Positions 1 to 64,000 of a stretch of DNA of 64,000 bases are shown here, piece after piece. Within the stretch, counting starts at the first letter, position 1; the number at the start of each line of letters is the position of its first letter. The notes beneath the pieces were generated by a model. The model was not told where the DNA came from and made no database searches. It saw nothing but the letters and a program-made list of their open reading frames with translations. The position numbers were made by a program, and so were the translations under genes. The DNA is taken from IMG/VR virus record IMGVR_UViG_3300042868_007959, positions 1 to 64,000 of that record. One strand, 5' to 3'.

Positions 1-537
1 CCCTAATACTTTATTTTGCCCATCGGCAGCATGAAAATAATCTGAAATAAACGGATTGTATTTTATTTCTTCCGCCATACCTTTTAATGTAATTGGATCA
101 TCTGGTAACTCCTGCACTATACCACCAACACCAACTACTTGCTCTCTAGATGACATTTCACCTTCATCTCTAGTAGTTCTCATAATTTTATGATACCCCA
201 AACTAATATCAAAATTAATATCCCCACCCAAAAGAATGTCATTGGTATAACCAATAATTCCTGCAGTTTGGTTTTTCCTTCCTGTTTTGGTTCTACCATA
301 AACACCAAAGGCACCATTTTTATTATGTTTAATATTATGTCTGTTAGTGTGGAACCATATTTCTTTACCTACTAGTTCAGGTGATCCACCTTCTAAATAA
401 CCGTGTTGTGCCTTTGACGCAATAACTGGATCTGACATTCCTGAGTGCCAAGGTGGTGTTTCATTTAGTAATCTATCTCTCATCTCCATTAATAGATTTA
501 CCTTCCCTATGTTAATTCTTTTATCTTTAGTTCTCAT
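1..537 (-). CDS. Hypothetical protein, truncated by the window edge; leader ends RLLNE
   Basis: Manual translation from ATG at 537 (MRTKDKRINIGKVNLLMEMRDRLLNETPPW...) is open to base 1; TATTTATA motif at 542-550 upstream; absent from the ORF track. Confidence 0.8.
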   Translation of the reverse strand, partial: MRTKDKRINIGKVNLLMEMRDRLLNETPPWHSGMSDPVIASKAQHGYLEGGSPELVGKEIWFHTNRHNIKHNKNGAFGVYGRTKTGRKNQTAGIIGYTNDILLGGDINFDISLGYHKIMRTTRDEGEMSSREQVVGVGGIVQELPDDPITLKGMAEEIKYNPFISDYFHAADGQNKVLG

Positions 538-562
538 ATAATATAAATATCACTTATTTTAT

Positions 563-1492
563 TCAGTAAGACAATTTATCAAGTAAAGTTTCGTTAAACT
601 GATTCCAGTCTATGTCTCCATTACCACCATATCTGAAATGTCTATCTTCATTTATTCTTATTTTTTCATCTGGTAATATTGGGTTATCTCCTCCCCCATA
701 ATAATTCTCTTGTTCTGCGATCTTCCATAAAATTTCCTCGGGTAATGCGTAACCTGATTCTATTTCATCCATTAAAACTTCCCCAAAATACGAATTATCT
801 ACTAATTCACCTAACTCTATTTCACCTTCGTATTGTAATTCATCATAGTTTTTACCTTGGCTATCTACTTTATTTGTTAGTTTACCGTTAAATCTACTCA
901 AATAATCATTTATCGCATCTAAGATATCTGAATGTAATGAGTTGATATCTGCACTGTGCTGAGCATCTCCTGCAGCACAACCAATATCACTACCATACTC
1001 TGATTCTATAAACTCCTTAAAATCTTCTTCGTTTTCTTCACCATCTAAATTCTCTAAATATTTTTCTTTTAATATTTTCATATTATTTTGATCAATTTTA
1101 TCTATCAACCAATCATCAACATCAAAACATTCATAGTCATACCCATAATCGTAATCCCCTTCTAAAAAATTTTTCACAATTGTCTGTATACCATACTCAC
1201 CGTCATTAAAAAATTCTGAAATCTCATTTGCGGTATATATAACAGGTATATAGTAAGGTGTCCTATTCTTATATTCAGTTAAATATTTATAAATGACATT
1301 AAATTCTTTCTCCGTTGATCCAAGATCTAAATCTTTTAGGGTGTTTTTCATAAATTTTTCTGGATCAGAATCAAATATCTTAAATAATTTATTATAAACA
1401 TTTTCAGGAAATAATTCCCCAAATTTATCAATGTCCTCATCCGTAGAGTCATCACCAAACTCTAATAATATTTTTCTAATTGTACCCTTCAT
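563..1492 (-). CDS. Acidic hypothetical protein with leader MKGTIRKILLE
   Basis: ORF track; leader motif; D/E-rich body resembling 49884, 52665 and 57678. Confidence 0.8.
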   Translation of the reverse strand: MKGTIRKILLEFGDDSTDEDIDKFGELFPENVYNKLFKIFDSDPEKFMKNTLKDLDLGSTEKEFNVIYKYLTEYKNRTPYYIPVIYTANEISEFFNDGEYGIQTIVKNFLEGDYDYGYDYECFDVDDWLIDKIDQNNMKILKEKYLENLDGEENEEDFKEFIESEYGSDIGCAAGDAQHSADINSLHSDILDAINDYLSRFNGKLTNKVDSQGKNYDELQYEGEIELGELVDNSYFGEVLMDEIESGYALPEEILWKIAEQENYYGGGDNPILPDEKIRINEDRHFRYGGNGDIDWNQFNETLLDKLSY

Positions 1493-2057
1493 TATATTCT
1501 ATTTTTTCTATTAATCCATCTTGCATATATAGATAATCTTCATCAGTTAAATGATCCTCAAAACTTAATTTTGTATCATCATGTGCGTCATAACTATATA
1601 ATCCATACCATTTTATGAATTCCATAAAATCCCCAACTTTCCTTATATCTAATTTTCTTTGTATTTCTCCACTATGTTTAGTCATATCAATAATAAAAGG
1701 TTGTTCAGTATATGAAAAAAAATCTTCGTATACTATTTCTGGTATATAATCAATAAAATTATCTTTTTTCAGATTAAATGAGACTAAATCATAAACTTTC
1801 TCCGCATCAGTAACGGATAACCCAAAAGAATGTTGTATATGTTCTACAATTCTTTCTGCAAATATATTTTTTTTAGATAATTGAATATATAAACCACTTC
1901 TACTATCTGGAATTATTGGTTTACCGTCTAAATCAATAATAGTTGTTCTTACTTTTCCGTTCTCCAAAAAAAAATCATCCTTAATCATATTATAAATTCT
2001 CTTTATAATACCTTCTTGAGCAAATTCATTTAATATCTTCTTTATTTTGAAATTCAT
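1476..2057 (-). CDS. Hypothetical protein with leader MNFKIKKILNE
   Basis: ORF track; TATTTATA at 2072-2080. Confidence 0.8.
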   Translation of the reverse strand: MNFKIKKILNEFAQEGIIKRIYNMIKDDFFLENGKVRTTIIDLDGKPIIPDSRSGLYIQLSKKNIFAERIVEHIQHSFGLSVTDAEKVYDLVSFNLKKDNFIDYIPEIVYEDFFSYTEQPFIIDMTKHSGEIQRKLDIRKVGDFMEFIKWYGLYSYDAHDDTKLSFEDHLTDEDYLYMQDGLIEKIEYNEGYN

Positions 2058-2116
2058 TCTTATTATTTTTATATAAATATACTTAAATTATAATAAAATA
2101 TTTCTATATTTGTAGA

Positions 2117-2386
2117 ATGGAAAGAAAAAAAGTGAAAACTGAAACCATCAAAAACGATGACTTCAAAAAAAGAGAGGTTGTGGAAGAGAAAAAAACCATC
2201 ATTAAAAGTGTTTCTAATGACAGTAAAGTAAAATGGGAGAAGGTTAAAGGTGTTAGTGGGAAAATAATTAGATATAAAGTGGGAGATGTTACCAGAAAAG
2301 AAGAGTTATCTAAAAAAAAATACCGTCAACTTTATGTGGGGGTTGACGGTAATGATATTTATTTTTATTATGAAATTATAGAATAA
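2117..2386 (+). CDS. Hypothetical basic protein
   Basis: ORF track; TATATTTG promoter at 2105-2112. Confidence 0.75.
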   Translation: MERKKVKTETIKNDDFKKREVVEEKKTIIKSVSNDSKVKWEKVKGVSGKIIRYKVGDVTRKEELSKKKYRQLYVGVDGNDIYFYYEIIE

Positions 2387-2388
2387 TG

Positions 2389-2784
2389 TTATCTATTTCT
2401 CTCTCTTTCAGAAGTTATAGAGTTTTCTAAATCTTCCATTATTATATCATTTGTATCAATTACCATTTGATATGCTTCTAATGCGTCTACAATATGTTTA
2501 GATAATCTTTCAAAAGAAACATTAGTCATATTAGATCTATTAGATTTGTCCATTATCTTTTCTAGTTCATACATTGTTTCCTCCATCTCTTCATTTAAGT
2601 CTTTAATCGATCCTGTCAATTCGTATACATATTTAGTATAATTATATCCTGTCCCTTTAAACATACCACCGATACCCTTAATTGATGATATTAAACCTTC
2701 ATTAGTGTTTTCACTATTTTCTACTATTCTTTTTAATTCAGTATTAGAAAGTTCTATAACCTTACCATTTTTTTTGATTTTCAT
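2389..2784 (-). CDS. Coiled-coil hypothetical protein with leader (..LKRIVE)
   Basis: ORF track; TATTTAT at 2800-2807. Confidence 0.8.
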   Translation of the reverse strand: MKIKKNGKVIELSNTELKRIVENSENTNEGLISSIKGIGGMFKGTGYNYTKYVYELTGSIKDLNEEMEETMYELEKIMDKSNRSNMTNVSFERLSKHIVDALEAYQMVIDTNDIIMEDLENSITSERERNR

Positions 2785-2875
2785 AACCTATTTTATTTAA
2801 TAAATATATTCTTATTAAGAAAAATTTTTTTTATTAATAAATTTTTCGTATATTTGTATTATAAATTAATTGACT

Positions 2876-3280
2876 ATGATTTTTAAGTACACACAACCTA
2901 AAGGTGAGAAAGACATTAAATGTAATGGTGATTGTATGGTTAGAGCAGTAACTAATATCACTAAAGAAGATTATAATAAAGTACATAAAATTATGTATGG
3001 TCACGGGTGGAGAGCTTCTAGAGGTTCGTCTAAAGGTAAATGGGAGGAACAAATTACTAAAACTCTTGATGAATTAGGATTTAAATTTAAAAGAATTTCC
3101 TTTCCTGGTGTGAAAGGACAAAATAGAATGACAGGTAGAGAACTGTCTATGTTGAACCCTAACAGTAGGTATATTATTAGAGTATCGAAACATGTGTCTG
3201 TATTGGATTGTGGTAAACTATTAGACACTTGGGATTGTTCTGATAAGTGTGTCTACTTTGTGTGGGAAATTATCAATTAG
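2876..3280 (+). CDS. Conserved phage protein, possible papain-like (Cys-His-Asp) fold
   Basis: GDCMVRA...KHVSVL...LDTWDC pattern; start moved to ATG 2876; TATATTTG at 2849-2856. Confidence 0.5.
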   Translation: MIFKYTQPKGEKDIKCNGDCMVRAVTNITKEDYNKVHKIMYGHGWRASRGSSKGKWEEQITKTLDELGFKFKRISFPGVKGQNRMTGRELSMLNPNSRYIIRVSKHVSVLDCGKLLDTWDCSDKCVYFVWEIIN

Positions 3281-3284
3281 AGGT

Positions 3285-3479
3285 ATGGAAAATAAAATAG
3301 TTAAATGTTGTAAAGAATGTCCTTGGGATATTAGGAATAAAAATAATGACTCAATAGTAGAACATTCTAAAAAATGGAAGAAGAAACATAATTGTCATAT
3401 GTTGATAAAAGGTAGGGAATACAAACTTTGGGATGATTTCCCAAAGTTCCAGTGTATAGGGAACAAATCTATTTTTTAG
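3285..3479 (+). CDS. Small Cys-rich hypothetical protein
   Basis: CCKEC..HNC..C; start at ATG 3285 right after the previous stop. Confidence 0.6.
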   Translation: MENKIVKCCKECPWDIRNKNNDSIVEHSKKWKKKHNCHMLIKGREYKLWDDFPKFQCIGNKSIF

Positions 3480-4170
3480 TATCTACTTGATCCAATTCTT
3501 TAATTTTTTCTATTAGTTTTGCATACGTATTTTTTTCAGTTATCCCATTAGGATTTAATCCATTCTCTTTTTGGAATTTTCGTATTGCATCCATAGTAAA
3601 TTTACCGTATTTAGAATCTACCCCATCTTTTTTTGGACCAAATTTACCGATAAAATAATCCATCTTAATTAACATAGTTTGTATTTCACCTACTAGGTTG
3701 TTATAACAACCTTTTCTAATGATACTACTACCTAATACGTCAGTTTCATCTGCGGCACAATCGATTGTAGATTGTGTTTGTTTTTTTATGGTTTTACCAC
3801 CACCCTCTAATCCGTAACAAACATTTTTTAAAAACAGACACACTTGTTCTTTATCTTTAGTCAGTTTTGTTTGAAATTCTCTAAGTTCTTCTATAATATC
3901 CTCAATAAATTCGTCGAGTACCACACTCTCCTCAACCTTCGATGAAGAAGAACAAAAATCTCCCTCTTTCACTACCTCTCTTTGGGTATCACCAAAAACA
4001 TATATAACTTCTGAAGCAGATGTTTCTGCAACACACTCATTTTTATAAACTAACGTGTCACCATTTTGGGTACTTTTCGCACAAACAGGATTCCATTCCC
4101 CACCACATTTATAGTAGTCTTCTTTAAGGATTAACTTATTAAACTGATTTTCAGTTATTTTAATTTTCAT
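3469..4170 (-). CDS. Leader + Kazal-like domain + peptidoglycan-binding domain (PG_binding_1)
   Basis: C-x7-C (CGGEWNPVC), YKNEC and GDFC; C-terminal EIQTML..DSKYGKFTMDAIRKFQKENGLNPNGI. Confidence 0.7.
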   Translation of the reverse strand: MKIKITENQFNKLILKEDYYKCGGEWNPVCAKSTQNGDTLVYKNECVAETSASEVIYVFGDTQREVVKEGDFCSSSSKVEESVVLDEFIEDIIEELREFQTKLTKDKEQVCLFLKNVCYGLEGGGKTIKKQTQSTIDCAADETDVLGSSIIRKGCYNNLVGEIQTMLIKMDYFIGKFGPKKDGVDSKYGKFTMDAIRKFQKENGLNPNGITEKNTYAKLIEKIKELDQVDTKK

Positions 4171-4171
4171 C

Positions 4172-4411
4172 TTAATATTTACCGTTTATATATATAAATA
4201 AGACTTCAGGTATTCTCACACACTGACTCATATTACCATTCGAATCATAACAACCAATAACCTCCAAACCCCTTACAATATTTTTAATGTCTCTAGGTGC
4301 CTTCATAGTAACATTTTCGACATATTGTTTATTGTATAATTTATTTGAATCATAAAATGATTCATTTATAATTTTTTTTAGTTGGGATTCTGATATAATA
4401 ATTTTTTTCAT
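4172..4411 (-). CDS. Small protein with leader MKKIIISESQLKKIINE
   Basis: Start moved to ATG 4411, just after the upstream stop. Confidence 0.8.
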   Translation of the reverse strand: MKKIIISESQLKKIINESFYDSNKLYNKQYVENVTMKAPRDIKNIVRGLEVIGCYDSNGNMSQCVRIPEVLFIYINGKY

Positions 4412-4412
4412 C

Positions 4413-5195
4413 TTAGTATGTTGCTTTATATCCATCACAATTTTTGATACACCAATCACCTAAAGCTTTAATTCTATTTTGTTCTTCAGTAGGTATACCT
4501 GTAGAAGGCATTTTATTAACATATCCAGTTGTAAATGTTTTACTACAAAGACTACAAGATAAATCTTTTCCACTTTCTTTTTTATTACCTCTTAAACAAA
4601 ACTCAAATCCTTTATAATCAGGATCTGTAACACTAAATATATATTTTTTAACACAGTCTTTTAAATTTTCACAATCAACTGTATCTATAATTTTTATGGG
4701 ATCGATAATATAATCATCTATATCATCTTGCCAATCTTTGTCATCTTGCCAATCTTTGTTATCTTGACAATTACAATCGGTACAAAATTTTGGTTTAGGT
4801 AATGATTTAGAGAATGACAATTTTTTACACATCATTTGCCAAGTATTAAACCCGACTTTACCGTCAGCAGTTAACCCAAATTTGTTTTGAAACTCTTCTA
4901 CTGCCCCTTTAGTTTGGTTTTTAAATACTCCATCACATTTCGTCCAGTCAGAATAACACCAATCACCACTCATACCACCACCACTGTACTTAGTATTAAA
5001 TTGGTTTACGTATAATAAATGCTGAATCATTTTAACAACGTCACCGTTTGATCCGTACATTGCCAACTTTCTTTTACATATTATTTCACATAAATCATCA
5101 CCTATTTGTATGATACCAGTGTAAGCCTCATTTAGAACACTTTTAACTATCTTACTTAATTGACTTTCAGTTAATTTAATTACTCTTTTTTTCAT
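4413..5195 (-). CDS. Leader + peptidoglycan-binding domain + Cys-rich C-terminus
   Basis: GSNGDVVKMIQHLL...DGVF..QTKGAVEEFQNKFGLTADGKVGFNTW. Confidence 0.75.
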   Translation of the reverse strand: MKKRVIKLTESQLSKIVKSVLNEAYTGIIQIGDDLCEIICKRKLAMYGSNGDVVKMIQHLLYVNQFNTKYSGGGMSGDWCYSDWTKCDGVFKNQTKGAVEEFQNKFGLTADGKVGFNTWQMMCKKLSFSKSLPKPKFCTDCNCQDNKDWQDDKDWQDDIDDYIIDPIKIIDTVDCENLKDCVKKYIFSVTDPDYKGFEFCLRGNKKESGKDLSCSLCSKTFTTGYVNKMPSTGIPTEEQNRIKALGDWCIKNCDGYKATY

Positions 5196-5197
5196 TA

Positions 5198-5482
5198 TTA
5201 ATAATATATATCTTCATTATTTTCTTCACCATAATTTCCACCGAAAGATTCTGTTTGTATCCAGTCATTAAATAGATTTGCGTATTCTTCATCAGACATC
5301 TCATCGACAACCCCACCTAACCAGTTTTCAAATTCCTCAACTCTGGATGGGGTAAGATCTCCCCAACCAAACTTAAATTTCATTATATGTAAAACGTTAT
5401 CAATATCTATTGTAGATTCTCCCAATAATTTTCGATTTGCCTCTAAAATAACTTGTCTTTTAATTTTTAACAGTCTGCTCAT
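5198..5482 (-). CDS. Hypothetical protein with leader (..RKLLGE)
   Basis: ORF track; TATTTAT at 5495-5502. Confidence 0.75.
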   Translation of the reverse strand: MSRLLKIKRQVILEANRKLLGESTIDIDNVLHIMKFKFGWGDLTPSRVEEFENWLGGVVDEMSDEEYANLFNDWIQTESFGGNYGEENNEDIYY

Positions 5483-5523
5483 TTCTTTTATATAATAAAT
5501 ATAACATTATTTGAAAAAAAATA

Positions 5524-6039
5524 TTAATCTAATGGATAATTAATATATAGCTCTATTATATCAATTAAACGAGTATTAGAAACAAACTCAGGTAAATTTG
5601 TCACTACAATATCTCTAATTATATCACTTATTTCATTATTTATTTCCCATCCATCCTTGTGATTGGAAATTAATGAATCAGTAATTTCATATAAATCCAT
5701 ATCATCATTATCATCATATACTTCTACTGTACCTTCAGGTGAAATATTGATGTAAAGTCTAACTACCTCTCCGAATAATGAATTCGCATCAATTGTTATA
5801 TATTTTTTTAGTTCGACTGAATGGATACCAAAATGAAAATCATAAGTACCCGTATTTGTGTAATCGGCAGTATGGAAATCTAATTTTCTTAGTTTTTTTA
5901 AAAACGATACTTCATATTTTAAAAAATTATTAAAATATTCTTTTTCATCTATTACAAAATCGGACAATTCAGATCGTCTTCCTAACCGATGTTCGGGATT
6001 TGAGAAATACCCTATTAATTTTTTTACATAGATACTCAT
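5524..6039 (-). CDS. Hypothetical protein
   Basis: ORF track; TATTTAT at 6045-6052. Confidence 0.75.
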   Translation of the reverse strand: MSIYVKKLIGYFSNPEHRLGRRSELSDFVIDEKEYFNNFLKYEVSFLKKLRKLDFHTADYTNTGTYDFHFGIHSVELKKYITIDANSLFGEVVRLYINISPEGTVEVYDDNDDMDLYEITDSLISNHKDGWEINNEISDIIRDIVVTNLPEFVSNTRLIDIIELYINYPLD

Positions 6040-6072
6040 ATTGAATAAATATGAAAATTTATGATAAAAAAT

Positions 6073-6103
6073 TTTGCCAATTAAAAAATAATATATATAT
6101 TTG
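6073..6103 (+). promoter_or_regulatory. Bacteroidota primary-sigma promoter
   Basis: TTTG-N19-TATATTTG. Confidence 0.85.
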
Positions 6104-6122
6104 TATTATAAAACAATCGACT

Positions 6123-6284
6123 ATGAAAACTATGGTAATTAGAAATCTAAATGGTACTGACAGAAAGGTAACTAAATTTTTGTTTATTCCTGAATTTATT
6201 AAAGGAAAAATAAAATGGTTAACATTTGTGACAATACACGAAGATTACGTTGACGGTGAATGGATTCAAATAAGAAAGAAATGA
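6123..6284 (+). CDS. Small hypothetical protein
   Basis: ATG 6123 downstream of a consensus promoter at 6073-6103. Confidence 0.65.
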   Translation: MKTMVIRNLNGTDRKVTKFLFIPEFIKGKIKWLTFVTIHEDYVDGEWIQIRKK

Positions 6285-6568
6285 AACTAAGTAACATTTG
6301 TGAAATAAGAACCAATTTTGGTGATGCTGATTTTTGGTTACAACGAAAAGGTAGTGTAGAAACTGTTGGTACCCCTACCAAAGAGTTTAATCCTGAAAAT
6401 ATAGGTATTAAAGTTATTAGAACTGATATACTTGTTCCTGATTATCTTTACTACATTTTAACGTATTATCAAAGTATAGGATATTTTTCTAAAATATCAA
6501 AAGGGACACTCAATCTAAAAAATATTAGAACTGAGGATATTAGAAATATTGAGTTAGCTCAAAAATAA
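6281..6568 (+). CDS. Stand-alone protein resembling a type I R-M specificity-subunit (TRD) segment
   Basis: LVPDYLYYIL...SKGTLNLKNIRTEDIRNI resembles HsdS TRD C-terminal motifs; ATGA overlap with the previous gene. Confidence 0.45.
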   Translation: MKLSNICEIRTNFGDADFWLQRKGSVETVGTPTKEFNPENIGIKVIRTDILVPDYLYYILTYYQSIGYFSKISKGTLNLKNIRTEDIRNIELAQK

Positions 6569-6601
6569 AAAACCCATCTTGGTAGCGAACCTGATGGGTT
6601 T
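6569..6601. terminator. Bidirectional intrinsic terminator
   Basis: AAAACCCATC...GATGGGTTT with A/T tracts on both sides. Confidence 0.75.
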
Positions 6602-6656
6602 ATTTTGTCCGTAGACAACAACGGTCCTAATCCGTTTTATCTTTAATATCTTTTAT
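6569..6656 (-). ncRNA. Candidate small structured RNA (about 85 nt)
   Basis: TATTTATA at 6657-6665 with no ORF after it; hairpins ACGG/CCGU and UUGUC-UACG-GACAA; terminal hairpin plus U-tract. Confidence 0.45.
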
Positions 6657-6699
6657 TATAAATATTTTACTTTTAAAATTAATTTCAGTATTTTTAAAT

Positions 6700-7101
6700 A
6701 TGGATAACAATAGTATAAATAACTGGGAACTACACCAAAAACTTATGGAGAAAAAATATGGTAAAACCCCTATTACTGATAAATATAATTTTGAAAATAA
6801 TAGTGAGTTAGAAAAAGAATATAAGTCTAAAAATAGAAAGTTGTTCTCTATCCAAAATATCGATTTTAGGGAAGATTATATTGTTTTAGAATCCTATTTA
6901 CGAGATAGGAAAAAATATTATGTTAGTAACACCCTTACAATCCATACTGATACACCAGTAGGTAAAAATAACGAAGTAAAGTTATTGTGCGAACACTTTT
7001 GGGTGATGAAATCTATTAGTGAATTTATTTCGCAAGAAGAAAATAGGGTAGGGGGTTATAAAAACTTATTATCAGATTTATTAACCAAAGAAAAAAATTA
7101 A
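6700..7101 (+). CDS. Hypothetical protein
   Basis: ORF track, 133 aa. Confidence 0.75.
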   Translation: MDNNSINNWELHQKLMEKKYGKTPITDKYNFENNSELEKEYKSKNRKLFSIQNIDFREDYIVLESYLRDRKKYYVSNTLTIHTDTPVGKNNEVKLLCEHFWVMKSISEFISQEENRVGGYKNLLSDLLTKEKN

Positions 7102-7205
7102 TTCTCTTTAGAATATTCTTTTAATAATCTCTCATTATTTTTTATTAATTCTAATCTTTGTTTAAGATTATTAGTATTTCTTTTATATTTTTTTGACTTA
7201 GCCAT
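7098..7205 (-). CDS. Small basic protein (35 aa, MAKSKKYKRN...)
   Basis: Manual translation; fills the gap after 7217..7822. Confidence 0.5.
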   Translation of the reverse strand: MAKSKKYKRNTNNLKQRLELIKNNERLLKEYSKEN

Positions 7206-7216
7206 AATTTTTATTT

Positions 7217-7822
7217 TTAATTATTATATTTTAGTGTGAAAAAATCTCTACCATTTAAATATATTTCATGGTGATCCAATAAAGATCCATCACTTATCAG
7301 TCGTTCATAATCTTTTGTGGGTACGATAGACATTTTACTATTGTAAATTAAAATATTTTCTTTAAATCCATCTTCTATAAAATATTCAAATTCTGATATT
7401 TTTTCGAATTCACTTTCATATGTTTCTTGATCGTCACCAGTGATAATTGCGAAATTAAAGTTTTTATCGCTTAAAGGTAATGTTTCCTTTATAACATCCT
7501 TTCTTTTATACATTTTTTCCCAAACATTAAAGGCATCACCCCTAATATCTCCATCTCTAGAAATCATCAACCCATTAGGGTGGCAAAACATTAAAGCCAC
7601 TTCTAATACTGTAGGACCAAATCCTTTTTCTGCCGCAATCATTGGAAAATAATAGGTACCATCTTTATTTCTAGATAATCCTACAAATCCTAAAATTTCA
7701 CCGTTAACAAAGTCATACAATGATATATTCATATCATCATATATGGAAATTATAATATTTCTAGGTAGAGATGACATTTTTTTGTATTCTTCTTTTAATA
7801 TTCTCCGTATTATTTCTTTCAT
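7217..7822 (-). CDS. Leader + putative GNAT-fold protein
   Basis: IAAEKGFGPTVLEVAL (acetyl-CoA-loop-like), DAFNVWEK; leader MKEIIRRILKE. Confidence 0.45.
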   Translation of the reverse strand: MKEIIRRILKEEYKKMSSLPRNIIISIYDDMNISLYDFVNGEILGFVGLSRNKDGTYYFPMIAAEKGFGPTVLEVALMFCHPNGLMISRDGDIRGDAFNVWEKMYKRKDVIKETLPLSDKNFNFAIITGDDQETYESEFEKISEFEYFIEDGFKENILIYNSKMSIVPTKDYERLISDGSLLDHHEIYLNGRDFFTLKYNN

Positions 7823-7856
7823 ATAATAATAATAATAATAAATATATTTCTATATC

Positions 7857-9017
7857 CTAAAAAGGCATTTTTTCTGATATCTCTAACGATAATTCTTTAA
7901 TATATTTTTTAAAAATAATTTCTGCCAATTCCTCATCCACACCAAAATTATTTACGACATAATCAATATCCATTGAACCCATCATCCATCCACTCTTCCA
8001 TCTATGTACATCCCAAGGTTTATAAGTGTATTCTTCCCAAGGATACATAGGAAACTTTACTGAGGCAATTTTTTCTGACATAGTACCCCCATAATTTTTA
8101 TCCAATATTTCGTATTCAGTATCTTCTAACATTGTTTTTACAATGTAATCGTAGAACTTTTGTTTTCTATCTACTGATTCTGTAACGTAACTTTTACCTT
8201 CACCATCTTCAAATCCTATTAATTGACCAGTTTTAGAATCGTATTCTTTTTCCACCCAATCCCCATAGGCATCTTCATAATACACCAACAATTCTTTACC
8301 AGTGTGGGGAATTTCTAACATTACTTGTACATATTGTGGTAGTGAAACCCCCCCAACTATAAAAGAGTCAGACATATGGATTGTTATACGCCACCCATAA
8401 ATCATTCTAAAAATATCACCCCATTCTTCTATAGGGATATTGAAATTATGGAAATCAACCATATAAGGTTTTTTCAATAAAGGAATTATTTTTTTATAGT
8501 ATGAATTTTTATCTTCTACTGATTCTGTAATATTTTTTTTCGATCTAATATCATATATTTCACCATCTGATTTTTCTCGATAAATCAATTCGTTATTGGA
8601 ATTAAATTCACTTACTATCCAAAAACCATTATTTTCGTAGTATATTTGATTTTCATTTTGATCGTACCTATATATAGATAGGTTTCCCATATCTAACTCC
8701 TCATGTTCAATTAAATTACCATAGTTATCATATACCTTCCTAAGATAATCTCCATTCGGGTATTCTTTATATGTAAGGTGATCATTATCCCAACGGTAAA
8801 GTTCCCAATACCCATCAGGTGTTTCATAATATAGTGGATTATTATCTTTTTTATCTAATACCTCATCCATACCAGTTATGTAAACAGGTTTATTAAAAAC
8901 AATAGATAATATTTGATCATGACTTTTTTTATCGTGAAACCCCATTTCCGATAAATCTTTAAAATACGGTTTTTGAATTATCTTTGCGACTTTATTATAT
9001 ATATTTTCTTTTTCCAT
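7857..9017 (-). CDS. Three-module polyprotein (ITE|SV and VTE|SV junctions) with YYE..GxW..EYD beta-repeats
   Basis: KNITESVEDK and SYVTESVDRK junctions; the third module starts YDYIVKTMLEDT. Confidence 0.75.
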   Translation of the reverse strand: MEKENIYNKVAKIIQKPYFKDLSEMGFHDKKSHDQILSIVFNKPVYITGMDEVLDKKDNNPLYYETPDGYWELYRWDNDHLTYKEYPNGDYLRKVYDNYGNLIEHEELDMGNLSIYRYDQNENQIYYENNGFWIVSEFNSNNELIYREKSDGEIYDIRSKKNITESVEDKNSYYKKIIPLLKKPYMVDFHNFNIPIEEWGDIFRMIYGWRITIHMSDSFIVGGVSLPQYVQVMLEIPHTGKELLVYYEDAYGDWVEKEYDSKTGQLIGFEDGEGKSYVTESVDRKQKFYDYIVKTMLEDTEYEILDKNYGGTMSEKIASVKFPMYPWEEYTYKPWDVHRWKSGWMMGSMDIDYVVNNFGVDEELAEIIFKKYIKELSLEISEKMPF

Positions 9018-9053
9018 TATAATAATAAATATAGAGGAGAAAAGAAAATAAAA

Positions 9054-9605
9054 TTACCAGTTAAAATATAAATTTCTATCTATATCTATTCGTTTTCTAG
9101 TTTCTGGTAAAGGTAATCTTAATTCTTTAAGAATAATATTATGATTTGTTAAAATCTGATGTTCCAAATAATTAATACTAAGTCCTATACCACTTTTATA
9201 AGTATTAATTCCAGTAATTTCTAAATTTCTAATAAATTCATAACTATTTGGTAATAAAAAATCTGGTTCATAGGACTGACCGTAAAAATGTCTGTTAGGT
9301 ATATGTTGACTATATGACTTTTCCATCATTTCCCTATTGATATCATAAACCACTATATCCCATACATACCAAAAATATTCTTCTTTAACACATAAATTAT
9401 TGATGAAATGTTCATAAAATCTACCTATTATAGAAAAAAGGAAATTATTGGTAATATTTTTATCTTCAACACCCAAAGGATGTAAATTAAGTACGTCTAC
9501 CCCATCATCAAAAAATACATACCCCCAACGGTTTCCTGATGGGAAACGTTCTAATGAAAAATCGTGTAAACCTATTACTTTATCTGCGTATTTTTTTGGG
9601 TCCAT
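9054..9605 (-). CDS. Hypothetical protein
   Basis: ORF track; consensus host-type promoter at 9610-9641. Confidence 0.75.
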   Translation of the reverse strand: MDPKKYADKVIGLHDFSLERFPSGNRWGYVFFDDGVDVLNLHPLGVEDKNITNNFLFSIIGRFYEHFINNLCVKEEYFWYVWDIVVYDINREMMEKSYSQHIPNRHFYGQSYEPDFLLPNSYEFIRNLEITGINTYKSGIGLSINYLEHQILTNHNIILKELRLPLPETRKRIDIDRNLYFNW

Positions 9606-9609
9606 AAGA

Positions 9610-9641
9610 CAAATATAGACAAATAAAATAATAAAATCAAA
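9610..9641 (-). promoter_or_regulatory. Bacteroidota primary-sigma promoter
   Basis: TTTG-N20-TATATTTG. Confidence 0.85.
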
Positions 9642-9646
9642 TTATA

Positions 9647-10468
9647 TTAGGATTTCTTAATGTCCTTACTCTGATCCTCTACAAATGATTCTTTAATACC
9701 TGTATCTTTTAAAAACTTTTTGTGAGACTCCTTATAAGATTTTTGTGTTTCATCATCCGAATTTTTGGTGAACTGCCAATTCCAATAAAGTGAATCGTTT
9801 ATCTTAAACCCATAATACTCATGACTTTCTTTTTGTGTATCAACAACGTTATTACCATTCCAGTTCTGTCCCGTACAAATATACCCAGACTCAATATTTT
9901 TAATTAAATTAGATTCACCTAACGTTGTGTGTCTATTTTGAATCCATGTAAGTCTTTCCATTAAGTTTTGGTAGTACATATTTGCCTGTCCCCATCTTAC
10001 AGATGAAAAGAATACCACCGCATCTGATTCAAATAACTCCTTACTAATTTTCCATAGTTCATCGGAAGGTTCATTTATATTCACCCAACACCTATGAAAA
10101 CCAGAAGGATTTTTAGACTTATCCTTTAACATTGCCTTTAGTATACCACAACTGTTCCCATCTTTTCTTGATACGTTACCCTCACAAGGTAATATTTTCA
10201 TTTCTGTTACATCCATAAATTCTACAATATCACCTAACTCTTCTTTTATGTATAAGGCAATTAATCTAGATTTAGGTATATCGATATTATCATCATCGAA
10301 CTGATATCTATTAGAACAAGAAAGTAATAAAACTTTCTTTTTTTTCTTTAACTCATCTATTGTTTTTTTAAGGTTTCTAAAACTTGCGGTATTTGGTGAA
10401 TCATCTTTTGATTCAGACACAATACGCATCATATCTTTTATCCTATTTAATTCTTCTTGTAAATTCAT
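9647..10468 (-). CDS. Leader + flavodoxin-like FMN reductase / iron-sulfur flavoprotein family protein
   Basis: VLLLSCSNR, ILPCEG..C..C, ESDAVVFFSSVRWG..QNLMERL; start moved to MNLQEE. Confidence 0.8.
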   Translation of the reverse strand: MNLQEELNRIKDMMRIVSESKDDSPNTASFRNLKKTIDELKKKKKVLLLSCSNRYQFDDDNIDIPKSRLIALYIKEELGDIVEFMDVTEMKILPCEGNVSRKDGNSCGILKAMLKDKSKNPSGFHRCWVNINEPSDELWKISKELFESDAVVFFSSVRWGQANMYYQNLMERLTWIQNRHTTLGESNLIKNIESGYICTGQNWNGNNVVDTQKESHEYYGFKINDSLYWNWQFTKNSDDETQKSYKESHKKFLKDTGIKESFVEDQSKDIKKS

Positions 10469-10475
10469 AATAATT

Positions 10476-11084
10476 TTAATATCTTGTATTATTAGTGACA
10501 AAATCACCTAAGAATAATCTATAGTTATCCCATAATATTTTAAGATTTTTACCCTCAATATTAAACATATCGGAACAATAACTAACGAATTTTGGTGGTG
10601 GGGTTTCTAGGTTTAATAAATATAGGATATCTATATTCTCATTACTACTATATCTTAACGAAATACTATTGACAAAAAAAGGTACCTTTAATACTGAAGA
10701 GTTAACTTGATAGGTATCATCTTCAAGAATATTTAATATCTTATCTAAATACGTAACCATTCTATCATCCGATTCGTTAATAGTTTTTTTATTATAAACA
10801 ATATCTATTAAAAAATCTTTATATTTTTCCCATACATAATCGATTTGATTATCATCTTCTAACACATAATTATCATATAGATAATCTACTAATCCCAGTG
10901 GTATAGAATTATATCGTAAAATCCCTTTCATATTTGCTTCAGTAAATGCTCTATGGTTACTCCAAGGTAACTTAAAAAATAATAAGAATGTCGTATCGGC
11001 AAGAGATTGAGATTCTTGAAATTTCGTGTTGGTAATTAAATCATTAATGATATAATTTAAATATTTTTCTATTCTACTGTTCAT
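10476..11084 (-). CDS. Two-module polyprotein (INE|S)
   Basis: YLNYIINDLITNT...INESDDRMVTYLDKILNILEDDT. Confidence 0.75.
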   Translation of the reverse strand: MNSRIEKYLNYIINDLITNTKFQESQSLADTTFLLFFKLPWSNHRAFTEANMKGILRYNSIPLGLVDYLYDNYVLEDDNQIDYVWEKYKDFLIDIVYNKKTINESDDRMVTYLDKILNILEDDTYQVNSSVLKVPFFVNSISLRYSSNENIDILYLLNLETPPPKFVSYCSDMFNIEGKNLKILWDNYRLFLGDFVTNNTRY

Positions 11085-11754
11085 TTATAAAAATTTCTCC
11101 CATCTTATTCATTAATAAAACCGTTGATCCTAAACCAAAACTTGTTACTATCGAAGGATTTTTATTTGTGTACTCCCTAAATATTTCCAACATCTCTTTA
11201 AGGATATAGTCCATATATGTGTCACAAAATTTCTCAAATGACTCTACAGTACCATCATTTTCTAAGTATAGTCCATATGAATTTTTAAAATCATGTATTT
11301 TTACCACATACATATCACTTCTATCCTCGAATTGTTCATATGTCATACTTTCTAAAAGACTGTCAACAGTTTGATATATAATTTTAATTAATTTTTGTTT
11401 TAGATCCTCACTAAAACCGTCAAATTTTAAAAAATCTGATGGGTTACCCATCATCCATTGGTGATGTGAGGTAATATTTTCAGTAATAGTTTCTATATTA
11501 CCACCATATCTTCTATCTTTTAATTTTGAGACATATCTATCCCATACATATCTAACCTCTGATCGGGCAACCCCATAATTATCTTCAATATATTCCACAA
11601 ATAAAATGTAAGGTGTTCCTTGATTCTTTAAAAAATATTCCCAACCCACAACACCAAATGGTGAGATAAGTTTTAAAGGGAGATCACTAATTTTACTATC
11701 GTCTACTAAAAAATCAACAATTCTATTCAAATATTGTATGTTTCTAACACTCAT
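11074..11754 (-). CDS. Module-family protein (YLNRIVDFLVDD) plus a second segment after ITE|N
   Basis: Start moved to ATG 11754; TATTTAT at 11767-11774. Confidence 0.75.
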   Translation of the reverse strand: MSVRNIQYLNRIVDFLVDDSKISDLPLKLISPFGVVGWEYFLKNQGTPYILFVEYIEDNYGVARSEVRYVWDRYVSKLKDRRYGGNIETITENITSHHQWMMGNPSDFLKFDGFSEDLKQKLIKIIYQTVDSLLESMTYEQFEDRSDMYVVKIHDFKNSYGLYLENDGTVESFEKFCDTYMDYILKEMLEIFREYTNKNPSIVTSFGLGSTVLLMNKMGEIFINEQ

Positions 11755-11816
11755 ATATGTTTTTAAATAAATATCGTATAAAAACAAAAATATAAATGTA
11801 GATACGAATAGATTTA

Positions 11817-12065
11817 TTATTTTACAATTCTACTAATTAATAAATTAATCAGACTTTGTAACTCCTCAAAAGAATAGAATCTAATATTTGGATCAGTATT
11901 AAAAACATCAACATACCACTCATCATTTATTATTTCGTCATTTGATCTAGTAATGAATGTCAAACCATCTACTATGTCTAACGCATAGTAATAGGTATCA
12001 TCTTCATCATGTTCTTTCATTTCTTCTTTACTAAAACCCAATAGTTGTATTTCTCTTTCTGTCAT
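11817..12065 (-). CDS. Hypothetical protein
   Basis: ORF track. Confidence 0.7.
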   Translation of the reverse strand: MTEREIQLLGFSKEEMKEHDEDDTYYYALDIVDGLTFITRSNDEIINDEWYVDVFNTDPNIRFYSFEELQSLINLLISRIVK

Positions 12066-12104
12066 GTTTATTTTATATAAGGGTAAAAATTTTTTTTTAA
12101 TAAA

Positions 12105-13445
12105 TCAATGATATATAGGATCTCGTACACCCCATTCATTTATTAGTATTTGATTTATTTCATTAATATAATCTTCCCACACACTATATGATTCGTCTTT
12201 AGTTAATCCATAAGTGTCACTACAATAGTTAAAGAAATCCTCCCTATCGAAATGCATAATTCTACTATATACTAAATGAGTAAAAGGGACGAAGATATTT
12301 ATCCAATCCGATGGCCACATACGATGAGGTTCTATTTGTGTATCATTTACAATAAATTCTAAAACTTTATCTAAATAATTTTTTCTCCTATCATTAGATT
12401 CTTTTATTAACCTATCCCTTTTAGGAAATTTATCAAACATAATCTTACTATATTTTTCCCACACAACATCAAACTCTTCTGAAGTTGTACCATAATGTTT
12501 ATTACAGTAATCTGAAAATTCATTATAAAATACTTCATTCGGTGATAATAAGGACATAAATGAAGAATAAAAATTTATCGATGGGTATACTATCATTTGT
12601 AATTTAGGGACAATACTTGTATCACCAATTAAAGATTCTACAACCTTATCTAAAAATCTATTATTAGTTTCTACCGATTCATTAAGACTATTATCTTCCA
12701 TTTTATCCTCTAATTCTTTTTTTAATTTGGTGAATAATATTTTTATATACCTATTAAAAATTTCTAATATTAGAGATGTATCGGTTATTCCATACTGATT
12801 ACTTATGTAATTTACTTCTACATCATTTAATGGATAGTCTCCCATAAAATTTAAATGATAATCTGCCCCATTCCAATCCTCAGTATATATCTCACCATCA
12901 CCATAAAATGGATATACAATTCTCGCCACAGGTTCGTCTTTAATTGTTTTAATCTTATATTGAGTATCTTCTAACATAAAATTAACAATCTTATCTATAA
13001 CCATATTTTCTTTATCCCCTACAGATTCATTAAGACTATTTTCACTATAATCATCTGAATACCCTTCAGAGTTTTCATAATATATTGCCATACTCTTATC
13101 ATTATATTCGTATTTTTCCCAGTACCCATCACTCTCTTCATAATATATCATATTCCCCATTTCATCGTAATCTCTTAATGTCCACGGACCATTATCCCAC
13201 TCAACGTATAAAGGAAGTTTAGGTGGGTTAGTAGGGATATTAATAGATATAATTGTTGCCTCACTATTTATATTTCTATCTATTTCTAAAGAATTTTTAT
13301 CTTTATTAAAAAGTAATGAAAATACATCTAACCATTTATCGGTAGGTATTTTGAACATCCTTAAGTCCTCAATATAAGGGGGTTTCATAACACTTACTAC
13401 CTTTTGGGAGTAATTATCATCATTTATAGATTCATTAATTTTCAT
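12105..13445 (-). CDS. Four-module polyprotein with minimal leader MKINE
   Basis: LNESVGDK, LNESVETN and IKESNDRR junctions. Confidence 0.8.
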   Translation of the reverse strand: MKINESINDDNYSQKVVSVMKPPYIEDLRMFKIPTDKWLDVFSLLFNKDKNSLEIDRNINSEATIISINIPTNPPKLPLYVEWDNGPWTLRDYDEMGNMIYYEESDGYWEKYEYNDKSMAIYYENSEGYSDDYSENSLNESVGDKENMVIDKIVNFMLEDTQYKIKTIKDEPVARIVYPFYGDGEIYTEDWNGADYHLNFMGDYPLNDVEVNYISNQYGITDTSLILEIFNRYIKILFTKLKKELEDKMEDNSLNESVETNNRFLDKVVESLIGDTSIVPKLQMIVYPSINFYSSFMSLLSPNEVFYNEFSDYCNKHYGTTSEEFDVVWEKYSKIMFDKFPKRDRLIKESNDRRKNYLDKVLEFIVNDTQIEPHRMWPSDWINIFVPFTHLVYSRIMHFDREDFFNYCSDTYGLTKDESYSVWEDYINEINQILINEWGVRDPIYH

Positions 13446-13449
13446 ATAA

Positions 13450-13458
13450 TATAAATAT
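13450..13458 (-). promoter_or_regulatory. Putative phage late promoter ATATTTATA (representative of more than 25 copies)
   Basis: Same motif about 3-40 nt upstream of genes starting at 537, 2057, 13445, 24116, 27120, 35101, 39786, 40041, 43072, 48461 and 59709. Confidence 0.65.
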
Positions 13459-13467
13459 TACTATAAA

Positions 13468-13497
13468 TAAAAAAACCTCACCGTTTCTGATGAGGTT
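13468..13497 (-). terminator. Intrinsic terminator
   Basis: AACCTCA-N10-TGAGGTT followed by a U-tract on the minus strand. Confidence 0.65.
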
Positions 13498-13523
13498 AGT
13501 TTTTTGAAACCTTGTTGTTTATT

Positions 13524-14414
13524 TTATTTATTTTTTAGAAGTTCTATTAGTTCTTCTTTTGAGAGATTACTTAATTGTTCTTCATATGTTTCTTCTTTTA
13601 TTTCATTCCCACATTCAGGACAAAACTTCCAAGAAGACTTTTTAAGTTTTGTTAAACATTTCGAACATCTCTCAATTAAATCTTTTTTCTCTAATGGTTT
13701 CTGTGATTCTGGTAAAATCTTCCACACTGAAGTAGATACAGTCCATATATTAAAATTCTTATTTACTGTTTTAAATGTTTGATCACTTTCAGAACCTTTT
13801 TCCACTCTACCTGTCTCCACAGATTTAGATTTTTTTGAGAGACTTCTACTTCTTGGTTGTTGTTCAAATTTATTTGATCGTATATTATTACTAAAACTTA
13901 ATGTGTCATTAGTACTAGTTAAACTTACATCCATATTGGATTGTGAAGTATAGTTAAGATTTGAACTGTAAAAGTTATTACCAATTGGTGCCGTTAAATT
14001 GTTATTAATATAGGTTGGATTATAGGTTGGGTAAGTCGTAAATGAGTTTAACCTAACTTCGATTTGTTCTTCTTCCTCATAAAATAAAATTTCAACATCT
14101 CCATTGTTTGCAATTGCATTCATTGTTTCATTCGTTGAGTCCACTGTGTAAGTTTCAAACTTAAATTTGTTGGGGACATCAATGTACCTCTCAAGAAATA
14201 CTCTTTCACCTGGTCGTAATATAATACCACCACCGTTAATAAATTCTCCGTTTATTTTGATTTTTGATAGGACGTTTTTTCTTGATGGGTTATAAAGTTC
14301 TACTTCGAACTCCGATCCGTCCTTTAGATAAACACTCTGACCGAATTGTTTAACTCTTTGTTTTTCTTTTGTGATGTACGCACATGGTACATCATTGTTT
14401 AATTTGTAATTCAT
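13524..14414 (-). CDS. Conserved phage protein with C-terminal zinc ribbon
   Basis: EFEVELYNP..GIILRPGERVFLERY domain; CSKC..CPEC; likely start MNYKL. Confidence 0.75.
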   Translation of the reverse strand: MNYKLNNDVPCAYITKEKQRVKQFGQSVYLKDGSEFEVELYNPSRKNVLSKIKINGEFINGGGIILRPGERVFLERYIDVPNKFKFETYTVDSTNETMNAIANNGDVEILFYEEEEQIEVRLNSFTTYPTYNPTYINNNLTAPIGNNFYSSNLNYTSQSNMDVSLTSTNDTLSFSNNIRSNKFEQQPRSRSLSKKSKSVETGRVEKGSESDQTFKTVNKNFNIWTVSTSVWKILPESQKPLEKKDLIERCSKCLTKLKKSSWKFCPECGNEIKEETYEEQLSNLSKEELIELLKNK

Positions 14415-14561
14415 TTTCCTTATTTTATTTTTTATTATTATTGAACTCCGATTTGTTGGTATCTTTTCCAACTCAAATGACACAAGGACACTCGGAACCC
14501 AGTAACAAGGTTTCAATTATAAATATAAGGTATTTTTATTTTATTGTAAATAGTAAAATAT

Positions 14562-15014
14562 TTACCACCAACTGAACCCACCGAATTTAGTGGCATTAAA
14601 ACCAAATTTTTTATTCAATATAGATACTAATTCAGATTCCCATAATTTAGTCTTATTAAAATAATTGTTTAAAGTCTCCATCATCTCTTCACTAATAACA
14701 ATCATATCAAAATTAGTGTCCATAGCATATGTAATATCAGGTCTTTCGTAACAAGGTTCTGGTAGTTCATCGGAAAGTTCTTTAGGGTAATTACCATCCC
14801 CCCTATATCCTTTCCTCACAAGTTTAAAAATATAATCATCATGATTATCAGATTCAGGTAATACAAAACCAATTGCGTAAGGATCACAACAAATCCCCAT
14901 ACCACAGTTGTATTCCGCCCAATCCATCCATGAATCAGTTAAATTAGGGTATTCAATATCTAGTACTCTCTCTATAGTACTAATCATTTTACTTTCTGTT
15001 ATAATAATTTTCAT
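14562..15014 (-). CDS. Hypothetical protein with leader MKIIITE
   Basis: ORF track. Confidence 0.8.
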   Translation of the reverse strand: MKIIITESKMISTIERVLDIEYPNLTDSWMDWAEYNCGMGICCDPYAIGFVLPESDNHDDYIFKLVRKGYRGDGNYPKELSDELPEPCYERPDITYAMDTNFDMIVISEEMMETLNNYFNKTKLWESELVSILNKKFGFNATKFGGFSWW

Positions 15015-15337
15015 TTGTTAAAAATTTCAAGGTATAAATCTATTATGTATTGTCCATACCAATTCCAAATTTTATTTGATGTATCAAAATCCAATCCGTA
15101 ATGTCTATCCATAATCGTATAAAAACATTCAGGTACCAACTCAAAAAACGGATTATACCTTGAATGGTTTAAATGTATAGATATGTTACAATCAAATAAA
15201 TACCAATGGTATCCTTTTAGTTCTGTATTGGTTATTATGTCATTTATGACATAATCATTAAATCTTTTATTATCACTTATATTTACAGATTCATTAATAA
15301 GTCTTTTGAATTGATTTTCTGTTATAATAATCTTCAT
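15011..15337 (-). CDS. Leader + single module (MKIIITENQFKRLINE|SV)
   Basis: Start moved to ATG 15337; module motifs present. Confidence 0.8.
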   Translation of the reverse strand: MKIIITENQFKRLINESVNISDNKRFNDYVINDIITNTELKGYHWYLFDCNISIHLNHSRYNPFFELVPECFYTIMDRHYGLDFDTSNKIWNWYGQYIIDLYLEIFNK

Positions 15338-15651
15338 TTTAAAAATCCCCAATCTTGTATTTCATATAATTTTTGCATATATAGTTTCCAAACAATAAGA
15401 CACTCCTGTCCAGTAAGACCATAGGTGTCCTTACAATAATGATCAAAATAAATTAACTGAGAATCTAATCCACTATATACGGTGTTGTCTAATAAACCAA
15501 ATGTATGTTTAAAAACTGATCTAAATCCTGTTCTACCTGCAGTACTTCTACCATTACCTATATAATAAGGTGGATTAAACCAAGTATTACCTATTTCGGT
15601 ATCATCCACAAGGTACTCCACAATCTTATTTAAATATATCTCTTTATCCAT
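15334..15651 (-). CDS. Single leaderless module (YLNKIVEYLVDDT...YCKDTYGL..VWKLY)
   Basis: Full module consensus. Confidence 0.8.
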   Translation of the reverse strand: MDKEIYLNKIVEYLVDDTEIGNTWFNPPYYIGNGRSTAGRTGFRSVFKHTFGLLDNTVYSGLDSQLIYFDHYCKDTYGLTGQECLIVWKLYMQKLYEIQDWGFLK

Positions 15652-15658
15652 AACAGTC

Positions 15659-15982
15659 TTAAAGTTTTTTCATGTCTACTCCACCAGCACTACCCTCAGT
15701 TTTGGAACTTCTTGCAAAACCAATTACTGAAGTTACATTTTCTTTAGATAAAGTTTTCTCCACACCATTTTTACTTTTCACAATACATCCACCGTCACTT
15801 GTTTTGGAGATATCCGCAACATTTATATCCATATAATATTTGGAGAATCTAATTATAGTAGTTCTATCATCAGTACTTACAGAAACAGTTCCGTCATTAT
15901 TTACTTTAAATGTTGCACCATATAAAACGAAATTTTCGTTAATAAGTCTTTTGAATTGATTTTCCGATATAATAATTTTCAT
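15659..15982 (-). CDS. Hypothetical protein with leader MKIIISENQFKRLINE
   Basis: Leader DNA 43/47 identical to that of 15011..15337. Confidence 0.8.
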   Translation of the reverse strand: MKIIISENQFKRLINENFVLYGATFKVNNDGTVSVSTDDRTTIIRFSKYYMDINVADISKTSDGGCIVKSKNGVEKTLSKENVTSVIGFARSSKTEGSAGGVDMKKL

Positions 15983-16005
15983 TATATTTTGTTTTTATAT
16001 AAACA

Positions 16006-16830
16006 TCACTTAAGTAAGTTATAGTACTCTTTGAAGTGTTTTATTCTATCAGGTAAACCAATTGTACCCCCATTTACTCTTTTTGTGACTGCGGTTACTG
16101 TTGAATCGTCCGCACCTTTGTCACAGATACTCCATAACTTATTAGAATCAAAAAAGAACGCCGCAGATGCCAATGGATACTTAGTCGCAACCAAATCAGG
16201 GTTAGAAACACAATCTTCACCGATAAATTTGGTAAAATTAGTGTAATTTGACTTACCAGTTAACTGAATATACCCTCTACCTCTAAATTTAAACCCTTCT
16301 TTGGTAGTTTCGTCACCATTACCCATTCTACTTGCGTAAACACGAGCCGCAATCTTCTCAGGTTGACGTGCATATGACTCATTTAAGTTACCTGGAAAGT
16401 ATTTACCAAATATTTTCTTCAAACCGTCCGCAGAATAGTTTAAATTCTCTGAAACTGCCTTAAAACCACCTGATTCGTGACCACATTGAGCTAAAAAGTG
16501 AGCTAAACGTAAGTTATTTGTAATATTAAACTTTTTTGCAGTCTCAGGAATCTGTGCAATGACAGAATCAGGTATATGACCCTTTAATTTTTCAATATTT
16601 AATGACCCACCTGAAGGAATTACAACATCTTCTTTTATTATTACGGTTGACCCAAACATTTTTAACCATGTTCCGTCACCAACAACACCATCTGAGGTTA
16701 ATCCATTAGCCGATTGCCATTCTTTTACCGCTTTTTCTGTTCCGGGTCCGAATGATCCATCCGCAGTAAGACCTAATTTTGTTTGGAGTTTTTTTACGTC
16801 TTCTCCTTTAGACCCATTTTTTAATAACAT
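16006..16830 (-). CDS. Endolysin: PG-binding domain + glycoside hydrolase family 19
   Basis: RLAHFLAQCGHESGGF, FRGRGYIQLTGKSNY, VTKRVNGGTIGLPDR. Confidence 0.93.
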   Translation of the reverse strand: MLLKNGSKGEDVKKLQTKLGLTADGSFGPGTEKAVKEWQSANGLTSDGVVGDGTWLKMFGSTVIIKEDVVIPSGGSLNIEKLKGHIPDSVIAQIPETAKKFNITNNLRLAHFLAQCGHESGGFKAVSENLNYSADGLKKIFGKYFPGNLNESYARQPEKIAARVYASRMGNGDETTKEGFKFRGRGYIQLTGKSNYTNFTKFIGEDCVSNPDLVATKYPLASAAFFFDSNKLWSICDKGADDSTVTAVTKRVNGGTIGLPDRIKHFKEYYNLLK

Positions 16831-16896
16831 AACCTTTAATTTTATAATAAATATTCTAAAAATATTTTAAATCTTTTTTTAGTGAATATATGTAAT

Positions 16897-16924
16897 AAAA
16901 AAAACCCAGTATTTTAACTGGGTT
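16897..16924 (-). terminator. Intrinsic terminator between the TCS operon and the endolysin
   Basis: AACCCAGT-N6-ACTGGGTT plus U-tract. Confidence 0.75.
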
Positions 16925-16952
16925 CTTATTTTAATTAAATATTCTCATCTTC

Positions 16953-17435
16953 TTAGTTTATTTCACCATCTACCGATGATTCTTCTGTAGGGTACTCCTC
17001 AACAACCAAAGGAGTTTCTTCTTTAACTTGTGTATCTACAACAGTTGATCCTTGTGGTGGTCTTGGTGTTGTCGGATATTCCGCAACATTAGAAAAACTA
17101 TTTCCGTCTTCCTCATCAACTTTCTGAATTAACATCTTATCTCTGTCTTCAGAGTTGAACCAATAATCAACAACTTTATTAAGATTACCTACGAAGGCCC
17201 CGAATAAAATTAACAACATTTCTTTCCAGTTTTCTGCAATTTCAATTTGAAACATAACTGCCATATTAATACCAAAAATAATGAAGAAAAACAAGAATAA
17301 AATAATCCCTGTAATCTTCCATCTATTAGATTGCATTTGTTGCAACATATAATAGAAACGATTTTTATCCTCCACTTTAACATAAGGAGTTTCCCCGAAT
17401 AACATTTTTTTTAATCTACTTACCATTTTTTTCAT
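16953..17435 (-). CDS. Two-TM membrane protein, holin-like
   Basis: Two hydrophobic helices; LFGAFVGNLNKVVDYWFNS resembles phage holin motifs; next to the endolysin. Confidence 0.5.
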   Translation of the reverse strand: MKKMVSRLKKMLFGETPYVKVEDKNRFYYMLQQMQSNRWKITGIILFLFFFIIFGINMAVMFQIEIAENWKEMLLILFGAFVGNLNKVVDYWFNSEDRDKMLIQKVDEEDGNSFSNVAEYPTTPRPPQGSTVVDTQVKEETPLVVEEYPTEESSVDGEIN

Positions 17436-17443
17436 TTTTTTTA

Positions 17444-18124
17444 TTATTTATCTTTGTTAGGACTTGCACCATATTTTACCCCAAGTATTGTCCCCACTAT
17501 ACTGAAACTATTTGTTAACAGAATACCAAACATATTACTCCAAGTGGATCCAATAATCTCAGTATCCTTTCCTATTGTCATAGAATAAACATATATTCCC
17601 GTTGTGACACACCCAACACCTATAATTACATAAAGTGCAACCTTAACAATATTATTAATCAACTCAAACTGAGTTTTCTTTTGAACTATATCTAAATTGT
17701 TTTCTGCCTCATTTTTAGCATTTTCTGCAACGACTCTTGCCTGTTCAGATTGTTTCATAGCCTCAATCAGTTCGGCACTTATTTTTTCATTCTCTAGTTT
17801 CCATTCAAGAAGTTCAGAGTTTTGACTTTCAATCCGATTGTTTTGATCCTCCATACTGGTTAAAGTATTTTGGAGTTCCTCCACCATTCTTTGGTTTTCA
17901 TCGTTGAGTATAGTCAAATCTTTGTTCTGAACCTGAACCTGTTTGGTTACCTCCAAACGTTTACGTCTAGAATCTTTATCTTTATCCGTACATTTTTTTA
18001 AATAGTCTTTAAACAAATCGTTGTCCGATTCAAACAACTTAATAATGTTTCCTTCAAGTCCGATATTCTTGGACTCAAAGAGTTTAATTAAATTGTTTTC
18101 ACTATTTTTATCTAACTTTATCAT
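17444..18124 (-). CDS. Coiled-coil protein with two C-terminal TM helices
   Basis: Long heptad region then two hydrophobic segments; ATGA overlap with the receiver gene. Confidence 0.7.
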   Translation of the reverse strand: MIKLDKNSENNLIKLFESKNIGLEGNIIKLFESDNDLFKDYLKKCTDKDKDSRRKRLEVTKQVQVQNKDLTILNDENQRMVEELQNTLTSMEDQNNRIESQNSELLEWKLENEKISAELIEAMKQSEQARVVAENAKNEAENNLDIVQKKTQFELINNIVKVALYVIIGVGCVTTGIYVYSMTIGKDTEIIGSTWSNMFGILLTNSFSIVGTILGVKYGASPNKDK

Positions 18125-18558
18125 TTATATACTTTGAAAGGTAAGGTTCTATTTTTATAACCTTCATAATCTTTTCTGAACTCCTCTAAACGTGGCTCAA
18201 TGTCGTCAGATTTGATAATCCAAAACTGAGCTCCCGCTTGAACTGCCTTTGATTGTTCTTCTGGTTCGTTTGATGATGAAATAATTCCAACAACTACGTG
18301 ATTACCGTATTCAAAATTAATTTTTCTAATTAATTCTATACCATCAAAAGAACTACCAATGATGTTTAAATCAACAAACACACAATCAGGTTTATCATTA
18401 TCATCCCCACTTTTGAACCATTTTTCGAATTTTTTTGCCGCTTCGTCAGAACTATTTAACGCGTTTAAAGACAAACTTATGTCAAGTAACGAACAAGCGT
18501 CCTCAAATACTAAATGGAATAAATCCTCGTCATCCACCAATAAAATTGAATCAATCAT
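18121..18558 (-). CDS. Stand-alone response regulator receiver domain
   Basis: ILLVDDE, VFVDLNI (phospho-Asp), ISSS, IIKS; no output domain. Confidence 0.92.
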   Translation of the reverse strand: MIDSILLVDDEDLFHLVFEDACSLLDISLSLNALNSSDEAAKKFEKWFKSGDDNDKPDCVFVDLNIIGSSFDGIELIRKINFEYGNHVVVGIISSSNEPEEQSKAVQAGAQFWIIKSDDIEPRLEEFRKDYEGYKNRTLPFKVYK

Positions 18559-18570
18559 TTTTTTCTTTTT

Positions 18571-20169
18571 TTATTTTATTTTTATTTTCATTTTAGTTCC
18601 TATTTCATTTTTCTCACAAGTAATTTTAAACTTGTGTTCTTCCAAAATTGCAACGCAAATATTTAATCCCAAACCAGTACCTGATTCCTTTTGTCCTTCT
18701 TTTCTTGTATATGGTTTACATAGGTAATCAAAATCTTCTTGTGTTAACCCCCTACCATTATCTTGAATGTAAACAGTATTCTCATCAGAATATATTTTAA
18801 CAAACTTAGTGTCAGAATCATTGTACTTTAAACCATTCCTGATTAAGTTGTCAACTGCAGTACAGAATAACGCTTCGTTTACTTCTATTGTTGGTAAGTC
18901 CTCAATAATTACTTGACTACTATATGCGGTTGATGATAGGTAATCAGATAGTATCACTTTTAAATCGCATTCCGCCTTATTTAAAACAACATCTTTTTTA
19001 ACAAGATTTGTAAACTCATATACCCCTTTATACACTTTTTGTGAATGTTTAAGACCTTCCTTAATCATTCTAATTGGTGCCTCTATTTTTAAATCGGTAA
19101 TGTCTTCGGGTTTTAATCTTCTTTCTAAAGAACTTAATCCTCTTGGCATATATGTATTGATACCTGAGTGCATATCGTGTCTTAATATTTTAGCGGCATG
19201 TTCTAAATAAGTGTTCTTTTTTTCAATCTCTTTCTTTTGTTCGTGAGTAGTGGTGACATCTGTTGCAATTTTCATAACACGATAAATCTTACCATCCATA
19301 CCAATGATTGGATTATAGGTTGCTTGAAGATGTATTAAGGAACCATCCTTTTTAACTCTAGTGATTTCACCAGTAAATAATATACCATCATTTAATTTTT
19401 CCCAAAAAAGAGAATATTCCTCACTTTTTGAGTGGTCCTCATCTATAAAAATCCTATGGTGTTTCCCAACCACTTCATCCAGTGATGAATATCCCATAGT
19501 ATTTAAAAACAATTCATTAGCGAAAATTATATTCCCCTTCAAATCAAACTCAATAACAGCGTTGGATTTATTTATCGCGTTCATTCTATTACGAATTTCC
19601 ACTTCTTTTTTCTTAAGATCTGTAACATCTTGTCTAATTGATGAGAATCCCTCCAACTTACCGTGTTTGTCAAATTTTGCCTTGATGTAGGTATCGACAT
19701 AATATAGTTCACCTGATTTTCCTTTGTTGGTAACAACATCATTCCATATCTCACCTTTCATTACTTTTTCATACATTTTACCCCAATATCCATCAGGTTG
19801 TAATCCTGAGTTTACAATAACATGATCCTTACCTTTAACCTCATCTAAAGACCAACCTGAAACATCCTCAAACTTTTTATTAACGTATGTAATTTTACCG
19901 TATTTATCGGCAACAGAAACGATGGTTGCAGAATCAATAAAATCTTCACTATCTTTTATTTGTTTTAATAAACCATCTTTTAACTCTACGGTTTGGGATT
20001 TCATTAAAAAATAAAATAATGGAGAAAATAATAAAAAGCAAGATATCTCAATAATTTTTGTTATATCAGTGGATCCAATAATCCCCGATAAAACAAAAAT
20101 TTTAGTTAAAAGAAAAGTAACCATCAAGATTACAGAAGGTATTATTAATAATTTACGTTTTTTAATCAT
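18571..20169 (-). CDS. Membrane PAS-PAS sensor histidine kinase
   Basis: Two N-terminal TMs, two PAS/PAC domains, H-box LRHD, N-box NLIRNGLKY, DNGRG, GTGLGL. Confidence 0.93.
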   Translation of the reverse strand: MIKKRKLLIIPSVILMVTFLLTKIFVLSGIIGSTDITKIIEISCFLLFSPLFYFLMKSQTVELKDGLLKQIKDSEDFIDSATIVSVADKYGKITYVNKKFEDVSGWSLDEVKGKDHVIVNSGLQPDGYWGKMYEKVMKGEIWNDVVTNKGKSGELYYVDTYIKAKFDKHGKLEGFSSIRQDVTDLKKKEVEIRNRMNAINKSNAVIEFDLKGNIIFANELFLNTMGYSSLDEVVGKHHRIFIDEDHSKSEEYSLFWEKLNDGILFTGEITRVKKDGSLIHLQATYNPIIGMDGKIYRVMKIATDVTTTHEQKKEIEKKNTYLEHAAKILRHDMHSGINTYMPRGLSSLERRLKPEDITDLKIEAPIRMIKEGLKHSQKVYKGVYEFTNLVKKDVVLNKAECDLKVILSDYLSSTAYSSQVIIEDLPTIEVNEALFCTAVDNLIRNGLKYNDSDTKFVKIYSDENTVYIQDNGRGLTQEDFDYLCKPYTRKEGQKESGTGLGLNICVAILEEHKFKITCEKNEIGTKMKIKIK

Positions 20170-20173
20170 ACAA

Positions 20174-20231
20174 ATAAATATAGAAAAAATATTAAAAACT
20201 ATTTACTTTAATTAATTTTTTCATATTTATA
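20174..20231. promoter_or_regulatory. Divergent pair of putative late promoters (HK operon and L,D-transpeptidase-like gene)
   Basis: TATTTAT on minus at 20174-20181; ATATTTATA on plus at 20223-20231. Confidence 0.6.
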
Positions 20232-20245
20232 AAAAAATTAAAATT

Positions 20246-20842
20246 ATGAACTATACAAAAGAACAGGTTGAGGCTGCCGTAAAAGCCAAAGGTTATGTTT
20301 GGTTTGAGGACGCAAACAATAAAGGGTATGATGTAAACATTGTCGGTATTAGAAATTCAAGTACTGGACAAAAAGTGACTAACGTATTTGACGATTACAT
20401 AACATTATCTTACAAAGTTGATGGACAATGGAAATTCCATATTTGGCCAGCAACTACTGATCCAGGTACTAAAGGTGTTATGCAATTTGGTAACAAGGCA
20501 GGTGTCGCAAGATTAGTAGAGGGACAATACAGAGGGTCACATACAATGAGACTTCATGCTGGGAAATATGAAGCATTGGGTCAAAACAAACCAGTTAAAG
20601 TTTTCAGAGATCCTAATAAGAATATGGAATATGATGAAAATAAAATTCAAGAAGGTGTATTTGGAATTAATATACACAAAGCAGGTGCCGACTCAACTTA
20701 TGTTGAAAATTGGTCAGAAGGTTGTCAAGTGTTTAAAAAGTCAAAGGACTTTGAAGAATTTATGTCTATCTGTAGGAAAGCAAAAGGGGTACACGGTAAT
20801 TCATTTACCTATACACTAATCGAAACTAACGACATTAAATAA
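20246..20842 (+). CDS. L,D-transpeptidase (YkuD)-like catalytic protein
   Basis: GINIHKAG...WSEGCQV matches H-x(14-17)-S-x-G-C. Confidence 0.7.
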   Translation: MNYTKEQVEAAVKAKGYVWFEDANNKGYDVNIVGIRNSSTGQKVTNVFDDYITLSYKVDGQWKFHIWPATTDPGTKGVMQFGNKAGVARLVEGQYRGSHTMRLHAGKYEALGQNKPVKVFRDPNKNMEYDENKIQEGVFGINIHKAGADSTYVENWSEGCQVFKKSKDFEEFMSICRKAKGVHGNSFTYTLIETNDIK

Positions 20843-20862
20843 ATCTACCAACATTAAATAAT

Positions 20863-20888
20863 AAAAGGTTCTTAGGGACCTTTTTTTT
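20863..20888 (+). terminator. Intrinsic terminator
   Basis: AAAAGGTTC-TTAG-GGACCTTTT plus T-tract. Confidence 0.75.
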
Positions 20889-21013
20889 ATGATCCAAATA
20901 AAAAATCTCATCAAGAGGGGTTGGGGTGATTGAACAGTTCGGTCGTACAACTGATTAAATAGAAGATATCATATTACGAAAAATATTTTATTATACCAAA
21001 GTATTTATTTAAT

Positions 21014-21397
21014 ATGAAAAGAACCATTAAAAGAATATTAAAGGAAGAACTAACCGAAACAGAATATATGGGCGGAATTATTCCCTCACATTTTTTAGAG
21101 GAACTGGGAATTAAATTATTTAAAGAAGAAGATGTTGCCAGTCTTACAGAAATACAATTCGATACAAAACGTGTTGTAATAGATCTTTTTACTCTTGACG
21201 GAGACGAAGGATATGGTAGTTATGAAGATGCGATGAGTATACCTGATGGTTTTCAATACCAATACGGTTTTAACATTAATGATTTACCTGTAAGTTTTAT
21301 AAAGTACTTAATAAAAGAACTGAATGATAACTATGGTACCAATTATTTGTACCCATTTTTAGATATAATACCAAAAGGTATGTTTAAGAACCTTTAA
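21014..21397 (+). CDS. Hypothetical protein with leader MKRTIKRILKE
   Basis: Plus-strand leader gene with TATTTAT at 21002-21008. Confidence 0.8.
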   Translation: MKRTIKRILKEELTETEYMGGIIPSHFLEELGIKLFKEEDVASLTEIQFDTKRVVIDLFTLDGDEGYGSYEDAMSIPDGFQYQYGFNINDLPVSFIKYLIKELNDNYGTNYLYPFLDIIPKGMFKNL

Positions 21398-23636
21398 TAT
21401 AAGAATCAAATTTATCTATAATGATATTTTTATATGTATCCCATACATATTTAATATCGTCATCAGTCAAACCATACATATCTTTAGTATAATTAGAAAA
21501 AGAAGCGGGATAATTAATACGAAAAAGTAAATTATAACTTAAAGAAGATAGACGGTAAAAAGGTGCGAAGAATATATCGTCATTAATCGAAACTTTAGTA
21601 TCAGCCACAAGAAATTCCACAATTTTATTTAGATATTCATCTTTTCTATCTACAGATTCATTAATTCTATCACCATTCTTTTTTAATAACATTTCTTCAT
21701 ATATAATAGTAGATAATTTTTGTATGTATCTATCATATAACTCTTGTACAGTATCTATATCACATATACTATAAGTGTTACAAATATAATCTATATCTTC
21801 TCCTTCATCTAAATTAAAACCACTACCATTTGACCAATCATAAATATCATATATACTATAATCATATGCATCCTCATCCACATCCTCATCAGGATTAGTA
21901 AAAGGGTACCATATTTCTACTTTAGTTTCTGAATGATCACTAAACCTATTAATGTAAATATTATATTCGGTATCGTCTATCATAAAATCTACAATCTTAT
22001 TTAGATAATCAGATTTTCTATCTACAGATTCATTTATATTATTACCTTTAACCCTTAACATATCATCGTATATTTTAGTGAATAATTTCTCAGTGTATTT
22101 TTTAAATATATCTTCTATGGTTTTTACACTACGTATATTGTACACATCCCACATATATTCAATCTCCACTCTATTAAGGATATATTCACTCGATTCCTTA
22201 ATAGTAGATACCTCATATATAGTATAAGGGAATCCAGAGTCTTGTGCAGAATAAGGATACCTTATATAGACAAAAATTTCTGTAGAATCGACATTATATT
22301 GGGAAATACTAAGTTCATATTCGGTATCGTCTACCATATAATCAGAAATCTTATCTATTAGATCATCCTTTCTATCCACTGATTCATTAATGGGGACTTT
22401 AAATATATTAAGGATATTTTTTTTATATTTACTCCACACCCCTTTTACTTCTGAATTAGTTAACCCATAACTATCTTTACAATAGTTAAAAAAGTTTCTT
22501 TTCAACATATCATCAGATATTTTTTTTAAGTAGACTGTAGAAAACCATATAGATGCAAACGATGGTTTAAAAATTCCAAAATCTCCTTCTCCCATAGATA
22601 TTTCCGTGTCATCTACAAGAAATCCCACAATCTTATCTAAATAATCAGATTTTCTATCCACAGATTCGTTAATGGTAGGTACACCATTAATGATAGAAAA
22701 CCCATTAATTTTAGGGGTTAAAACTTTAAGATATCTTTTCCATAATTTTCTTATTTCCTCATCATCTGTCAATCCATACGTGTCTTTACAATAGTTAAAA
22801 AAGTTTCTTACATAAGAATTACCAATAAGATATTTTAATTCTAAATGATCTGTCATAGGTATTAGACCATAGAAATGATTAAAAGTAGGTTTAGCGTGAC
22901 CAGTAGGATAAGGTGGATACCACACTTTATTCTTTTGATCCACCATAGTGTCATCCACAAGGTAATCTATAATTTTATCCATATATTCACCTTTAGAAAT
23001 TTTATCCACAGATTCATTAATATTATCCTTACCAAATACAATATCCCTCATAACATCCTTATATGTTTCCCATACATAAACAATACCCTCTTCTGAAGTA
23101 ATTCCAAACGACTCATCAATGTATTCCATAAAACCGTCTATAGGGATATATGTCTCAAAAAGAAGTCTGTGAAAAGGTGTGAAATTATTACTACCTTGTC
23201 TAAGTGATCTCTTATATGTAAAAGGAAAAAATATCATCCTATTTTCATAGTCTACTTTAGTATCATCTACAAGAAATCCCACAACCTTATCTAAATATCT
23301 TTTTTTATTATCCACAGATTCATTAATGGGTTTAAGATCATACATAATAGATTCTTTATTATATCTATCCTTAATAATGGTTTTATAGTTGTCCCATATA
23401 TATTTTGTCTCATCGTAATTTAAACCATATGTATCCCTACAAGTTATCTGAACATCTGAAGGCATACCCCACGAAAGTTTATTTTTTAAATCATCGATAA
23501 AACTAGGTAAAGGTTTACCATTCGGACCTATCGGAGAAAAAGGATATATTATAACACCCGTTTCATATCTAATTATAGTATCATCAACAAACCACTTAAG
23601 AATCTTATCTAAATATATTTTTTTATTATCTTCCAT
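21384..23636 (-). CDS. Seven-module polyprotein with six INE|SVD junctions
   Basis: Six INESVD motifs, each followed by (Y/L)(L/I/M)(D/N)K(I/V)..(F/Y)(L/M)(V/I).DT; start could be 23642. Confidence 0.9.
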   Translation of the reverse strand: MEDNKKIYLDKILKWFVDDTIIRYETGVIIYPFSPIGPNGKPLPSFIDDLKNKLSWGMPSDVQITCRDTYGLNYDETKYIWDNYKTIIKDRYNKESIMYDLKPINESVDNKKRYLDKVVGFLVDDTKVDYENRMIFFPFTYKRSLRQGSNNFTPFHRLLFETYIPIDGFMEYIDESFGITSEEGIVYVWETYKDVMRDIVFGKDNINESVDKISKGEYMDKIIDYLVDDTMVDQKNKVWYPPYPTGHAKPTFNHFYGLIPMTDHLELKYLIGNSYVRNFFNYCKDTYGLTDDEEIRKLWKRYLKVLTPKINGFSIINGVPTINESVDRKSDYLDKIVGFLVDDTEISMGEGDFGIFKPSFASIWFSTVYLKKISDDMLKRNFFNYCKDSYGLTNSEVKGVWSKYKKNILNIFKVPINESVDRKDDLIDKISDYMVDDTEYELSISQYNVDSTEIFVYIRYPYSAQDSGFPYTIYEVSTIKESSEYILNRVEIEYMWDVYNIRSVKTIEDIFKKYTEKLFTKIYDDMLRVKGNNINESVDRKSDYLNKIVDFMIDDTEYNIYINRFSDHSETKVEIWYPFTNPDEDVDEDAYDYSIYDIYDWSNGSGFNLDEGEDIDYICNTYSICDIDTVQELYDRYIQKLSTIIYEEMLLKKNGDRINESVDRKDEYLNKIVEFLVADTKVSINDDIFFAPFYRLSSLSYNLLFRINYPASFSNYTKDMYGLTDDDIKYVWDTYKNIIIDKFDSYIKGS

Positions 23637-23760
23637 ATCCATATTATAAATACCTTAATATTTGGAAACGTAAATTTTTCTGGAAAATTTTTAACCCTAT
23701 ATACCGTTCACCAGAAATGGGTGTTCATTGTCACTGAACAAACCTATGTATTGAACAATA

Positions 23761-23790
23761 AAAAAACCCCACTCTTATTAGGAATGGGGT
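23761..23790 (-). terminator. Intrinsic terminator
   Basis: ACCCCA...TGGGGT plus U-tract on the minus strand. Confidence 0.6.
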
Positions 23791-23813
23791 AATATATTAT
23801 AAGGTTTTTATTT

Positions 23814-24116
23814 TTACCATTTTTCTCCTTCGTCATCTTTATTTCTAAGATCTTCTAATAAATCCATAAAGATTACACTCTCATCTATATAATGTAATTG
23901 ATATCTAAATTCCTCCATTATCTTTTCTGCGGCATCATAAATTTCATTTTCATACCATCCTGGATCAATATCTTGATGAGATAATTCACTTTCTATGGAC
24001 GAAACAATATCTTCGATGGAAATTGAATTACCCATTGACATATCTTGTGATTCTTTTACGGTTTTTTTAACTATTCTAGTTAAATCGTTCTCTGTTAATC
24101 TTACTATCTTTTTCAT
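23814..24116 (-). CDS. Acidic protein with leader MKKIVRLTENDLTRIVKKTVKE
   Basis: ORF track; TATTTATA at 24135-24143. Confidence 0.8.
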   Translation of the reverse strand: MKKIVRLTENDLTRIVKKTVKESQDMSMGNSISIEDIVSSIESELSHQDIDPGWYENEIYDAAEKIMEEFRYQLHYIDESVIFMDLLEDLRNKDDEGEKW

Positions 24117-24234
24117 ATTATAATTTTTTTATTATATAAATATACTATAATTCTCAAAATTAAAAATTTACTTGAAAAATTTTTGGGTAGTTGGGGAAGA
24201 ATGAAAATGGGGTCGACATTTGGAGAGATGAAAT

Positions 24235-24450
24235 AAAAAAAGGTTCGAACCTAAACTTAAAAATTTCCTGGAAAATTCATGGACAATATCGCCTCCCCTA
24301 CCACAACCAAAACATACCCAGAGGGAAGGGGGGATACGATGGGGGGTGTCTGGGGGACCCTCCCTCTTACTCTATAGGAGGGGGGTTTATTGTGTCTCTT
24401 ATCAAAGACCCCCTCCCCATTAGGATTATATGTATATATCTATCTCATTT
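24235..24450 (-). ncRNA. Candidate GC-rich structured RNA
   Basis: Consensus promoter at 24458-24489, no ORF, several GC stems, AGGTTCGAACCT hairpin plus U-tract. Confidence 0.4.
24323..24356 (+). other. Canonical G-quadruplex motif
   Basis: GGG-AA-GGGGGG-ATACGAT-GGGGGG-TGTCT-GGGGG. Confidence 0.6.
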
Positions 24451-24457
24451 CATACTA

Positions 24458-24489
24458 CAAATATACGAATAATATATTAGAAAATCAAA
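24458..24489 (-). promoter_or_regulatory. Bacteroidota primary-sigma promoter with no downstream ORF
   Basis: TTTG-N20-TATATTTG. Confidence 0.8.
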
Positions 24490-24499
24490 TTATAGGGCA

Positions 24500-24720
24500 T
24501 AAAAAAAGGAGATAGTTTCATATTCTGTTGTAATTAATACTTACTGAATAATCTTTCTATCTCCTTCTATCGTCTCTACTCAGTCTATGAACTCTGAGGA
24601 GACTTTACGTGTTAACCTTCCGTTCATGTATAAGAAGAACTTGTCATTCTCTACACTATCTTCTCCATAAGGGTGGGGAGGAGAAGAGGAAAGGATCCCA
24701 CATAACTAAATCAAACAACT
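24500..24720 (-). ncRNA. Candidate structured RNA
   Basis: ATTG-N20-TAATATTG at 24727-24758; stems TCTTCTCC/GGAGAAGA, GTCTC-CTCAG/CTGAG-GAGAC, and AAGGAGATAG/CTATCTCCTT plus U-tract. Confidence 0.4.
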
Positions 24721-24760
24721 ATGATACAATATTAAGTATATTATTTTAAAAAGTCAATAG

Positions 24761-25786
24761 TTATCTATTATAATTTATCATTTCTTCATATATAATAGGA
24801 CGTAGTTTATTTATATATCTATTATATAGTTCTTGTGTGATCCATCTTTGAGTTATACCAAATTGTTCTTCTAAATAATCTCTATCAGTTTCATTCAGAA
24901 AGAACTGTTCCCAGTCTACTTCCATTTCATCCATTTGAAATTCATCAGAGTCACCACTAGGGAAAGTTATCTCCACTCTTACATGTCGTTCTAAGTCATC
25001 TTCACCTAATTCTTCCATAAAGATATCCCATGTGGTGTCTTGTACCATAAAGTCTACTATTCTATTAAGTGTATCCTCTTTTCTTTCTACAGATTCATTC
25101 ATAGGGTTTTTAGATGATCCTAATAGTTCTTTTACTTTATCATATAATAAAGAATAATACCTTTGAGATATATTAGTAATAAGATTCCAATCTTTTATAC
25201 TATATGTATCATTAACATAATTAACAAAATTCAAATCATAACCTCTCCTTAATAATAATGGTAATACTTTATCAATACTGTATGAGTTAAATCCTTCAGA
25301 AGGGTAAACTATTACCACTCTATCTCTATGAAAATAGTATTCAGTATCATCTAACATATACTGTGAGATCTTATCTACTAATAGATCTTCCTTATTCTCT
25401 TTAGATTCATTCATTGGTTTACGTTCATAATTATCAAAGTCGTTTAATATGTTTGTAAATAAGATTGTATAATACTTTAAATATATTTTTTCTAGAATGG
25501 TTTCATCTTTTATACTATAGTTGTCATCCATATAGTTATAATCATATAAATTAAAAAAGATTACATCCACCCCTTTCTCTTTAAAATCATTTAGATGAGA
25601 TCTAATTTCACTCTCATTTAAATATATTAGATAATTATACATTGGATATTTTACCTCACATATTATCTCACCCATAAACCTATGGTAGACTTCATATGTA
25701 GTATCACCCAGTAGACTCTCTACAACTCTATCTACTAATAGATCCTCTCTATTCTCTTTAACAATACCTTTAATGGTTACCTTCAT
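24761..25786 (-). CDS. Three-module polyprotein (IVKE|N leader, MNE|S junctions)
   Basis: PMNESKENKEDLLVDKI..DDT and PMNESVERK. Confidence 0.85.
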   Translation of the reverse strand: MKVTIKGIVKENREDLLVDRVVESLLGDTTYEVYHRFMGEIICEVKYPMYNYLIYLNESEIRSHLNDFKEKGVDVIFFNLYDYNYMDDNYSIKDETILEKIYLKYYTILFTNILNDFDNYERKPMNESKENKEDLLVDKISQYMLDDTEYYFHRDRVVIVYPSEGFNSYSIDKVLPLLLRRGYDLNFVNYVNDTYSIKDWNLITNISQRYYSLLYDKVKELLGSSKNPMNESVERKEDTLNRIVDFMVQDTTWDIFMEELGEDDLERHVRVEITFPSGDSDEFQMDEMEVDWEQFFLNETDRDYLEEQFGITQRWITQELYNRYINKLRPIIYEEMINYNR

Positions 25787-26046
25787 TTTCTTTAATAATA
25801 TATTAATAAATATTAGGATATGTCAGAAATGATCCGTAACTTTATATTGTCAGTGGTTCATAACCGAGACGGGTCAGAGAAACAAGTTCTTCTCTAAGAG
25901 GGTGGACTCCGACCTGTCTTATATATTTATAATTAGTTCACCTATGATCAACCGACCTCTGATCTCTTCATACTATATATCTATATGTACGCCTGTTTCG
26001 GTATTACCACCAACATAACAAAGGTAGTAATAATAATCGACATATC

Positions 26047-27120
26047 CTAAAATAATCCACTATTTTTTATATAATGATGCCACACATATTGTATTTCTTC
26101 TATATGTAACCCATACATATTTTCACAATATATAGAAAACGCCCTGAAGGAATGTACTGGAAGATGTTGTTGTTTGTTAGGAGTAAGTAGGAGTATATTA
26201 CTAAAGTATGGATATTTAATTTCTCTCTCTTCATAATCTATAATAGTATCATCTATTATATACTGTACAATTTTATCTAAGTATATTTTTTTACTGTCTA
26301 CAGATTCATTCATTGGTTTGGAATTTATCTTATGATTAAATATAACTTTATATTGATCCCATACATATACTGATTCCTCATATGTTAATCCATATGTATC
26401 ATTACAATATTCAGAGAACGCATTAAATAATGGAGATTCAATTGTTGCGTAATATAATGGTGTTGATAAACCCCATTGGGAATTAATATAAGGAAGAAAA
26501 GGATATGTTACTAACTTTTGTTCATAGTCTAGTTCTGTATCATCGATTATATACTGTGATATATTGTCTAGATATTTTTCTTTTCTCTCTACAGATTCAT
26601 TAATAGATCCTTTATCGTCAACAATAGATTTATATTTTTCCCACACATATATAATTTCTTCACCTGTCAATCCATATATATCTTTACAATATTTAAGAAA
26701 AGAATAGTAGTAAGGAGAAGGTATTATAAAGGGTGGAATAATAGGAATGGGATTATATAGATATGGTAGTTTACATAGATTCTTATTGTAATCTATCTCT
26801 GTATCATCTATTATATACTGTACAATCTTATCTAGATATATTTCTTTATTGTCTACGGATTCATTGATAGATCCAGGAAGTTTAATCTTTCTATTAATTT
26901 GAAATAAAAGATTACCATAGACATATAAACAATCATCACTGTTTAAACCATAGTCAAACTCTAATATATCCCATACCGTACTGAAGAATCCATTTGAAAG
27001 AAACTCTACATCATAGGTTCTATTAGATCCATCTAATATCTCTACTGTAGAATGAAGATAATTTATTTTAATATCCTCTAACAAATACTCCACTATCTTA
27101 TTTAAATGTGTTTTATCCAT
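26047..27120 (-). CDS. Four-module polyprotein (INE|SV, MNE|SV)
   Basis: Three junctions, each followed by YLD(K/N)I.QYIIDDT. Confidence 0.85.
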   Translation of the reverse strand: MDKTHLNKIVEYLLEDIKINYLHSTVEILDGSNRTYDVEFLSNGFFSTVWDILEFDYGLNSDDCLYVYGNLLFQINRKIKLPGSINESVDNKEIYLDKIVQYIIDDTEIDYNKNLCKLPYLYNPIPIIPPFIIPSPYYYSFLKYCKDIYGLTGEEIIYVWEKYKSIVDDKGSINESVERKEKYLDNISQYIIDDTELDYEQKLVTYPFLPYINSQWGLSTPLYYATIESPLFNAFSEYCNDTYGLTYEESVYVWDQYKVIFNHKINSKPMNESVDSKKIYLDKIVQYIIDDTIIDYEEREIKYPYFSNILLLTPNKQQHLPVHSFRAFSIYCENMYGLHIEEIQYVWHHYIKNSGLF

Positions 27121-27135
27121 ACCTATAAATATATG

Positions 27136-27198
27136 TTAACGGTTGAATGTAATGTTATCACCATGTTCCCATTCTCCTACTTCTATCTCATCTTCCAT
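27136..27198 (-). CDS. Possible 20-aa acidic peptide (MEDEIEVGEWEHGDNITFNR)
   Basis: Manual translation; TATTTAT motifs immediately upstream. Confidence 0.3.
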   Translation of the reverse strand: MEDEIEVGEWEHGDNITFNR

Positions 27199-27215
27199 AT
27201 AAATAAATATACGTA

Positions 27216-27410
27216 GTGGTAAAAAGTGGTAAGGTTCTAGTTTTGTTAATAACTTTTTTATCGAAATAGTTGATTTTTACATATTTTTTCCGTATATTTG
27301 TATATAGGTTTTTGAAAATTTCAGAAATATTATAGGGAGAATTAACGCACTACGCAATGTTATTTTACCCTTTCTCTTTAAACCTTATTCAATTTCCCAC
27401 TTTTTACCAC
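27216..27410. repeat. 14-bp perfect inverted repeat flanking a promoter
   Basis: GTGGTAAAAAGTGG (27216-27229) and CCACTTTTTACCAC (27397-27410). Confidence 0.85.
27270..27300 (+). promoter_or_regulatory. Bacteroidota-type promoter inside the inverted repeat
   Basis: TTGA-N19-TATATTTG. Confidence 0.7.
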
Positions 27411-27588
27411 ATTAAACATCGATTATAAAATATAGTCTATTTTAATGAGGCAAACACATTTCTACGTATAGGTACAGTTTATAGAATTAATTGTGGGGGT
27501 TTCTGGTACACTCTAATAAACTATCTTTTAAGAAATATCTTCCTATACCATACAGATGTCATAGTGTCTCAGACGGTCTTAAATTCAT

Positions 27589-27639
27589 TATTAGGTTGTA
27601 GACTTATATTGTATGAATATTAGGTTGTAGACTTATATT
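27589..27639. repeat. 22-bp direct repeat, two copies with a 7-bp spacer
   Basis: TATTAGGTTGTAGACTTATATT at 27589-27610 and 27618-27639. Confidence 0.85.
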
Positions 27640-28373
27640 ATTTTATCTCTTTTAACATACCTATTAATATATGAACATAGTGGTTGTATATTACTATGGT
27701 GATTTAGTTTTATAATATCTTCTTCACACTTACCTGATGATAATGGAATTATATGATCCAAATCCCATCCATAGTTTTTAGTTTTATGATCACATAAACC
27801 ATAGTTATTCCAGTTCATCCATTCTTCCCATTGTGATTCCATATATAATTTAAATTCTTCGTATGTGCAACCTAATATCTTATATGTTTTAGATTTTTTT
27901 GTATACCCATTTTTTTTTAGGGTTACATTAATTCTATTACGAATTGAGTTAGTCAGTTTATATATAGTATTTTGATTATATCTTTGTCTACGATACCCTT
28001 GTAACCTTTCTTTATGTTTTTCCCTATATTCTTTATTTTTTATAGATAGTATTTCTTTATTTTTTTCAGTATATATTTTGTCATATTCTTTTTTCTTATC
28101 TTTAATAATTTCTTTATTTTTTTCTAAATATAACTTCCTCTTTTCTTTGTAATTTTTACTATAATATAGTTTAGAATATTCATTTGTTTTTAATCTATTT
28201 TTTTCTTTATTTTTTTCTCTATATTCTTTTTTATGGAGATATAATCTTTCTTTATTTTTTTCACTATAAAGTTTTTGGTATTCCTTTAAACATAACTTAC
28301 ATTTAGTTCTACCTTTAGGAAATTCAGTTAATTCTTTTTCTTCCTTACATTTGGTACATACTTTCTTTTCCAT
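27633..28373 (-). CDS. HNH / endonuclease VII-like homing endonuclease
   Basis: N-terminal CTKC..CKLC; LGCTYEEFK..MNWNNYG..WDLDHIIPLS..HHSNIQPL. Confidence 0.8.
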   Translation of the reverse strand: MEKKVCTKCKEEKELTEFPKGRTKCKLCLKEYQKLYSEKNKERLYLHKKEYREKNKEKNRLKTNEYSKLYYSKNYKEKRKLYLEKNKEIIKDKKKEYDKIYTEKNKEILSIKNKEYREKHKERLQGYRRQRYNQNTIYKLTNSIRNRINVTLKKNGYTKKSKTYKILGCTYEEFKLYMESQWEEWMNWNNYGLCDHKTKNYGWDLDHIIPLSSGKCEEDIIKLNHHSNIQPLCSYINRYVKRDKII

Positions 28374-28403
28374 ATAAAAATGTCAAAAACGTTTGATAAC
28401 CCT

Positions 28404-29117
28404 TTATATTATTTCCTTTCTATTTTTACCTCTTTGTTTACCATCGTGTCTGTATCTTTGATGTCTACTTTTTATATCTACCCTCCAACAGAAACCTCCC
28501 GCAGTCATACGTTCACCTTTATCAACCTTACAAATATTACCTGTCGTAGTGTTATTTTCTTTTGCCGCATCACTTATTGATTCATATGTCTTTATTATAT
28601 TGCCAAAGATATCCAACTTATGAACCCTTACAATTCTATTTTTATTTACATTTATAATGGTTTTTTCCTTTTTTAATACCTCATACCTGTGATGTTGATT
28701 ATATGTATTATCACACCATTCCAAATTTCCTACCCTATTATCATCTGTTATACCATTAATATGATTAATTTGTGGTAAATTATTGGGATTCGGTATAAAT
28801 GATTTGGCAACCTCTCTGTGTACCAATACTGATAATCTTTTTACTTTCGATGTTGTACACATATCATCATTGTAACTTAGATGAATCGATACATAGTTCT
28901 TTTTATTTAATGTACCAACAAGAATACCTTCATCAATTTTAATTAATGTTTGTTTGTATGGTTTACTAGTTTTTTTACTTATTCTGTTGGATACGGTATA
29001 CCCCTCCAAACGTTTAACCCTACCCATGTTTGATACGTAAAAGGTGTTCTCATGACCCACCATCGGTTTCCATACTTCACCTTCAATATTCTTTAAATCT
29101 TTATTTCTGTGTACCAT
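28404..29117 (-). CDS. NUMOD4-HNH-NUMOD1 homing endonuclease
   Basis: EVWKPMVG..YVSNMGRVK; VHREVA..FIPNP..QINHINGITDDNRVGNLEWC; YESISDAA. Confidence 0.9.
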   Translation of the reverse strand: MVHRNKDLKNIEGEVWKPMVGHENTFYVSNMGRVKRLEGYTVSNRISKKTSKPYKQTLIKIDEGILVGTLNKKNYVSIHLSYNDDMCTTSKVKRLSVLVHREVAKSFIPNPNNLPQINHINGITDDNRVGNLEWCDNTYNQHHRYEVLKKEKTIINVNKNRIVRVHKLDIFGNIIKTYESISDAAKENNTTTGNICKVDKGERMTAGGFCWRVDIKSRHQRYRHDGKQRGKNRKEII

Positions 29118-29135
29118 AATAAAACTATTATACCA

Positions 29136-29143
29136 CAAATATA
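29136..29143 (-). promoter_or_regulatory. -7 element upstream of the NUMOD4-HNH gene
   Basis: TATATTTG. Confidence 0.65.
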
Positions 29144-29213
29144 ATAAAATAATTCATATAAACAAAAAAAACCCCATATTTCTATAGAGGTTCTAATATT
29201 AGTTATTGTAGAT

Positions 29214-29420
29214 TCATATAAATTTTCTATTCGATATATTATGTACCTTCTTAACTTTAGAATAAGATCTAACACCTTGTTTCCTAATCTTTATCATCTT
29301 ATTTTTCATAATCAGATCCTGTTTAATCATCCCATCGTTTTGGAGTTTCATATTCCTTTCATGTAGACTATAATTAACCGAACAAGAAACTAATAGTATA
29401 AGTATTATTATAAATTTCAT
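29214..29420 (-). CDS. Small putative lipoprotein
   Basis: MKFIIILILLVSC lipobox-like signal. Confidence 0.6.
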   Translation of the reverse strand: MKFIIILILLVSCSVNYSLHERNMKLQNDGMIKQDLIMKNKMIKIRKQGVRSYSKVKKVHNISNRKFI

Positions 29421-29429
29421 ATATATTCT

Positions 29430-29798
29430 CTATTTCATTACTATATGTTTACCACAATTCTTTAATTCTTCCACATAGGTTAATAACTCTTCTACTGTCT
29501 CAAAGATCACTTCATTCTTTTCCCCACTATTAGAGACAATTACACAATAAGGTTTATAATAAAATGTTTCATCCTCTATGTATTTTTCTGTTGATCTTTT
29601 ATTATACTCTTCTATGGTTCCCCAGTATTCGTCATCCCATTTTCCATATACACCATAAAATTTTTCATACTTAGGGAATATCCCATATCTGGTACCTACT
29701 TTTATTGAACCGTTTCTTACGGATAAACCTATATCCCACACTTCTGTCTTTGTGTGGACATATATTTCTGATATATTATCAGTGAACAATATTTTCAT
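29430..29798 (-). CDS. Hypothetical protein (early-type operon)
   Basis: ORF track; tightly packed operon. Confidence 0.75.
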   Translation of the reverse strand: MKILFTDNISEIYVHTKTEVWDIGLSVRNGSIKVGTRYGIFPKYEKFYGVYGKWDDEYWGTIEEYNKRSTEKYIEDETFYYKPYCVIVSNSGEKNEVIFETVEELLTYVEELKNCGKHIVMK

Positions 29799-29804
29799 AA
29801 TTTA

Positions 29805-30005
29805 TTATTTATTTAATTCTTTACGTTCCTCAATTAAATTCTCTATTTCTTCTATGGGTAGAGTTAATATTAATTGTCTTAACATTTGATATTCCATCCC
29901 AACTTGTTTTAATATATACTCCATCGTTTCCCCATCAACCTCTACCTTCTTTAACTCTTGTATGATGTCATAAATGGTGGTGAAATTTTCTTTTAATACT
30001 GTCAT
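29805..30005 (-). CDS. Hypothetical protein
   Basis: ORF track. Confidence 0.7.
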   Translation of the reverse strand: MTVLKENFTTIYDIIQELKKVEVDGETMEYILKQVGMEYQMLRQLILTLPIEEIENLIEERKELNK

Positions 30006-30014
30006 AATCTTATT

Positions 30015-30236
30015 TTAATTATGTTTAGTTATATCTAACAGATAATTTAAATCCATTTTTAATGAATCTCTACCCATTTGTAATAAATGATTCTTTATTC
30101 CCGTAATTGGATCGGTATCGTAATAAACTGTTGTTGCCTGACCATTGATACCTTTAATACAAAAATACTTATCATTAACGTTATACGTTTCTAAATTAAA
30201 CAGTTCAACTAAGTGTAATATTTCCTCTTTATTCAT
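30015..30236 (-). CDS. Hypothetical protein
   Basis: ORF track. Confidence 0.7.
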   Translation of the reverse strand: MNKEEILHLVELFNLETYNVNDKYFCIKGINGQATTVYYDTDPITGIKNHLLQMGRDSLKMDLNYLLDITKHN

Positions 30237-30443
30237 AACTTACTATTTTTGTTTATTATATTATTTATTTCTTTTTAATGGTTCCTTCTTAAATGAGTAT
30301 CCAGTTATGTCAGTATACCTCAGTAACTCTTTATCTCCTTCGATATCTATACTACCATTACCAATTCTAACCATAACGATTTTAAACCCCAATTTATTTG
30401 AGAACCATTTAATTAATCTTACATTTAATCTTTTCATACTTTA

Positions 30444-30698
30444 TTATCTACCTATTTTATTAAAGTCTTCGGGAGTTAATTCCTCCATCCTTTTGTCTTT
30501 CCAATTAGTCCCAATAACGGCAAGTGCTTGTCCCATATCAAAACCAGTTTCAGAATAACAGAATAATTCTTCACCATCATCACCAAATACATGAGTTATA
30601 TCTACTGTATCGTGAGACCAAACGTACAACCATTTTTCTTCAGTTGACCCATAAGGTCCTTCAGATTCATATTTTATTTTCCTATACTGACTACTCAT
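30444..30698 (-). CDS. Hypothetical protein
   Basis: ORF track. Confidence 0.7.
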   Translation of the reverse strand: MSSQYRKIKYESEGPYGSTEEKWLYVWSHDTVDITHVFGDDGEELFCYSETGFDMGQALAVIGTNWKDKRMEELTPEDFNKIGR

Positions 30699-30704
30699 CT
30701 TTAT

Positions 30705-31079
30705 TTATTTAAAGTAATTTATATGTCTTTTAGATATTGGATGTTCATTACCTTTTGAATCCCTAACCATATACAACCCTGATTTGGTTTTTCTCATAAT
30801 GGTAAAAATTTCTTCATTTCTATAACTTCTCCAAGGTTGTGACATTCTTAAATCTCTCCCAAAATCAATTGTCGTTTCTTTTCCTATGTATTCTTCTTCA
30901 CTTACATATTCTGATTTAAGTTCATCACCAACTTCTTTTTTCCAAAGTTGTTTCATCCTTCCACGAGAAAGGAAATCACACATTGTTTCCCACCAGTTAA
31001 TATAACCTTTTTTAGGATGAACGTCTTCTTTCCAACGACCTGTTCCTTTTAATTTCTTTTCTCTTCCGTAAGGTTTCAT
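30705..31079 (-). CDS. Hypothetical protein
   Basis: ORF track. Confidence 0.7.
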   Translation of the reverse strand: MKPYGREKKLKGTGRWKEDVHPKKGYINWWETMCDFLSRGRMKQLWKKEVGDELKSEYVSEEEYIGKETTIDFGRDLRMSQPWRSYRNEEIFTIMRKTKSGLYMVRDSKGNEHPISKRHINYFK

Positions 31080-31145
31080 TATATTTAATCTTCTATACCA
31101 TTATCTAAAATGTCCTGTAATAAATCTGTGTATTGTTTGTCTAAT

Positions 31146-31352
31146 TTATTCATCTGTTCCTAAGTTTTTTAATCCTTCAATAACTTCCTTATTAAACTCT
31201 AAGGCAAAATCTCTTTCTATCATGTTAATAAGTGCTTGTTCAGCATCTAGTTTACCTTCAACAGTTGCCATTTCAACACAATCATCATCCGTTTTCTCAC
31301 TCCAAAACATCATATGTTTGAGTAAATCATTCCCATCAATTTTAATATTCAT
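31146..31352 (-). CDS. Hypothetical protein
   Basis: ORF track. Confidence 0.7.
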   Translation of the reverse strand: MNIKIDGNDLLKHMMFWSEKTDDDCVEMATVEGKLDAEQALINMIERDFALEFNKEVIEGLKNLGTDE

Positions 31353-31845
31353 AACTTTCTAATTTAATCATTGCAAAATATTCAAAATCTGATATAGTGA
31401 ATTCTTCTATCCTACCAGGTGTTGATTTTAGATATTCAACAATCACCTTATTTTCAGTTATATCATTTACAACTATCTCAACAGGAGTTGACCCTAAATC
31501 TAAAGTAAATTTTTTTCCAATTAGTTGTTCTTTACCATAATGCTCCAATTGATTTTCGTTGAAGATATGTAATAATCCGTATTCATCCATTTCACCAATC
31601 ACCCTGATGTCACCAGCAATTGTTTCAAATACACCTACAATTGTACAAGGAAATTTATAACCTTTTGGTTTGTGAGTCTTGTCTCCCACTTTAAATTTTG
31701 TTTCAGTTTGATTAATGATACCTTTGAGTCGTTTAATTTCCTCAATTACATCATCACCCAATTCAATCTTAGACATCATTGTTAGGTCTACCACTTGAGA
31801 GTATAATACTTTAATTAACTCGTCTTTTGCTTCTTCTTTATTCAT
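31342..31845 (-). CDS. Multidomain protein with a central DfrB/R67-like SH3 domain
   Basis: FKVGDKTHKPKGYKFPCTIVGVF..IGE..LHIFNENQLE aligns by eye with R67 FGMGDRVRKKSG..GQIVGWY..VQIYPVAALE. Confidence 0.5.
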   Translation of the reverse strand: MNKEEAKDELIKVLYSQVVDLTMMSKIELGDDVIEEIKRLKGIINQTETKFKVGDKTHKPKGYKFPCTIVGVFETIAGDIRVIGEMDEYGLLHIFNENQLEHYGKEQLIGKKFTLDLGSTPVEIVVNDITENKVIVEYLKSTPGRIEEFTISDFEYFAMIKLESYEY

Positions 31846-32218
31846 AACTTTCAATTGTTTTATCGTTGTATGTTATTGTGATTAGTTTGGTTGGGGTATT
31901 CCATTCATTATTCATTCTCCATTCTATGTCTTCAAGGTTGATAGTACGATTCCATGAATAATCCCATTTTTCTTTACATAAACCCATTCTCGCTACCAAA
32001 CTCAGTTCTCGTTCCTCAATCTTTAGTCCCCACTTTTCAGAGAATGTTTTATCGTAAGTACATAAACCAACAAACATTTCTTTGTCGGGTTTTCTGTAGG
32101 TTTTTTTACCATCCAATCGTGCAACTAAAAGACACATCCCAATAGAATTATCCTTTTCATATTCCTTTGAATAATTCTCATATGCTTTATTCAATAAATC
32201 TTGTTGTTCTTTACTCAT
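31838..32218 (-). CDS. Hypothetical protein
   Basis: ORF track. Confidence 0.7.
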   Translation of the reverse strand: MSKEQQDLLNKAYENYSKEYEKDNSIGMCLLVARLDGKKTYRKPDKEMFVGLCTYDKTFSEKWGLKIEERELSLVARMGLCKEKWDYSWNRTINLEDIEWRMNNEWNTPTKLITITYNDKTIESYE

Positions 32219-32224
32219 AACTTT

Positions 32225-32461
32225 CTATTGTTTGTTTCCAAAGTGTGATATATCGTATGATATCTTTTCTTTTTCTTCAACCGTGTTGTCACTTTTAATT
32301 TCACCAATTGCTCTTGATGAAACCCACACCGTTTGTTTTTGATTAAGTATTTCGTTCACCTTTTTTGAGGCGTCGCTATCATTAAATTGAATGGTCTTTC
32401 CTTCATCTGTTGTGTATCCAACAATCTCACCATTATATTCTACAGGGATTTCTTTATTCAT
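32225..32461 (-). CDS. Hypothetical protein
   Basis: ORF track. Confidence 0.7.
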   Translation of the reverse strand: MNKEIPVEYNGEIVGYTTDEGKTIQFNDSDASKKVNEILNQKQTVWVSSRAIGEIKSDNTVEEKEKISYDISHFGNKQ

Positions 32462-32607
32462 CTTTGTTTTGTTTTTTTATTTTTAATGATTCAACACCCA
32501 CAACGTCATCTTCTTTTAATCCGTGTAAATGTAAAGGAATTTTAAGAGATCTAAATAAATTTTGTTGTAAGTATTCAATATCTTCAATTTCTTCTTTTGT
32601 TAATTCT

Positions 32608-32892
32608 TCACTCATCTTCATCTTTGTTTAGTAATTTACGACCTTCTTCCCATATTGGTGATCCACACATATAAGGATGTTCAATAACATCTTCAAGAAA
32701 TTCCTCAAGTTCTTTTATTCTATTATCCTTTTCTTCTTTATTTAATCTCCTTTCAATTATGGATTCAAGTTCTGTTGATATTTCATTTTCAATGTCATCA
32801 CCCAAATTATCCCACCAATCATCGAATCCCCATCTAACATAAAGAACATCAAGTATCTCTAAAACACATTTTTTGATTTCTAATTTACTCAT
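32608..32892 (-). CDS. Hypothetical acidic protein
   Basis: ORF track. Confidence 0.7.
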   Translation of the reverse strand: MSKLEIKKCVLEILDVLYVRWGFDDWWDNLGDDIENEISTELESIIERRLNKEEKDNRIKELEEFLEDVIEHPYMCGSPIWEEGRKLLNKDEDE

Positions 32893-33107
32893 CTTGATAT
32901 TATCTTACATTTATCTTTACTAATGTCGTGTGATTTTTCACCAACCTTTACTCTATAATAGGAACCATAAAAATTTGACCAATCTTTAACAACCTCAAAC
33001 TGTTCACCTTGTTTAAATTTTTTCTCCACAAGTCCAGATCTATAGTAATTCAATAATTCGTGAAGGTAATGTTCACACAAACAATCTTTTGTTACCTCTA
33101 TTGTCAT
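32889..33107 (-). CDS. Hypothetical protein
   Basis: ORF track; ATGA overlap. Confidence 0.7.
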   Translation of the reverse strand: MTIEVTKDCLCEHYLHELLNYYRSGLVEKKFKQGEQFEVVKDWSNFYGSYYRVKVGEKSHDISKDKCKIISR

Positions 33108-33108
33108 T

Positions 33109-33273
33109 TTAATTTTGTTTTTCGTATATATTTCTATTTTGTTCCATCTTACTAAAACCTAGTATCTGATGTTCAGTTACATTGATAACCCATTCCTCAA
33201 AATACTTATGATACTTTTTGTGGTTATCTTTATAAAATACTTCTTCTAACCAAACATAAAGTTCTGGTGTCAT
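33109..33273 (-). CDS. Small hypothetical protein (54 aa), first gene of the operon
   Basis: Manual translation MTPELYVWLEEVFYK...; consensus promoter at 33299-33330. Confidence 0.65.
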   Translation of the reverse strand: MTPELYVWLEEVFYKDNHKKYHKYFEEWVINVTEHQILGFSKMEQNRNIYEKQN

Positions 33274-33298
33274 ACTATCAGTTTAATAAAATAATAAA

Positions 33299-33330
33299 CA
33301 AATATATGATTTTTATAACACATAATCAAA
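33299..33330 (-). promoter_or_regulatory. Bacteroidota primary-sigma promoter for the 33273-29214 operon
   Basis: TTTG-N20-TATATTTG. Confidence 0.85.
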
Positions 33331-33343
33331 TATTTTTAAAATA

Positions 33344-33370
33344 AAAAACCCCTATATTTCTATAGAGGGT
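33344..33370 (-). terminator. Intrinsic terminator; related copy near 29164-29192
   Basis: ACCCCTATATTTCTATAGAGGGT with U-tract on the minus strand. Confidence 0.6.
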
Positions 33371-33402
33371 ATTATAATATTTCTTGTTATATCTAAAAAA
33401 AT

Positions 33403-34164
33403 CTATATGTATTGTTCAAAAATTTTATTATAATGCTCATAACCTACAATATTTTTATTTCTAATAATTTTAATTTCATTTAAATTATATCTCCACTCAG
33501 GTTCAACTATTCTAGGTTTTGCACCGTGAAAGTGTATTATTTTTGAATTTTCATTTATCCCCCAATACGGTTTCCAATTATATTCCAATGGTAATTTACC
33601 GATATTTCCTTTATATATATCATTGTACATTGTTTGATCCCAAACCGATAAACTATCAAAATTAGTGTTAATATAGTTTAATATTTTTTCATCGTCAATT
33701 AAGAATGATTTAACATTGAATAACATTACACCCGCATTAATATAAGACCAATTATTAACATCAAATTCTGGACACGCAGAGAAATATTTTGGTTTAATAG
33801 TATTGATATCGGAATAATCTCCTTTTTGGAAAATAACATCGTAATCAGTATAAAGACAAAATTCATCATCATAACCTAATTTACTTAATAAAAATGGGAT
33901 TTCAGTCCTTAAAAACGTTCCTGATGAAATAGTTAATGAACCTTCTTTTTTTGTTCTTTCCGAATTAACAAATGTATCATAACATCTATGTCTATGTTCG
34001 ATAATAGTTACACCATCAGGTAAATCTAACTCCTCCTTCTTCCCATCAAAAATAACAAACACTTCGAAATCTGTATTTTGTAGTGCAGAATTAACTGAAT
34101 GTTTAAGTAATTTTATATTGTCTGTCTTACATGTATCACTATTTGTTGCTAAAAACAATTTCAT
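33403..34164 (-). CDS. Glycosyltransferase family 8
   Basis: TFLR..IP, LYTDYDVIF (DxD), NAGVMLFN, DQTMYN, IIHFHGAKP. Confidence 0.9.
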   Translation of the reverse strand: MKLFLATNSDTCKTDNIKLLKHSVNSALQNTDFEVFVIFDGKKEELDLPDGVTIIEHRHRCYDTFVNSERTKKEGSLTISSGTFLRTEIPFLLSKLGYDDEFCLYTDYDVIFQKGDYSDINTIKPKYFSACPEFDVNNWSYINAGVMLFNVKSFLIDDEKILNYINTNFDSLSVWDQTMYNDIYKGNIGKLPLEYNWKPYWGINENSKIIHFHGAKPRIVEPEWRYNLNEIKIIRNKNIVGYEHYNKIFEQYI

Positions 34165-34165
34165 A

Positions 34166-35101
34166 TTATGTTGGTAATTTTTTCCCTTTGTGATGAGTTT
34201 TCTCACTCTCTATTCTTATCTTTATTTTTGGTGAATAACCTTTAGGTAATTTATTATTGATACCCTCAAATTCCCCCATTTCATTATCCATTCTTATAAC
34301 AATTTGTTTTTCTTTTATGTTCATCATAATTTGTCCAACAGTATGCATATTATACATATTTTTAGTCCTATATGGATTTAAGAATGGATCGTCATCATAT
34401 TTTTGTTTTAATGTATTAATTACATCCATATCTGTTTTGGCATCTTTTAAATGTTTTTTCGCCAATTCCATTCTAGATACAGATGATTTTCTTTTTTCAC
34501 CTGTAGTGTAACCCGCATCTTTTTGGTATACACCATGATTTGATCTAACAACTATTTTAGAATCCTCTTTTAATTTTTTAATTATTGGTGCATGTTTAGA
34601 TGTCATTTCAATAACATAAATATCTTTACCATCTGATACAAATGTCTCACCTCTTAAACCCCATTTACTTTTTGTTCCAGTAAACTCAATTAATGACTTT
34701 ACTGCGGATCTCATATCTTTTTTTGTGAGAGCTTCTCTTATTTTTTGCCCATCTTTTGAGTATACCCTCTTTTCAGTTTTATCGTTTTTAGTTTTTCTTT
34801 GTTTGAGTACTTTTTCACCTTCTTTTTCATCGGAAGCAGTTGATAATGCAGAATTTACTATACTGATTCCATACTCATTCATTCCCTCACTCCAATCAGT
34901 ATCAACATCCCTCCAATAGGCAATTTCAACACCGTCAACTATTTCGTGAACCAATTCAATTTTCGCCTTATAACCTCTATCCCTATTTTTTGCTAAAACA
35001 ATGGTATCTTTTAATTTAACTCCTGCAATTACACATTCATTTAATACTCTTGGTTCCGTTTCTTCGAGTAATATTCTTCTTATATTGTTTTGTAAATTCA
35101 T
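34166..35101 (-). CDS. Leader + N-terminal-nucleophile (Ntn) hydrolase, Cys23 after VLNE
   Basis: CVIAG..VLAKNRD, SEGMNEYGISIVNSAL, VRSNH are typical of Cys-Ntn hydrolases. Confidence 0.8.
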   Translation of the reverse strand: MNLQNNIRRILLEETEPRVLNECVIAGVKLKDTIVLAKNRDRGYKAKIELVHEIVDGVEIAYWRDVDTDWSEGMNEYGISIVNSALSTASDEKEGEKVLKQRKTKNDKTEKRVYSKDGQKIREALTKKDMRSAVKSLIEFTGTKSKWGLRGETFVSDGKDIYVIEMTSKHAPIIKKLKEDSKIVVRSNHGVYQKDAGYTTGEKRKSSVSRMELAKKHLKDAKTDMDVINTLKQKYDDDPFLNPYRTKNMYNMHTVGQIMMNIKEKQIVIRMDNEMGEFEGINNKLPKGYSPKIKIRIESEKTHHKGKKLPT

Positions 35102-35175
35102 ACATATAAATATATTACAAAATAAAAAAACCCCTACATTTATTTAAAGGTTTATATTAAAGTAATAGTGATTAT

Positions 35176-35334
35176 TTATTCTCTTTCATATGTGGTAATA
35201 ATTTCTTCTCCCACTTGTAAGGTTACTATATGAGTTGGGGTAGTTTCTTTATAAACTTCTTCAGTAATATATAAATTTTCCCACTCCACATCGGTGTTTT
35301 TCATTACCCATTGGATTCTTTCTTCCCAAGTCAT
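35176..35334 (-). CDS. Small hypothetical protein (52 aa), similar to the C-terminus of 31838..32218
   Basis: Manual translation ...TPTHIVTLQVGEEIITTYE. Confidence 0.6.
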   Translation of the reverse strand: MTWEERIQWVMKNTDVEWENLYITEEVYKETTPTHIVTLQVGEEIITTYERE

Positions 35335-35366
35335 TTTTCGTTTTATACCCATATTATTTAGTTTAA

Positions 35367-35666
35367 TTAATCTACAACACCATTACCATAATATAAGTCA
35401 AAACTTTTTTTATTATGATCATCTGACTTTAACCATTCTTTATACTTTAATTCAAACCAATTATCTTGAAATGTGTAGTGACTACCATTACAGTATCTAA
35501 GTTTGTTATTTAGATTATAGAATTGTTCGAATAACCCAATCTCACTTTCATCAGATATTTCTTTATTATATTTAATAACTGAACTCATATCCCTATAACG
35601 AAAACCATTTTCAGTTACAACTGATTCGTCTCTAGGAGACCAGTAATCTAAAATTGTTTTAACCAT
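35367..35666 (-). CDS. Hypothetical protein
   Basis: ORF track. Confidence 0.7.
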   Translation of the reverse strand: MVKTILDYWSPRDESVVTENGFRYRDMSSVIKYNKEISDESEIGLFEQFYNLNNKLRYCNGSHYTFQDNWFELKYKEWLKSDDHNKKSFDLYYGNGVVD

Positions 35667-35667
35667 A

Positions 35668-35853
35668 TTATTTTATATTATTTTTTCCGTATTCTTTCCA
35701 TTCTTTTTTGGGGATGATCGTATCATTCATATCTAAACAACTCCATTCACATGTATTGTGATCATAAAAATGAACATGTATTCTATCTACGTGAACTTTT
35801 GGTGAACAAGATGATAGTAACAACAAAACTAATATTTTTTTTATATTACTCAT
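35668..35853 (-). CDS. Small putative lipoprotein
   Basis: ILVLLLLSSC lipobox. Confidence 0.65.
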   Translation of the reverse strand: MSNIKKILVLLLLSSCSPKVHVDRIHVHFYDHNTCEWSCLDMNDTIIPKKEWKEYGKNNIK

Positions 35854-36082
35854 CCTCTAACTCAACTATTGTGTTCTCAATATCACCTATTTTATCCTTT
35901 ACTAATTTTCGCATGTTTTCCATTTGAGATAACATTGACAATCTAAGGTTATGGAACTCTTCGTCCTTTATTTCACTAAAAGAACTATAATGTTTAAAAC
36001 AATATTCAAAACCCTCGTTGTCCATCCTATAATCAACATTTAACCAATGTTCCAATTGATCTTCTAATTCTTCTCTATTCAT
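35846..36082 (-). CDS. Hypothetical protein
   Basis: ORF track. Confidence 0.7.
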   Translation of the reverse strand: MNREELEDQLEHWLNVDYRMDNEGFEYCFKHYSSFSEIKDEEFHNLRLSMLSQMENMRKLVKDKIGDIENTIVELEDE

Positions 36083-36237
36083 CTTCTTTATTTAATTTTC
36101 CTAACATTTCTTCTATTTCGTATCCGTTTTCTTCCAGTTCCTTTTGAATCTTTTTATCATTTATGAATTTGGCATCTTCCCACGCTTCCTTAACACTACC
36201 CCATTTAAACAACAATCTAAAAAAATCATATATTAAC

Positions 36238-36450
36238 TTAAACATTGTTAATAGTTTCTAGAAAATCCCACACGTTATTTGTAAACTCCTCATAAAGATC
36301 ACCATCCTCATCATCAGATAAGTCAATGATATAATTATCAAGACAATCATCAACGACTACTTCCAATATCTCACCAAGAGTCTGATCATCATTTTTAAAT
36401 TCAATGTACTTATCTTTAATGTACTTTTTTTGATATTGTGTTAATTCCAT
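36238..36450 (-). CDS. Hypothetical acidic protein
   Basis: Start moved to MELTQ. Confidence 0.7.
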   Translation of the reverse strand: MELTQYQKKYIKDKYIEFKNDDQTLGEILEVVVDDCLDNYIIDLSDDEDGDLYEEFTNNVWDFLETINNV

Positions 36451-36467
36451 TCTATATAAGTTTAAAG

Positions 36468-36710
36468 TTATTTTATAATAACAGTGCCTTCCATAACACC
36501 CCAACTCGATTTTTCCCTAAAGTAAACCACATTCGTAGTAGTATCTTTGGTACATATCCACATTTGGTTTTCTTTCCATGTTACATTTAAGACAACTTCG
36601 TTTGTTTTAAGTTTTAACTCTTCAGTACCTCCCCATCTTCTCGCTCTAGCATTATCTGTACAAGAGGACAATCCAATTACCCCCATTAGTAAAATTATTA
36701 TTTTTTTCAT
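36468..36710 (-). CDS. Putative lipoprotein
   Basis: MKKIIILLMGVIGLSSC lipobox. Confidence 0.75.
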   Translation of the reverse strand: MKKIIILLMGVIGLSSCTDNARARRWGGTEELKLKTNEVVLNVTWKENQMWICTKDTTTNVVYFREKSSWGVMEGTVIIK

Positions 36711-36762
36711 ATATAATTTATTATTTAAACAAAATTAATGATAATATATTTAATTAACAAAT

Positions 36763-36798
36763 AAAAATCCCTCATTTAATTAAAAAAGAGGGATTTTT
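36763..36798. terminator. Intrinsic terminator
   Basis: AAAAATCCCTC...GAGGGATTTTT. Confidence 0.75.
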
Positions 36799-36827
36799 AA
36801 ATTGTCATAGTAAAATTATTTTATATA

Positions 36828-38261
36828 TTACTTTATCATTTTATTAAATTTTTTAATAGTATGTGCCAAATCTAAATCTTTCCCGTTAAATGGTTTCGTT
36901 GGGGATATCGTATTTTTTTCATTATTCATCGCAAAATTATCTAAATTCTCAAATAAAGTTTTCAAATCTGGTGTGAAATTATTTAAAACCCAACAAGCCA
37001 AAATTCTATATACAGGAAGTGTATCTATTTGTTGTTCCTTATTAACCCAACCTTCATTCCAATATGAAAAAAGAACACCAACCCAATCCATTTTTTCTCC
37101 AGGTTTAAGATTTAGTCTACTCCTAATTTCTGTAAGATTTGCAGTTTTTTCTGAATGTTCACAATTATACCCCAAATTCTTTGAGTTTAAAATCAAACTA
37201 TCTATCAAATTTTTTATCTTAGTTTTAGATCTTTTTTCACCTATTTTTCCGTATTTTGGGTGAGATATGGATGATAAATCTTTTATACCTTTTTCTAAAT
37301 CTAATTTCAATTCTTCTGGTGTATCAAAGTCAACGGGTTCACCATCAGATTCTCTATCGTCATAATTGTTTAAAACCTCAACAGATTTTTTTAAATCTTC
37401 CAAACCTATTTTATTATTTTCCTCTTTTTTAGGTGGGAATGATTTAGAAATCACTTCTGTAGATGTTAATAAACCAACCCTATCTTCTAATAAGTGTTGT
37501 ATTTCATGTGCAAAAGTTTGTTCATAATATGTCAACCCACCAATTAAAGGAGATGGTACAAAAACCCTACAATCATTTATATCGTTACCCCCTGAAACTG
37601 TTGACCCTAACGCACCTAACCACGCAGTTAATTCATTACTCCCATTTTGTATTAGTGCATCATATTCTTTGTCAAAAATATGTCCCAAACTGGAATTTTC
37701 TAAATTAGAATCGATATAGGCATCTGAAACAAATGCAAAATTATTTTCATTACTACCATATCTGTTAAGCATAACTAATTCAATATTATCAATAACCTTT
37801 AAATAATTTTTAAATTTAGTTTCCACTTCAGGCATACTTATACCAAACATTTCCATATGCTTTGATTTGGTTTTTGTATCATTTAACCAATTTCTCCACC
37901 AAGTTTTTGCCTTTTCTAATAATGGAGTAATTTTTGCCCTATCAGAATTTCTCGTATCATTGAGTTTTTGGTAAAATAATTTTTTTTGTTGTTCAAATGA
38001 ATCATCTATACCACTATATGTATCTTTATAATTTTTAGGTGTTTCGTCCTCACTAAATCCATAATTAACACATTTTTTCTTAACAATATCCCAGTATTGT
38101 CCTTCAGTACATTCAGGCCACTCTAATTTGTCACTACCTGTAGGTTTTAACATTTCGATTGCGTTAGATTCAGTAATTAAATTATTACGTGAGTTATTAT
38201 CTTCGTTGATAATACCCATCATCTTTTTAATTTTTTGTATCTCTTCTATTAAATTTTTCAT
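36828..38261 (-). CDS. Leader + putative zincin metallopeptidase (HExxH)
   Basis: TFAHEIQHLLE; leader MKNLIEEIQKIKKMMGIINE. Confidence 0.55.
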   Translation of the reverse strand: MKNLIEEIQKIKKMMGIINEDNNSRNNLITESNAIEMLKPTGSDKLEWPECTEGQYWDIVKKKCVNYGFSEDETPKNYKDTYSGIDDSFEQQKKLFYQKLNDTRNSDRAKITPLLEKAKTWWRNWLNDTKTKSKHMEMFGISMPEVETKFKNYLKVIDNIELVMLNRYGSNENNFAFVSDAYIDSNLENSSLGHIFDKEYDALIQNGSNELTAWLGALGSTVSGGNDINDCRVFVPSPLIGGLTYYEQTFAHEIQHLLEDRVGLLTSTEVISKSFPPKKEENNKIGLEDLKKSVEVLNNYDDRESDGEPVDFDTPEELKLDLEKGIKDLSSISHPKYGKIGEKRSKTKIKNLIDSLILNSKNLGYNCEHSEKTANLTEIRSRLNLKPGEKMDWVGVLFSYWNEGWVNKEQQIDTLPVYRILACWVLNNFTPDLKTLFENLDNFAMNNEKNTISPTKPFNGKDLDLAHTIKKFNKMIK

Positions 38262-38279
38262 ATGTTATTCACTTATATT

Positions 38280-38939
38280 TTATTTACATTGTCCCCACTC
38301 AAAACTTCTAACTCTACATCTTTTTACACTTTTAAGACTGATGTTGAATGAGCAAAGGATTGCGTTAGCTAACCATATAGCTATCAATGTAACTAATACA
38401 ACACTAGCAATAGTTAATATTAATGCTGGCATTGTAAAGGATCCAAAAATTGTGACTAATGCCATACTAGTACCAAAAAATTCACTTAATACTTCTTCAT
38501 TATCAGATACGCTTTTTTCTGCCTCAGATTTTTTAGATTTTATATTTTTAAATAATTTTTTTAAATCTTTTACTGTTAAAGTATGTAAAAAATCTATAAA
38601 TTTATCCATATATTCTTTTATTGTATCTAATATTTCTTCTGCCTTATCTTTAAATTTATCTTTAACTATTTGACCAAATTTCTTTTCTACATAACCATCC
38701 ATATCAGACATCTGACAAATTTCTGTATTGTCTAAAGAATTAATTACGTCTTCCTGACTAGTTAAAGAAATGCCGACCTCTTTCATTATCTCATCACCAC
38801 CCTCAGATGTCAATTCATCCATAAATGACATTTTATTATCATCATCTATATCATATTCTCTAAGTAATTTCTTATTATCACCTAATTGATATTCAAAAAG
38901 ATGTTTCATTTTTCTAAGTTCTAATTCAATGTTTTTCAT
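38280..38939 (-). CDS. Leader protein with hydrophobic C-terminal segment
   Basis: ..KKLLRE leader; hydrophobic stretch after VLSE. Confidence 0.75.
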   Translation of the reverse strand: MKNIELELRKMKHLFEYQLGDNKKLLREYDIDDDNKMSFMDELTSEGGDEIMKEVGISLTSQEDVINSLDNTEICQMSDMDGYVEKKFGQIVKDKFKDKAEEILDTIKEYMDKFIDFLHTLTVKDLKKLFKNIKSKKSEAEKSVSDNEEVLSEFFGTSMALVTIFGSFTMPALILTIASVVLVTLIAIWLANAILCSFNISLKSVKRCRVRSFEWGQCK

Positions 38940-38956
38940 AATATGTATGTTTTATT

Positions 38957-39250
38957 TTATTTACAAATCGTACTTTGTATTGCTGACCACCAAGTATCTG
39001 ACTCATCAACCTCTGAATCACCAGTCATTCCGTACTCATCTAATTCACTTCTAATTTCGATTGTAGCTTCTTTCCACATCCTCAAAGGCTTCTTTATTTC
39101 ATCCCACGATTCAGGATTTTCTTTTCTATTTCCTAAATGATTTTCTAATAATTTCATTCCCTCTTCATATGTGTCGACACTCATTATATTACAAATGTCT
39201 TTCTTTTTATTAGTTTCTTCCTTTAATATTTTTCTAATTATAGATTTCAT
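38957..39250 (-). CDS. Hypothetical protein with leader MKSIIRKILKE
   Basis: ORF track. Confidence 0.8.
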   Translation of the reverse strand: MKSIIRKILKEETNKKKDICNIMSVDTYEEGMKLLENHLGNRKENPESWDEIKKPLRMWKEATIEIRSELDEYGMTGDSEVDESDTWWSAIQSTICK

Positions 39251-39255
39251 ATTAC

Positions 39256-39786
39256 TTATCTTTTACTGATGATATCCTTAAGTTTTTCTAATGAAACTTT
39301 TAATATCTCACCTTGTTCTCTTGGTCTTAATTGACTCATTTGTTTTGCAGTTGATATCGAATACCTACTATCATTTTCGAACCACTGCCCATCTTTAAAA
39401 ACAAAAATAGGGTACCAATTATATGAATATACTACGTATGACCTATTTTCATATTGGGAATGGGTATTACTACCTTTAAATGGTACCTTAGCCATAACTA
39501 AATCTCTACCTGTTTTATTACTAGTAGCAACTCTTTTTTTAGTTATATCAGTTCTCACCAACTCATCGTACTCATCTTTGAAGTAATTGTCTTTAAATAA
39601 CTGATAAAGTTCAAATGCGTCTACACCTGAAAACCCGAAGTTTTTATTAATAAAAGCAATAACCTTACTGTATGGGGTATCTACTCCAAACCCCTCAGAT
39701 TTTAATGTCTTGATAATATATTTTTCTAATTTTTCTTTTCTATTATCAACCTCTTCTTTTAATATTTTTTTGATAGTATTTTTCAT
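39256..39786 (-). CDS. Hypothetical protein with leader MKNTIKKILKE
   Basis: ORF track; TATTTATA at 39790-39798. Confidence 0.8.
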   Translation of the reverse strand: MKNTIKKILKEEVDNRKEKLEKYIIKTLKSEGFGVDTPYSKVIAFINKNFGFSGVDAFELYQLFKDNYFKDEYDELVRTDITKKRVATSNKTGRDLVMAKVPFKGSNTHSQYENRSYVVYSYNWYPIFVFKDGQWFENDSRYSISTAKQMSQLRPREQGEILKVSLEKLKDIISKR

Positions 39787-39823
39787 ATATATAAATATAT
39801 TGTTTTCTTAAAAAAATGGACAT

Positions 39824-39848
39824 AAAAAAATCCATACAATGTATGGAT
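39824..39848 (-). terminator. Intrinsic terminator
   Basis: ATCCATAC-AAT-GTATGGAT plus U-tract. Confidence 0.75.
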
Positions 39849-39870
39849 CTTTATTTAATCTAATAAGATA

Positions 39871-40041
39871 TTAGGATTTTTTAACTTTATCAATGTATGA
39901 CCATATAAAACCTACTGCAGTCATTAATCCACCTGTAATTTCAGTTACTAAAGCTTCGTCAAAATAACCTAACATAACTACTGCACCACCAATTGCGGTT
40001 AGTGAATGTCTAATTAAACCTAAAATTTGTTCTTTACTCAT
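39871..40041 (-). CDS. Small two-TM protein, putative holin (56 aa)
   Basis: Manual translation MSKEQILGLIRHSLTAIGGAVVMLG...GFIWSYIDK; TATTTATA at 40072-40080 and a terminator after it. Confidence 0.65.
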   Translation of the reverse strand: MSKEQILGLIRHSLTAIGGAVVMLGYFDEALVTEITGGLMTAVGFIWSYIDKVKKS

Positions 40042-40125
40042 TTTTTTATTTTTAGTTCTTTATTATTATTATATAAATATAGTAGAATATGTAAAACTAT
40101 ATACCATTTAATAGTTACGTCTGTT

Positions 40126-40365
40126 CTAAAGATCATCAAGACACCATATAGGTGTTTTTTCTCCAACATAAGCATCCATAACATTAAAATGAAAATATTC
40201 TAATGCCTCTTCTTCTGTCATCTCAATGGATAGTATCTCAATACACTTACTAACAGAATAAATTAACCTCATAGAGTGTTGATCAATACCAATTATTGCA
40301 TCGTCAAAACCATCTGCTTTAAGTATCTCATCTTCAGGAAACCATTCTAAAATCTTATCTAACAT
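40126..40365 (-). CDS. Conserved phage hypothetical protein
   Basis: ADGFDDAIIG..AYVGEKTP. Confidence 0.75.
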   Translation of the reverse strand: MLDKILEWFPEDEILKADGFDDAIIGIDQHSMRLIYSVSKCIEILSIEMTEEEALEYFHFNVMDAYVGEKTPIWCLDDL

Positions 40366-40369
40366 AATT

Positions 40370-40504
40370 TTATTTTTTAGAAACTTTTTCTATTTTTTTA
40401 TAATGTGTTTTACCATAGGCATCACAATCAGCCTTTTTAGTAGTTTTACAACTAATTACAATCGTTAAAGTAACGATTAATAAGTAAACTATTTTACGAT
40501 TCAT
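40370..40504 (-). CDS. Small putative lipoprotein (44 aa)
   Basis: Manual translation MNRKIVYLLIVTLTIVISCKTTKKADCDAYG...; overlaps the sigma stop. Confidence 0.6.
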   Translation of the reverse strand: MNRKIVYLLIVTLTIVISCKTTKKADCDAYGKTHYKKIEKVSKK

Positions 40505-41021
40505 ATACTTTGTTTTTTAATTTTTTTATTATATTATTTTTAGCTCTATGGAGATTTGATTTAGATGTACCTTCATGTATATTTAATCTATCCGATATTT
40601 CTTTATGTGTTAAATCCTCATAGTAATACATAAGTATTGCAGTTTTATGTGATGCGGGTAATGTATCTAAAACTAAACTTATATCATTTAATTTTTCTTC
40701 ATTATTATTATCATCTTCTTCAACAGGTGAATCTACATTGTCACAATACTCGATAGGGTACTTTTTTTTCCTTAAAAAATCTATAGACATATTCTTAAAA
40801 ATTCTGTAGATCCAACCATCAAAACTACCTTTACCGTCATACTTATCAATACAACTATAAAGTTTTATGAAACCATTTTGTAGTATGTCTTCCGCATCCA
40901 TATCATTTTTTATATACCTCTTTACTGTAGTATACGCAATTTTCCTATAACATCGATACATTTCTGATTGTGAAATTTTATCACCCCTTAAACAACCTTC
41001 GATTACCTCATTTAAATCCAT
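40494..41021 (-). CDS. ECF RNA polymerase sigma factor, Bacteroidota type
   Basis: DAEDILQNGFIK, SFDGWIYRI..N..IDFLRK (region 2); LP..AILMYYYEDLTHKEIS..EGTSKSNLHRAK (region 4). Confidence 0.92.
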   Translation of the reverse strand: MDLNEVIEGCLRGDKISQSEMYRCYRKIAYTTVKRYIKNDMDAEDILQNGFIKLYSCIDKYDGKGSFDGWIYRIFKNMSIDFLRKKKYPIEYCDNVDSPVEEDDNNNEEKLNDISLVLDTLPASHKTAILMYYYEDLTHKEISDRLNIHEGTSKSNLHRAKNNIIKKLKNKVYES

Positions 41022-41077
41022 ATATAAATAATATTAGAAAACAAAGATAATATAAAATAATTAATAAATGAAAAATT

Positions 41078-43072
41078 TTAATTAATTATTTTTCTAATTG
41101 TCCCGTCATCGTAAATTTCTAACAATAAACCTTTAGTTTGTTGATCAACTTCCTGACCTAATAAATTTATATATTTAACAATTTTTTTATCTTTGATTTG
41201 TTTAGATACACTTATTGGTCCATATATTTTAAATTGCCCATCTATATCATATTGGTTTAATCTATAATAAGTTAACTCATTTAAGTTATAATCAATAAAA
41301 GAATATTTTATTTCTGTGTTACTATTATATGCTGCTTCTTTAATTGAGATGGTTTCCCAAAAAACCCCATCTAAACTCATTTCCAAATCAAAGTAACTAG
41401 AATTATGTTCAGATGCAGTTGCCCACTTTATCACATTATATTGTTGGTATGGGTACCCCTCAAATTCAATTAGTTCTACAGGTAATGATATAGGGTTAGA
41501 TATTCTTATAGTATACTCCTCAATTTCACCATATCCATACCCAGTTGAGTAGTAGGCATCCACGTTTGGAGTTGAATTCCAAACTGAAAGGACTCTCATA
41601 AGGACATCTCCTGTTGTCGCATCTAAGGGGATTGTTATTGATTGTGATGTTGAATTTGCAGTTGGTTTTAACAAAACATTCTCAGATGTCTGAAACGTAC
41701 CGTCACCATTCCAATCAATCCAAGCACCATAACCTTGACCTGGTGGTACTGTATTTGACGCAGTAACAGATAAATTATAAGGTTCACCTTTTGTGACATT
41801 CCCAATAATTGAGGTGAAATCAGAATAAGCATCACCATCATTAGTAGTTGTGTTATTAATGTCACTAATAGTCACATTAGTAATATGATCACCATCAGCA
41901 ATTCCTGATGAATATGGAGGTGCACTTTTTAATGTTATATTTACAATATTTGACACACCAGAAGGGCAAGTACCGTCTTTAGATGTTGTTCTAACATAAA
42001 CGTTTGGTTGTTGTATATTTAATTGGATGTTAAAGGGGTTAGTTGGGGTAACGAATGTATTACTAACCGTACCAAAATTATTGTAAGAGAATTCAATTTT
42101 TGTAATTGTTCCACCATTACCTGTAGTAGTTAAAGAAACGGCATCATTCACTGTTGTTAAAATTTTATCTGAACTTAATGTTCCTCCATTTGTCGGAGTC
42201 GTACAAACTGTTACTGATGTTACTGTTGCCTGAAACCCAGACCTAATACCTAAACCATCTGAAGTAAATCTTAAAGTTAGTTGACCTAAAGAGTTTTCCG
42301 CAGTAATGCTTGTCGGTAATGATGTACCATTTAATGTGGTCAATAAAGTAGAACTTGTATTTGGTCCGTCATAGACATACAGATAATCCCAACCTGACTC
42401 TAGATTAAATGATGAAAAATTTAATTGTAATTTTTTTGTATTATCTGATGGTGTTAAAGTTACTGTTTGGTCTAAACTATTGGCGTAATTATCTGTTGTC
42501 CCACCCCTATCTGTTATGGTATATGTTAATGTGGATGTTAGAGTTTGACTACAATTTGACTCAAAAGGGATAATAGTATTAGAATTACTATTCGAAGACG
42601 TAACACCAAAATCATCTAAATACCATACATTCATTCCTGACGCTCTCGTATCCCTTATTCGAATATAGACATTTACTAAATTTAAAATAGTTAAATCAAT
42701 TGTCCTTTTATTATATGTTGCGGTAGGATTGGCGGAATATGTATTACGAGTTGTCCAGTTTGTATTATCAGTAGATGTTTCCACTACAAAATTGTGTGTC
42801 GCGGAAGTACCACTTCTTCTTATCCAAAAAGTCACTACTGACGGATTTGATATTATGGGTGTCCTTATGAAATCTCCTTGACCATTAAATGATAAATTAT
42901 TATTACCAGTTCTTACTGATGCCGTACTATATCCTATTGATGATTGATCCCAAGTTCCTCCCTGAGTTGGTAATGATCCATTAAAACTTTCATAAATTAA
43001 ATATTGACTACATTGTGTGATACCCAAAAAAGAAATTAGGGTAAATAGTGAGATTAATATTATTCTTTTCAT
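41078..43072 (-). CDS. Secreted surface protein: signal peptide + CUB + GEVED + LPVEL Ig-like + T9SS-CTD-like tail
   Basis: LESGWDYLYVYDGP (CUB); AWIDWNGDGTF..GEIEEY (GEVED); LPVELIEF..YYRLNQYDIDG; NLLGQEV..IYDDGTIRKII. Confidence 0.8.
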   Translation of the reverse strand: MKRIILISLFTLISFLGITQCSQYLIYESFNGSLPTQGGTWDQSSIGYSTASVRTGNNNLSFNGQGDFIRTPIISNPSVVTFWIRRSGTSATHNFVVETSTDNTNWTTRNTYSANPTATYNKRTIDLTILNLVNVYIRIRDTRASGMNVWYLDDFGVTSSNSNSNTIIPFESNCSQTLTSTLTYTITDRGGTTDNYANSLDQTVTLTPSDNTKKLQLNFSSFNLESGWDYLYVYDGPNTSSTLLTTLNGTSLPTSITAENSLGQLTLRFTSDGLGIRSGFQATVTSVTVCTTPTNGGTLSSDKILTTVNDAVSLTTTGNGGTITKIEFSYNNFGTVSNTFVTPTNPFNIQLNIQQPNVYVRTTSKDGTCPSGVSNIVNITLKSAPPYSSGIADGDHITNVTISDINNTTTNDGDAYSDFTSIIGNVTKGEPYNLSVTASNTVPPGQGYGAWIDWNGDGTFQTSENVLLKPTANSTSQSITIPLDATTGDVLMRVLSVWNSTPNVDAYYSTGYGYGEIEEYTIRISNPISLPVELIEFEGYPYQQYNVIKWATASEHNSSYFDLEMSLDGVFWETISIKEAAYNSNTEIKYSFIDYNLNELTYYRLNQYDIDGQFKIYGPISVSKQIKDKKIVKYINLLGQEVDQQTKGLLLEIYDDGTIRKIIN

Positions 43073-43254
43073 AGTATTGTGTATAAAATATCGTTATATA
43101 TTATAAATATAAGGATATGACACTATATCTCAATTGATTCTAAGAAAAAAACTATGTTATTTATCATAGATACACTTTACATGAATATTTTCACATATAT
43201 TATAATTTTTATTTAATAAACTAACTATAATGGGTATTAAGTTATAAATATAAT

Positions 43255-43650
43255 TTAAAAAGTATATTTAGATTTAACTTTTTCTGAAATAGGTATTGGA
43301 TCACCGTTCTCATCAATCCTAACGAATTTTATGTTTGTACTTAAAACCACATTTTGTGTACCAGAATAAACATTGTGGGATCTAGCCTCTAAATGTAAAG
43401 TTAGGGATGTATTACCAACACCTAAAACTTTACCATATATTTTTATTAATTGTCCTTCTTTGGCAGGTTTCTTAAATAAACATTCATCTATTTTAACTGT
43501 AACCATTCTGGGTGTATCAGATACCTCCATCGCATATGCAGCACCCGCAGCGTCTAACCACGCCAATAATTTTCCACCAAATAAATTCCCATGAAACCCT
43601 AAGTCAGACTTCTTTATTGGGTGAGTGGAAATTAAATTAAAATCATTCAT
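43255..43650 (-). CDS. Acyl-CoA thioesterase (HotDog fold)
   Basis: DLGFHGNLFGGKLLAWLD, MVTVKID..FKKP, VGNTSL. Confidence 0.88.
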   Translation of the reverse strand: MNDFNLISTHPIKKSDLGFHGNLFGGKLLAWLDAAGAAYAMEVSDTPRMVTVKIDECLFKKPAKEGQLIKIYGKVLGVGNTSLTLHLEARSHNVYSGTQNVVLSTNIKFVRIDENGDPIPISEKVKSKYTF

Positions 43651-44221
43651 ATATTTCTTTTTTCTTTTTCTTATATTGTTTTCTACCAACAGGAACATAA
43701 GAATCGTTTCCACCTATCATAACTTTTTCCCCATCGAATGTAGGTATCCCATTAATAGTCCTCATGTTCATAATCGCCTTCTCATCATACTTACAAATAG
43801 ATTTTAGTTCTTCTATATCATCGGATAATGTCATAAGATAAATTGACCCCTCAAAGGGTTCACCCTTAAAATCTGATCTTAATCCATATGCAATAACATC
43901 ACAATCTAATTCATCAACAATATCAGTTAATTGCCAAACTTGTTCTTTAGTTAAAAACTGAGACTCATCAACAAAAATACAGTCACAACCAAAACAATTT
44001 TCTGATACAAACTCAAAAAGATTAGTGGATTGATCAAAAGAATACGCATCTCTACTTATACCTACTCTAGAAGTAATTTTATTTTTACCATATCTATCAT
44101 CTAAATTCGATGTAAATAATATGATGTTTCTTTCTCTTTCTTCGTAATTAAACGCAGTTTTTAATAAATCTAATGATTTACCTGCACCCATTGTTGAATA
44201 TCTAAAGTATAACTTTGCCAT
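43643..44221 (-). CDS. tdk: Thymidine kinase
   Basis: YSTMGAGKS, IFVDESQFL, YGLRSDF..PFEGS, IGGNDSY. Confidence 0.95.
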   Translation of the reverse strand: MAKLYFRYSTMGAGKSLDLLKTAFNYEERERNIILFTSNLDDRYGKNKITSRVGISRDAYSFDQSTNLFEFVSENCFGCDCIFVDESQFLTKEQVWQLTDIVDELDCDVIAYGLRSDFKGEPFEGSIYLMTLSDDIEELKSICKYDEKAIMNMRTINGIPTFDGEKVMIGGNDSYVPVGRKQYKKKKKEIYE

Positions 44222-44279
44222 AATTTTTTTTATAATTATAAGTATTTATTATTATAAAATAAAGTATTATTCTACAAAT

Positions 44280-44705
44280 ATGAAATATAAATTAACTAAA
44301 GAAGAGATAGGTAATCTTTTATCAGATTACGAATATATGGGTTACGATGAAGAATCCGCAAAAGATGATTTAGTAGATTTAGTTTCATACTTCAACAATT
44401 TAAAATCTCCTTTAACTTTATATAGAATAATTTGTTCTGATAGTATAGAAGAAATAAACATTACAAAGGTAGGATCACACTATTCATTAGATAAAAAAAA
44501 TCTAACAAATAATCATTATAGAAGAGGTAGTATTGCGGGAGATTGTAGAGGTGAGAAGGTTTTCATATTGACTGTGACTGCGGACAACTCTTTGATAAAT
44601 GTTATGGAGACGTTATCCAATAACATTTTATACCCTCATGAAAAAGAAATAACCCTCAAAAATGAGGGTTATGGTAGTAATGTTATAAAAATAGAAGAAT
44701 TATAA
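44280..44705 (+). CDS. Possible ADP-ribosyltransferase-fold protein
   Basis: LYR, HYS and ExE (HEKE) in R-S-E spacing. Confidence 0.35.
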   Translation: MKYKLTKEEIGNLLSDYEYMGYDEESAKDDLVDLVSYFNNLKSPLTLYRIICSDSIEEINITKVGSHYSLDKKNLTNNHYRRGSIAGDCRGEKVFILTVTADNSLINVMETLSNNILYPHEKEITLKNEGYGSNVIKIEEL

Positions 44706-45809
44706 TAAGTGAGCTTTCGACTCAACCATACCAGAATTAGTTATTTCTACAAAAGTTGCCTTTTCATTAAATTCCGATATAGTCCTACAACCGCTATAAG
44801 ATAATGCGGATTTAACTCCATCATTTAAACCTTCAATAATAAAACTAACTCCTCCTTTGAATGGTATCAATGTTGATTCCCCTTCAATATGTCTCTCTAC
44901 TTGACCGTGACTTGATTTAGTTTCTAAACTAGCGGAACCTCTATATCTTTTATATAATGATCCATTATTTTTTTCGACAATCTTACCAGGAGATTCTTTG
45001 GTGCCTGCCAATAACGAACCTAACATCACACAATTTGCACCAGCAGCTAAAGCTTTAGCAATATCACCACTATTTCTAATTCCACCATCTGCCATCACAG
45101 GTATAGATATATTTGAACCTACTACACAATCATTAATTGATGTTACATTTGGTACCCCATGACCAGTTTTTATTCTTGTTGTACACAGACTACCTCCACC
45201 GATACCGACTCTTAAACCGTCAGCACCCCATTCACAAAGATCCATAGCTGATCTCGTAGTAGATATGTTACCTGCAATGATATCTACATGTGAGGGTAAA
45301 CATTTCCTTAACTCAGAAATCATATTTTTAACATTAAGATGGTGACCGTGCGCAACATCAATAATTAATATATTTGCACCACTCTCAACCAATTTAGTTG
45401 ATCTAATAATATCTGAAGACATTACCCCAATCGCTGCCATAACAGGAATGTCCTTAATTTCTGTGTGCCAATCATCGTACATAACTCCCCACTCTTCATA
45501 TGTTGAATTATCTCTAAAATGTTTTCTAACTTTTTTGACTTCTTCACATTGTTCTTCTACTGTCATAAATCTATGAATACAACCTACACCACCTAGTTCT
45601 GCCATTTTAATTGCCATTTCAGATTCACATACTGTATCCATACAAGATGCGACATAAGGTGTTAATAAACCATATCTTCTACTAACTTTAGTTTCTAATC
45701 TAATATGTGATCTACTACTAATGTCTGAGTACTTAGGAACTAATAATACATCGTCATATGTTAAAGATTTTTCTACTTTTAATTTATTCTGACTTTTCAT
45801 TTTATTCAA
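44700..45809 (-). CDS. guaB: IMP dehydrogenase / GMP reductase family, no CBS subdomain
   Basis: LTYDDVLLVP, IDVAHGH, VGIGGGSLCTTR, MADGGI, MLGSLLAG, YRGSAS; guaB versus guaC not resolved. Confidence 0.85.
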   Translation of the reverse strand: MNKMKSQNKLKVEKSLTYDDVLLVPKYSDISSRSHIRLETKVSRRYGLLTPYVASCMDTVCESEMAIKMAELGGVGCIHRFMTVEEQCEEVKKVRKHFRDNSTYEEWGVMYDDWHTEIKDIPVMAAIGVMSSDIIRSTKLVESGANILIIDVAHGHHLNVKNMISELRKCLPSHVDIIAGNISTTRSAMDLCEWGADGLRVGIGGGSLCTTRIKTGHGVPNVTSINDCVVGSNISIPVMADGGIRNSGDIAKALAAGANCVMLGSLLAGTKESPGKIVEKNNGSLYKRYRGSASLETKSSHGQVERHIEGESTLIPFKGGVSFIIEGLNDGVKSALSYSGCRTISEFNEKATFVEITNSGMVESKAHLL

Positions 45810-46109
45810 TCATTTTTTCATTGTTATTTTCTGATATATATTCGCCCCACTCTTCCGATAAGACATGAAATATTACACCAGGTAAACATAATATTATAGG
45901 TATAATTAAAAATATAACAGAAATTATTTTTAACCCCCAAAATAATATTTTACTCATCTGTTTTAGTTTTTTTACGTTTACGTGTTATTTTTTTAACGGA
46001 TTCAACTACCTCAACCTCATCTCCTTTCTCCTCAGAAATTTTGATTTCTACATAATCAGGAAAGAACATATTCATTCCGATACCTGTACACACTCTAATT
46101 GTTTTTTCT

Positions 46110-46292
46110 TTACTCATACTTTTTGTTTATCATTCTTATTAATTCATTGTAACCTAAAAAATCCTCAAATTTTATATAATAAAGATTCACATAATTTTTG
46201 GCGGATTCAAAATGGCACTCTTTCACACAACTCTGTATCACCGAAACACATTTCTGTTTTGCCTCTATTTGTTTAAGAAGTTCCATCTTCAA
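46110..46292 (-). CDS. Hypothetical protein
   Basis: ORF track. Confidence 0.65.
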   Translation of the reverse strand: MKMELLKQIEAKQKCVSVIQSCVKECHFESAKNYVNLYYIKFEDFLGYNELIRMINKKYE

Positions 46293-46575
46293 TTATTTTT
46301 AATAATGTTATTATCTTATCACACATTTCATATTCTTCTATAGATTCGTAATAAGATAGACATTTATTTAAACTATTCGTCCAGTCACTCTTTTTTAATT
46401 CTGTTGTTAACATAGTATTCTCTAAAGGGTTAATTACCCTAAAAATAATTAAAGACTCTAAATTCTCCTCTATTGATTTTTTAACGCCTTCTACAATTAA
46501 TGAACATATTAACCATTTATTATCCTGAAGAAAAATTTTTTGACTGTCCCCATTACTAACATAAAAATCTTTCAT
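46273..46575 (-). CDS. Hypothetical protein
   Basis: ORF track. Confidence 0.7.
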   Translation of the reverse strand: MKDFYVSNGDSQKIFLQDNKWLICSLIVEGVKKSIEENLESLIIFRVINPLENTMLTTELKKSDWTNSLNKCLSYYESIEEYEMCDKIITLLKIIEDGTS

Positions 46576-46844
46576 AATGCCAAAACTAATTTTTTATACT
46601 CCTCATATAATTTTGTCACATATAAGTTTGAAATTGTTATACAGTAAGATTGGTGTATCCCTAAATTAGAAAGATCACGATTTATTAACCTGATTAATAT
46701 ATTTCTACCAAACTGTGTAGTAATATCAAATGTTTCTTCTGTCAAAGACATTTTTATTTTTGAAGGTAACCCATTATTGTCAAACAAAGGGATAAAATTA
46801 TTATCCAAAAATTTATCCATATTTTTAAGATTAAGAACATCCAT
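46572..46844 (-). CDS. Hypothetical protein
   Basis: ORF track; TATATTTG at 46861-46868. Confidence 0.7.
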   Translation of the reverse strand: MDVLNLKNMDKFLDNNFIPLFDNNGLPSKIKMSLTEETFDITTQFGRNILIRLINRDLSNLGIHQSYCITISNLYVTKLYEEYKKLVLAL

Positions 46845-46879
46845 ATCAAAAGGTTTTAGACAAATATAAAAATAATTTT

Positions 46880-47299
46880 CTAATTATCCAAATTTATTTC
46901 ATTAATTAATTTATGTAATTTATGATCATTCAGTCCCAACCTTTCTTTACACTCTAAAAGTTCCGAACTATTCATTTCATAATTCTGATAATAACTTTCA
47001 TATGACACTAGTAGATTATTCATTAACTCCACAAAATCATAAAATACAGTTCTATCTCTAGTATTATTTAATATAATTAATGGACCTTCTTTATCCCCTC
47101 TATGTACTTTTTCTAATAATAAGTGGGAACTACTCTTTATAATACTAACTTTTAATTGATCAAAAATGTGATCAATATTGACTCTTTGATCCTTAATATC
47201 ATTTATTTTTTTACGTAAAGTAGTTAAGTATTCCTCATCTAAAGTATGTTCTTTACCTAAATGTTTTTTTAAGGCATTAATTAGATATTCATTTTCCAT
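46880..47299 (-). CDS. Hypothetical protein
   Basis: ORF track. Confidence 0.7.
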   Translation of the reverse strand: MENEYLINALKKHLGKEHTLDEEYLTTLRKKINDIKDQRVNIDHIFDQLKVSIIKSSSHLLLEKVHRGDKEGPLIILNNTRDRTVFYDFVELMNNLLVSYESYYQNYEMNSSELLECKERLGLNDHKLHKLINEINLDN

Positions 47300-47383
47300 A
47301 AGTAAGTATAAAAAATTTATTTAATAAAATCAACATATATTTTTTTTATATTGTTTTTTTTATTAACTTCGAATAAAAAATTT

Positions 47384-47911
47384 ATGAATATTTTTGTTTT
47401 AGATTACGACACAAAAAAATGTGCACAAATGCATTGTGATAAACATGTTGTTAAAATGATTTTAGAGACTGCACAGTTACTCTGCGGTGTACACCATATG
47501 ACAAACAGTGTAAGTGACATAGAAGTACCATATAAGTTATCTCATAGGAATCACCCATGTTCTATTTGGGTAAGGGGTTGTGTTGAGAATTATGTATGGT
47601 TATGTGATTTAGGTATCGAACTATGTAAAGAATATACATATAGATATGGTAAGCGACATAAATCACAGGATGTGATCGAGTGGTGTATGTTAAATATACC
47701 TAATATTAAAGAGATTGGTGATATCACACCTTTTCCATTGGCAATGAATGACGAATGTAAAATAAATGGTGAGGTAGTAGAATCTTACAGAAAATACTAT
47801 ATTATGTATAAGAAAGATTTTGCTAAATGGACTGGTAGAGAAATTCCTTTATGGTTTAATCCTTCAAATGATTCATCAGTACCCCACCAAGTGAAGATAC
47901 TTGTCTCATAA
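47384..47911 (+). CDS. Pyrimidine-dimer DNA glycosylase (DenV/PDG superfamily)
   Basis: MNIFVLD..HCDKHVVKMILETAQLL, HRNHPCSIW, EYTYRYGKRHKS. Confidence 0.8.
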   Translation: MNIFVLDYDTKKCAQMHCDKHVVKMILETAQLLCGVHHMTNSVSDIEVPYKLSHRNHPCSIWVRGCVENYVWLCDLGIELCKEYTYRYGKRHKSQDVIEWCMLNIPNIKEIGDITPFPLAMNDECKINGEVVESYRKYYIMYKKDFAKWTGREIPLWFNPSNDSSVPHQVKILVS

Positions 47912-48461
47912 TCTCATTTATTGCGGCATCCCCTAAAGAAACTTTTCTTTTAGTATAGTCAATACCTAAGACACCGATAAATCTATCATCAATACTTTTT
48001 ATTGCGAATAAATAACCTGATTTGCAACTATTTTCTTCTGCAATATATTTTAAACCGTATGTGGGAATAGTATCATCCTTAAAATCAGGTATTTTAATCA
48101 CATCATTATTAACCAATTCATTCAGTGATTTTGAAAATAGGTTAACAGGTATATTCTGTAAACTATGTTGTATGGATGAAGCCCCAATACCAACTGTTTC
48201 ATAGATAATTGAGAATTTTGCGATAGATTTACCTGTTGGGTAAAAATGACCACCATTATGGAATTGTGTCACCCATATCCTATCGGCATTATTATCTCCC
48301 TTTATCTCATCAATTTTATGTGTAACTAATTCACTTACTTGAAGTACCTCTGCAACCATATCAGGTTTTTTAGTTTTTCTTTTCTCAACCCAATTTTTGA
48401 CTAAAAATATTGTAACTGGACTTATGACACCAGTGATAAATGCAATCGCTATCTCAACCAT
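47856..48461 (-). CDS. N-terminal TM + GAF-like domain protein (architecture like T4 holin T)
   Basis: Hydrophobic N-terminus; RIWVTQFHNG..FIGVLGIDY GAF-like pattern; TATTTATA at 48476-48484. Confidence 0.5.
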   Translation of the reverse strand: MVEIAIAFITGVISPVTIFLVKNWVEKRKTKKPDMVAEVLQVSELVTHKIDEIKGDNNADRIWVTQFHNGGHFYPTGKSIAKFSIIYETVGIGASSIQHSLQNIPVNLFSKSLNELVNNDVIKIPDFKDDTIPTYGLKYIAEENSCKSGYLFAIKSIDDRFIGVLGIDYTKRKVSLGDAAINEIMRQVSSLGGVLMNHLKD

Positions 48462-48515
48462 ATTAATCTTTTAATTATAAATATATCACCTAACTAAAAA
48501 GTATTAGATAAAGGC

Positions 48516-48543
48516 AAAAAAAATGGGGGACTAAACCCCCATT
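48516..48543 (-). terminator. Intrinsic terminator
   Basis: AATGGGGG-N6-CCCCCATT plus U-tract. Confidence 0.7.
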
Positions 48544-48561
48544 CATATCGTATCTATTGAT

Positions 48562-49356
48562 TTACAACAAACTCTCAGAAAGACTCCACAACATTTTGTT
48601 TACATCTAAATTTTGTTCGATTGATCTAATTGATCGACTTCTAGATCTTCTAACTTTACCGTTGTCTCTTGGTGTAACAATCAATGTACCACCCTGTAAC
48701 ATATTTTCCTGTACTCTATTGAATACACTCCACAAATCGTTACCAGAATCTTCATCTCTTCTGATGTGTAACATCTGATTCAAATCAATTAATTTATCAG
48801 AACCCCATCTTTCATCTGCAACCATTTTGGCGAAATCATATTGTTGAGTCATCGTTAAATCTTTGGACATCATATCCTGAACTCTACCAACAACCAATGG
48901 GATTTTCTCTGTTGTCATATTAATAACTTTAAGAATATCCTCTTTTTGAAACCCTTTGTGCATCACTCGGAACTCATCAAAAGTTTTATCTGCGATAACC
49001 AAACCATTAGAACAAACTAATCTGAATAGTCCCACATGAAACTTAAATGAAGATGAACCATCGTGTGAATTGGTTAATAAAATTTCTGGATGGGTATCAC
49101 CAATCTCTCTAGATAAATTAATGTTGTTTTCATTACGAAAACGTAACATATGTTTTTTAAATGGGCTTTTAGCTTCGTACCCCTTTCTAGTTGATGATTG
49201 CATCGCCTTTGTAGGTAACCAACCTTGTTCACTTAAAATTTCGATCACTTCCGTAGTTGGGATGAATCGATAAACATTCGACAAATGGTTTGATGGGGCT
49301 TGTGTAAGAGCCGATGGACAAACTGAACCAATTTGATTTAAATTTAAATATTCCAT
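48562..49356 (-). CDS. DUF932/DUF945 family protein
   Basis: YRFIPT, KHMLRFR, LTNSHDGSSSF..GLFRLVCSNGL, LWSVFNRVQEN. Confidence 0.88.
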   Translation of the reverse strand: MEYLNLNQIGSVCPSALTQAPSNHLSNVYRFIPTTEVIEILSEQGWLPTKAMQSSTRKGYEAKSPFKKHMLRFRNENNINLSREIGDTHPEILLTNSHDGSSSFKFHVGLFRLVCSNGLVIADKTFDEFRVMHKGFQKEDILKVINMTTEKIPLVVGRVQDMMSKDLTMTQQYDFAKMVADERWGSDKLIDLNQMLHIRRDEDSGNDLWSVFNRVQENMLQGGTLIVTPRDNGKVRRSRSRSIRSIEQNLDVNKMLWSLSESLL

Positions 49357-49378
49357 AGTTTTTATTTTTTATTTGTTA

Positions 49379-49410
49379 TAAAGTTAAGTATAATTTATTA
49401 AACTGCCAAA
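49379..49410 (-). promoter_or_regulatory. Bacteroidota-type promoter (variant -7)
   Basis: TTTG-N20-TAACTTTA. Confidence 0.7.
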
Positions 49411-49784
49411 ATTTCTTTTAATTTATTTACACGATTAGTGTAAGTTTTTTGATAAAACTTATCAAACGACTCTTTAATATAGACAAAACTAACAGGTCCA
49501 CCCATATATTTATACGCAGTCCCCCAATTCATTCCGTCATCTACCATATCAATCACACCTATAGAAACAGAATTTATACTAGTGTTACCAATAATAACAT
49601 TGATACCAGTTTCAGGTGAATACAAACCTCTTTTACAATCTTCACCTTTAGGACTTTCTACAAACCCTCTTTTTCGAAATTCTGACATTACATAATCGAA
49701 CATATCTGTACCCATTTCCTTTTTAAGGGAATTAAGTTCACTTTTCAGTTCTTTGATTTTAGTTACTTTCTCTAATACTTTCAT
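49398..49784 (-). CDS. Hypothetical protein
   Basis: ORF track; promoter at 49807-49838. Confidence 0.75.
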   Translation of the reverse strand: MKVLEKVTKIKELKSELNSLKKEMGTDMFDYVMSEFRKRGFVESPKGEDCKRGLYSPETGINVIIGNTSINSVSIGVIDMVDDGMNWGTAYKYMGGPVSFVYIKESFDKFYQKTYTNRVNKLKEILAV

Positions 49785-49806
49785 AGTTATTATTTTTTAG
49801 TTATTG

Positions 49807-49838
49807 TAAATTTAAGTCTTTTTTTTCAAACTACCAAA
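49807..49838 (-). promoter_or_regulatory. Bacteroidota-type promoter (variant -7)
   Basis: TTTG-N20-TAAATTTA. Confidence 0.7.
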
Positions 49839-49883
49839 CATTTTAATCTTTTTTTTTAATATTTATTGTATATTATTATTTAT

Positions 49884-51698
49884 ATGAGAAAATTAAACAG
49901 AGCAGAAATAAGATTTCTTAAATATTTAGATGAACATTTAGACGATGTGTTTGATAAAACGTCAGCACTTAAAGTGTTAAGAGATGATTTAGGTTTAGAT
50001 TCAAAAGAGGCGGCACACTTATATAGTGTTTGGTACTTCACCAAAGGAGATACAGATTATAGTGAGGTAGACTACGATGATGATAATAGTTTAGTATCTT
50101 TTATAAGGAAAATGAGTTCTTTTAATAGTAATTCTGATAGAGAATCTTATATAGATATGTTATATGAAGATGAACTTGAGAAATTAGAGAGAATTTATGG
50201 TGAATGGATTAATATTCGTTGTGGTGGTTGGAGAAGTACTTTACCATGTATCGTATGGGATAGTGATGGTATCACATTAGAATTAGATTATGATGATTGG
50301 AAAGAACATTTTTCAGGATTACATGAACAAAGTTTCTATATCTATGATAAAGCGTATAGTGATTATGGTAGTGATTATGACGAAATGGATGATTCAGAGT
50401 TTGATTACGCTTATAGTAATGATGAAACTATAGAACTTTTTGAAGAATTAGCGTTAATCGTAGGTAAAAATACTTGGCCTGGTAAAGATAATGGAGAGAT
50501 ATCGGAAAAAGATATATCTAATTTTTTAGAAAGTATTTTACCATCAGATGTATATGAATCGATAGTTAGTGATTATGTAACTGAACTAGGATATGTGGTT
50601 ACAAATGCTAGAAATAAATCAACAAGAGAAACTTACTCGAATGAAATAAAATATGACGTTAACAAATCCAGTTGTAGTACAAGTAATAATTGTATCGAAA
50701 TACCATATGATGATTTAATCGAAATAATTAATGAAAATGGTTTAGTAAATTTATCTGAATTAAAAGACGCTGAAATACAACCAGACATTGATCTAGAAAA
50801 TGGTTATTACGATTCTTGGGTAGATGATGATGGGGTTGATGAGGTAATAACTGAATTTAACAGAACATTAAGACGATCCATAGATTCAATTATAGAAGAT
50901 GGTGGAATAGATATTAATGAATTAATAGAAAAAAGAGAGGGTTTTTATAAATTTATTAAAGATTTAGGTTTTGTTTTAATAAACTCAACAAATAAGGGTG
51001 ATTGGTATAAAAGTAAGGATGATAAAATACATTTTTATATGAACGATGTAGATTTTGGGGAAGATAAGATTAAATTTACATATGAAGGTAAATCACATTT
51101 AGTTCCGATAGAAGATTTAAGTGATTGGTCACAAGGTAGTGTATTAGATTTAAATGAAAGTGTTAGATATAACAAGATTAAATTACTGAAAGAGAATAAA
51201 GAAATAATTAATAAAATATCGATATTCGATTTTGATGGTACACTTATGGAGACACCTCATCCAGAGAAGGGTAAGTTATTTTGGGAAGAAACTACAGGTA
51301 TGAAATATCCTCATATTGGGTGGTGGAGTAAACCTGAATCTTTAGATACTAAAGTATTTAACATTAGGACTATAACCCCAACTGTTAAAGCGTATAAGAA
51401 AGAAATGGGGGATCCTAATACATTAGTCATTATGTTAACAGGTAGGTTACCACAACAACACGATCAAGTGGAAGGTTTATTGTCCTCAAACGGGATTTAC
51501 TTTGACGAGTACCATTATAAAGGTAACGGTGATACTTTAGGTAGTAAAATAAATACTATTAGAACATTATTAAGTAAATACCCAACAGTTGAGTCCATTG
51601 AGATGTGGGAGGATAGAGAACCTCACGCAATTGAGTTTGAGAAATGGGGTGAAGAAAATGGTGTAACTATAAAAGTTAATTTAGTATTAAAGAAGTAA
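49884..51698 (+). CDS. Acidic N-terminal region fused via LNE|SV..LLKE to a HAD-family phosphatase
   Basis: FDFDGTL, MLTGR, MWEDR; similar to RNA-repair HAD domains. Confidence 0.8.
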   Translation: MRKLNRAEIRFLKYLDEHLDDVFDKTSALKVLRDDLGLDSKEAAHLYSVWYFTKGDTDYSEVDYDDDNSLVSFIRKMSSFNSNSDRESYIDMLYEDELEKLERIYGEWINIRCGGWRSTLPCIVWDSDGITLELDYDDWKEHFSGLHEQSFYIYDKAYSDYGSDYDEMDDSEFDYAYSNDETIELFEELALIVGKNTWPGKDNGEISEKDISNFLESILPSDVYESIVSDYVTELGYVVTNARNKSTRETYSNEIKYDVNKSSCSTSNNCIEIPYDDLIEIINENGLVNLSELKDAEIQPDIDLENGYYDSWVDDDGVDEVITEFNRTLRRSIDSIIEDGGIDINELIEKREGFYKFIKDLGFVLINSTNKGDWYKSKDDKIHFYMNDVDFGEDKIKFTYEGKSHLVPIEDLSDWSQGSVLDLNESVRYNKIKLLKENKEIINKISIFDFDGTLMETPHPEKGKLFWEETTGMKYPHIGWWSKPESLDTKVFNIRTITPTVKAYKKEMGDPNTLVIMLTGRLPQQHDQVEGLLSSNGIYFDEYHYKGNGDTLGSKINTIRTLLSKYPTVESIEMWEDREPHAIEFEKWGEENGVTIKVNLVLKK

Positions 51699-51701
51699 AA
51701 A

Positions 51702-52022
51702 TTATTTATCCTTTTTAGGTGAAGGTAAATATTTTAAATCTGTATAACTCATATAGATATATTCTGTTACCATATCTACATTACTGTAATATATATTCCA
51801 TTTATCATACCCGAAATAGTCAGGTATAAATTCCTCATCGTCCACATATTCTAAAAAGTCTTGACCATCAGTTACATAGTGTTCATAACACCAGTTATAG
51901 TAATCACTGTCAACTAACTCCCTATAGTAGTCATCACCATCTCCCTCTACTTTAAAAACTAATGTAAGAATATTATCCAAATCACAGATAATATCATAAA
52001 CCTCTTGTATTGTGTAATTCAT
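51702..52022 (-). CDS. Hypothetical acidic protein
   Basis: ORF track; TATTTAT at 52037-52044. Confidence 0.7.
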   Translation of the reverse strand: MNYTIQEVYDIICDLDNILTLVFKVEGDGDDYYRELVDSDYYNWCYEHYVTDGQDFLEYVDDEEFIPDYFGYDKWNIYYSNVDMVTEYIYMSYTDLKYLPSPKKDK

Positions 52023-52045
52023 AATATATTTTGAAAATAAATATA

Positions 52046-52393
52046 TTAAAATATAACAATACGTAATTTTAGTTTAAATTTTTTACATAAATCTATCATA
52101 TGTTTTGTACCCTTACTCTTCCCATCCCAAAAAATAATTGCACCATCAGCCACTTTAGCCATCTCTTCATTTCTCATGTATCCCGCTCTTTTACCGTATA
52201 AATCCCACATTGCGGGGTATTCTTCTAATTTATGATGGTTCTGGTGGGCATAATCTTCACCTAATGAATCCGCACCTTTAGCTTTTCCAGATATGATAGA
52301 AATTTCTTTCTGATTTTTTAAAAAGTAATCTAGTTTTTGTTTTAATAGTTCGTAGTCATTAAATGTCCTACTACCTGCAACTATGACTTTCAT
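52046..52393 (-). CDS. SLOG-family (DUF2493/YspA-like) protein
   Basis: VIVAGSR, ISGKAKGAD, AGYMRNEEM, FWDGKSKGT. Confidence 0.9.
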   Translation of the reverse strand: MKVIVAGSRTFNDYELLKQKLDYFLKNQKEISIISGKAKGADSLGEDYAHQNHHKLEEYPAMWDLYGKRAGYMRNEEMAKVADGAIIFWDGKSKGTKHMIDLCKKFKLKLRIVIF

Positions 52394-52614
52394 TGATTGT
52401 TTCTACTCTCTAATTCTATTAATTTATCTAAGTATTGTTTCGCCTTTTTGAGATCCTCAATACCATTCTTGTGTCTCCATCTAGTAACATATTTAACAAC
52501 ATTACCTTCAAAAAAATCTAAATTATGTGAATGCGAATAGTCCCACATTTCTATTCCTTTATTGTAGTGGGATGGGTGTACAACTCTTTCGTTCGGGTTA
52601 ATAGATTTATCCAT
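52390..52614 (-). CDS. DUF3310 family protein
   Basis: HPSHY, GNVVKYVTRWRHKNGIEDLKKAKQY. Confidence 0.9.
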   Translation of the reverse strand: MDKSINPNERVVHPSHYNKGIEMWDYSHSHNLDFFEGNVVKYVTRWRHKNGIEDLKKAKQYLDKLIELESRNNQ

Positions 52615-52664
52615 ATTTTTTAGTTTTAAGTATATGGATTTTTTATTTAAATGTCAATATACTT

Positions 52665-53795
52665 TTATAATATATGGTGGAAATTATCTACTACAAAATA
52701 ACTTTGGTTGTCTATATCGACTGTCATTAAGTGCTCAGTATTTAACGCTTTGCTAATCATCTCTTTTATCATACCCATCTCATCAAATTGTATGAGTCCG
52801 TCATCTATTGCTTCACTTATTGTCATTTCCGATTCATTAACATAATCAATTGGGTTTTCTTTATACTCATCCTCTAATTCATCAAATCTATAATGAAGAT
52901 ACATATTTTTTATGTCCTCATCAGAAATTTCACTATCTCTAAGATCATCAATATCAGATTCTAAATCAGAAATGTATTGTGATATGTTATGATAATCTAG
53001 ATTTAGTTCATTTAATTTAGTTTCTATTTTATTTAAATACTTTTCGAATCTATTATAATCTTCATCATCATCACCTTCTATCTCTTGTTTAATAACCGCC
53101 CTTTCGGATTCTAAAGATTCTATTTTTTTAAGTAGTGAATTCATTTTTTTTTCTTCTAATTTTAATTCACCTTCTAAATCTAATATCATTTCTCTATTGT
53201 TTTCGATTTCTTCTAATGTTTTACCATCATCTATATATTCTAATAAATTATCAATCGATTTATACCCTATCTCTTCCTGAATCTTCTCATTGATGTTATA
53301 GTTTAAAGATTCTTCATCTAAAACAATATATTTTTCTATCAGTGGTCTCCTATACCCACTAAATTCGTTATCATACATTTTTTCTCTAATACTACGAACT
53401 AGGTCATCATATGTACCAACTTCATATATCCCACCATTCTCAATAAATTTATAAATTTTTAAATCGTAAACATCACCTCTAAAAATAAAAAATTCTGGTA
53501 CAACTCCCCATAATTTTGATATCGCTCTAACTTGTCTACTATATCTATCTTCAGAAGTTAATTCCCATTCTATCAATTCATCATATGTTTCATCATCCTC
53601 TATGATATTATTTTTATATAACTTAATAACTCTACCTATTAAATCTCTATCATCTATATGTAAATCATTAACCAAAACTTTATATATACTTTCAGGATTT
53701 CTAGACTCAAGATTACTATGTAAATAATTAAGTAATTTTAATTCAACCTTATTAACGTGATCAACATTTTCCGATATTAATTTTATTAATTTCAT
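52665..53795 (-). CDS. Leader MKLIKLISE + acidic coiled-coil protein
   Basis: Similar layout to 57678..58766. Confidence 0.8.
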   Translation of the reverse strand: MKLIKLISENVDHVNKVELKLLNYLHSNLESRNPESIYKVLVNDLHIDDRDLIGRVIKLYKNNIIEDDETYDELIEWELTSEDRYSRQVRAISKLWGVVPEFFIFRGDVYDLKIYKFIENGGIYEVGTYDDLVRSIREKMYDNEFSGYRRPLIEKYIVLDEESLNYNINEKIQEEIGYKSIDNLLEYIDDGKTLEEIENNREMILDLEGELKLEEKKMNSLLKKIESLESERAVIKQEIEGDDDEDYNRFEKYLNKIETKLNELNLDYHNISQYISDLESDIDDLRDSEISDEDIKNMYLHYRFDELEDEYKENPIDYVNESEMTISEAIDDGLIQFDEMGMIKEMISKALNTEHLMTVDIDNQSYFVVDNFHHIL

Positions 53796-54664
53796 TCTAT
53801 ATATTTTTCTATATCATCTAAAGTTATTTCATTACCATTAATCACATCAATAATTTCATTTACTTTATTATTAAAATCCTCTTCGTAATCTACTTGAATA
53901 CTTTCCACATACTCCTTATCAAGAGTCATATAAATGTTTTTACTATTCCTTTCAAAAAAATCATCAACGTCACTATTTTCCCATTCTAATACATCCGTAG
54001 CAATAACCATATAACTAATCTCTTCCATCTGGTAATAATGATCTCTAGTGTGTTGTTCGCCAGCACCGTCGCAATAATCACAAGGGATTTTACCGCTACC
54101 ATCACAATCGTAACAAGTTTCATTTCCTGCACCACCACATTCACTACATTCTATTTCTTGTTCTTCACCTTCTCCATCTGTTTCTATTTTCATACCCTCT
54201 CCGTCACAATAACCACATTCTAAATTACCCTCTCCGTCACAATTTCTACATTCTACTTCACCACTACCGTGACACTCATCACATTGGTATGTTTCTTCAC
54301 GATAATCCTCTTCTATATTTGGACTAGTACAAGAAATGAATGTTAATCGGAACCCTTCCCCTGTTGAAATTCTATCAGTTAAAAAGTTGTTAACATCTAT
54401 ATTGATAAGATATAAAAATACAAGGTTTTTGGTGTCTTTATTTTCTAAAGATAACTCATGTTTAAAAAAATTTACTAATCTTTTATATTGGTTACTGTAA
54501 ATGATTGATGTGTCTGAAAAACAATCGTCACAATATACTTTTTGCCAAAAAAAATCTTTTAAATCTGGTTCCGAATTAGATAACATGTTTAAACATTTTC
54601 GATAAAAAATATTATCTAATTTAGATTGGTATGAACTTTCTTTAATTATATTAATAAACTTCAT
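53792..54664 (-). CDS. Leader MKFINIIKE + DnaJ-type zinc-finger repeats
   Basis: Six CxxCxGxG repeats; no J-domain HPD motif seen. Confidence 0.75.
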   Translation of the reverse strand: MKFINIIKESSYQSKLDNIFYRKCLNMLSNSEPDLKDFFWQKVYCDDCFSDTSIIYSNQYKRLVNFFKHELSLENKDTKNLVFLYLINIDVNNFLTDRISTGEGFRLTFISCTSPNIEEDYREETYQCDECHGSGEVECRNCDGEGNLECGYCDGEGMKIETDGEGEEQEIECSECGGAGNETCYDCDGSGKIPCDYCDGAGEQHTRDHYYQMEEISYMVIATDVLEWENSDVDDFFERNSKNIYMTLDKEYVESIQVDYEEDFNNKVNEIIDVINGNEITLDDIEKYIE

Positions 54665-54925
54665 TTATAGTTTTTTTACTTTTACTGTTAAATCCCCACT
54701 CCCTTTAATTACTCTATGATATACACCTTTAGGTATTAATGTTCTTTCAGTTAATGGTTTAGGTAGTTCGTTATCAATCTGGATCATCCAATCGGTATCT
54801 CCCACACTCTCTACAATTCTATCTTCCTTGTCTCTGTGCCACACTAATTCACTACTACCCACACTTTCAGAAAATTTTCTAACGTGATAACCATCTACAA
54901 TATTTTCATCAAAAGGAAAATCCAT
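54665..54925 (-). CDS. Small cupin-like protein
   Basis: LVWHRDKEDR..IPKGVYHRVIKG; start moved to MDFPF. Confidence 0.65.
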   Translation of the reverse strand: MDFPFDENIVDGYHVRKFSESVGSSELVWHRDKEDRIVESVGDTDWMIQIDNELPKPLTERTLIPKGVYHRVIKGSGDLTVKVKKL

Positions 54926-54926
54926 A

Positions 54927-55313
54927 TTATCTCTTTTTACGACCTTGACAATGTGCCCTTTGTGAAAACCCTTTTGGGTTATTACAGTCAATAGACTTTT
55001 TATATTTTTGTGACCACTTTTCTTCTAACATATCTGAAGACTTTTTTTCACCTTCTAATTTATTCATAAAGAAATCAAATACTTGATCAATATTAACCTT
55101 TGCTTCAGTTACATGATCATCTGCCCAATCATGACCATTGTTTAAAATGTCATTTACTTTATTCGGATCAAATTCTTTAATCATAATATCTAATTGTCTT
55201 CTCATTTGAGTTAGGTTACTGAAAAACATATAGTTTTCACCTTTAGATTCTTCATTTAAAGTTTCTCTTACTATTCTATAAAGATCCTTTTCTGTCAATG
55301 TTACTTTTTTCAT
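54927..55313 (-). CDS. Leader protein with a basic Cys-containing C-terminal peptide after LEE
   Basis: MKKVTLTEKDLYRIVRETLNE; MLEE|KWSQKYKKSIDCNNPKGFSQRAHCQGRKKR. Confidence 0.8.
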   Translation of the reverse strand: MKKVTLTEKDLYRIVRETLNEESKGENYMFFSNLTQMRRQLDIMIKEFDPNKVNDILNNGHDWADDHVTEAKVNIDQVFDFFMNKLEGEKKSSDMLEEKWSQKYKKSIDCNNPKGFSQRAHCQGRKKR

Positions 55314-55323
55314 ATTTTATTTT

Positions 55324-56088
55324 TTATAAACCTTGTTTTATTGATGCCTCTTGAGAACTAGAAGCGGTTTGTGGTACGCAGTCACCTAAACTATCATCTG
55401 ACATTACTGTCATTAACCCACCAATAAAGTCAGTCATTATGGAGTTAGCCAAACCACCTGTTTTTTCACCGAATTTTTTTCGTATACCATCAGATATTAT
55501 TGTTAACATCTGAGCACTAATAAACCCACCACCTAAAGCTTTTAAAATTGTTTTTGCAATATTTTTTAAGAACCCTTTTTGTTGGTTGTACCTTCTATAC
55601 ATCATCTCAATCGCATCATCTATAGTAAAATTATTTGATTCTTCTTTAGTCAATAAATTGTTAGTAATTAACTCATTTTTCATATCAGTATAAACTCTTT
55701 GGAATAAGTCATATATTTGATTTTTTACTGGTTCCATTCTTTCTGCTGCTAAAGTACCAGGTTTTCTACCTTTCCTACAATCTTCCGCATTTAAATCTTC
55801 TAATCTACCAAATAATGAACCCAAAGGTTCTATTATAGTTTGTAGTTGTGTTCTATAATTACCTAAATTAGCTGATTTCATATCCTCAGCAAATTTTGCC
55901 AAAGATTTTTCTAAATTAGGTAAATTGTCTACATCTGCCGTTTGCGTCGCCTGTTTCTCACTACCGACTGTTTTATTTTTACTTACCCTAGATAGTATAA
56001 GTTTTGCCTTATCTAAAAAATTTTCAGATATTAAAGATTTATTTTTTATTAATCTTCTAAATTGTCTCTCACTAATAATAATTTTCAT
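55324..56088 (-). CDS. Hypothetical protein with leader MKIIISERQF..LISE
   Basis: ORF track. Confidence 0.8.
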   Translation of the reverse strand: MKIIISERQFRRLIKNKSLISENFLDKAKLILSRVSKNKTVGSEKQATQTADVDNLPNLEKSLAKFAEDMKSANLGNYRTQLQTIIEPLGSLFGRLEDLNAEDCRKGRKPGTLAAERMEPVKNQIYDLFQRVYTDMKNELITNNLLTKEESNNFTIDDAIEMMYRRYNQQKGFLKNIAKTILKALGGGFISAQMLTIISDGIRKKFGEKTGGLANSIMTDFIGGLMTVMSDDSLGDCVPQTASSSQEASIKQGL

Positions 56089-56100
56089 AATTCTTTTTTT

Positions 56101-57669
56101 TTACCACCAAGTTCCTCCACCTGACAATCCTAATTGTTTTGCGTATCTTGGTAATCTACAACTCCAATAGCCCGCACTACATTTATCATTTTTTTGAGTA
56201 CAATTATGTCTGTCCGCAAATGCTTTCCTAGCTTTAGGGTCTCTAAGTTTAACTGCGAGATTACCCCCACCTGACTTAGCCCCAAAAGAAACTTTCTTAA
56301 CTTTATCGTTACACATAACATAAACATAAAATTTCTTAGAACCACCTCTTTTAGGTTTACTAAGTTCTACTTTTTTACCTTTATATTCTGCCTCATTTAA
56401 ATTATATTCCTCATTTGGTATATCTAACCACACTAATTTACCTTCATAAATTCCTTGTTTACCTATATCTGTTTTAATAATTTCTAAATCATTATGAGAA
56501 AGATCGACTCCACCTTTTTGATATACTTCCCTAACCTCATTGATAAGGTTGAAGAAGGATTCGCTACCATACCTATATACTGTTTCTGTCAGAGGTATTT
56601 GATTATCAATGTGATATTTTAAACCTTCACTTATAATAGATTTACTTTCCGTTATTAACATTCTATCGTAGTTTAAAGACTCATTCTTTTTAGATTTATA
56701 CCCTTTAACTTTAATAGGACTAGGTGTTTGACCTTTACCTGATTTACCATCTGTTTTTTCTCTTTCTCTCTTACGTCTACATGCAGAATCTTTAGACTCT
56801 TGACTCATGTTCGCCGCCACACTCTTTGCTCTACAAACTGGATACCCACCTTTGTCGGAATCACCTCTTCCACATTCAGGATGTCCACCACCTTCTTTTT
56901 TTCTACATATATTAACCCAAGGTCCTTGTGGTTGTTTAGTCCCTTTATTTTTTTTCTTTGTTCCAAACCAAACCGCCAAATCTTCATGTATTTCTATATT
57001 GTGAAATGAATCTAAATCTTGTGCCATTTCAGGTGACCAAGACTCATTAGTTTTACCAGAGCAATAACTCCCACTACATCTTTTTTTACCATCTAACCCC
57101 GCAATTGTACCTTTACAAACTTGAACTGCGTGTCCATTAGCGTAAGCAGAAGGGTAAACATCGTATTTAGATTTGGCAGAACTTACACCTCTAGCACAAA
57201 GTTTATTAGATTTTTTCTTTTTTCTTTCATCTAATCTTTCTGTATCTTCCTCATCTTCTTTCTCATTACTAGACGGCATAATACTTATACCATATTTGTT
57301 TAATATCTTCTCAAGTGCAATAGGAATCGCCATAGACACTGCTCCCATACTCATAACTGCCACTATCTTTGCAATATCTTTAGATTGTGCCTTTAAAAAC
57401 TCAATATCCTTTTCAGATACCTCTTTTTTGGATAATAAGTCACCTAAAATCTTTACCGCTTTAACAGTTTCACTTTTTTCTCTTTTTGCTATCTTAACAA
57501 AATTTTTCCATGAGTTAATCATATCATCTTTTTTGTTATTTAAAAAAGATTTCATTTTTTCACCAAACTCATTAACTACTTTAGGTTCTTCTTCTGAAAA
57601 TAATCCAGTTGACTTATTATCAAACCTCATTTCATTAAATAGTTTTTTTAATTTTTCTCTATCTATCAT
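56101..57669 (-). CDS. Mosaic polyprotein of basic Cys-rich modules separated by (I/L)xE sites
   Basis: LDE|RKKKK..YPSAYAN; IHE|DLAVWF; LITE|S; LNE|AEYKGKKV..RHNC..AGYWSC. Confidence 0.75.
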   Translation of the reverse strand: MIDREKLKKLFNEMRFDNKSTGLFSEEEPKVVNEFGEKMKSFLNNKKDDMINSWKNFVKIAKREKSETVKAVKILGDLLSKKEVSEKDIEFLKAQSKDIAKIVAVMSMGAVSMAIPIALEKILNKYGISIMPSSNEKEDEEDTERLDERKKKKSNKLCARGVSSAKSKYDVYPSAYANGHAVQVCKGTIAGLDGKKRCSGSYCSGKTNESWSPEMAQDLDSFHNIEIHEDLAVWFGTKKKNKGTKQPQGPWVNICRKKEGGGHPECGRGDSDKGGYPVCRAKSVAANMSQESKDSACRRKREREKTDGKSGKGQTPSPIKVKGYKSKKNESLNYDRMLITESKSIISEGLKYHIDNQIPLTETVYRYGSESFFNLINEVREVYQKGGVDLSHNDLEIIKTDIGKQGIYEGKLVWLDIPNEEYNLNEAEYKGKKVELSKPKRGGSKKFYVYVMCNDKVKKVSFGAKSGGGNLAVKLRDPKARKAFADRHNCTQKNDKCSAGYWSCRLPRYAKQLGLSGGGTWW

Positions 57670-57677
57670 ACTTATAA

Positions 57678-58766
57678 TTAATCTATTCTATATATATAAT
57701 AATATTCCCCATTGTATCTTTCATAACTTTCATTACCATCATAAGATGCTAATGTGACACCTCTATCTTCATTTTCAGCCAAATAAGACTCTAATCCTGA
57801 CTCATCAAAATCGTAGTAGTATCGTATTGCATCTTCTTTAGACAACCCAAATTCGTCAGTAAAATAAGATAAACCACCATCTATTACCCTTTCTCTTATC
57901 TCTTCATCATATTTTTCAATCAACTCCTCTCTAGCAGTATCAACTAAACTATCTAGTTCAGATTTCTTATCTTCTAATTGGTCCCCTAAAGTTTCCATTT
58001 CAGAACTTAATTCTCTCATTTTAATAGTTACATCGTCAATAGCTGAATCGTTTTCACCCTCTTCATTATCTTCTTCTAGATCACTCATCTCATCGTCTAA
58101 ATCAGATATTTCTGATTCAATCTCCTCAATTCTATATTCGATATTACTTATTTGTTCCTCAAATTCATCTTTATCGTATCCTGCTTCAGAAATTATATCA
58201 TCATCATCCATATCATCTACCCTATAATTTGCTTCTTCAGATGCGAAATGACTAAGACTATAATCATTAAGTTCGATATAGTCTTCAATTAGTGATGTAT
58301 CGATATTATCATACCCACCTTGATTGTCTACCCATCCATCAAAATACTTCTCCATTGCCGATGCAACGTCACTATCTGTCCCAACTGCAAATTTTTCATC
58401 ATCTTCTATATTACGGAAAACTTTTAACCCATAGTGTTCTTCATCGGTGTCTTCTATCATAATAGGAGGTAAATTTGCCCACTCCGACAAAGCTGCATGT
58501 TCATCATAGTAGTTAGAAATGTCATCAATATCATCTAAATCTGAATCTGTAACCCCTTCATAATTACCATCTTCATTAAAATTGTTTACAAATAAATGTA
58601 ACAATTCTAATTTTAGTGTCATATCCTCAATATTCAAAGTTTTTGTTAAAAATCCCCATATATCAGAAACATCATCAGTCTCACCTAAAGAAAGTGTCAT
58701 TGCCCTAAGAACTCTTTTATGTATTGGTAAAATGGTATTTTCAGTTATAAGTTTACTTAATTTCAT
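57678..58766 (-). CDS. Leader MKLSKLITE + acidic coiled-coil protein
   Basis: Similar to 52665..53795; TATTTAT at 58793-58800. Confidence 0.8.
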   Translation of the reverse strand: MKLSKLITENTILPIHKRVLRAMTLSLGETDDVSDIWGFLTKTLNIEDMTLKLELLHLFVNNFNEDGNYEGVTDSDLDDIDDISNYYDEHAALSEWANLPPIMIEDTDEEHYGLKVFRNIEDDEKFAVGTDSDVASAMEKYFDGWVDNQGGYDNIDTSLIEDYIELNDYSLSHFASEEANYRVDDMDDDDIISEAGYDKDEFEEQISNIEYRIEEIESEISDLDDEMSDLEEDNEEGENDSAIDDVTIKMRELSSEMETLGDQLEDKKSELDSLVDTAREELIEKYDEEIRERVIDGGLSYFTDEFGLSKEDAIRYYYDFDESGLESYLAENEDRGVTLASYDGNESYERYNGEYYYIYRID

Positions 58767-58840
58767 TTTTTTTAATATTTACATTTATATTAATAAATAT
58801 TACTTTTATAAGTAAAATAAACAATATTAAATATTTTATT

Positions 58841-59029
58841 ATGTTAATTGTTAATGTCAAAGGTGGTAATATAGAAAGAGCCTTAAAAGAACTTAAAGGA
58901 AAGTTCATAAAAACAAATATTGCGAAGGAATGTACAAACAGAAAAGAGTACGTAAAAAAGTCTATTATAGAAAGACAACAAGTACAAAAGGCACAGTACA
59001 TTCAAAATAAAAAAAGAAATAACGAGTAA
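58841..59029 (+). CDS. rpsU: Ribosomal protein bS21
   Basis: MLIVNV..NIERALK..K.KF..R..Y.K.S..R....KAQYIQ matches Bacteroidota bS21. Confidence 0.85.
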   Translation: MLIVNVKGGNIERALKELKGKFIKTNIAKECTNRKEYVKKSIIERQQVQKAQYIQNKKRNNE

Positions 59030-59524
59030 ATGGAAAAAGGAGTTTTAAATTTATTGAACGAACAAATATGGTTCGAAAATAGAGCGTCTCATTATTATTT
59101 AAACCTATCGGTTTTATGTGAGTCAAAAGGTTTTAAAGGTATATCTAAATTTTTTAGAGAACAGTCTAATGAAGAAAGAGAACATATGTTAAAGATATGT
59201 GATTACATTTTAGAACGAGATCAAAAACCAATTATTCCGTCAAATACGTTTTTAGATGATAGTGAATTAGATTTCGATAACATCTTAAAGATATTTGAGG
59301 ATAGTCTTTTTAACGAAAGAGAAATCACTAATTCATTTCATAAAATTATCATAACTTGTAGAGAATTAGGGGATTTCACAACTGAAAACTTCATCCAATG
59401 GTTTATAGAAGAACAAAGAGAAGAAGAATCTAAATTTAAGTCCCTAATTGATGAATTAAAGATTATAGGTAGTAACACCACAAGTGGGTCTGCATTATAT
59501 TTATTTGATAAAAATATTTCTTAA
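59030..59524 (+). CDS. ftnA: Non-heme ferritin
   Basis: LNEQIWFENRASHYY, FFREQSNEEREHM, WFIEEQREEE ferroxidase residues. Confidence 0.9.
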   Translation: MEKGVLNLLNEQIWFENRASHYYLNLSVLCESKGFKGISKFFREQSNEEREHMLKICDYILERDQKPIIPSNTFLDDSELDFDNILKIFEDSLFNEREITNSFHKIIITCRELGDFTTENFIQWFIEEQREEESKFKSLIDELKIIGSNTTSGSALYLFDKNIS

Positions 59525-59709
59525 ATTATTTTTACATAAATATATATCATATCTAAAGATTCAACAAACTTTATATCACCACCTAACCCCTTTTTTTGTG
59601 CCTTAATTTTATAACTATCATAGATAACATCAAAATTATCTTCTAATTCTTCTGTCATTATTTTCCCTAAATAGAATAATGCTTTATCGTTTTGAACTTC
59701 ATTTTTCAT
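59521..59709 (-). CDS. Small hypothetical protein
   Basis: ORF track; TATTTATA at 59726-59734. Confidence 0.65.
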   Translation of the reverse strand: MKNEVQNDKALFYLGKIMTEELEDNFDVIYDSYKIKAQKKGLGGDIKFVESLDMIYIYVKII

Positions 59710-59743
59710 TTCTCACCCATTTAGATATAAATATCTTAAAGGG

Positions 59744-61699
59744 TTAAAATGGTCTATTGATATTTATAATGGGAGTTCTATTTTCAACTACCTCTTCTGT
59801 TGGTAAATCATCTACACCCCAGTATTCTCCTATCATATCTTGTTCTACTTCAGGTACTTCTTCTAATCGGATGTAAGGGTTATGTACCGCATTTATCTGG
59901 AAAATTGAGGACGTATTATTTTCACTACTTTCATCTTTTAATGATATTAAAAATCCCCTATTCAATAGTTCTATATCCCCAAAAGATTTTATTTTTTTAT
60001 CGTACCCATCAGTAAACCTCTTTTTATTTATTTTATTAACCAATAGATTACCAATAGTCTTATGGTATTCAGTAGTTTCTTTATTACAATACGATAATAT
60101 CTGGATCATTCTAAACATTAACTGATTATCTTCTAATTCTATTTCCAAAGCTGACATATTATTAGGTGTGATAATCACAAATATTTTAGTCTTACCACTA
60201 GCAATCTTCAATTTATAATTCTGAGCATCATTATTAATACAATTCTTAAGTTTATTACCTGCCCATCTCATATCCAACTCAGAAGTTAACTCCTTAATTT
60301 TTATATCATATGGTAGGTTTAACTCATCAAAAACAATTGGTTCAATTATATTGGCTGAATATTTTTCTTTTTCTTTATCTAATTCTTGTTTCATATTTTC
60401 ATATGTAGGTTTAATCAAAATATTCCTACTTAATAATGATTTTTGTAGTAATGGTGATACCCATTCTCCATCTGAATTAAATAATTTATTAATACTCTTT
60501 ACAAAATTATAGGATTCTTGTGCATTCATTTTAAATTTAAAAATGATATATAGTAACCATCTTTCAGAATCTACCATTTTATCAATATATTGTATATGTG
60601 ATAAATCAAAATCACAATTATGGTATTGGTTATTTGTTAGACAAAGCATCTTAGAGAAATGACTATTTTTTAATATCAATTCTGCCTTAAACTTTTGTTT
60701 TTTGTTAATATCATTTTTAGTTAAATTATATGCCCCCATAAATGTTAACGGGTTAAATGATAATTGTTCTAAAATACCAAATATTAGTTCATTCTTTTTA
60801 TTATATTTTTTAGGTGTAAGTGACCATATAATATCATTATATTTCGCCCAATTACCTAATACCTCTGTTGGTATAGTATATTTGGGGTTTAACCACTTAA
60901 CACTTTCAGGAATTACTACATCATTAGGATTGGATCTATAAGCCCAAGTAGATTTCTTATGATCAAAGTATTTAATTAATGAGAAATACTCCTTCAATTT
61001 AGAATAGTATTTCATATACATATCTTTATACTTAGAACCAAAATATACTCCAAATGAACGTCTAGACATTCTAACAATATTCTCTACTATTAAGGGTTGA
61101 CTTAATAACTCCATACACGAATCTACATTACAAAAACAATTTAGTTCGTCCATCTTTTTAAACAATCTTATTGCAGTATGTGCAGGTGTGTATATCGCAG
61201 TAACCTCTAATTGTTTATTTTCTAAAAAACTTTTAAAGTCCTCAGTATATATAAGAATGTTAGTTGTTAAATCAATACCAACTTGACAACAATTAAAATC
61301 GAACCCATTTAAAATGTATTCATAATCTGTTTTGGGTGAAGACAGTGAAGAATTCTTCCTAATATAAATGTTATTCAGATACCCATCTCTATCTACTTTA
61401 ACTATTTGGTATGTGGTGTTAGTATCATACGCCATTTTAGTAACCATATACCCATCACCTTCAATGTTCAATGAGTTAGTTCTAACTGGCGCATTTGACG
61501 ATGGACTATCATATCCCTTATCCTCAATAAATATATCTAAATCGTTTATAGGGTAATTACCACCCCAAACCATATTTAAGATAGTATTCGCCACTGCACC
61601 ACCAGCCAAAAATCCGCTACTAGGGATGTTGTCATACTTACTCAATTCAATTAGTATCTCACTAACTAAAGATTTTTTTTCTAAAACATTATTCATCAT
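59744..61699 (-). CDS. Nucleotidyltransferase (CCA/poly(A)-polymerase-like head) with a PcfJ-like C-terminal domain
   Basis: FLAGGAV..NDLDIF; FDFNCCQ; DMRWAGNKLKNCI..ALEI. Confidence 0.7.
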   Translation of the reverse strand: MMNNVLEKKSLVSEILIELSKYDNIPSSGFLAGGAVANTILNMVWGGNYPINDLDIFIEDKGYDSPSSNAPVRTNSLNIEGDGYMVTKMAYDTNTTYQIVKVDRDGYLNNIYIRKNSSLSSPKTDYEYILNGFDFNCCQVGIDLTTNILIYTEDFKSFLENKQLEVTAIYTPAHTAIRLFKKMDELNCFCNVDSCMELLSQPLIVENIVRMSRRSFGVYFGSKYKDMYMKYYSKLKEYFSLIKYFDHKKSTWAYRSNPNDVVIPESVKWLNPKYTIPTEVLGNWAKYNDIIWSLTPKKYNKKNELIFGILEQLSFNPLTFMGAYNLTKNDINKKQKFKAELILKNSHFSKMLCLTNNQYHNCDFDLSHIQYIDKMVDSERWLLYIIFKFKMNAQESYNFVKSINKLFNSDGEWVSPLLQKSLLSRNILIKPTYENMKQELDKEKEKYSANIIEPIVFDELNLPYDIKIKELTSELDMRWAGNKLKNCINNDAQNYKLKIASGKTKIFVIITPNNMSALEIELEDNQLMFRMIQILSYCNKETTEYHKTIGNLLVNKINKKRFTDGYDKKIKSFGDIELLNRGFLISLKDESSENNTSSIFQINAVHNPYIRLEEVPEVEQDMIGEYWGVDDLPTEEVVENRTPIININRPF

Positions 61700-61880
61700 C
61701 TTTATTGTTTTTATAGTTCTTATACAAAAAAAAGGAAGGTATTGTTATACCTAAAAATAAAATAATATACAATATTATTGGGTAAATTATTATTATAGTT
61801 AAAAATAGGCAAAAACATATGACACCTATTAAAGAATAAAATCTAATTTTACCCCTATCTATTTTATCAAAATCAAACAT
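61689..61880 (-). CDS. Small membrane protein
   Basis: Long hydrophobic segment. Confidence 0.65.
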   Translation of the reverse strand: MFDFDKIDRGKIRFYSLIGVICFCLFLTIIIIYPIILYIILFLGITIPSFFLYKNYKNNKDDE

Positions 61881-61881
61881 A

Positions 61882-62850
61882 TTACATTATATCTTCTAAA
61901 TAATTTTTCACCTCGTTGGAGATTTCTCTTCTACTCGCACCAATTGTAATTAAATCAACTACCATATCTACAATTTCATCTGATATGGTATTGATGAAAT
62001 CATCATCATTATCGTCATCATCACCTATAAATGGTGAATAACTATTACTATATGTTTCAGTAATTATTTTTTTCTTATGAATATATTTTATATTACCCAA
62101 ATGAGAAATTAATTTTTCACCTGCAATGAGAGAATCTGATACTTCACTGATAACCACATATTCTTGATTAGTATGTTGTTTGTAATAACCACAACCCAAA
62201 TTAAGACAGTTGAAGTCGTATTTAGTTGCCAATTGATTAACGTCAGTAAATGGATCATTACTAAATTTAGTATAACCAGATTCGTTTAAAGTCGCCTTAA
62301 TTTTATCCTTAAAATCTAAATCGAAAAGATTAACTCCCCAACAAACTTCACTTATCCAATTATTAGATGGTGCATCAAACTGAATTGCGTACCCCACATT
62401 ATCAAAGAAGGCATCATCAGATTCTTTAGAACCTTTCATACCTATCTCTTCTTCAACAAAGAAAGCCCCTTTTAAGTTATCGAATTTGTTGAAGAGTTCT
62501 AAACAAACAAAGACACCACACTTATCATCCCCACCAATACCTGTTTGTATTTCTGTAGTGGGATGAAAGGCAATTAGATTATCGTCATTTTCTTTAATGA
62601 TTAGACGTTCTTTATTTTCAATTAAGGTAATATGTGATCTATGAACTGTATCCATATGTGAAACGACACAAGGGAAATGTTCTTGCGGATAGGTTACCAT
62701 ACCCTTAGTAAGATAGAGATTACCTTTTTTATCGGTGTAATACTCTATACCGTTAGTTTTTGCAAACTCTATTATGTAGTCTCTAACCATACTTTCATCA
62801 CCAGATATTGATGGTAGGGACAAAACTTCTTTTAAAAAATCTAAATTCAT
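61882..62850 (-). CDS. Zinc peptidase, M20/M28/M42 clan
   Basis: SISGDE, SHMDTV, GGDDKCG, VEEEIG, QFD. Confidence 0.88.
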   Translation of the reverse strand: MNLDFLKEVLSLPSISGDESMVRDYIIEFAKTNGIEYYTDKKGNLYLTKGMVTYPQEHFPCVVSHMDTVHRSHITLIENKERLIIKENDDNLIAFHPTTEIQTGIGGDDKCGVFVCLELFNKFDNLKGAFFVEEEIGMKGSKESDDAFFDNVGYAIQFDAPSNNWISEVCWGVNLFDLDFKDKIKATLNESGYTKFSNDPFTDVNQLATKYDFNCLNLGCGYYKQHTNQEYVVISEVSDSLIAGEKLISHLGNIKYIHKKKIITETYSNSYSPFIGDDDDNDDDFINTISDEIVDMVVDLITIGASRREISNEVKNYLEDIM

Positions 62851-62864
62851 ATCTTATTTTTAGA

Positions 62865-62896
62865 CAAATATATGGAATAGATTCCGAATAACCAAA
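62865..62896 (-). promoter_or_regulatory. Bacteroidota primary-sigma promoter
   Basis: TTTG-N20-TATATTTG. Confidence 0.85.
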
Positions 62897-62974
62897 TTTT
62901 TATTGATTTATTATTTACAAAATAATATTAATACTGATATTTATAATAATAACATTTTAAAAAAACTTAATCAA

Positions 62975-63076
62975 ATGGGTTGCGGTTGTAAAAAGAAAAA
63001 ACCAGTGGTTACTACTCAAAGTAGTAATCAAAGTACTACTCAAAGTAGTAATCAGTCAAATAATAGTGGTAACTAA
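62975..63076 (+). CDS. 33-aa peptide MGCGCKKKKPVV(TTQSSNQS)2NNSGN
   Basis: Manual translation; own TATTTATA at 62937-62944; below the ORF-track cutoff. Confidence 0.65.
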   Translation: MGCGCKKKKPVVTTQSSNQSTTQSSNQSNNSGN

Positions 63077-63493
63077 TTAAGTTAATTGATTTGCGGGTCC
63101 TCTAGCAGGCTCAACCGACCACGGTGAGCTATCTATTGGATTCGCAACTCCCCTATTTACATCTTTAAGAGGCCAAACAGTAGAAGATCCACCAGCAGGT
63201 GCACCTTCATCCTCCTCGTCTAATATTTCTTCATCAGTATAATCATCAATACCGATACCATATTCAGTTACGACAAGTCCGTACCCACCTTCTTTATCAT
63301 AGTACCCTAAATAGATATCATTATCATCATACACTACTGTTTCGTATGCATTACTATCAAACCTAAGTCTTTTAGGTTCACCATTAACCCATTTAAGTAT
63401 TTTCTTATACCAACTTTTAGGATCTTTGATTGTTTCACCAAATTCCCTAATTAGTATTTTTTTATATTGACTTTCTGTAATTATTATTTTCAT
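63077..63493 (-). CDS. Hypothetical protein with leader MKIIITESQYKKILIRE
   Basis: ORF track; start adjusted. Confidence 0.8.
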   Translation of the reverse strand: MKIIITESQYKKILIREFGETIKDPKSWYKKILKWVNGEPKRLRFDSNAYETVVYDDNDIYLGYYDKEGGYGLVVTEYGIGIDDYTDEEILDEEDEGAPAGGSSTVWPLKDVNRGVANPIDSSPWSVEPARGPANQLT

Positions 63494-63843
63494 CACCAAT
63501 TTCTTTCTTTATTGTTAATAACATTTAGCAATTTAACTTTTATGTTTTTATTTCCAGTCATATCCATTATTTCCCCTTTTATATCATAGAAAAAACTACC
63601 TACATCTGCACTATCAAAAATAGAATCAATATAAATTATTAAACCAATTTCATTATCAAAAGAAGTTGCAACTTCGACATTTTCTACTATATCCAATATT
63701 TCACAATCAACATCCTCATCAGCATAATCCCAATCCTCATCTTCTGTAGCGTGTTCACACTTATCCCTTAAATTATTTAATGAGATGTCCACTATTTTTT
63801 GATAAACAGTTTTAAGTTGGTTTTCAGTTATTAAAACTTTCAT
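63493..63843 (-). CDS. Hypothetical protein with leader MKVLITENQL
   Basis: ORF track. Confidence 0.8.
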   Translation of the reverse strand: MKVLITENQLKTVYQKIVDISLNNLRDKCEHATEDEDWDYADEDVDCEILDIVENVEVATSFDNEIGLIIYIDSIFDSADVGSFFYDIKGEIMDMTGNKNIKVKLLNVINNKERNW

Positions 63844-64000
63844 TCTATTAATTTTATATAGGATTTATATTGATCTGGCGTCCAATCAGTTGAAAAATCA
63901 AATAAAGTATCTCTAGCCATATCCCTCACAAGTTCTGCATCATCCAAATCCCAATCCAAATCAGGAAACTGATTGGGGTATGTGTCCACTAACTCTATAT
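63840..64000 (-). CDS. C-terminal part of a gene entering from beyond the window
   Basis: Open frame ending ..YIKLIE-TGA, overlapping the next ATG. Confidence 0.7.
   Translation of the reverse strand, partial: IELVDTYPNQFPDLDWDLDDAELVRDMARDTLFDFSTDWTPDQYKSYIKLIE

What the first reader, a model, noticed from the sequence alone, without database searches (positions are those of the whole stretch)
15291..15982. The leader itself appears to be a recently copied DNA cassette
Seen: the 47 nt encoding MKIII(T/S)ENQFKRLINE at 15291-15337 and 15936-15982 are 43/47 identical, while the sequences after the site are unrelated. Inference: new cargo can be recruited by pasting a tag in front of any ORF.
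Basis: partly seen in the sequence, partly recalled or inferred. Interest (0 to 1): 0.6.

Follow-up and report, generated by a model that had tools for sequence, protein, structure and literature searches.

The report
Portable leader tag on phage genes
In an uncultured T4-like jumbo phage, a 16-residue N-terminal leader that looks like a capsid-targeting propeptide sits on at least 15 unrelated genes. One of the two copies flagged here was joined by recombination to a protein unit that lacks it in most related phages where it was found, so the leader DNA acts as a movable junction for swapping cargo genes.

Summary
Window 15291-15337 and 15936-15982 are 43/47 identical (44/48 with the next base). 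Identity stops at the ATG and after codon 16, and the bodies are unrelated. Among 105 leader pairs in the 254-kb genome this pair is the clear outlier (41/45 nt; median 27).

The genome is T4-like, with a gp21-type prohead protease and a gp23 capsid protein. The leader (M-K-x-x-[IL]-[TS]-E...[LIV]-x-E) starts at least 15 ORFs and ends in the T4 protease motif L/I-x-E. The capsid protein's predicted maturation site (LLNE|S) matches the leader's end (LINE|S).

The gene at 15011-15337 is a chimera. Thirteen codons match the neighbouring gene's leader. They join, at the codons for I-N-E-S, a protein unit that in relatives is the leaderless last unit of 2-5-unit polyproteins.

The three closest relatives lack this 323-bp cassette. 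It is bounded by 22-bp leader repeats.

Leader DNA exchange, not whole-gene duplication, is well supported. Its direction, its age and the "any ORF" claim are not settled. The capsid-targeting function is inferred. This is a new variant of the known T4 internal-protein system.

The parts
15291..15337 (-). Leader copy 1: codons 1-16 (MKIIITENQFKRLINE) of gene 15011-15337
   Evidence: It is 43/47 identical to copy 2. Codons 8-13 (AAT CAA TTC AAA AGA CTT) are identical to the leader of gene 15659-15982 here and in relative L018.
15936..15982 (-). Leader copy 2: codons 1-16 (MKIIISENQFKRLINE) of gene 15659-15982 ('Y')
   Evidence: Orthologues P0005-P0012 all carry MKIIITENQFKRLINE. P0013-P0017 carry MKKIIRLTESDLSRIVRRVINES.
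14993..15014 (-). Third copy of the 22-nt 5' leader (ATGAAAATTATTATAACAGAAA), at the start of gene 14562-15014
   Evidence: (3 copies, 0 expected). With 15316-15337 it forms the direct repeats that bound the 323-bp cassette.
15015..15337 (-). 323-bp leader-plus-body cassette, absent from the closest relatives L023, L018 and L020
   Evidence: In those relatives the upstream domX gene runs through an ATGA overlap straight into ATG AAG ATT AT(A/T) ATA ACA GAA AGT AAA ATG..., the start of the 150-aa gene.
15287..15298 (-). Junction ATT AAT GAA TCT (I-N-E-S), where leader and body meet
   Evidence: Homology of the body to L016 and L008 starts exactly here. The same codons form the linkers of the polyproteins.
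15011..15337 (-). Gene of 108 aa: Y-type leader plus a divergent domX unit ('domX-last')
   Evidence: The AlphaFold2 model has pLDDT 82. The leader helix (7-16) and residues 17-20 are low-confidence and stand apart from a folded domain at 24-107.
15659..15982 (-). Gene 'Y', 107 aa: leader plus a small beta-rich body with no known family
15334..15651 (-). Leaderless single domX gene (105 aa); its stop overlaps the ATG of gene 15011-15337 (ATGA)
   Evidence: It is the orthologue of the second half of L008:5291-5920.
14562..15014 (-). Gene of 150 aa with leader MKIIITESKMISTIERV...
3469..4170 (-). Leader-bearing gene (MKIKITENQFNKLILKE|) with a PG_binding_1 domain
4172..4411 (-). Leader-bearing gene (MKKIIISESQLKKIINE|S)
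4413..5195 (-). Leader-bearing gene (MKKRVIKLTESQLSKIVKSVLNE|A) with a PG_binding_1 domain
23814..24116 (-). Leader-bearing gene of the longer type (MKKIVRLTENDLTRIVKKTVKE|S)
   Evidence: It lies in a segment that other sequence replaces in G001.
54927..55313 (-). Leader-bearing gene (MKKVTLTEKDLYRIVRE|)
55324..56088 (-). Leader-bearing gene (MKIIISERQFRRLIKNKSLISE|)
63077..63493 (-). Leader-bearing gene (MKIIITESQYKKILIRE|)
63493..63843 (-). Leader-bearing gene (MKVLITENQLKTV...), with no clear second site
12105..13445 (-). domX polyprotein (446 aa). It starts MKINES| and has linkers NSLNES|V, NSLNES|V and RLIKES|N.
21384..23642 (-). domX polyprotein (752 aa, about 8 units) with six xINES|VD(R/N)K linkers
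26047..27120 (-). domX polyprotein (357 aa, 4 units)

Best explanation
The window is the first 64 kb of an uncultured T4-like jumbo phage (a 254-kb record, about 78% complete).

What the stretch is. The 47-48 nt encode an N-terminal leader of 16-27 residues. It has a first [IL]-[TS]-E site, an amphipathic helix (x-[QD]-[FLY]-x-[KR]-[LI]-[IV]) and a second [LIV]-x-E site. The same leader starts at least 15 otherwise unrelated ORFs in this genome.

Inferred function. [quoted passage not shown] It would dock the protein in the prohead core, and the gp21-type prohead protease would cut it off after the Glu.

Shown at the DNA level. The leader is a recombination module. Gene 15011-15337 is a chimera: codons 1-13 are the leader DNA of the neighbouring gene 15659-15982. 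They are joined, in the shared codons ATT AAT GA(A) for I-N-E, to a roughly 90-residue unit. In relatives that unit is the leaderless C-terminal unit of polyproteins whose units are separated by the same xNES|V linkers.

The cassette is bounded by 22-bp direct repeats of the leader's 5' end. The closest relatives lack it at exactly that breakpoint. So leader-to-leader and leader-to-linker homologous recombination adds, removes and re-heads cargo genes.

Inferred steps: capsid targeting, cleavage, and the direction of the event.
For: T4-like head module:
- Peptidase_S77 (gp21) at G000 252169-252627, E 4e-24.
- Gp23 capsid protein, E 4e-62.
- T4 gp21 cuts after L/I-X-E. T4 capsid-targeting sequences are 10-19-residue N-terminal propeptides on otherwise diverse internal proteins (PMC9026906, PMC3012670, PMC5694885).

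Leader properties:
- 15 ORFs carry the leader.
- 13 of 15 have a second [LIVFM]-x-E site 9-14 residues after the first, against 34% of other proteins at those positions.
- The capsid protein has ..ALLNE|S.. at residue 60, just before the conserved core. T4's propeptide is 65 residues. The scaffold-like protein has NLNES.
- [LI]NES occurs 22 times where 4.7 are expected.
- In the AlphaFold2 model the leader is a separate low-confidence helix, the residues right after the predicted cut (17-20) have pLDDT below 50, and a folded domain follows.
- Three leader proteins target peptidoglycan: PG_binding_1 twice and Peptidase_M23, E 2e-33. The GH19 candidate endolysin has no leader.

DNA exchange:
- The pair is the outlier among 105 leader pairs and shares the rare codons TTC and CTT.
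- The bodies are unrelated.
- The body's homology to relatives starts at ATT AAT GAA TCT.
- The same body sits in polyproteins of 2, 3, 4 and 5 units, always joined at xNES|V.
- L023, L018 and L020 lack the 323-bp cassette, and the breakpoint lies in the leader repeat.
- Orthologues of gene Y carry another leader type.
- In relative L011, Y's leader again resembles its neighbour's leader at the DNA level.
Against: - There are no virion proteome or cleavage data, because the phage is uncultured.
- The leader shares nothing with the T4 sequence MKTYQEFIAE beyond MK and the final x-E.
- [LIV]-x-E is a low-information motif (34% background).
- The domX polyproteins carry the same xNES|V motif but have no leader. 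The motif could therefore be a conserved domain boundary rather than a protease site.
- Peptidoglycan-binding cargo is unusual for proteins packed inside a T4-type head.
- The codon test is only modestly significant on its own (P 0.03-0.04; 14 codons).
- A 40-48%-identical homologue of the body (P0003) has its own leader, so the body may have had a leader before this event.
- Whether the cassette was gained or lost is unresolved.
Confidence: 0.6

Rival explanations
1. Gene conversion between leaders that already existed. On this view the body at 15011-15337 already had its own leader, as its distant homologue P0003 does. The neighbouring Y-type leader then overwrote it through a short conversion tract. 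No new cargo was recruited; the leaders of neighbours are merely homogenised.
For: - P0003 (40-48% identical body) starts MKIIITENQ and continues with a different, longer spacer.
- The three near-identical 5' leader copies are all within 1 kb.
- In L011, Y's leader also resembles its immediate neighbour's leader (55/66 nt), while distant pairs sit at chance.
- T4-type recombination needs less than 50 bp of homology (PMC2839356).
Against: - In the relatives where this body sits at the same locus (L008, L016, L014, L024; P0021-P0024) it has no leader. It is preceded by another unit or by nothing.
- Similarity to those relatives begins exactly at the I-N-E-S codons, as a join would give. An overwritten leader would not predict this.
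Confidence: 0.2
2. Whole-gene tandem duplication followed by divergence of the bodies, with the leader kept by selection.
For: - The genes are 645 bp apart, on the same strand and of similar length (108 and 107 aa).
Against: - BLASTP aligns only residues 1-16.
- hhalign of the two body profiles gives a probability of 0.24%.
- The predicted secondary structures differ: helix-hairpin-helix against mostly strands (the second model is poor).
- Bodies diverged beyond recognition would have saturated synonymous sites, yet the leaders share 12/14 codons.
- Each body has its own orthologues in other contexts.
Confidence: 0.03
3. The identity reflects only selection on the peptide plus the strong AT-rich codon bias, with no DNA copying at all.
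For: - The expected same-codon fraction from bias alone is already 0.58.
- Most other leader pairs sit near that level (370 of 600 against 332 expected).
Against: - This pair is the outlier of 105 pairs.
- It shares the rare codons TTC and CTT.
- The probability of matching all six codons of NQFKRL by chance is about 0.009, from the codon frequencies.
- The cassette polymorphism bounded by leader repeats is direct evidence of recombination at leaders.
Confidence: 0.05
4. The leader is a real shared module but not a capsid-targeting propeptide. It could be another kind of N-terminal signal, for example for assembly into tail or baseplate, for a chaperone or export route, or for efficient translation initiation. 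The xNES|V motif would then be a domain-boundary motif and not a cleavage site.
For: - There is no similarity to the T4 capsid-targeting sequence.
- The polyproteins have the motif but no leader.
- Peptidoglycan-directed cargo would fit tail-associated or periplasm-directed proteins as well.
- The complex prediction gave no verdict, so it offers no support either way.
Against: - The capsid protein's own predicted maturation site has the same L-N-E-S motif at the expected place.
- The second [LIV]-x-E site is strongly enriched at a fixed distance.
- The leader is hydrophilic and amphipathic, not a signal peptide (sequence).
- Synonymous sites in leaders are not more conserved than in bodies, which argues against an RNA-level role.
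Confidence: 0.3

Closest known systems
Capsid targeting sequence (CTS) of the phage T4 internal proteins IPI, IPII, IPIII and Alt, removed by the prohead protease gp21
   Same: - It is a short N-terminal propeptide (T4: 10-19 residues) on otherwise unrelated small proteins.
- It ends in L/I-x-E.
- The phage encodes a gp21-family protease and a gp23-family capsid protein whose own propeptide ends in the same motif.
- Fusing the tag to foreign proteins is known to be enough for packaging in T4 (PMC9026906, PMC3012670).
   Different: - It has no sequence similarity to MKTYQEFIAE.
- It is longer and in two parts, with two candidate sites.
- At least 15 genes carry it and they are scattered over the genome, whereas T4 has a few genes in two small loci.
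- The cargo includes peptidoglycan-binding and M23 peptidase proteins.
- Packaging and cleavage have not been shown here.
Hypervariable internal-protein loci of T-even phages (Repoila et al. 1994; Comeau et al. 2007, as cited in PMC3012670 and PMC2839356)
   Same: - Many (more than 30) unrelated cargo variants share only the targeting leader.
- The loci are shuffled by recombination among related phages.
   Different: - In T-even phages the shuffling is attributed to conserved intergenic promoter and stem-loop elements.
- Here the breakpoints lie inside the coding leader (a 22-bp repeat) and in the codons of the cleavage-site motif.
PeSL mobile regulatory cassettes of T4-type phages RB49 and phi1 (PMC2839356, PMC4122927)
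   Same: - A single gene is present or absent between close relatives.
- It is bounded by short direct repeats of a conserved element, which leave one chimeric copy after excision.
   Different: - PeSLs are intergenic promoter-plus-terminator motifs of about 100 bp.
- Here the repeat is the first 22 nt of the reading frame, so the exchange also re-heads the downstream protein.
- An indel of the intergenic kind exists in this window too, at 9054-9605.
Propeptides of ejection proteins in phiKZ-like giant phages such as SPN3US and 201phi2-1 (PMC5694885)
   Same: - Paralogous head proteins there keep identical N-terminal residues containing x-E sites while their bodies diverge.
- Multiple cleavage sites occur within a propeptide.
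   Different: - Those propeptides are mostly longer than 100 residues.
- Their motif is A/S-x-E.
- The proteases are only distantly related.

Membership tests
T4-type capsid targeting sequence / internal-protein propeptide | Short N-terminal propeptide (about 10-20 residues) at the very start of the protein | tested here: met
   The leaders run from Met to the second x-E site and are 16-27 residues long.
T4-type capsid targeting sequence / internal-protein propeptide | Ends in the gp21 cleavage motif L/I-x-E | tested here: met
   13 of 15 have [LIVFM]-x-E 9-14 residues after the first [IL]-[TS]-E, against 34% in the background. Two genes (14562-15014 and 63493-63843) lack a clear second site.
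T4-type capsid targeting sequence / internal-protein propeptide | The phage encodes a gp21-family prohead protease and a T4-type head module | tested here: met
   PF03420, E 4e-24. PF07068, E 4e-62. A scaffold-like acidic protein lies between them.
T4-type capsid targeting sequence / internal-protein propeptide | The same leader sits on proteins whose mature parts are unrelated | tested here: met
   All-against-all BLASTP of the bodies found no relationships apart from a shared PG_binding_1 domain.
T4-type capsid targeting sequence / internal-protein propeptide | Sequence similarity to the T4 CTS (MKTYQEFIAE) | tested here: not met
   Only MK and the terminal x-E are shared, by direct comparison with the sequence as given in 10.1101/2021.01.19.427310.
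T4-type capsid targeting sequence / internal-protein propeptide | The protein is packaged in the head and the leader is removed during maturation | not testable with these tools
   The phage is uncultured and has no proteome. The complex prediction of protease with substrate gave no verdict.
PeSL-type mobile cassette | A gene present or absent between close relatives, bounded by direct repeats of a conserved element | tested here: met
   The 323-bp cassette lies between 22-bp repeats and is absent from L023, L018 and L020.
PeSL-type mobile cassette | The repeat is an intergenic promoter-plus-stem-loop element | tested here: not met
   The repeat is the first 22 nt of the coding sequence, and the upstream gene overlaps the start by ATGA.
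Tandem whole-gene duplicates | Homology extends through the bodies | tested here: not met
   BLASTP aligns residues 1-16 only. hhalign gives a probability of 0.24%.

The most novel reading that the evidence does not exclude
The phage runs a cargo system built on a single peptide and DNA motif. On this reading the prohead-protease site (x-N-E-S|V) serves as the end of a portable targeting leader. It also serves as the linker of polyproteins made of roughly 100-residue units of an unknown fold, with about 35 units in this window. Its codons would be the homology patch on which units and leaders recombine. Cargo could then be re-headed, concatenated or split at will and released as single units inside the head. 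Polyprotein cargo cut up by the prohead protease is not known to me (from my own knowledge, not searched here) for any T4-like phage.
Probability: 0.25. Interest if true: 0.75.

Novelty: new variant of a known kind. Interest (0 to 1): 0.55.

Why it matters
T4's targeting leader is the textbook case of a tag that loads arbitrary proteins into a capsid for delivery into the host. It is also used as an engineering tool.

This locus is a natural example in a very distant T4-like lineage from freshwater metagenomes. The closest cultured relatives infect Flavobacterium and share 40% identity in the capsid protein.

The evolutionary steps can be read from the DNA. The same body appears with the leader, without it, inside polyproteins of different unit number, or absent altogether. 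The breakpoints lie in the leader and in the cleavage-site codons. That makes testable how phages diversify their injected arsenal, and it gives a candidate tag for loading proteins into phages of Bacteroidota.

If the polyprotein reading holds, it adds a new way of packaging cargo.

Tried and rejected
- Megablast of 24 kb of the window against cultured phages found no match.
- Pfam and PHROGs scans of the two bodies and of the domX unit found nothing.
- The AlphaFold2 model of gene Y was too poor to search with (pLDDT 50).
- The good model of 15011-15337 (pLDDT 82) found no convincing fold. Foldseek against PDB and BFVD gave nothing at E <= 0.001. VIA-align gave a best Z of 5.7, below the usual noise level. 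The ESM Atlas shape search stayed below TM 0.5.
- The ESM Atlas feature search suggested lysozyme/SLT-like clusters for the domX unit (score 0.93, only 132 shared features). The fold searches did not bear this out, so I do not adopt it.
- The complex prediction of the gp21 homologue with the 15011-15337 protein gave no verdict (score 0.00). It counts neither for nor against binding.
- I looked for nucleotide-level constraint on leaders, as an RNA role would predict. Synonymous identity in leaders is no higher than in bodies between orthologues, so I rejected it.
- I tried to settle cassette gain versus loss from flank identities. The region is mosaic and the result is ambiguous. Codon 2 (AAG/AAA) slightly favours deletion in the relatives.
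- Repoila et al. 1994 could not be read. It is cited only through later papers.
- The first 50 kb of Flavobacterium phage immuto hold one leader-like N-terminus. I did not scan the rest.
- I did not use the reads tools or the large representative protein search. No alternative genetic code was needed.
Full report
**1. Context**

The window is bases 1-64000 of a 253,879-bp IMG/VR virus record. It has 29% G+C and CheckV estimates it as about 78% complete. The genome has a T4-type head module:
- a Peptidase_S77 (gp21) prohead protease at 252169-252627, E 4e-24;
- a Gp23-family major capsid protein at 248884-250641, E 4e-62;
- an acidic scaffold-like protein between them.

By capsid protein, the nearest cultured phages are Flavobacterium phage vB_FspM_immuto (40% identity), Microcystis phage Mel-JY01 and Rhodothermus phage RM378. 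Close relatives occur only as metagenome contigs.

**2. The observation**

Both stretches are the first 16 codons of minus-strand genes: 15011-15337 (108 aa) and 15659-15982 (107 aa, called Y here).
- They are 43/47 identical, or 44/48 with the next base.
- Similarity stops at the ATG and after codon 16.
- BLASTP aligns residues 1-16 only.
- A third copy of the first 22 nt starts gene 14562-15014. That makes three copies within 1 kb, where shuffles give none.

Is the identity more than peptide conservation in an AT-rich genome? I used codon usage from 235 long ORFs.
- 11 of 13 same-residue codons are identical, where 7.6 are expected (P about 0.04).
- The pair shares the rare codons TTC (0.20) and CTT (0.11). 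The other 13 leaders use TTT, TTA and so on at those positions.
- Among all 105 leader pairs in the genome this pair is the outlier: 41/45 nt against a median of 27 and a next-best of 35.
- The remaining pairs sit near the codon-bias expectation, so leaders are in general old and kept similar at the peptide level. This pair is the exception.
- Between orthologues, leaders are no more conserved at synonymous sites than bodies are, so an RNA-level constraint does not explain the identity.
- The leader pair's codon identity (12/14 = 0.86) equals that between this phage and relative L018, whose Y protein is 83% identical. The copy is therefore about as old as that split: recent, but not brand new.

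**3. What the leader is**

A motif scan of the whole genome finds the leader at the start of at least 15 ORFs. Eleven of these start in the window (one, 63840-64421, runs past its end), and the rest are 64423-64803, 111654-113909 and 197737-198021.

Its form is M-K-x-x-[IL]-[TS]-E, then x-[QD]-[FLY]-x-[KR]-[LI]-[IV], then [LIV]-x-E. A shorter type (MKIIITENQFKRLINE) and a longer type (MKKIVRLTENDLTRIVKKTVKE) differ by a 4-5-residue indel.

Evidence bearing on function:
- Thirteen of 15 have the second [LIVFM]-x-E site 9-14 residues after the first. The background at those positions is 34%.
- T4 gp21 cuts after L/I-X-E. The T4 internal proteins carry 10-19-residue N-terminal capsid targeting sequences that end in that motif and are sufficient to load foreign proteins (PMC9026906, PMC5694885, PMC3012670).
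- The capsid protein of this phage has ..ASALLNE|STSADSS.. at residue 60, about 20 residues before the conserved core. T4's capsid propeptide is 65 residues (PMC5694885). Its predicted maturation site therefore has the same L-N-E-S as the leader's L-I-N-E-S.
- [LI]NES occurs 22 times in the proteome where 4.7 are expected.
- The AlphaFold2 model of 15011-15337 (pLDDT 82) shows the leader as a separate low-confidence helix (7-16). Residues 17-20, right after the predicted cut, have pLDDT below 50, and a confident domain follows from residue 24.
- Cargo with recognisable domains is directed at peptidoglycan: PG_binding_1 in 3469-4170 and 4413-5195, and Peptidase_M23 in the 751-aa protein. The likely endolysin (GH19 plus PG_binding_1, 16006-16830) has no leader.

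Together these make a T4-like targeting-and-cleavage propeptide the best reading. No experiment supports it, the leader is not similar to T4's MKTYQEFIAE, and the motif carries little information.

**4. The two bodies and their relatives**

*Gene Y.* All 15 homologues read carry a leader.
- Those 65-83% identical have MKIIITENQFKRLINE.
- Those 63-70% identical have MKKIIRLTESDLSRIVRRVINES.
- So orthologues of one body carry different leader types.
- In relative L011 the Y orthologue's leader is again most like that of its immediate, unrelated neighbour at the DNA level: 55/66 nt, with 13/18 same codons against 9 expected. Other pairs there are at chance.

*The body of 15011-15337.* It is a divergent member of a roughly 100-residue repeat family that I call domX. 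The family pattern is ..YLDKIVxFLVDDT...YCxDTYGLTxxExxxVWxxY...

The word search is limited by query length, so I also searched with a long relative. The same body, 73-90% identical, turns up in several contexts:
- as the C-terminal unit of polyproteins with 2 units (P0002), 3 units (P0023), 4 units (P0022 and P0020 = L008:6327-7571) and 5 units (P0024). The preceding unit differs, and the join is always at xNES|V;
- as a truncated, leaderless ORF that overlaps the end of the upstream domX gene in L024;
- as a stand-alone gene with a leader plus a 30-residue spacer in a distant homologue, P0003;
- with the Y-type leader only in this phage and in a 98%-identical fragment, P0001.

At the DNA level, homology between the window and L016 or L008 starts exactly at ATT AAT GAA TCT (I-N-E-S). 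Upstream of it the window has ATG AAG ATT ATT ATA ACA GAA AAT CAA TTC AAA AGA CTT. Codons 8-13 of this are identical to the Y leader here and in L018. The Y leader itself continues ..CTT ATT AAT GA(A/G).., so leader and linker share an 8-11-nt microhomology at the join.

**5. The cassette polymorphism**

The three closest relatives are:
- L023 (IMGVR_UViG_3300042878_001709), with Y 94.8% identical in DNA, the same TCG and AAC variants and the same upstream lysozyme gene;
- L018;
- L020.

All three have [Y][domX 105 aa]-ATGA-[ATG AAG ATT AT(A/T) ATA ACA GAA AGT AAA ATG.. 150-aa gene]. They lack 15011-15337.

Relative to them the window holds an extra 323 bp bounded by the 22-bp repeats at 15316-15337 and 14993-15014. 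The junction from the body into the 150-aa gene (..CCTTGAAATTTTTAACAA ATG) is the one seen in L016 and L008.

The polymorphism could have arisen in either of two ways:
- deletion between two leaders in the relatives. This is slightly favoured, because their chimeric leader has AAG at codon 2 like 15337, whereas the window's 150-aa gene and the outgroups have AAA;
- insertion at a leader in this lineage.

Flank identities are mosaic and do not decide between them.

Whole-record comparison with G001 shows many other cassette differences. One, at 9054-9605, is bounded by intergenic AT-rich repeats with a CTATATTT motif. That is the pattern described for PeSL-mediated shuffling in T4-type phages (PMC2839356).

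**6. Verdict on the interpretation**

Whole-gene duplication is excluded as far as sequence methods allow. Leader DNA exchange by homologous recombination is well supported.

Whether a leaderless unit gained the tag, or an older leader was overwritten by the neighbour's, is not fully settled. The leaderless state at the same locus in most relatives favours the first.

'Any ORF' is too broad, because the join relied on the shared I-N-E-S codons. The closest known system is the set of T-even internal-protein loci, with their conserved targeting sequence and more than 30 cargo variants (PMC3012670, PMC2839356). The difference here is that the breakpoints lie in the coding leader and the cleavage-site codons, and that the same motif also links polyprotein units.

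**7. What remains open**

- Are the leader proteins really packaged and cut?
- Are the leaderless domX polyproteins (about 35 units between 7.8 and 27.1 kb) also head proteins that the protease cuts at xNES|V? Or is the motif only a domain boundary?
- What does the domX fold do? It has no match in Pfam, PHROGs, PDB, BFVD or the ESM Atlas.

The complex prediction gave no verdict and is not used as evidence. I did not use the reads tools, and no alternative genetic code was needed.

Noticed in passing
window 7857-13445, 15011-15651 and 21384-27120 (minus strand): A large expansion of a roughly 100-residue repeat ('domX': ..YLDKIVxFLVDDT...YCxDTYGLTxxE..VWxxY..), with about 35 units. Most are strung into polyproteins of 2-8 units separated by xINES|VD(R/N)K linkers. 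It has no Pfam, PHROGs, PDB, BFVD or ESM Atlas match. Relatives differ in unit number (2-5) for the same gene.
   Followed up: partly
G000 248884-250641 and 250674-251981 (outside the window): The capsid protein has a predicted maturation site ..ALLNE|S.. at residue 60, and the scaffold-like protein has NLNES near its C-terminus. Both show the same motif as the leader end and the polyprotein linkers.
   Followed up: partly
window 3469-4170 and 4413-5195; G000 111654-113909: Three leader-bearing proteins are directed at peptidoglycan (PG_binding_1 twice; a 751-aa protein with a C-terminal Peptidase_M23 domain). The GH19 plus PG_binding_1 candidate endolysin at 16006-16830 has no leader.
   Followed up: partly
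window 9054-9605: A whole gene (183 aa) is present here and absent from the 93-97%-identical record G001. It is bounded by intergenic AT-rich direct repeats (TTTTATT(A)TTTT), each followed by a CTATATTT promoter-like motif. This is a cassette indel of the intergenic (PeSL-like) kind.
   Followed up: partly
window 23674-24070 (includes leader gene 23814-24116) and 27913-32884: In G001 these segments are replaced by unrelated sequence of about 2.1 kb and 5 kb, so one longer-type leader gene lies in a replaced region.
   Followed up: no
window 18121-18558 and 18571-20169: By eye, a response-regulator receiver protein lies next to a PAS-containing histidine kinase (motifs such as NLIRNGLKYND and GTGLGL). 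That would be a two-component pair encoded by a phage. I did not scan either against family libraries.
   Followed up: no
L024:3935-5273: In this relative the domX gene is followed by a truncated, leaderless copy of the 15011-15337 body in another frame. Next comes a 250-aa fusion of a domX unit with the 150-aa gene's body. These look like further rearrangements at the same spot.
   Followed up: partly
L022:25470-25865 (Flavobacterium phage vB_FspM_immuto_3-5A, immuto35A_42): A hypothetical protein starts MKKQILSEQFKRMQFLAGIITES, which resembles the leader. The motif may therefore extend to a cultured phage in which packaging could be tested. Only the first 50 kb of that genome were scanned.
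   Followed up: no
G000 218100-219600 (outside the window): Many overlapping 64-75% self-similar matches to G001 indicate a long internally repetitive gene.
   Followed up: no
L011:400-9000: A relative's contig carries about ten leader-bearing small genes within 9 kb, most with the longer leader type. This is a dense 'leader gene' island.
   Followed up: partly

Follow-up and report, generated by a model that had tools for sequence, protein, structure and literature searches.

Does a large uncultured phage that carries its own two-component signalling system use it to decide when the host is lysed? The question is raised by a cluster on the minus strand of a 64,000-nucleotide stretch (hereafter the window) of a 254-kb IMG/VR phage contig, in which a histidine kinase, a stand-alone receiver and two predicted membrane proteins are followed by an endolysin gene. 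The initial annotation, made from the sequence alone, had described this arrangement and had proposed phosphorylation-controlled lysis timing, in which the receiver binds a cytoplasmic coiled coil and gates a holin according to the energy state of the host. In our analysis every feature of the described arrangement was found to be present, whereas the proposed interpretation was supported only in part. No description was found in the literature.

We first examined the signalling genes. The kinase gene (20169-18571, minus strand, 532 aa) encodes two N-terminal hydrophobic segments, two PAS domains and a HATPase_c domain (Pfam, E 2.4e-14; NCBIfam). PAS1 belongs by sequence to the flavin-type MmoS/Aer/NifL subgroup (PDB sequence hits: 3ewk (MmoS), E 5e-23; 8dik (Aer), E 2e-16; 2gj3 (NifL), E 2e-8), and the NifL model of NCBIfam also matches this region; flavin binding itself is inferred. 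The motifs DNLIRNGLKYND, QDNGRG and GTGLGLN of the N, G1 and G2 boxes are invariant in 39 homologues, as is the motif LRHDMHSGINTY, which lies where the H box is expected; the region around the latter aligns with the HK853 and CpxA chains, although the Pfam HisKA model did not reach E 0.01. The receiver gene (18558-18121, minus strand, 145 aa) has Response_reg as its only domain (Pfam), with no output domain, and D9, D10, D63, S94 and K116 are invariant in 72 distinct sequences (mean column identity, 87%). Both proteins thus look functional as judged from the sequence.

The receiver gene is followed by a gene whose ATG overlaps the receiver's TGA as ATGA, and whose product of 226 aa (18124-17444, minus strand) is referred to here as CC226. 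It consists of a conserved N-terminal module (LEGNI, RRKRLEITKQ), a coiled-coil stalk of about 150 residues that varies and carries indels, and a near-invariant two-helix membrane hairpin (residues 135-226; 17447-17722, minus strand), of which TM2 reads WSNMFGILLTNSFSIVGTILGVKY. In the alignment, TM1 and TM2 each have a conserved polar or small face (G171/T174/T175/Y178, and T204/N205/S208/G211/T212/G215). In the AlphaFold model (mean pLDDT, 83), one helix spans residues 36-184 and is followed by a turn and a helix at 189-219; the membrane segments here and below were predicted from hydropathy and from the AlphaFold model only. CC226 matches no Pfam, PHROG or NCBIfam family, and a Foldseek search with its model found only an uncharacterised relative, so that membership of a described holin or antiholin family was not found by sequence or by fold.

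Downstream of CC226 lies the gene for a small membrane protein of 160 aa, TM160 (17435-16953, minus strand), with one or two hydrophobic segments and an acidic and proline-rich tail, and then an intrinsic-terminator-like hairpin (16927-16900, minus strand; 11-pair stem followed by a T run). TM160 is encoded directly upstream of the endolysin, as a holin may be, but no Pfam hit and only a weak hit to a PHROG of unknown function were obtained, and no homology was detected by profile comparison to the tm87 or tm102 families (tm102 is an unrelated small membrane protein that occupies the same position in another lineage); it is regarded as a lineage-specific holin candidate. The endolysin (16830-16006, minus strand) carries PG_binding_1 and Glyco_hydro_19 (Pfam), matches PHROG 181 'endolysin' (E 2e-66) and is 68-71% identical to genes in two GenBank huge-phage genomes. 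A recognised holin gene (Phage_holin_10, Pam3 gp28 family; 39871-40041, minus strand; 56.6 bits against a Pfam cut-off of 27) lies 23 kb away in the window; in related loci its homologue sits directly after the GH19 endolysin.

The gene divergent from the kinase (20246-20842, plus strand), called LDT198 here, had been described as L,D-transpeptidase-like, which is plausible but only weakly supported. No match to the YkuD sequence family was found (no Pfam, NCBIfam or PDB sequence hit). The protein matches phrog_3000 and, weakly, the endolysin family phrog_33083 (E 5e-10), in relatives it is fused to PG_binding_1, and an H144...S157-x-G159-C160 motif, which may correspond to the H...(S/T)xGC arrangement of a catalytic His and Cys, is invariant in the alignment. 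The only notable PDB hit of its model (pLDDT 82) was the LD-carboxypeptidase Pgp2 (6xj6), at E 0.02 and TM 0.40 (probability, 0.94). We treat it as a gene for a probable cell-wall enzyme.

The motif TATTTAT, which the initial annotation had noted in all three transcription units, is indeed present upstream of each. The divergent intergenic region (20170-20245) contains two ATATTTAT elements (20174-20180 on the minus strand and 20224-20230 on the plus strand), both of which are invariant in an alignment of 9 loci, and the endolysin gene has its own element at 16847-16853. However, the motif is not specific to these units: it is the most enriched 7-mer upstream of genes across the whole window (26 of 102 genes, 8.9-fold), although window-wide it is not over-represented (68 found against 86 expected). 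It is thus a generic upstream element.

We next asked whether the arrangement recurs, and whether it occurs in phages or in host chromosomes, a survey that had been set beforehand as a test of the idea. The kinase, receiver and CC226 genes occur together in 87 distinct, non-identical related phage loci, more than would be expected from chance, and the receiver gene is translationally coupled to CC226, the two genes overlapping by 4 or 1 nt in 77 of 81 loci. The CC226 and TM160 families are 96-100% viral in the ESM Atlas, and a scan of 185,579 species genomes found only 8 MAG contigs, from discordant phyla and probably mis-binned. The system is therefore phage-borne; a Bacteroidota host is no more than plausible. 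TM160, by contrast, is present in only 25 of the 87 loci.

The key new result is that the C-terminal hairpin of CC226 is a portable module. It is 51% identical (E 6e-31) to the C-terminus of PAS-PAS fusion proteins of other phages, which were verified and have 281 relatives in IMG/VR, and a profile search found the module only at C-termini, behind the LEGNI module or behind PAS (including flavin-type PAS), PAS-PAS or GAF domains, in the fusions with no kinase or receiver. In fusion-type loci a peptidoglycan hydrolase lies within two genes in 45 of 52 loci, and a small membrane protein is immediately adjacent in 39 of 52. In two-component-type loci with enough flanking sequence, a hydrolase lies within 4 kb in 39 of 59 loci and within 500 bp in 21 of 59, and about a third (20 of 59) have none within 4 kb. 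Five hydrolase classes (GH19, GH24, M15, LDT198-like and Amidase_2) are found beside the module, as are the recognised holins Phage_holin_4_1 and Phage_holin_10, and in one locus (L248) a complete cassette is seen in the order GAF-hairpin, a holin-like protein, spanin-like proteins and GH19. The linkage is conserved across rearrangements, although the loci are from related phages and the counts are not independent events.

Taken together, we consider it more likely than not that this is a phage-encoded signalling module that controls a membrane effector of the lysis cassette, the conserved output being CC226's own membrane hairpin and not TM160. What the analysis establishes is the presence of a membrane-anchored PAS-PAS kinase and a single-domain receiver with intact catalytic and phospho-acceptor residues as read from the sequence, the coupling of the receiver gene to CC226, the three-part build of CC226, the fusion of its hairpin through a coiled coil to PAS, PAS-PAS or GAF domains in other phages, and the position of both the fused and the split versions beside endolysins and holins; the link to lysis is in this sense well supported by context. 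The pathway itself, including phosphotransfer, sensing of the energy state of the host, binding of the receiver to the coiled-coil protein and any hole formation or its inhibition, is inferred. In this view, a cytoplasmic signal would be read by the PAS domains and would set the activity of the kinase, the phosphorylated receiver would dock on the N-terminal module of CC226, and the change would travel down the stalk, alter the state of the hairpin in the inner membrane and shift the time of lysis. Whether the signal speeds or delays lysis also remains inference. We tentatively prefer a hairpin that acts as a regulated membrane-permeabilising unit, like a pinholin, whose opening depolarises the membrane and so triggers whichever holin the phage carries, which would explain why one invariant hairpin travels with many unrelated holins and endolysins; that the hairpin delays lysis, as an antiholin does, is possible but less likely. 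The proposal rests on no experiment, no protein of the proposed pathway matches a characterised holin or antiholin family, two loci carry a CC226-type gene with no receiver, kinase or lysis gene nearby, and in the window a terminator and a separate promoter-like element lie between the operon and the endolysin.

Among the other explanations, the one that survives best, although we consider it unlikely, is that the module is a host-takeover or superinfection-control device unrelated to lysis, in which the hairpin would act on a conserved host membrane protein or on membrane energetics, for example to block respiration, transport, motility or the entry of a second phage, and its position would be inherited gene order. 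The near invariance of TM2 beside diverse holin-like proteins fits a conserved host target, and the two-component-type loci without a nearby hydrolase and the orphan CC226-type genes away from lysis genes are in agreement with it. However, the linkage persists through many rearrangements and through replacement of the endolysin by four other enzyme classes, it is tightest in the simpler fusion forms, and the distant GAF-fused and flavin-PAS-fused forms again head lysis cassettes.

It is more doubtful that CC226 is an input partner, that is, an accessory membrane protein that controls the kinase as LiaF does for LiaS, with the receiver acting on an unknown target or as a phosphate sink. The kinase has no periplasmic sensor domain and has two membrane segments joined by a very short loop, the layout of intramembrane-sensing kinases, and the receiver is more conserved than either partner, which fits several binding partners. 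On the other hand, in the fusion proteins the hairpin follows PAS or GAF domains with no kinase present, so it does not need a kinase to act on, it is the receiver gene and not the kinase gene that overlaps CC226, and the membrane segments are the least conserved part of the kinase. Equally doubtful is the exact model of the initial annotation, in which CC226 gates TM160 as the holin for the GH19 endolysin: although the gene order in the window (CC226, TM160, terminator, endolysin) and the unrelated small membrane proteins at the same position in other lineages fit it, TM160 is missing from most loci, the endolysin follows CC226 directly in many of them, TM160 matches no holin family, the window has a Phage_holin_10 gene elsewhere, and a single invariant hairpin is unlikely to bind several unrelated holins specifically.

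The proposed module was compared with described systems. In T4 lysis inhibition, in which the antiholins RI and RIII act on holin T, a phage-encoded system likewise reads a signal and changes the time of holin-dependent lysis through protein-protein contacts at the membrane; however, none of the six proteins hits the PHROG or Pfam families of RI, RIII or T, T4 senses superinfection through a periplasmic domain, and here the sensors are cytoplasmic PAS or GAF domains or a His-Asp phosphorelay and the conserved element is a membrane hairpin on a long coiled coil. The bacterial LytSR system, which controls the holin-like and antiholin-like CidAB/LrgAB proteins, also links a two-component system to holin-like membrane proteins and cell lysis, but it is cellular and acts on transcription through a DNA-binding LytTR regulator, whereas here the system is phage-borne, the coupling is inferred to be direct protein contact, and the kinase has PAS domains and not the LytS membrane domain. 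Class II holins and pinholins (for example, phage 21 S21) share with the hairpin two membrane helices with both ends in the cytoplasm, polar or small residues along one helix face and a gene within the lysis cassette, but the hairpin matches no holin family in Pfam or PHROGs, carries a cytoplasmic extension of 135 to 280 residues (putative receiver-docking module, PAS or GAF) and has only a very short C-terminal tail. XhlA of the Bacillus PBSX-type cassette (xhlA-xhlB-xlyA) is a coiled-coil membrane protein encoded directly upstream of a holin and an endolysin, but no Pfam XhlA match was found, and XhlA is short, with a single C-terminal membrane segment and no known sensor input. VqmA of vibriophage VP882 is a phage-encoded PAS-domain sensor that ties the lysis decision to a chemical signal, but it is a soluble transcription factor that governs the switch from lysogeny to lysis, and here the PAS domains feed a kinase or are fused to a membrane hairpin inside the lysis cassette.

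Lysis timing sets phage fitness and burst size, and the known controls are holin-intrinsic clocks and a few antiholins. A dedicated sensory pathway feeding the lysis cassette, either a phosphorelay or a direct sensor fusion, would mean that phages adjust lysis to the physiological state of the host. In its furthest form, which we hold only tentatively, many large environmental phages may carry an 'inside-out' device in which cytoplasmic PAS or GAF sensors, or a full His-Asp phosphorelay with up to two kinases, gate a conserved pore-forming hairpin whose opening depolarises the cell and fires whichever holin the phage carries; lysis time would then be a regulated response to host redox, energy or ligand state rather than a fixed clock, and this would be a new class of lysis regulator and the first viral two-component system with a known output. 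The hairpin and its exchangeable sensors also form a compact natural example of cytoplasm-to-membrane signalling that is open to direct testing. The family is abundant, with 4,839 90%-identity clusters of CC226 in metagenomes and several hundred matching stretches on IMG/VR contigs (258 confirmed relatives of CC226 and the 281 of the fusion protein), many of them from freshwater lakes, and the effect on microbial turnover could therefore be broad.

The ORF listing and domain scans confirmed the gene order described in the initial annotation. On the minus strand, a histidine kinase (20169-18571, 532 aa) with two N-terminal hydrophobic segments joined by a very short loop, two PAS domains, a His-box region and HATPase_c is followed by a receiver (18558-18121, 145 aa; Response_reg only, no output domain), by CC226 (18124-17444, 226 aa), the ATG of which overlaps the TGA of the receiver gene as ATGA, and by TM160 (17435-16953, 160 aa; one or two hydrophobic segments and an acidic tail). 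Membrane segments were predicted from hydropathy. A terminator-like hairpin (16927-16900; 11-pair stem plus a T run) and the endolysin gene (16830-16006; PG_binding_1 plus GH19; PHROG 181, E 2e-66) come next. Divergent from the kinase gene, on the plus strand (20246-20842), a 198-aa protein is encoded that matches phrog_3000 and, more weakly, an endolysin PHROG. The motif TATTTAT, which the initial annotation had noted for the three transcription units, was found upstream of all three (16847-16853, 20174-20180 and 20224-20230). However, it is also the most enriched 7-mer upstream of genes throughout the window (26 of 102 genes, 8.9-fold), where it lies at two preferred distances from the start codon, although it is not over-represented in the window as a whole. 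The longer form ATATTTAT is invariant on both sides of the intergenic region between the kinase gene and the 198-aa gene in nine loci. Thus, a signal specific to these units was rejected, and the motif is probably a general promoter-like element of this phage. A sigma-70 promoter scan found no more sites than were found in shuffled sequence.

The window is part of the IMG/VR contig UViG_3300042868_007959 (253,879 bp). The G+C content is about 28-30% throughout, no tRNA genes were found in the window, and most of the large ORFs are unannotatable. Large proteins built from repeats that each contain an INESV motif (21384-23642, 12105-13445 and 26047-27120; 6, 3 and 2 copies, respectively) match no known family. 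An N-terminal motif of the form (I/L)(K/R)(K/R)(I/L)(L/I)(K/N)(E/S) is shared by 7 of 102 ORFs within their first 30 residues (1476-2057, 7217-7822, 15011-15352, 15659-15982, 21014-21397, 38957-39250 and 39256-39786) and occurs in none of 501 internal 30-residue windows; it may be a targeting or packaging tag, or mark a paralogous N-terminal domain. Auxiliary genes encode an IMP dehydrogenase/GMP reductase family enzyme (44700-45809; Pfam E 6e-109), a protein with an RNA-repair-type HAD domain and a polynucleotide-kinase-like region (49866-51698), and a 664-aa secreted protein with CUB and GEVED domains (41078-43072).

The endolysin is 68-71% identical to genes in two GenBank huge-phage genomes (635 kb and 462 kb), which have no kinase, receiver or CC226 within 12 kb of it. 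In the search of GenBank phages, only distant PAS or kinase matches were found with the kinase, and nothing with CC226. The CC226 and TM160 families are 96-100% viral in the ESM Atlas, and CC226 has 4,839 relatives at 90% clustering, all metagenomic, on contigs up to about 300 kb. When one genome from each of 185,579 bacterial and archaeal species was scanned, only eight MAG contigs carried the module (assigned to Verrucomicrobia, Bdellovibrionota, Gemmatimonadota, Saccharibacteria, Ignavibacteria, Saprospira, Flavobacteriales and Alphaproteobacteria). The longer ones that we inspected carry the same phage-like neighbours, and we read these as probable phage contigs mis-binned into bacterial genomes. 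Thus, the observation that had been proposed beforehand as a refutation, namely that the operon is common in host chromosomes, was not made. As for the host, only hints of Bacteroidota were obtained: weak DNA matches to Bacteroides and Cellulophaga phages, an ECF sigma factor with a sub-threshold hit to a Bacteroidota subfamily, and some mis-binned contigs labelled Flavobacteriales or Saprospira.

Searches with tblastn and ORF clustering over 159 IMG/VR loci (with ORFs called by a simple script) gave 87 loci with non-identical receiver-CC226 DNA, all of which contain CC226 by construction. The receiver gene lies immediately upstream wherever upstream sequence exists, except in two orphan loci (L154, 3150-3806; L159, 5574-6230), in which a CC226-type gene with the LEGNI module (see below) has no receiver, kinase or lysis gene nearby. 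The kinase gene lies upstream of the receiver gene. The receiver and CC226 genes overlap by 4 nt in 48 loci and by 1 nt in 29, out of 81. The receiver is the most conserved of the three proteins (87% mean column identity), and D9, D10, D63, S94 and K116 are invariant in 72 distinct sequences. In the kinase, the His-box region and the N, G1 and G2 boxes are invariant, while the membrane segments and PAS domains vary. Both proteins therefore look catalytically competent from their sequences. PAS1 belongs to the flavin-type PAS group, its best solved relatives being MmoS PAS-A (E 5e-23), Aer and NifL. In about 20 of these loci (for example L056, 9584-11544; also L034, L041, L062, L086 and others), two more genes sit between the kinase and receiver genes, one for a secreted 205-aa protein and the other for a second histidine kinase with a signal peptide, a periplasmic region, one membrane segment and HATPase_c. 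Some lineages therefore appear to feed two inputs into one receiver. A DnaK (Hsp70) homologue lies a few genes from the module in about 20 related phage loci (for example L021, 11552-13411, and L128, 11694-13559).

The alignment of 50 CC226 homologues showed a conserved N-terminal module (K-N-I-x-LEGNI-x-K-L-I-D and then RRKRLEITKQIQxQN; the LEGNI module), a poorly conserved central stretch with indels, and a near-invariant C-terminal part, in which TM2 reads WSNMFGILLTNAFSIVGTIMGVKY in the consensus. Both predicted membrane helices have a conserved stripe of polar or small residues (G171, T174, T175 and Y178 on TM1; T204, N205, S208, G211, T212 and G215 on TM2). In the AlphaFold model (pLDDT 83), two short N-terminal helices are followed by one continuous helix from residue 36 to 184, which runs into the first membrane segment, a turn, and a second helix at 189-219. 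The protein has no signal peptide, and the N-terminus and stalk are therefore presumably cytoplasmic. Pfam, PHROGs and NCBIfam gave nothing for CC226 (a V_ATPase_I hit is below threshold and reflects the coiled coil) and nothing useful for TM160. A Foldseek search of the CC226 model against BFVD and PDB returned one uncharacterised relative and otherwise nothing significant, and no described family or solved structure resembles the protein.

The decisive result was comparative. Among the MAG contigs, and then in IMG/VR, we found proteins of about 370 aa with two PAS domains followed by a coiled coil and the same hairpin. Their PAS domains are 53% and about 45% identical to PAS2 of the kinase, their hairpin region is 51% identical to CC226 residues 113-219 (E 6e-31), and they have 281 relatives in IMG/VR. 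A profile of the hairpin searched against 1.84 billion representative proteins found 115 representatives. In the complete proteins the hairpin is C-terminal and sits behind the LEGNI module, one PAS domain, two PAS domains, a flavin-type PAS domain (L249, 4445-5353, two genes upstream of an Amidase_2 gene) or a GAF domain (L248, 5843-6925). The sensor-fused forms lack the LEGNI module and have no receiver gene upstream. The hairpin thus behaves as an exchangeable output domain coupled through a coiled coil to cytoplasmic sensors. In the lineage of the window, in this view, the sensor would have been replaced by a putative receiver-docking module served by a phosphorelay, and for this reason we take CC226 to be the output of the relay rather than an input.

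The link to lysis was examined by gene context. Of 52 fusion-type loci with distinct proteins and at least two genes on each side, 45 have a peptidoglycan hydrolase within two genes, and in 39 of those 52 a small membrane protein is immediately adjacent (in 29 it belongs to the tm87 family). By distance, 24 of 31 fusion-type loci with at least 4 kb on both sides have a hydrolase within 500 bp. Of 59 two-component-type loci with at least 4 kb on both sides, 39 have a hydrolase within 4 kb and 21 have one within 500 bp. The hydrolases belong to five classes (GH19, GH24, peptidase M15, the domain like that of the 198-aa protein, often fused to PG_binding_1, and Amidase_2), and lie upstream or downstream, on either strand. 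Recognised holins (Phage_holin_4_1 and Phage_holin_10) sit in the same clusters. The GAF-hairpin locus L248 reads as a textbook lysis cassette with spanin-like genes: GAF-hairpin, a tm87-type two-helix protein, a membrane-anchored coiled-coil protein, a lipoprotein, GH19 and a glucosaminidase. In the 64-kb window, the only two cell-wall-enzyme genes are those flanking the operon; by our estimate, a random gene in a 250-kb genome with two or three such genes would lie within 500 bp of one about 2% of the time. The loci are related, so the counts overstate independent events, but the variety of arrangements and enzyme classes nevertheless argues for selection on linkage. The second observation proposed beforehand as a refutation, namely that linkage to the endolysin is not conserved, was therefore not made either, although the linkage is not universal. 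The flanking 198-aa protein is itself found fused to PG_binding_1 and sits next to GH24 in many cassettes. H144, S157, G159 and C160 are invariant, and its model (pLDDT 82) has the LD-carboxypeptidase Pgp2 as its only notable PDB hit (E 0.02, TM 0.40). A cell-wall role is likely, while the YkuD-type fold, in line with the L,D-transpeptidase-like assignment made initially, is suggested but not shown.

The interpretation in the initial annotation, that the receiver binds the coiled coil and gates TM160 as the holin, was supported only in part. One invariant hairpin accompanies at least four unrelated holin-like families, and specific binding to a particular holin is therefore less likely than a generic action on the membrane. 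Holins of all described families fire when the membrane is depolarised. We therefore favour a regulated permeabilising hairpin that acts as a trigger, although an antiholin-like delay cannot be excluded. What we observed is the gene order, the residue conservation, the domain fusions and the proximity to lysis genes; phosphotransfer, flavin binding, docking of the receiver on CC226, the signal, the action of the hairpin on the membrane and the direction of its effect on lysis are inferred, and all functional statements rest on sequence, gene context and one predicted structure. TM160 as the holin is less well placed, since it is lineage-specific (25 of 87 loci), matches no holin family, and showed no homology in profile-profile comparison with tm87 or tm102, the small membrane proteins that occupy similar positions elsewhere. 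Moreover, the window has a clear Phage_holin_10 gene (39871-40041, minus strand; Pam3 gp28 family, 56.6 bits) 23 kb from the endolysin gene, close to a gene for a phage-encoded ECF-type sigma-70 factor (40494-41021, minus strand), and in related loci the homologue of that holin gene sits directly after the endolysin gene. The possibility that CC226 is a phosphotransfer (Hpt) protein was rejected, because it contains no histidine.

Functionally, the nearest systems are T4 lysis inhibition, in which RI and RIII act on holin T, holin/antiholin pairs in general, the bacterial LytSR system that controls CidAB/LrgAB, the XhlA-XhlB-XlyA cassette, which resembles it in layout, and VqmA of VP882, which resembles it in concept. 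None of these is homologous. Full-text searches of about 8.4 million papers and preprints for phage-encoded kinases, receivers or two-component systems, and for PAS domains with antiholins or lysis cassettes, found no description of a phage-encoded two-component system, or of PAS or GAF sensors in lysis cassettes. Regulators of lysis timing are already known, and we place the present system among them; none of the systems compared uses a His-Asp relay or a sensor-fused membrane hairpin inside the lysis cassette, and the proposed regulator is widespread and directly testable.

What the first reader, a model, noticed from the sequence alone, without database searches (positions are those of the whole stretch)
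34166..35101. Ntn-hydrolase whose nucleophile Cys sits directly after the leader site (VLNE|C): a zymogen possibly armed by head maturation
Seen: MNLQNNIRRILLEETEPRVLNE is followed by C23-VIAG..LAKNRD..EGMNE.GI..VNSAL..RSNH. Established: Cys-type Ntn hydrolases (choloylglycine hydrolase, C45 families) need the catalytic Cys as the free N-terminal residue. Inference: cleavage after E22 exposes exactly that residue. This independently supports the predicted cut position and suggests an amidase that is inactive until packaged. The substrate is unknown (acyl-amide, cell-envelope or peptide bonds are possible).
Basis: partly seen in the sequence, partly recalled or inferred. Interest (0 to 1): 0.87.

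Follow-up and report, generated by a model that had tools for sequence, protein, structure and literature searches.

The report
Phage amidase zymogen behind a cleavable leader
A jumbo-phage gene encodes an uncharacterised cysteine Ntn-hydrolase (amidase) whose catalytic cysteine sits directly after a T4-type protease site (Leu-x-Glu), so the enzyme probably switches on only when its 22-residue leader is cut off, most likely during capsid maturation.

Summary
Window 34166-35101 (- strand) is a real 311-aa gene. Its AlphaFold model matches only Ntn-hydrolases, best the C45 enzyme isopenicillin-N acyltransferase, then bile-salt and penicillin V hydrolases. Cys23 is invariant in 134 diverse relatives, together with K38, R40, D41, N75, N188 and R210, and it lies just before the first strand.

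Before the Cys, P1 is Glu in 119/119 close homologues and 49/49 distant cluster representatives. P3 is Leu/Ile/Val/Met in 119/119 and 48/49. P2 varies. This is the phage T4 gp21 cleavage motif, L/I-x-E.

- Leaderless Met-Cys relatives exist.
- The same leader types head about 20 unrelated ORFs in the window.
- An unrelated peptidoglycan-binding family carries at least five interchangeable leaders, all ending [LIM]-x-E (106/106).
- In relatives that encode a gp21-type (S77) protease, the capsid protein, the protease and the Ntn protein share FLNE or SLNE sites.
- In two genotypes the Ntn gene lies inside the head-gene module.

Not shown: the protease of this phage (not found in about 150 kb read), packaging into the capsid, or the substrate. 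Self-cleavage, usual for C45 enzymes, remains the main rival. I rate it a new variant of known kinds.

The parts
34166..35101 (-). Complete ORF, 311 aa plus stop: leader-bearing Cys-Ntn hydrolase precursor
   Evidence: ORF list. 746 homologues. AF2 model with pLDDT 81 and pTM 0.82. Foldseek top hits are all Ntn hydrolases.
35036..35101 (-). Leader, residues 1-22 (MNLQNNIRRILLEETEPRVLNE). Predicted helix 3-15, then a low-confidence linker at 13-21. It belongs to the window's class A leaders (I[RK][RK]IL.E).
   Evidence: AF2 secondary structure and pLDDT. The same leader class heads 6 other ORFs in the window, always 4-6 residues after the initiator Met. Leader length and sequence vary among homologues.
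35036..35044 (-). Predicted cleavage motif L20-N21-E22 (P3-P2-P1). The scissile bond is E22|C23.
   Evidence: P1=E 119/119 and P3=ILVM 119/119. 49/49 and 48/49 among distant representatives. T4 gp21 cuts after L/I-X-E (PMC9026906).
35033..35035 (-). Cys23 codon (TGT): predicted N-terminal nucleophile of the mature enzyme
   Evidence: Invariant in 134/134 diverse relatives. It lies two residues before strand 25-29. It is residue 2, after Met, in 16 representative homologues.
34169..35035 (-). Mature Ntn-hydrolase domain, residues 23-311
   Evidence: Foldseek against PDB: IAT 2x1c/2x1d E=5e-8, TM 0.55; BSH and PVA 1e-5 to 1e-3; proteasome and HslV. NCBIfam C45_proenzyme matches 33/33 members.
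34976..34990 (-). K38-N39-R40-D41-R42 motif (KNRDR), 15-19 residues after the nucleophile
   Evidence: K38, R40 and D41 are invariant in 134 sequences. The spacing resembles the Arg/Asp pair of C59/C45 enzymes and the NRDE motif of TANGO2-like proteins; that comparison is from my own knowledge, with NRDE as a structural neighbour.
34532..34546 (-). R186-S-N188-H189-G190 block. N188 is invariant and is a candidate oxyanion or active-site Asn.
   Evidence: Invariant and near-invariant columns of A6 and A2. The residue role is inferred.
33403..34164 (-). Downstream, tightly abutting glycosyltransferase family 8 gene with no leader, probably co-transcribed
   Evidence: Pfam Glyco_transf_8, 8.9e-8. 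Its start lies 2 nt after the Ntn stop. The only terminator-like site follows it, at 33368-33349.

Best explanation
The gene encodes a cysteine Ntn-hydrolase, an amidase or acyl-transferase distantly related to the C45 family, made as an inactive precursor. Its 22-residue leader belongs to a set of modular N-terminal leaders that this phage places on many unrelated proteins, all ending in [L/I/V/M]-x-Glu. A Glu-specific phage protease of the T4 gp21 (Peptidase S77) type cuts after Glu22. By analogy with the T4 capsid-targeting sequences, this would happen inside the prohead after the leader has brought the protein into the scaffold core. The cut leaves Cys23 as the free N-terminal nucleophile and arms the enzyme only in the assembled particle. 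The enzyme is then delivered with the DNA at the next infection. Shown: the fold, the invariant Cys and partner residues, the conserved cut motif, the modular leaders, and the co-occurrence with S77 proteases and matching capsid sites in relatives. Inferred: trans-cleavage by the prohead protease, packaging, and delivery. The substrate is unknown. Other leader-tagged proteins here carry peptidoglycan-binding and M23 peptidase domains, so my leading guess is a cell-envelope amide bond (peptidoglycan peptide or N-acyl lipid).
For: Fold and active site:
- Fold. Invariant C23, K38, R40, D41, N75, N188 and R210 in 134 sequences.
- Weak but consistent C45 sequence signal: NF040521 in 33/33 members, best 2.3e-13. 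Pfam AAT in 27/33, and above threshold in relatives P0213 and P0207.

Cut site and leaders:
- P1=E and P3=hydrophobic with P2 free.
- Leaderless Met-Cys homologues show the leader is not part of the enzyme.
- Leader motifs are strictly N-terminal: 19/19 regex matches in 128,000 six-frame residues lie 2-7 aa after a start Met.
- An independent peptidoglycan-binding family has P1=E 106/106 and P3=L/I/M 106/106, with at least 5 different leader types before one mature domain and a variable P1'. That family has no way to self-process.
- Leader swapping was also seen for ORF 38280.

Relatives with a gp21-type protease:
- Cultured relative MA9V-1 encodes Portal_T4, Peptidase_S77 and Gp23.
- Its Ntn leader ends EFLNE|C. 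Its capsid protein has SEFINE|A and GGFLNE|S. Its protease-scaffold protein has LINE|S, MLNE|C and FINE|S.
- In L110 and L101 the Ntn gene lies in the head module, 1.8 kb after the MCP or between the portal and core/protease/scaffold/MCP genes. There the sites are protease MSLNE|S, MCP SRFLNE|A and Ntn ASLNE|C or MEFKEFLFNE|C.

T4 precedent:
- T4 IPII and IPIII start MKTYQEFIAE|A.
- gp21 cuts after L/I-X-E, and 7-10-residue propeptides suffice (PMC9026906).
- The AF2 linker at residues 13-21 has pLDDT below 50, that is, it is modelled as exposed.
Against: - C45 and related Cys-Ntn enzymes normally self-cleave, so no external protease is strictly needed (family name; own knowledge).
- No S77 protease, gp23-like capsid or T4-like portal gene was found in the window or in the next roughly 85 kb of the same or a near-identical contig. 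About 104 kb remain unread.
- The window shares only 2 ORFs with MA9V-1, so T4-like affiliation of this phage is not established. There are only hints: an Rnl1-type RNA ligase and hits to T4-like marine myophages.
- Head-module adjacency is seen in only two genotypes.
- The P1=E state is essentially one clade (6 state changes on the tree), so the counts are not independent events.
- The sister clade has an equally strict [KR]-x-[AGS]|C, often with only a 5-residue leader. That looks more like a self-processing requirement and warns that P3/P1 conservation alone does not prove a trans-protease.
- There are no virion proteomics for any member; the MA9V-1 paper has only SDS-PAGE.
Confidence: 0.52

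Rival explanations
1. Self-activating Ntn hydrolase. The precursor cleaves its own E22|C23 bond by the usual N-to-S acyl shift of C45/C59-type enzymes. The leader serves only as a targeting or solubility tag, or as a short-lived inhibitor. The prohead protease is not required.
For: - The closest sequence family is 'C45 family autoproteolytic acyltransferase/hydrolase'.
- The best structural match is the IAT precursor and mature pair.
- The sister clade keeps a strict [KR]-x-[AGS]|C, often with only 5 residues before the Cys and inside very large proteins. That fits self-processing better than capsid targeting.
- Some E-class leaders are only 4-7 residues long (MLNE|C, MVEE|C).
- No head protease was found in about 150 kb of this phage.
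Against: - The P3/P1 pair equals the gp21 motif and recurs at capsid, protease and scaffold sites of the same genomes.
- The same leader types and the same [LIM]-x-E junction occur on unrelated proteins that cannot self-cleave.
- Glu at P1 is unusual for Ntn self-processing sites, where small residues are common (own knowledge; the sister clade has A/G/S).
- The linker is modelled as disordered, not docked.
Confidence: 0.3
2. The leader is a signal for something other than the capsid, and is cut by a non-head Glu-specific protease. The destination could be a phage-made compartment, the envelope, or timed activation late in infection, for example for lysis. The Ntn enzyme would then act in the producing cell, not in the next host.
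For: - Leader-tagged proteins include peptidoglycan-binding proteins, an M23 peptidase and an HExxH protein. These would also suit a lysis or envelope-remodelling role.
- About 20 tagged ORFs lie in 64 kb of an otherwise non-structural region.
- No head genes are nearby.
Against: - The leaders are charged amphipathic helices, not Sec/Tat-like; the window's lipoprotein-like ORFs do have classical signals.
- The motif equals that of T4-type head maturation.
- The Ntn gene sits inside head modules in two relatives.
Confidence: 0.12
3. The protein is not a working hydrolase. It would be a structural or binding protein that merely kept the Ntn fold, and the Cys is conserved for another reason.
For: No sequence hit to any solved structure. 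It scores below the curated cut-offs of Pfam AAT and NF040521. It lacks the roughly 100-residue alpha-subunit of canonical C45 enzymes.
Against: A full constellation of invariant polar residues (C, K, R, D, N, N, R) persists across sequences only 30-45% identical. Cys is always directly at a processing site or after Met. Pseudo-enzymes usually lose such residues.
Confidence: 0.03

Closest known systems
Acyl-CoA:isopenicillin N acyltransferase (IAT, MEROPS C45; PDB 2x1c precursor, 2x1d mature) and the NCBIfam NF040521 'C45 family autoproteolytic acyltransferase/hydrolase'
   Same: Best structural match (E=5e-8, TM 0.55). It is the only consistent sequence family signal. Both are made as a precursor with a Cys nucleophile exposed by cleavage. 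An Asp lies about 18 residues after the Cys (own knowledge for IAT).
   Different: Only about 14% identity. Scores fall below the curated cut-offs (18.1 vs 23.2 bits; 36.7 vs 85 bits). The roughly 100-residue alpha-subunit is replaced by a 22-residue leader. P1 is Glu, not Gly. It is phage-encoded.
Choloylglycine (bile-salt) hydrolase and penicillin V acylase (C59; e.g. PDB 3hbc, 2iwm, 6ufy)
   Same: Ntn fold (E=1e-5 to 1e-3). The Cys becomes N-terminal after loss of Met or of a very short propeptide, as in the Met-Cys relatives here. The Cys...Arg/Asp...Asn...Arg residue pattern is similar (own knowledge).
   Different: No detectable sequence similarity. TM is only 0.4-0.5. The leader is long and shared with unrelated phage proteins.
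Phage T4 internal proteins IPI/IPII/IPIII and Alt: capsid-targeting sequence plus gp21 processing
   Same: A short N-terminal leader ending L/I-x-Glu and cut after the Glu: T4 MKTYQEFIAE|A against MEFKEFLFNE|C, EFLNE|C and VLNE|C here. The leaders sit on unrelated cargo proteins and are exchangeable. Relatives encode the same protease family, S77.
   Different: Here the cut would create the catalytic residue itself, which is obligatory zymogen activation. The leaders are longer, come in at least 4-5 sequence classes, and head about 20 ORFs in 64 kb. Packaging and cleavage are untested.
TANGO2 / NRDE family (PF05742)
   Same: Listed as a structural neighbour of the nearest Atlas cluster (TM 0.68-0.78). 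It has Met-Cys at the N-terminus and an N-R-D-E motif some 20 residues later (own knowledge), compared with K-N-R-D-R here.
   Different: No Pfam hit to PF05742 at E<=0.1 in 33 members. It is cellular, not viral, and has no leader.
Polyvalent proteins of phages and conjugative elements (Iyer et al. 2017, PMC5512222)
   Same: The sister clade of this domain is fused in 500-2400-aa proteins to RNA ligase, 2H phosphoesterase, topoisomerase IB, superoxide dismutase and Zeta-toxin-like kinase domains. One such gene lies next to a capsid module.
   Different: The window's protein is a single-domain protein. An Ntn domain is not among the domains listed in that paper ('NTN' occurs 0 times).

Membership tests
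Ntn-hydrolase superfamily (Cys type) | Four-layer alpha-beta-beta-alpha fold | tested here: met
   AF2 model with pLDDT 81 and pTM 0.82. All 19 PDB hits at E<=1e-3 are Ntn hydrolases: IAT, BSH, PVA and proteasome.
Ntn-hydrolase superfamily (Cys type) | Nucleophile is the first residue of the mature chain, at the start of a central strand | tested here: inconclusive
   Cys23 is invariant in 134/134 and lies 2 residues before strand 25-29. It is residue 2 in 16 Met-Cys representatives. A residue-by-residue superposition on IAT Cys103 could not be made, because no coordinates or alignments were returned. The mature N-terminus is not measured.
Ntn-hydrolase superfamily (Cys type) | Conserved polar partners (Arg/Asp near the N-terminus, oxyanion Asn, distal Arg) | tested here: inconclusive
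   K38, R40, D41, N75, N188 and R210 are invariant. Their equivalence to the known catalytic residues is inferred from spacing only.
Peptidase C45 / Pfam PF03417 AAT / NCBIfam NF040521 | Score above the curated family threshold | tested here: not met
   Query: AAT 18.1 bits vs 23.2; NF040521 36.7 bits vs 85. Relatives P0213 (30.9) and P0207 (25.0) pass the AAT threshold. 33/33 members hit NF040521 at E<=0.1.
Peptidase C45 / Pfam PF03417 AAT / NCBIfam NF040521 | About 100-residue N-terminal alpha-subunit retained after cleavage at Gly|Cys | tested here: not met
   The leader is 22 residues and P1 is Glu. The NF040521 match covers only profile positions 146-313.
Peptidase C45 / Pfam PF03417 AAT / NCBIfam NF040521 | Autoproteolytic activation | not testable with these tools
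   Needs expression of the precursor and mass measurement.
T4-type capsid-targeted, gp21-processed head cargo | Short N-terminal leader ending L/I-x-Glu | tested here: met
   V-L-N-E22|C23. The motif is conserved family-wide. For the T4 motif and CTS.
T4-type capsid-targeted, gp21-processed head cargo | Same genome encodes a gp21/S77 prohead protease whose capsid and scaffold substrates carry the same motif | tested here: inconclusive
   Met in relatives MA9V-1, L101 and L110. Not found in the window or in the further roughly 85 kb read of this phage. About 104 kb are unread.
T4-type capsid-targeted, gp21-processed head cargo | Protein present in virions in its cleaved form | not testable with these tools
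   No proteomics exist for any member. The MA9V-1 paper has SDS-PAGE only.
Polyvalent proteins | Several unrelated effector domains in one polypeptide | tested here: not met
   The query is a single domain of 311 aa. Only the sister-clade relatives are multidomain.

The most novel reading that the evidence does not exclude
This jumbo phage tags a large cargo set with interchangeable capsid-targeting leaders that its head protease removes after [LIVM]-x-Glu. The set has at least 22 proteins and includes peptidoglycan-binding proteins, an M23 peptidase, a zincin-like protein and this Ntn amidase. For the Ntn amidase the cut creates the catalytic residue. Head maturation would then be an obligatory safety catch, keeping an envelope- or lipid-directed amidase inert in the producing cell and live in the particle that attacks the next cell. 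The sister clade ([KR]-x-[AGS]|C in polyvalent proteins) would be the same principle tuned to another processing system.
Probability: 0.35. Interest if true: 0.8.

Novelty: new variant of a known kind. Interest (0 to 1): 0.64.

Why it matters
Because an Ntn enzyme needs its nucleophile as residue 1, this protein acts as a natural reporter that fixes a predicted phage protease cut to one peptide bond. It therefore validates the leader site seen on some twenty other proteins of this phage.

If the prohead protease is the activator, this would be a clear case of an injected enzyme kept as a zymogen until capsid maturation. In the papers I read on head-cargo processing (T4, phiKZ, SPN3US), proteolysis is described as trimming cargo, with no case noted of it creating an active site. 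My two literature searches on Ntn hydrolases in phage heads found no such case either.

The family is large and almost wholly viral among the nearest Atlas clusters. It has 535 clusters at 50% identity, has no known function, and is absent from PHROGs. Only two cultured phages carry it.

The modular leaders could also serve as tools for loading foreign proteins into capsids of phages that infect Bacteroidota-like hosts, as the T4 CTS is used in E. coli.

Tried and rejected
1. Sequence searches against PDB found nothing relevant, whether with the protein, a 33-sequence profile or a 134-sequence profile. Only the fold comparison links the protein to Ntn enzymes, and no residue-level superposition was available.
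2. PHROGs gave no hit.
3. Megablast of 20 kb of the window against cultured phages gave no match.
4. I hunted for the head protease and capsid gene of this very phage.
   - The MA9V-1 capsid search in the protein database gave no hit with a matching contig length.
   - I walked along the source contig from 64 kb to about 150 kb with nine look-ups. That found RNA ligase, NAD salvage, methylases, a sigma factor, SbcC, an M23 peptidase and a 2766-aa protein, but no head genes.
5. Only 2 window ORFs have relatives in MA9V-1 and 4 in the T4-like head loci, so lineage assignment failed.
6. I checked the capsid neighbourhood of a sister-clade polyvalent protein (L222) for a matching [KR]-x-A motif. 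It was uninformative.
7. I considered and dropped the idea that [LIVM]-x-E in the first 30 residues is significant in itself. By my rough estimate it would turn up by chance in about half of AT-rich N-termini. The argument rests instead on aligned junctions and on the long leader regexes.
8. The promoter scan showed nothing above shuffles.
Full report
**What is there.** The window is AT-rich (29% GC). It equals positions 1-64000 of a 253,879-bp metagenomic phage contig, JGI 3300042868 Ga0453135_0000010. The coordinates of the Ntn gene coincide in both. On the - strand, 34166-35101 is a 311-aa ORF reading MNLQNNIRRILLEETEPRVLNE-C23-VIAG....

The gene is real and widespread. It has 746 homologues at E<=1e-3 in the 90%-clustered protein collection, some on contigs up to 282 kb. 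It has 535 clusters in the 50%-clustered library. Among 50,697 cultured phage records, only Chryseobacterium jumbo phages MA9V-1 and MA9V-2 carry it, at 40% identity and annotated as hypothetical. PHROGs has no family for it.

**Fold and active site.**
- An AlphaFold2 model built on 33 homologues has mean pLDDT 81 and pTM 0.82. It shows a helix at residues 3-15, a low-confidence linker at 13-21, and the first strand at 25-29.
- Foldseek against the PDB returns only Ntn-hydrolases among significant hits. These are isopenicillin-N acyltransferase precursor and mature forms (2x1c/2x1d; E=5e-8; TM about 0.55), then bile-salt hydrolases and penicillin V acylase, then proteasome beta subunits and HslV.
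- Sequence methods agree, but weakly. Pfam AAT gives E=0.0023, below threshold, though it hits 27/33 homologues.
- NCBIfam NF040521, 'C45 family autoproteolytic acyltransferase/hydrolase', hits 33/33 members, best 2.3e-13. For the query the score is 36.7 bits against a cut-off of 85, and the match covers only the C-terminal two thirds of the profile.
- PDB sequence searches find nothing.
- In an alignment of 134 diverse domain sequences (30-48% identical to the query), the invariant residues are C23, K38, R40, D41, G73, N75, G151, N188, G197 and R210.

An invariant Cys at the start of the first strand, followed about 17 residues later by Arg-Asp and further on by Asn and Arg, is the pattern expected of a Cys-Ntn active site (own knowledge of C59/C45 enzymes). 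I could not superpose residues, because the tools return no coordinates.

**The residues before the Cys.** In the 119 closest full-length homologues, P1 is Glu in 119/119. P3 is I/L/V/M in 119/119, while P2 takes 12 different residues. The leader varies from 11 to 34 residues. Among cluster representatives the family splits into three N-terminal states:

- **E class (49 representatives).** P1=E in 49/49 and P3=L/I/V/M in 48/49. P2 and P4-P6 are free. Leaders run from 4 to about 35 residues, or the domain is embedded in larger proteins.
- **'Small' class (67 representatives).** P1=A/S/G in 67/67 and P3=K/R in 67/67. The Cys is mostly at residue 6-8, or internal, in proteins of 500-2400 aa.
- **Met-Cys class (16 representatives).** No leader.

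On a tree built from the columns after the Cys, these states are essentially clades, with 6 changes against a shuffled mean of 54. The counts therefore reflect long-maintained constraint, not many independent origins. The Met-Cys forms show that the leader is not part of the enzyme. One Met-Cys member lies beside U-box/Ufd2-like genes, which hints at a giant virus.

**The leader is a general module of this phage.** Four leader patterns occur in the window:
- I[RK][RK]IL.E
- MK-IIITE-Q[FL]
- LTE.QL..IV
- EE[IL].[RK]IK.MM

Together they match 19 times in 128,000 six-frame residues. Every match lies 2-7 residues after the initiator Met of a substantial ORF. The Ntn leader belongs to the first class, with six other ORFs. 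Each class contains one or two [IL]-x-E triplets.

Tagged proteins include two with peptidoglycan-binding domains (3469-4170 and 4413-5195) and a 477-aa HExxH protein (36828-38261). Further along the contig there is a 751-aa protein with an M23 peptidase domain.

As an independent test I searched the peptidoglycan-binding protein 4413-5195. In 106 homologues the junction between leader and mature domain has P1=E in 106/106 and P3=L/I/M in 106/106. P2 takes 10 different residues and P1' takes 7. At least five unrelated leader types precede the same mature domain. ORF 38280 shows the same leader swap with a conserved LL[RK]E|YDIDDD junction. These proteins have no means of self-cleavage. A trans-acting Glu-specific protease is therefore the simplest reason for the conserved junction. 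The Ntn protein, which must be cut exactly there, ties the motif to a scissile bond.

**Link to T4-type head maturation.** T4 gp21 cuts after L/I-X-E. [quoted passage not shown] Propeptides as short as 7 residues occur, and Asp at P1 blocks processing (PMC9026906). T4 IPII and IPIII read MKTYQEFIAE|A.

MA9V-1 has a T4-like portal, an S77 protease domain at the head of a 1347-aa protease-scaffold protein, and a gp23-like capsid protein.
- Its Ntn homologue starts MTSANNNEFLNE|C.
- Its capsid protein has SEFINE|A and GGFLNE|S. The latter aligns with a Glu that is invariant in 18 related capsid proteins.
- Its protease-scaffold protein carries LINE|S, MLNE|C, FINE|S and MLNE|A.

In two IMG/VR genotypes the Ntn gene lies within the head module.
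- In L110 it lies 1.8 kb downstream of the MCP gene on the same strand.
- In L101 it lies between the portal gene and the core/protease/scaffold/MCP genes.
- There the protease begins ...FTMSLNE|S and the MCP begins MNANSRFLNE|A. The Ntn proteins begin MEFRNFIENASLNE|C and, from the internal Met, MEFKEFLFNE|C. The last is a 10-residue leader much like the T4 CTS.
- The catalytic His and Ser of S77 are conserved in these proteases.

**What is missing.** I could not show that the window's own phage has such a protease.
- The window has no recognisable structural genes.
- Pattern searches of IMG/VR with capsid and protease alignments never returned a contig carrying a close Ntn homologue.
- A nine-step walk from 64 kb to about 150 kb found only metabolic, replication and unknown genes. 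It ran along the same contig and then a near-identical one.
- The phage shares only two ORFs with MA9V-1.
- Hints of T4-like kinship are weak: an Rnl1-type RNA ligase, NAD salvage genes, and hits to Melnitz, immuto and HTVC008M myophages.
- Head-module adjacency occurs in two genotypes only. Closely related protease loci lack the Ntn gene within reach.
- No virion proteomics exist.

**Mechanism and rivals.** I consider removal of the leader at E22|C23 very likely, about 0.85. It rests on the Ntn requirement, the Met-Cys relatives and the invariant junction.

Who cuts is less certain. I give 0.52 to cleavage by a gp21-type prohead protease after leader-mediated loading into the prohead, so that the amidase is armed only in the particle and delivered at the next infection.

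The main rival (0.30) is ordinary Ntn self-processing. It is favoured by family precedent and by the sister clade's strict [KR]-x-[AGS]|C with 5-residue leaders in polyvalent-type proteins. Those proteins are fused to RNA ligase, 2H phosphoesterase, topoisomerase IB, SOD and Zeta-toxin-like kinase domains. An Ntn domain is not among the domains described for polyvalent proteins.

A third reading (0.12) keeps the trans-protease but places the event outside the capsid. An inactive pseudo-enzyme is unlikely (0.03).

The substrate is unknown. The company of peptidoglycan-binding, M23 and zincin-like proteins among leader-tagged ORFs makes a cell-envelope amide my first guess. That is inference only. 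The abutting glycosyltransferase-8 gene adds little.

**Comparison and novelty.** The protein works like a Cys-Ntn zymogen and its leader works like a T4 capsid-targeting sequence. It is not a member of C45 by the curated thresholds and lacks the alpha-subunit. It has no sequence similarity to C59. ESM-Atlas neighbours are viral clusters without names, with C45, NRDE/TANGO2 and conjugal-transfer CBAH proteins as more distant look-alikes. BFVD holds two unnamed viral matches. My literature searches found no report of an Ntn hydrolase as head cargo or as a prohead-protease substrate.

I therefore rate it a new variant of known kinds. The interest is moderate to high, because the hypothesis is sharp and testable in a cultured phage (MA9V-1).

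Noticed in passing
window ORFs (- strand unless noted) 563-1492, 1476-2057, 3469-4170, 4171-4410 (approx.), 4413-5195, 5198-5482, 7217-7822, 9647-10468, 14562-15014, 15011-15337, 15659-15982, 21014-21397 (+), 23814-24116, 36828-38261, 38280-38939, 38957-39250, 39256-39786, 54927-55313, 55324-56088, 63077-63493, 63493-63843: About 20 unrelated ORFs start with one of four or five conserved amphipathic leader types, such as MKxxIRKILKEE, MKIIITENQFKRLINE, MKKxxxLTESQLxKIVKxVLNE and MNLQEELNRIKDMM. Each contains [IL]-x-E. The motifs occur only at N-termini (19/19 regex matches). Only 2 more were seen in the next roughly 85 kb.
   Followed up: partly
window 4413-5195 (-) and its 106 homologues P0315-P0420: A peptidoglycan-binding-domain protein family in which at least five different leader types precede the same mature domain. 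The junction is invariant: P1=E and P3=L/I/M in 106/106.
   Followed up: yes
window 36828-38261 (-): A 477-aa leader-bearing protein (MKNLIEEIQKIKKMMGIINE...NNLITE|S) with an HEIQH (HExxH) motif, suggesting a zincin-like metallopeptidase. It has no Pfam or PHROG hit.
   Followed up: no
L267:6883-9138 (same contig, about 111-114 kb): A 751-aa protein with leader MKRILVTESQYSKLVKLLNE|Q and a C-terminal M23 peptidase domain. Its PHROG hits include endolysin, tape-measure and minor head protein families.
   Followed up: partly
P0144-P0268 subset (sister clade), e.g. P0205, P0207, P0213: A sister clade of the Ntn domain has a strict [KR]-x-[AGS]|C junction (67/67). It sits at the N-terminus or inside proteins of 500-2400 aa with RNA ligase, LigT/2H, topoisomerase IB, Fe/Mn-SOD, DUF5661 and Zeta-toxin-like domains. 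P0205 lies upstream of a capsid module.
   Followed up: partly
L220 (contig carrying Met-Cys homologue P0212): A leaderless Met-Cys family member lies beside genes with Ufd2P_core/U-box, AP endonuclease and ion-transport hits. This suggests a giant virus of eukaryotes rather than a phage.
   Followed up: no
window 58841-59029 (+) and 59030-59524 (+): Adjacent + strand genes with precomputed Pfam hits to ribosomal protein S21 and ferritin, inside an otherwise - strand block.
   Followed up: no
window 18571-20169 (-) and 18121-18558 (-): A phage-encoded PAS/HATPase histidine kinase. Directly downstream lies a small ORF that looks like a response-regulator receiver by its N-terminal sequence alone; that ORF was not tested.
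   Followed up: no
window 10476-11084, 11074-11754, 15334-15651, 21384-23642, 24761-25786, 26047-27120 (all -): A further recurrent N-terminal motif..YLNKIVEYLVDDT.., heads six ORFs of very different lengths (105-752 aa). It does not end in [IL]-x-E in the same way as the leaders.
   Followed up: no
window 29214-29420, 35668-35853, 36468-36710, 41078-43072 (all -): The first three, small ORFs, have lipoprotein-type signal peptides (hydrophobic stretch, then SC or SSC). The fourth, a 664-aa protein with an N-terminal hydrophobic signal-like stretch, carries CUB and GEVED domains. These have classical export signals, in contrast with the charged leaders.
   Followed up: no
L101:7824-11618 (-): The T4-like portal gene of this Ntn-carrying phage is 1264 aa and appears to contain inserted intein or homing-endonuclease-like sequence. 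This is read from the translation only.
   Followed up: no
L270:1-6995 (near-identical contig, about 145-152 kb equivalent): A gene for a 2766-aa protein, followed by genes for 968-, 747- and 431-aa proteins. None has a Pfam or PHROG hit. They may mark the start of a structural block.
   Followed up: partly
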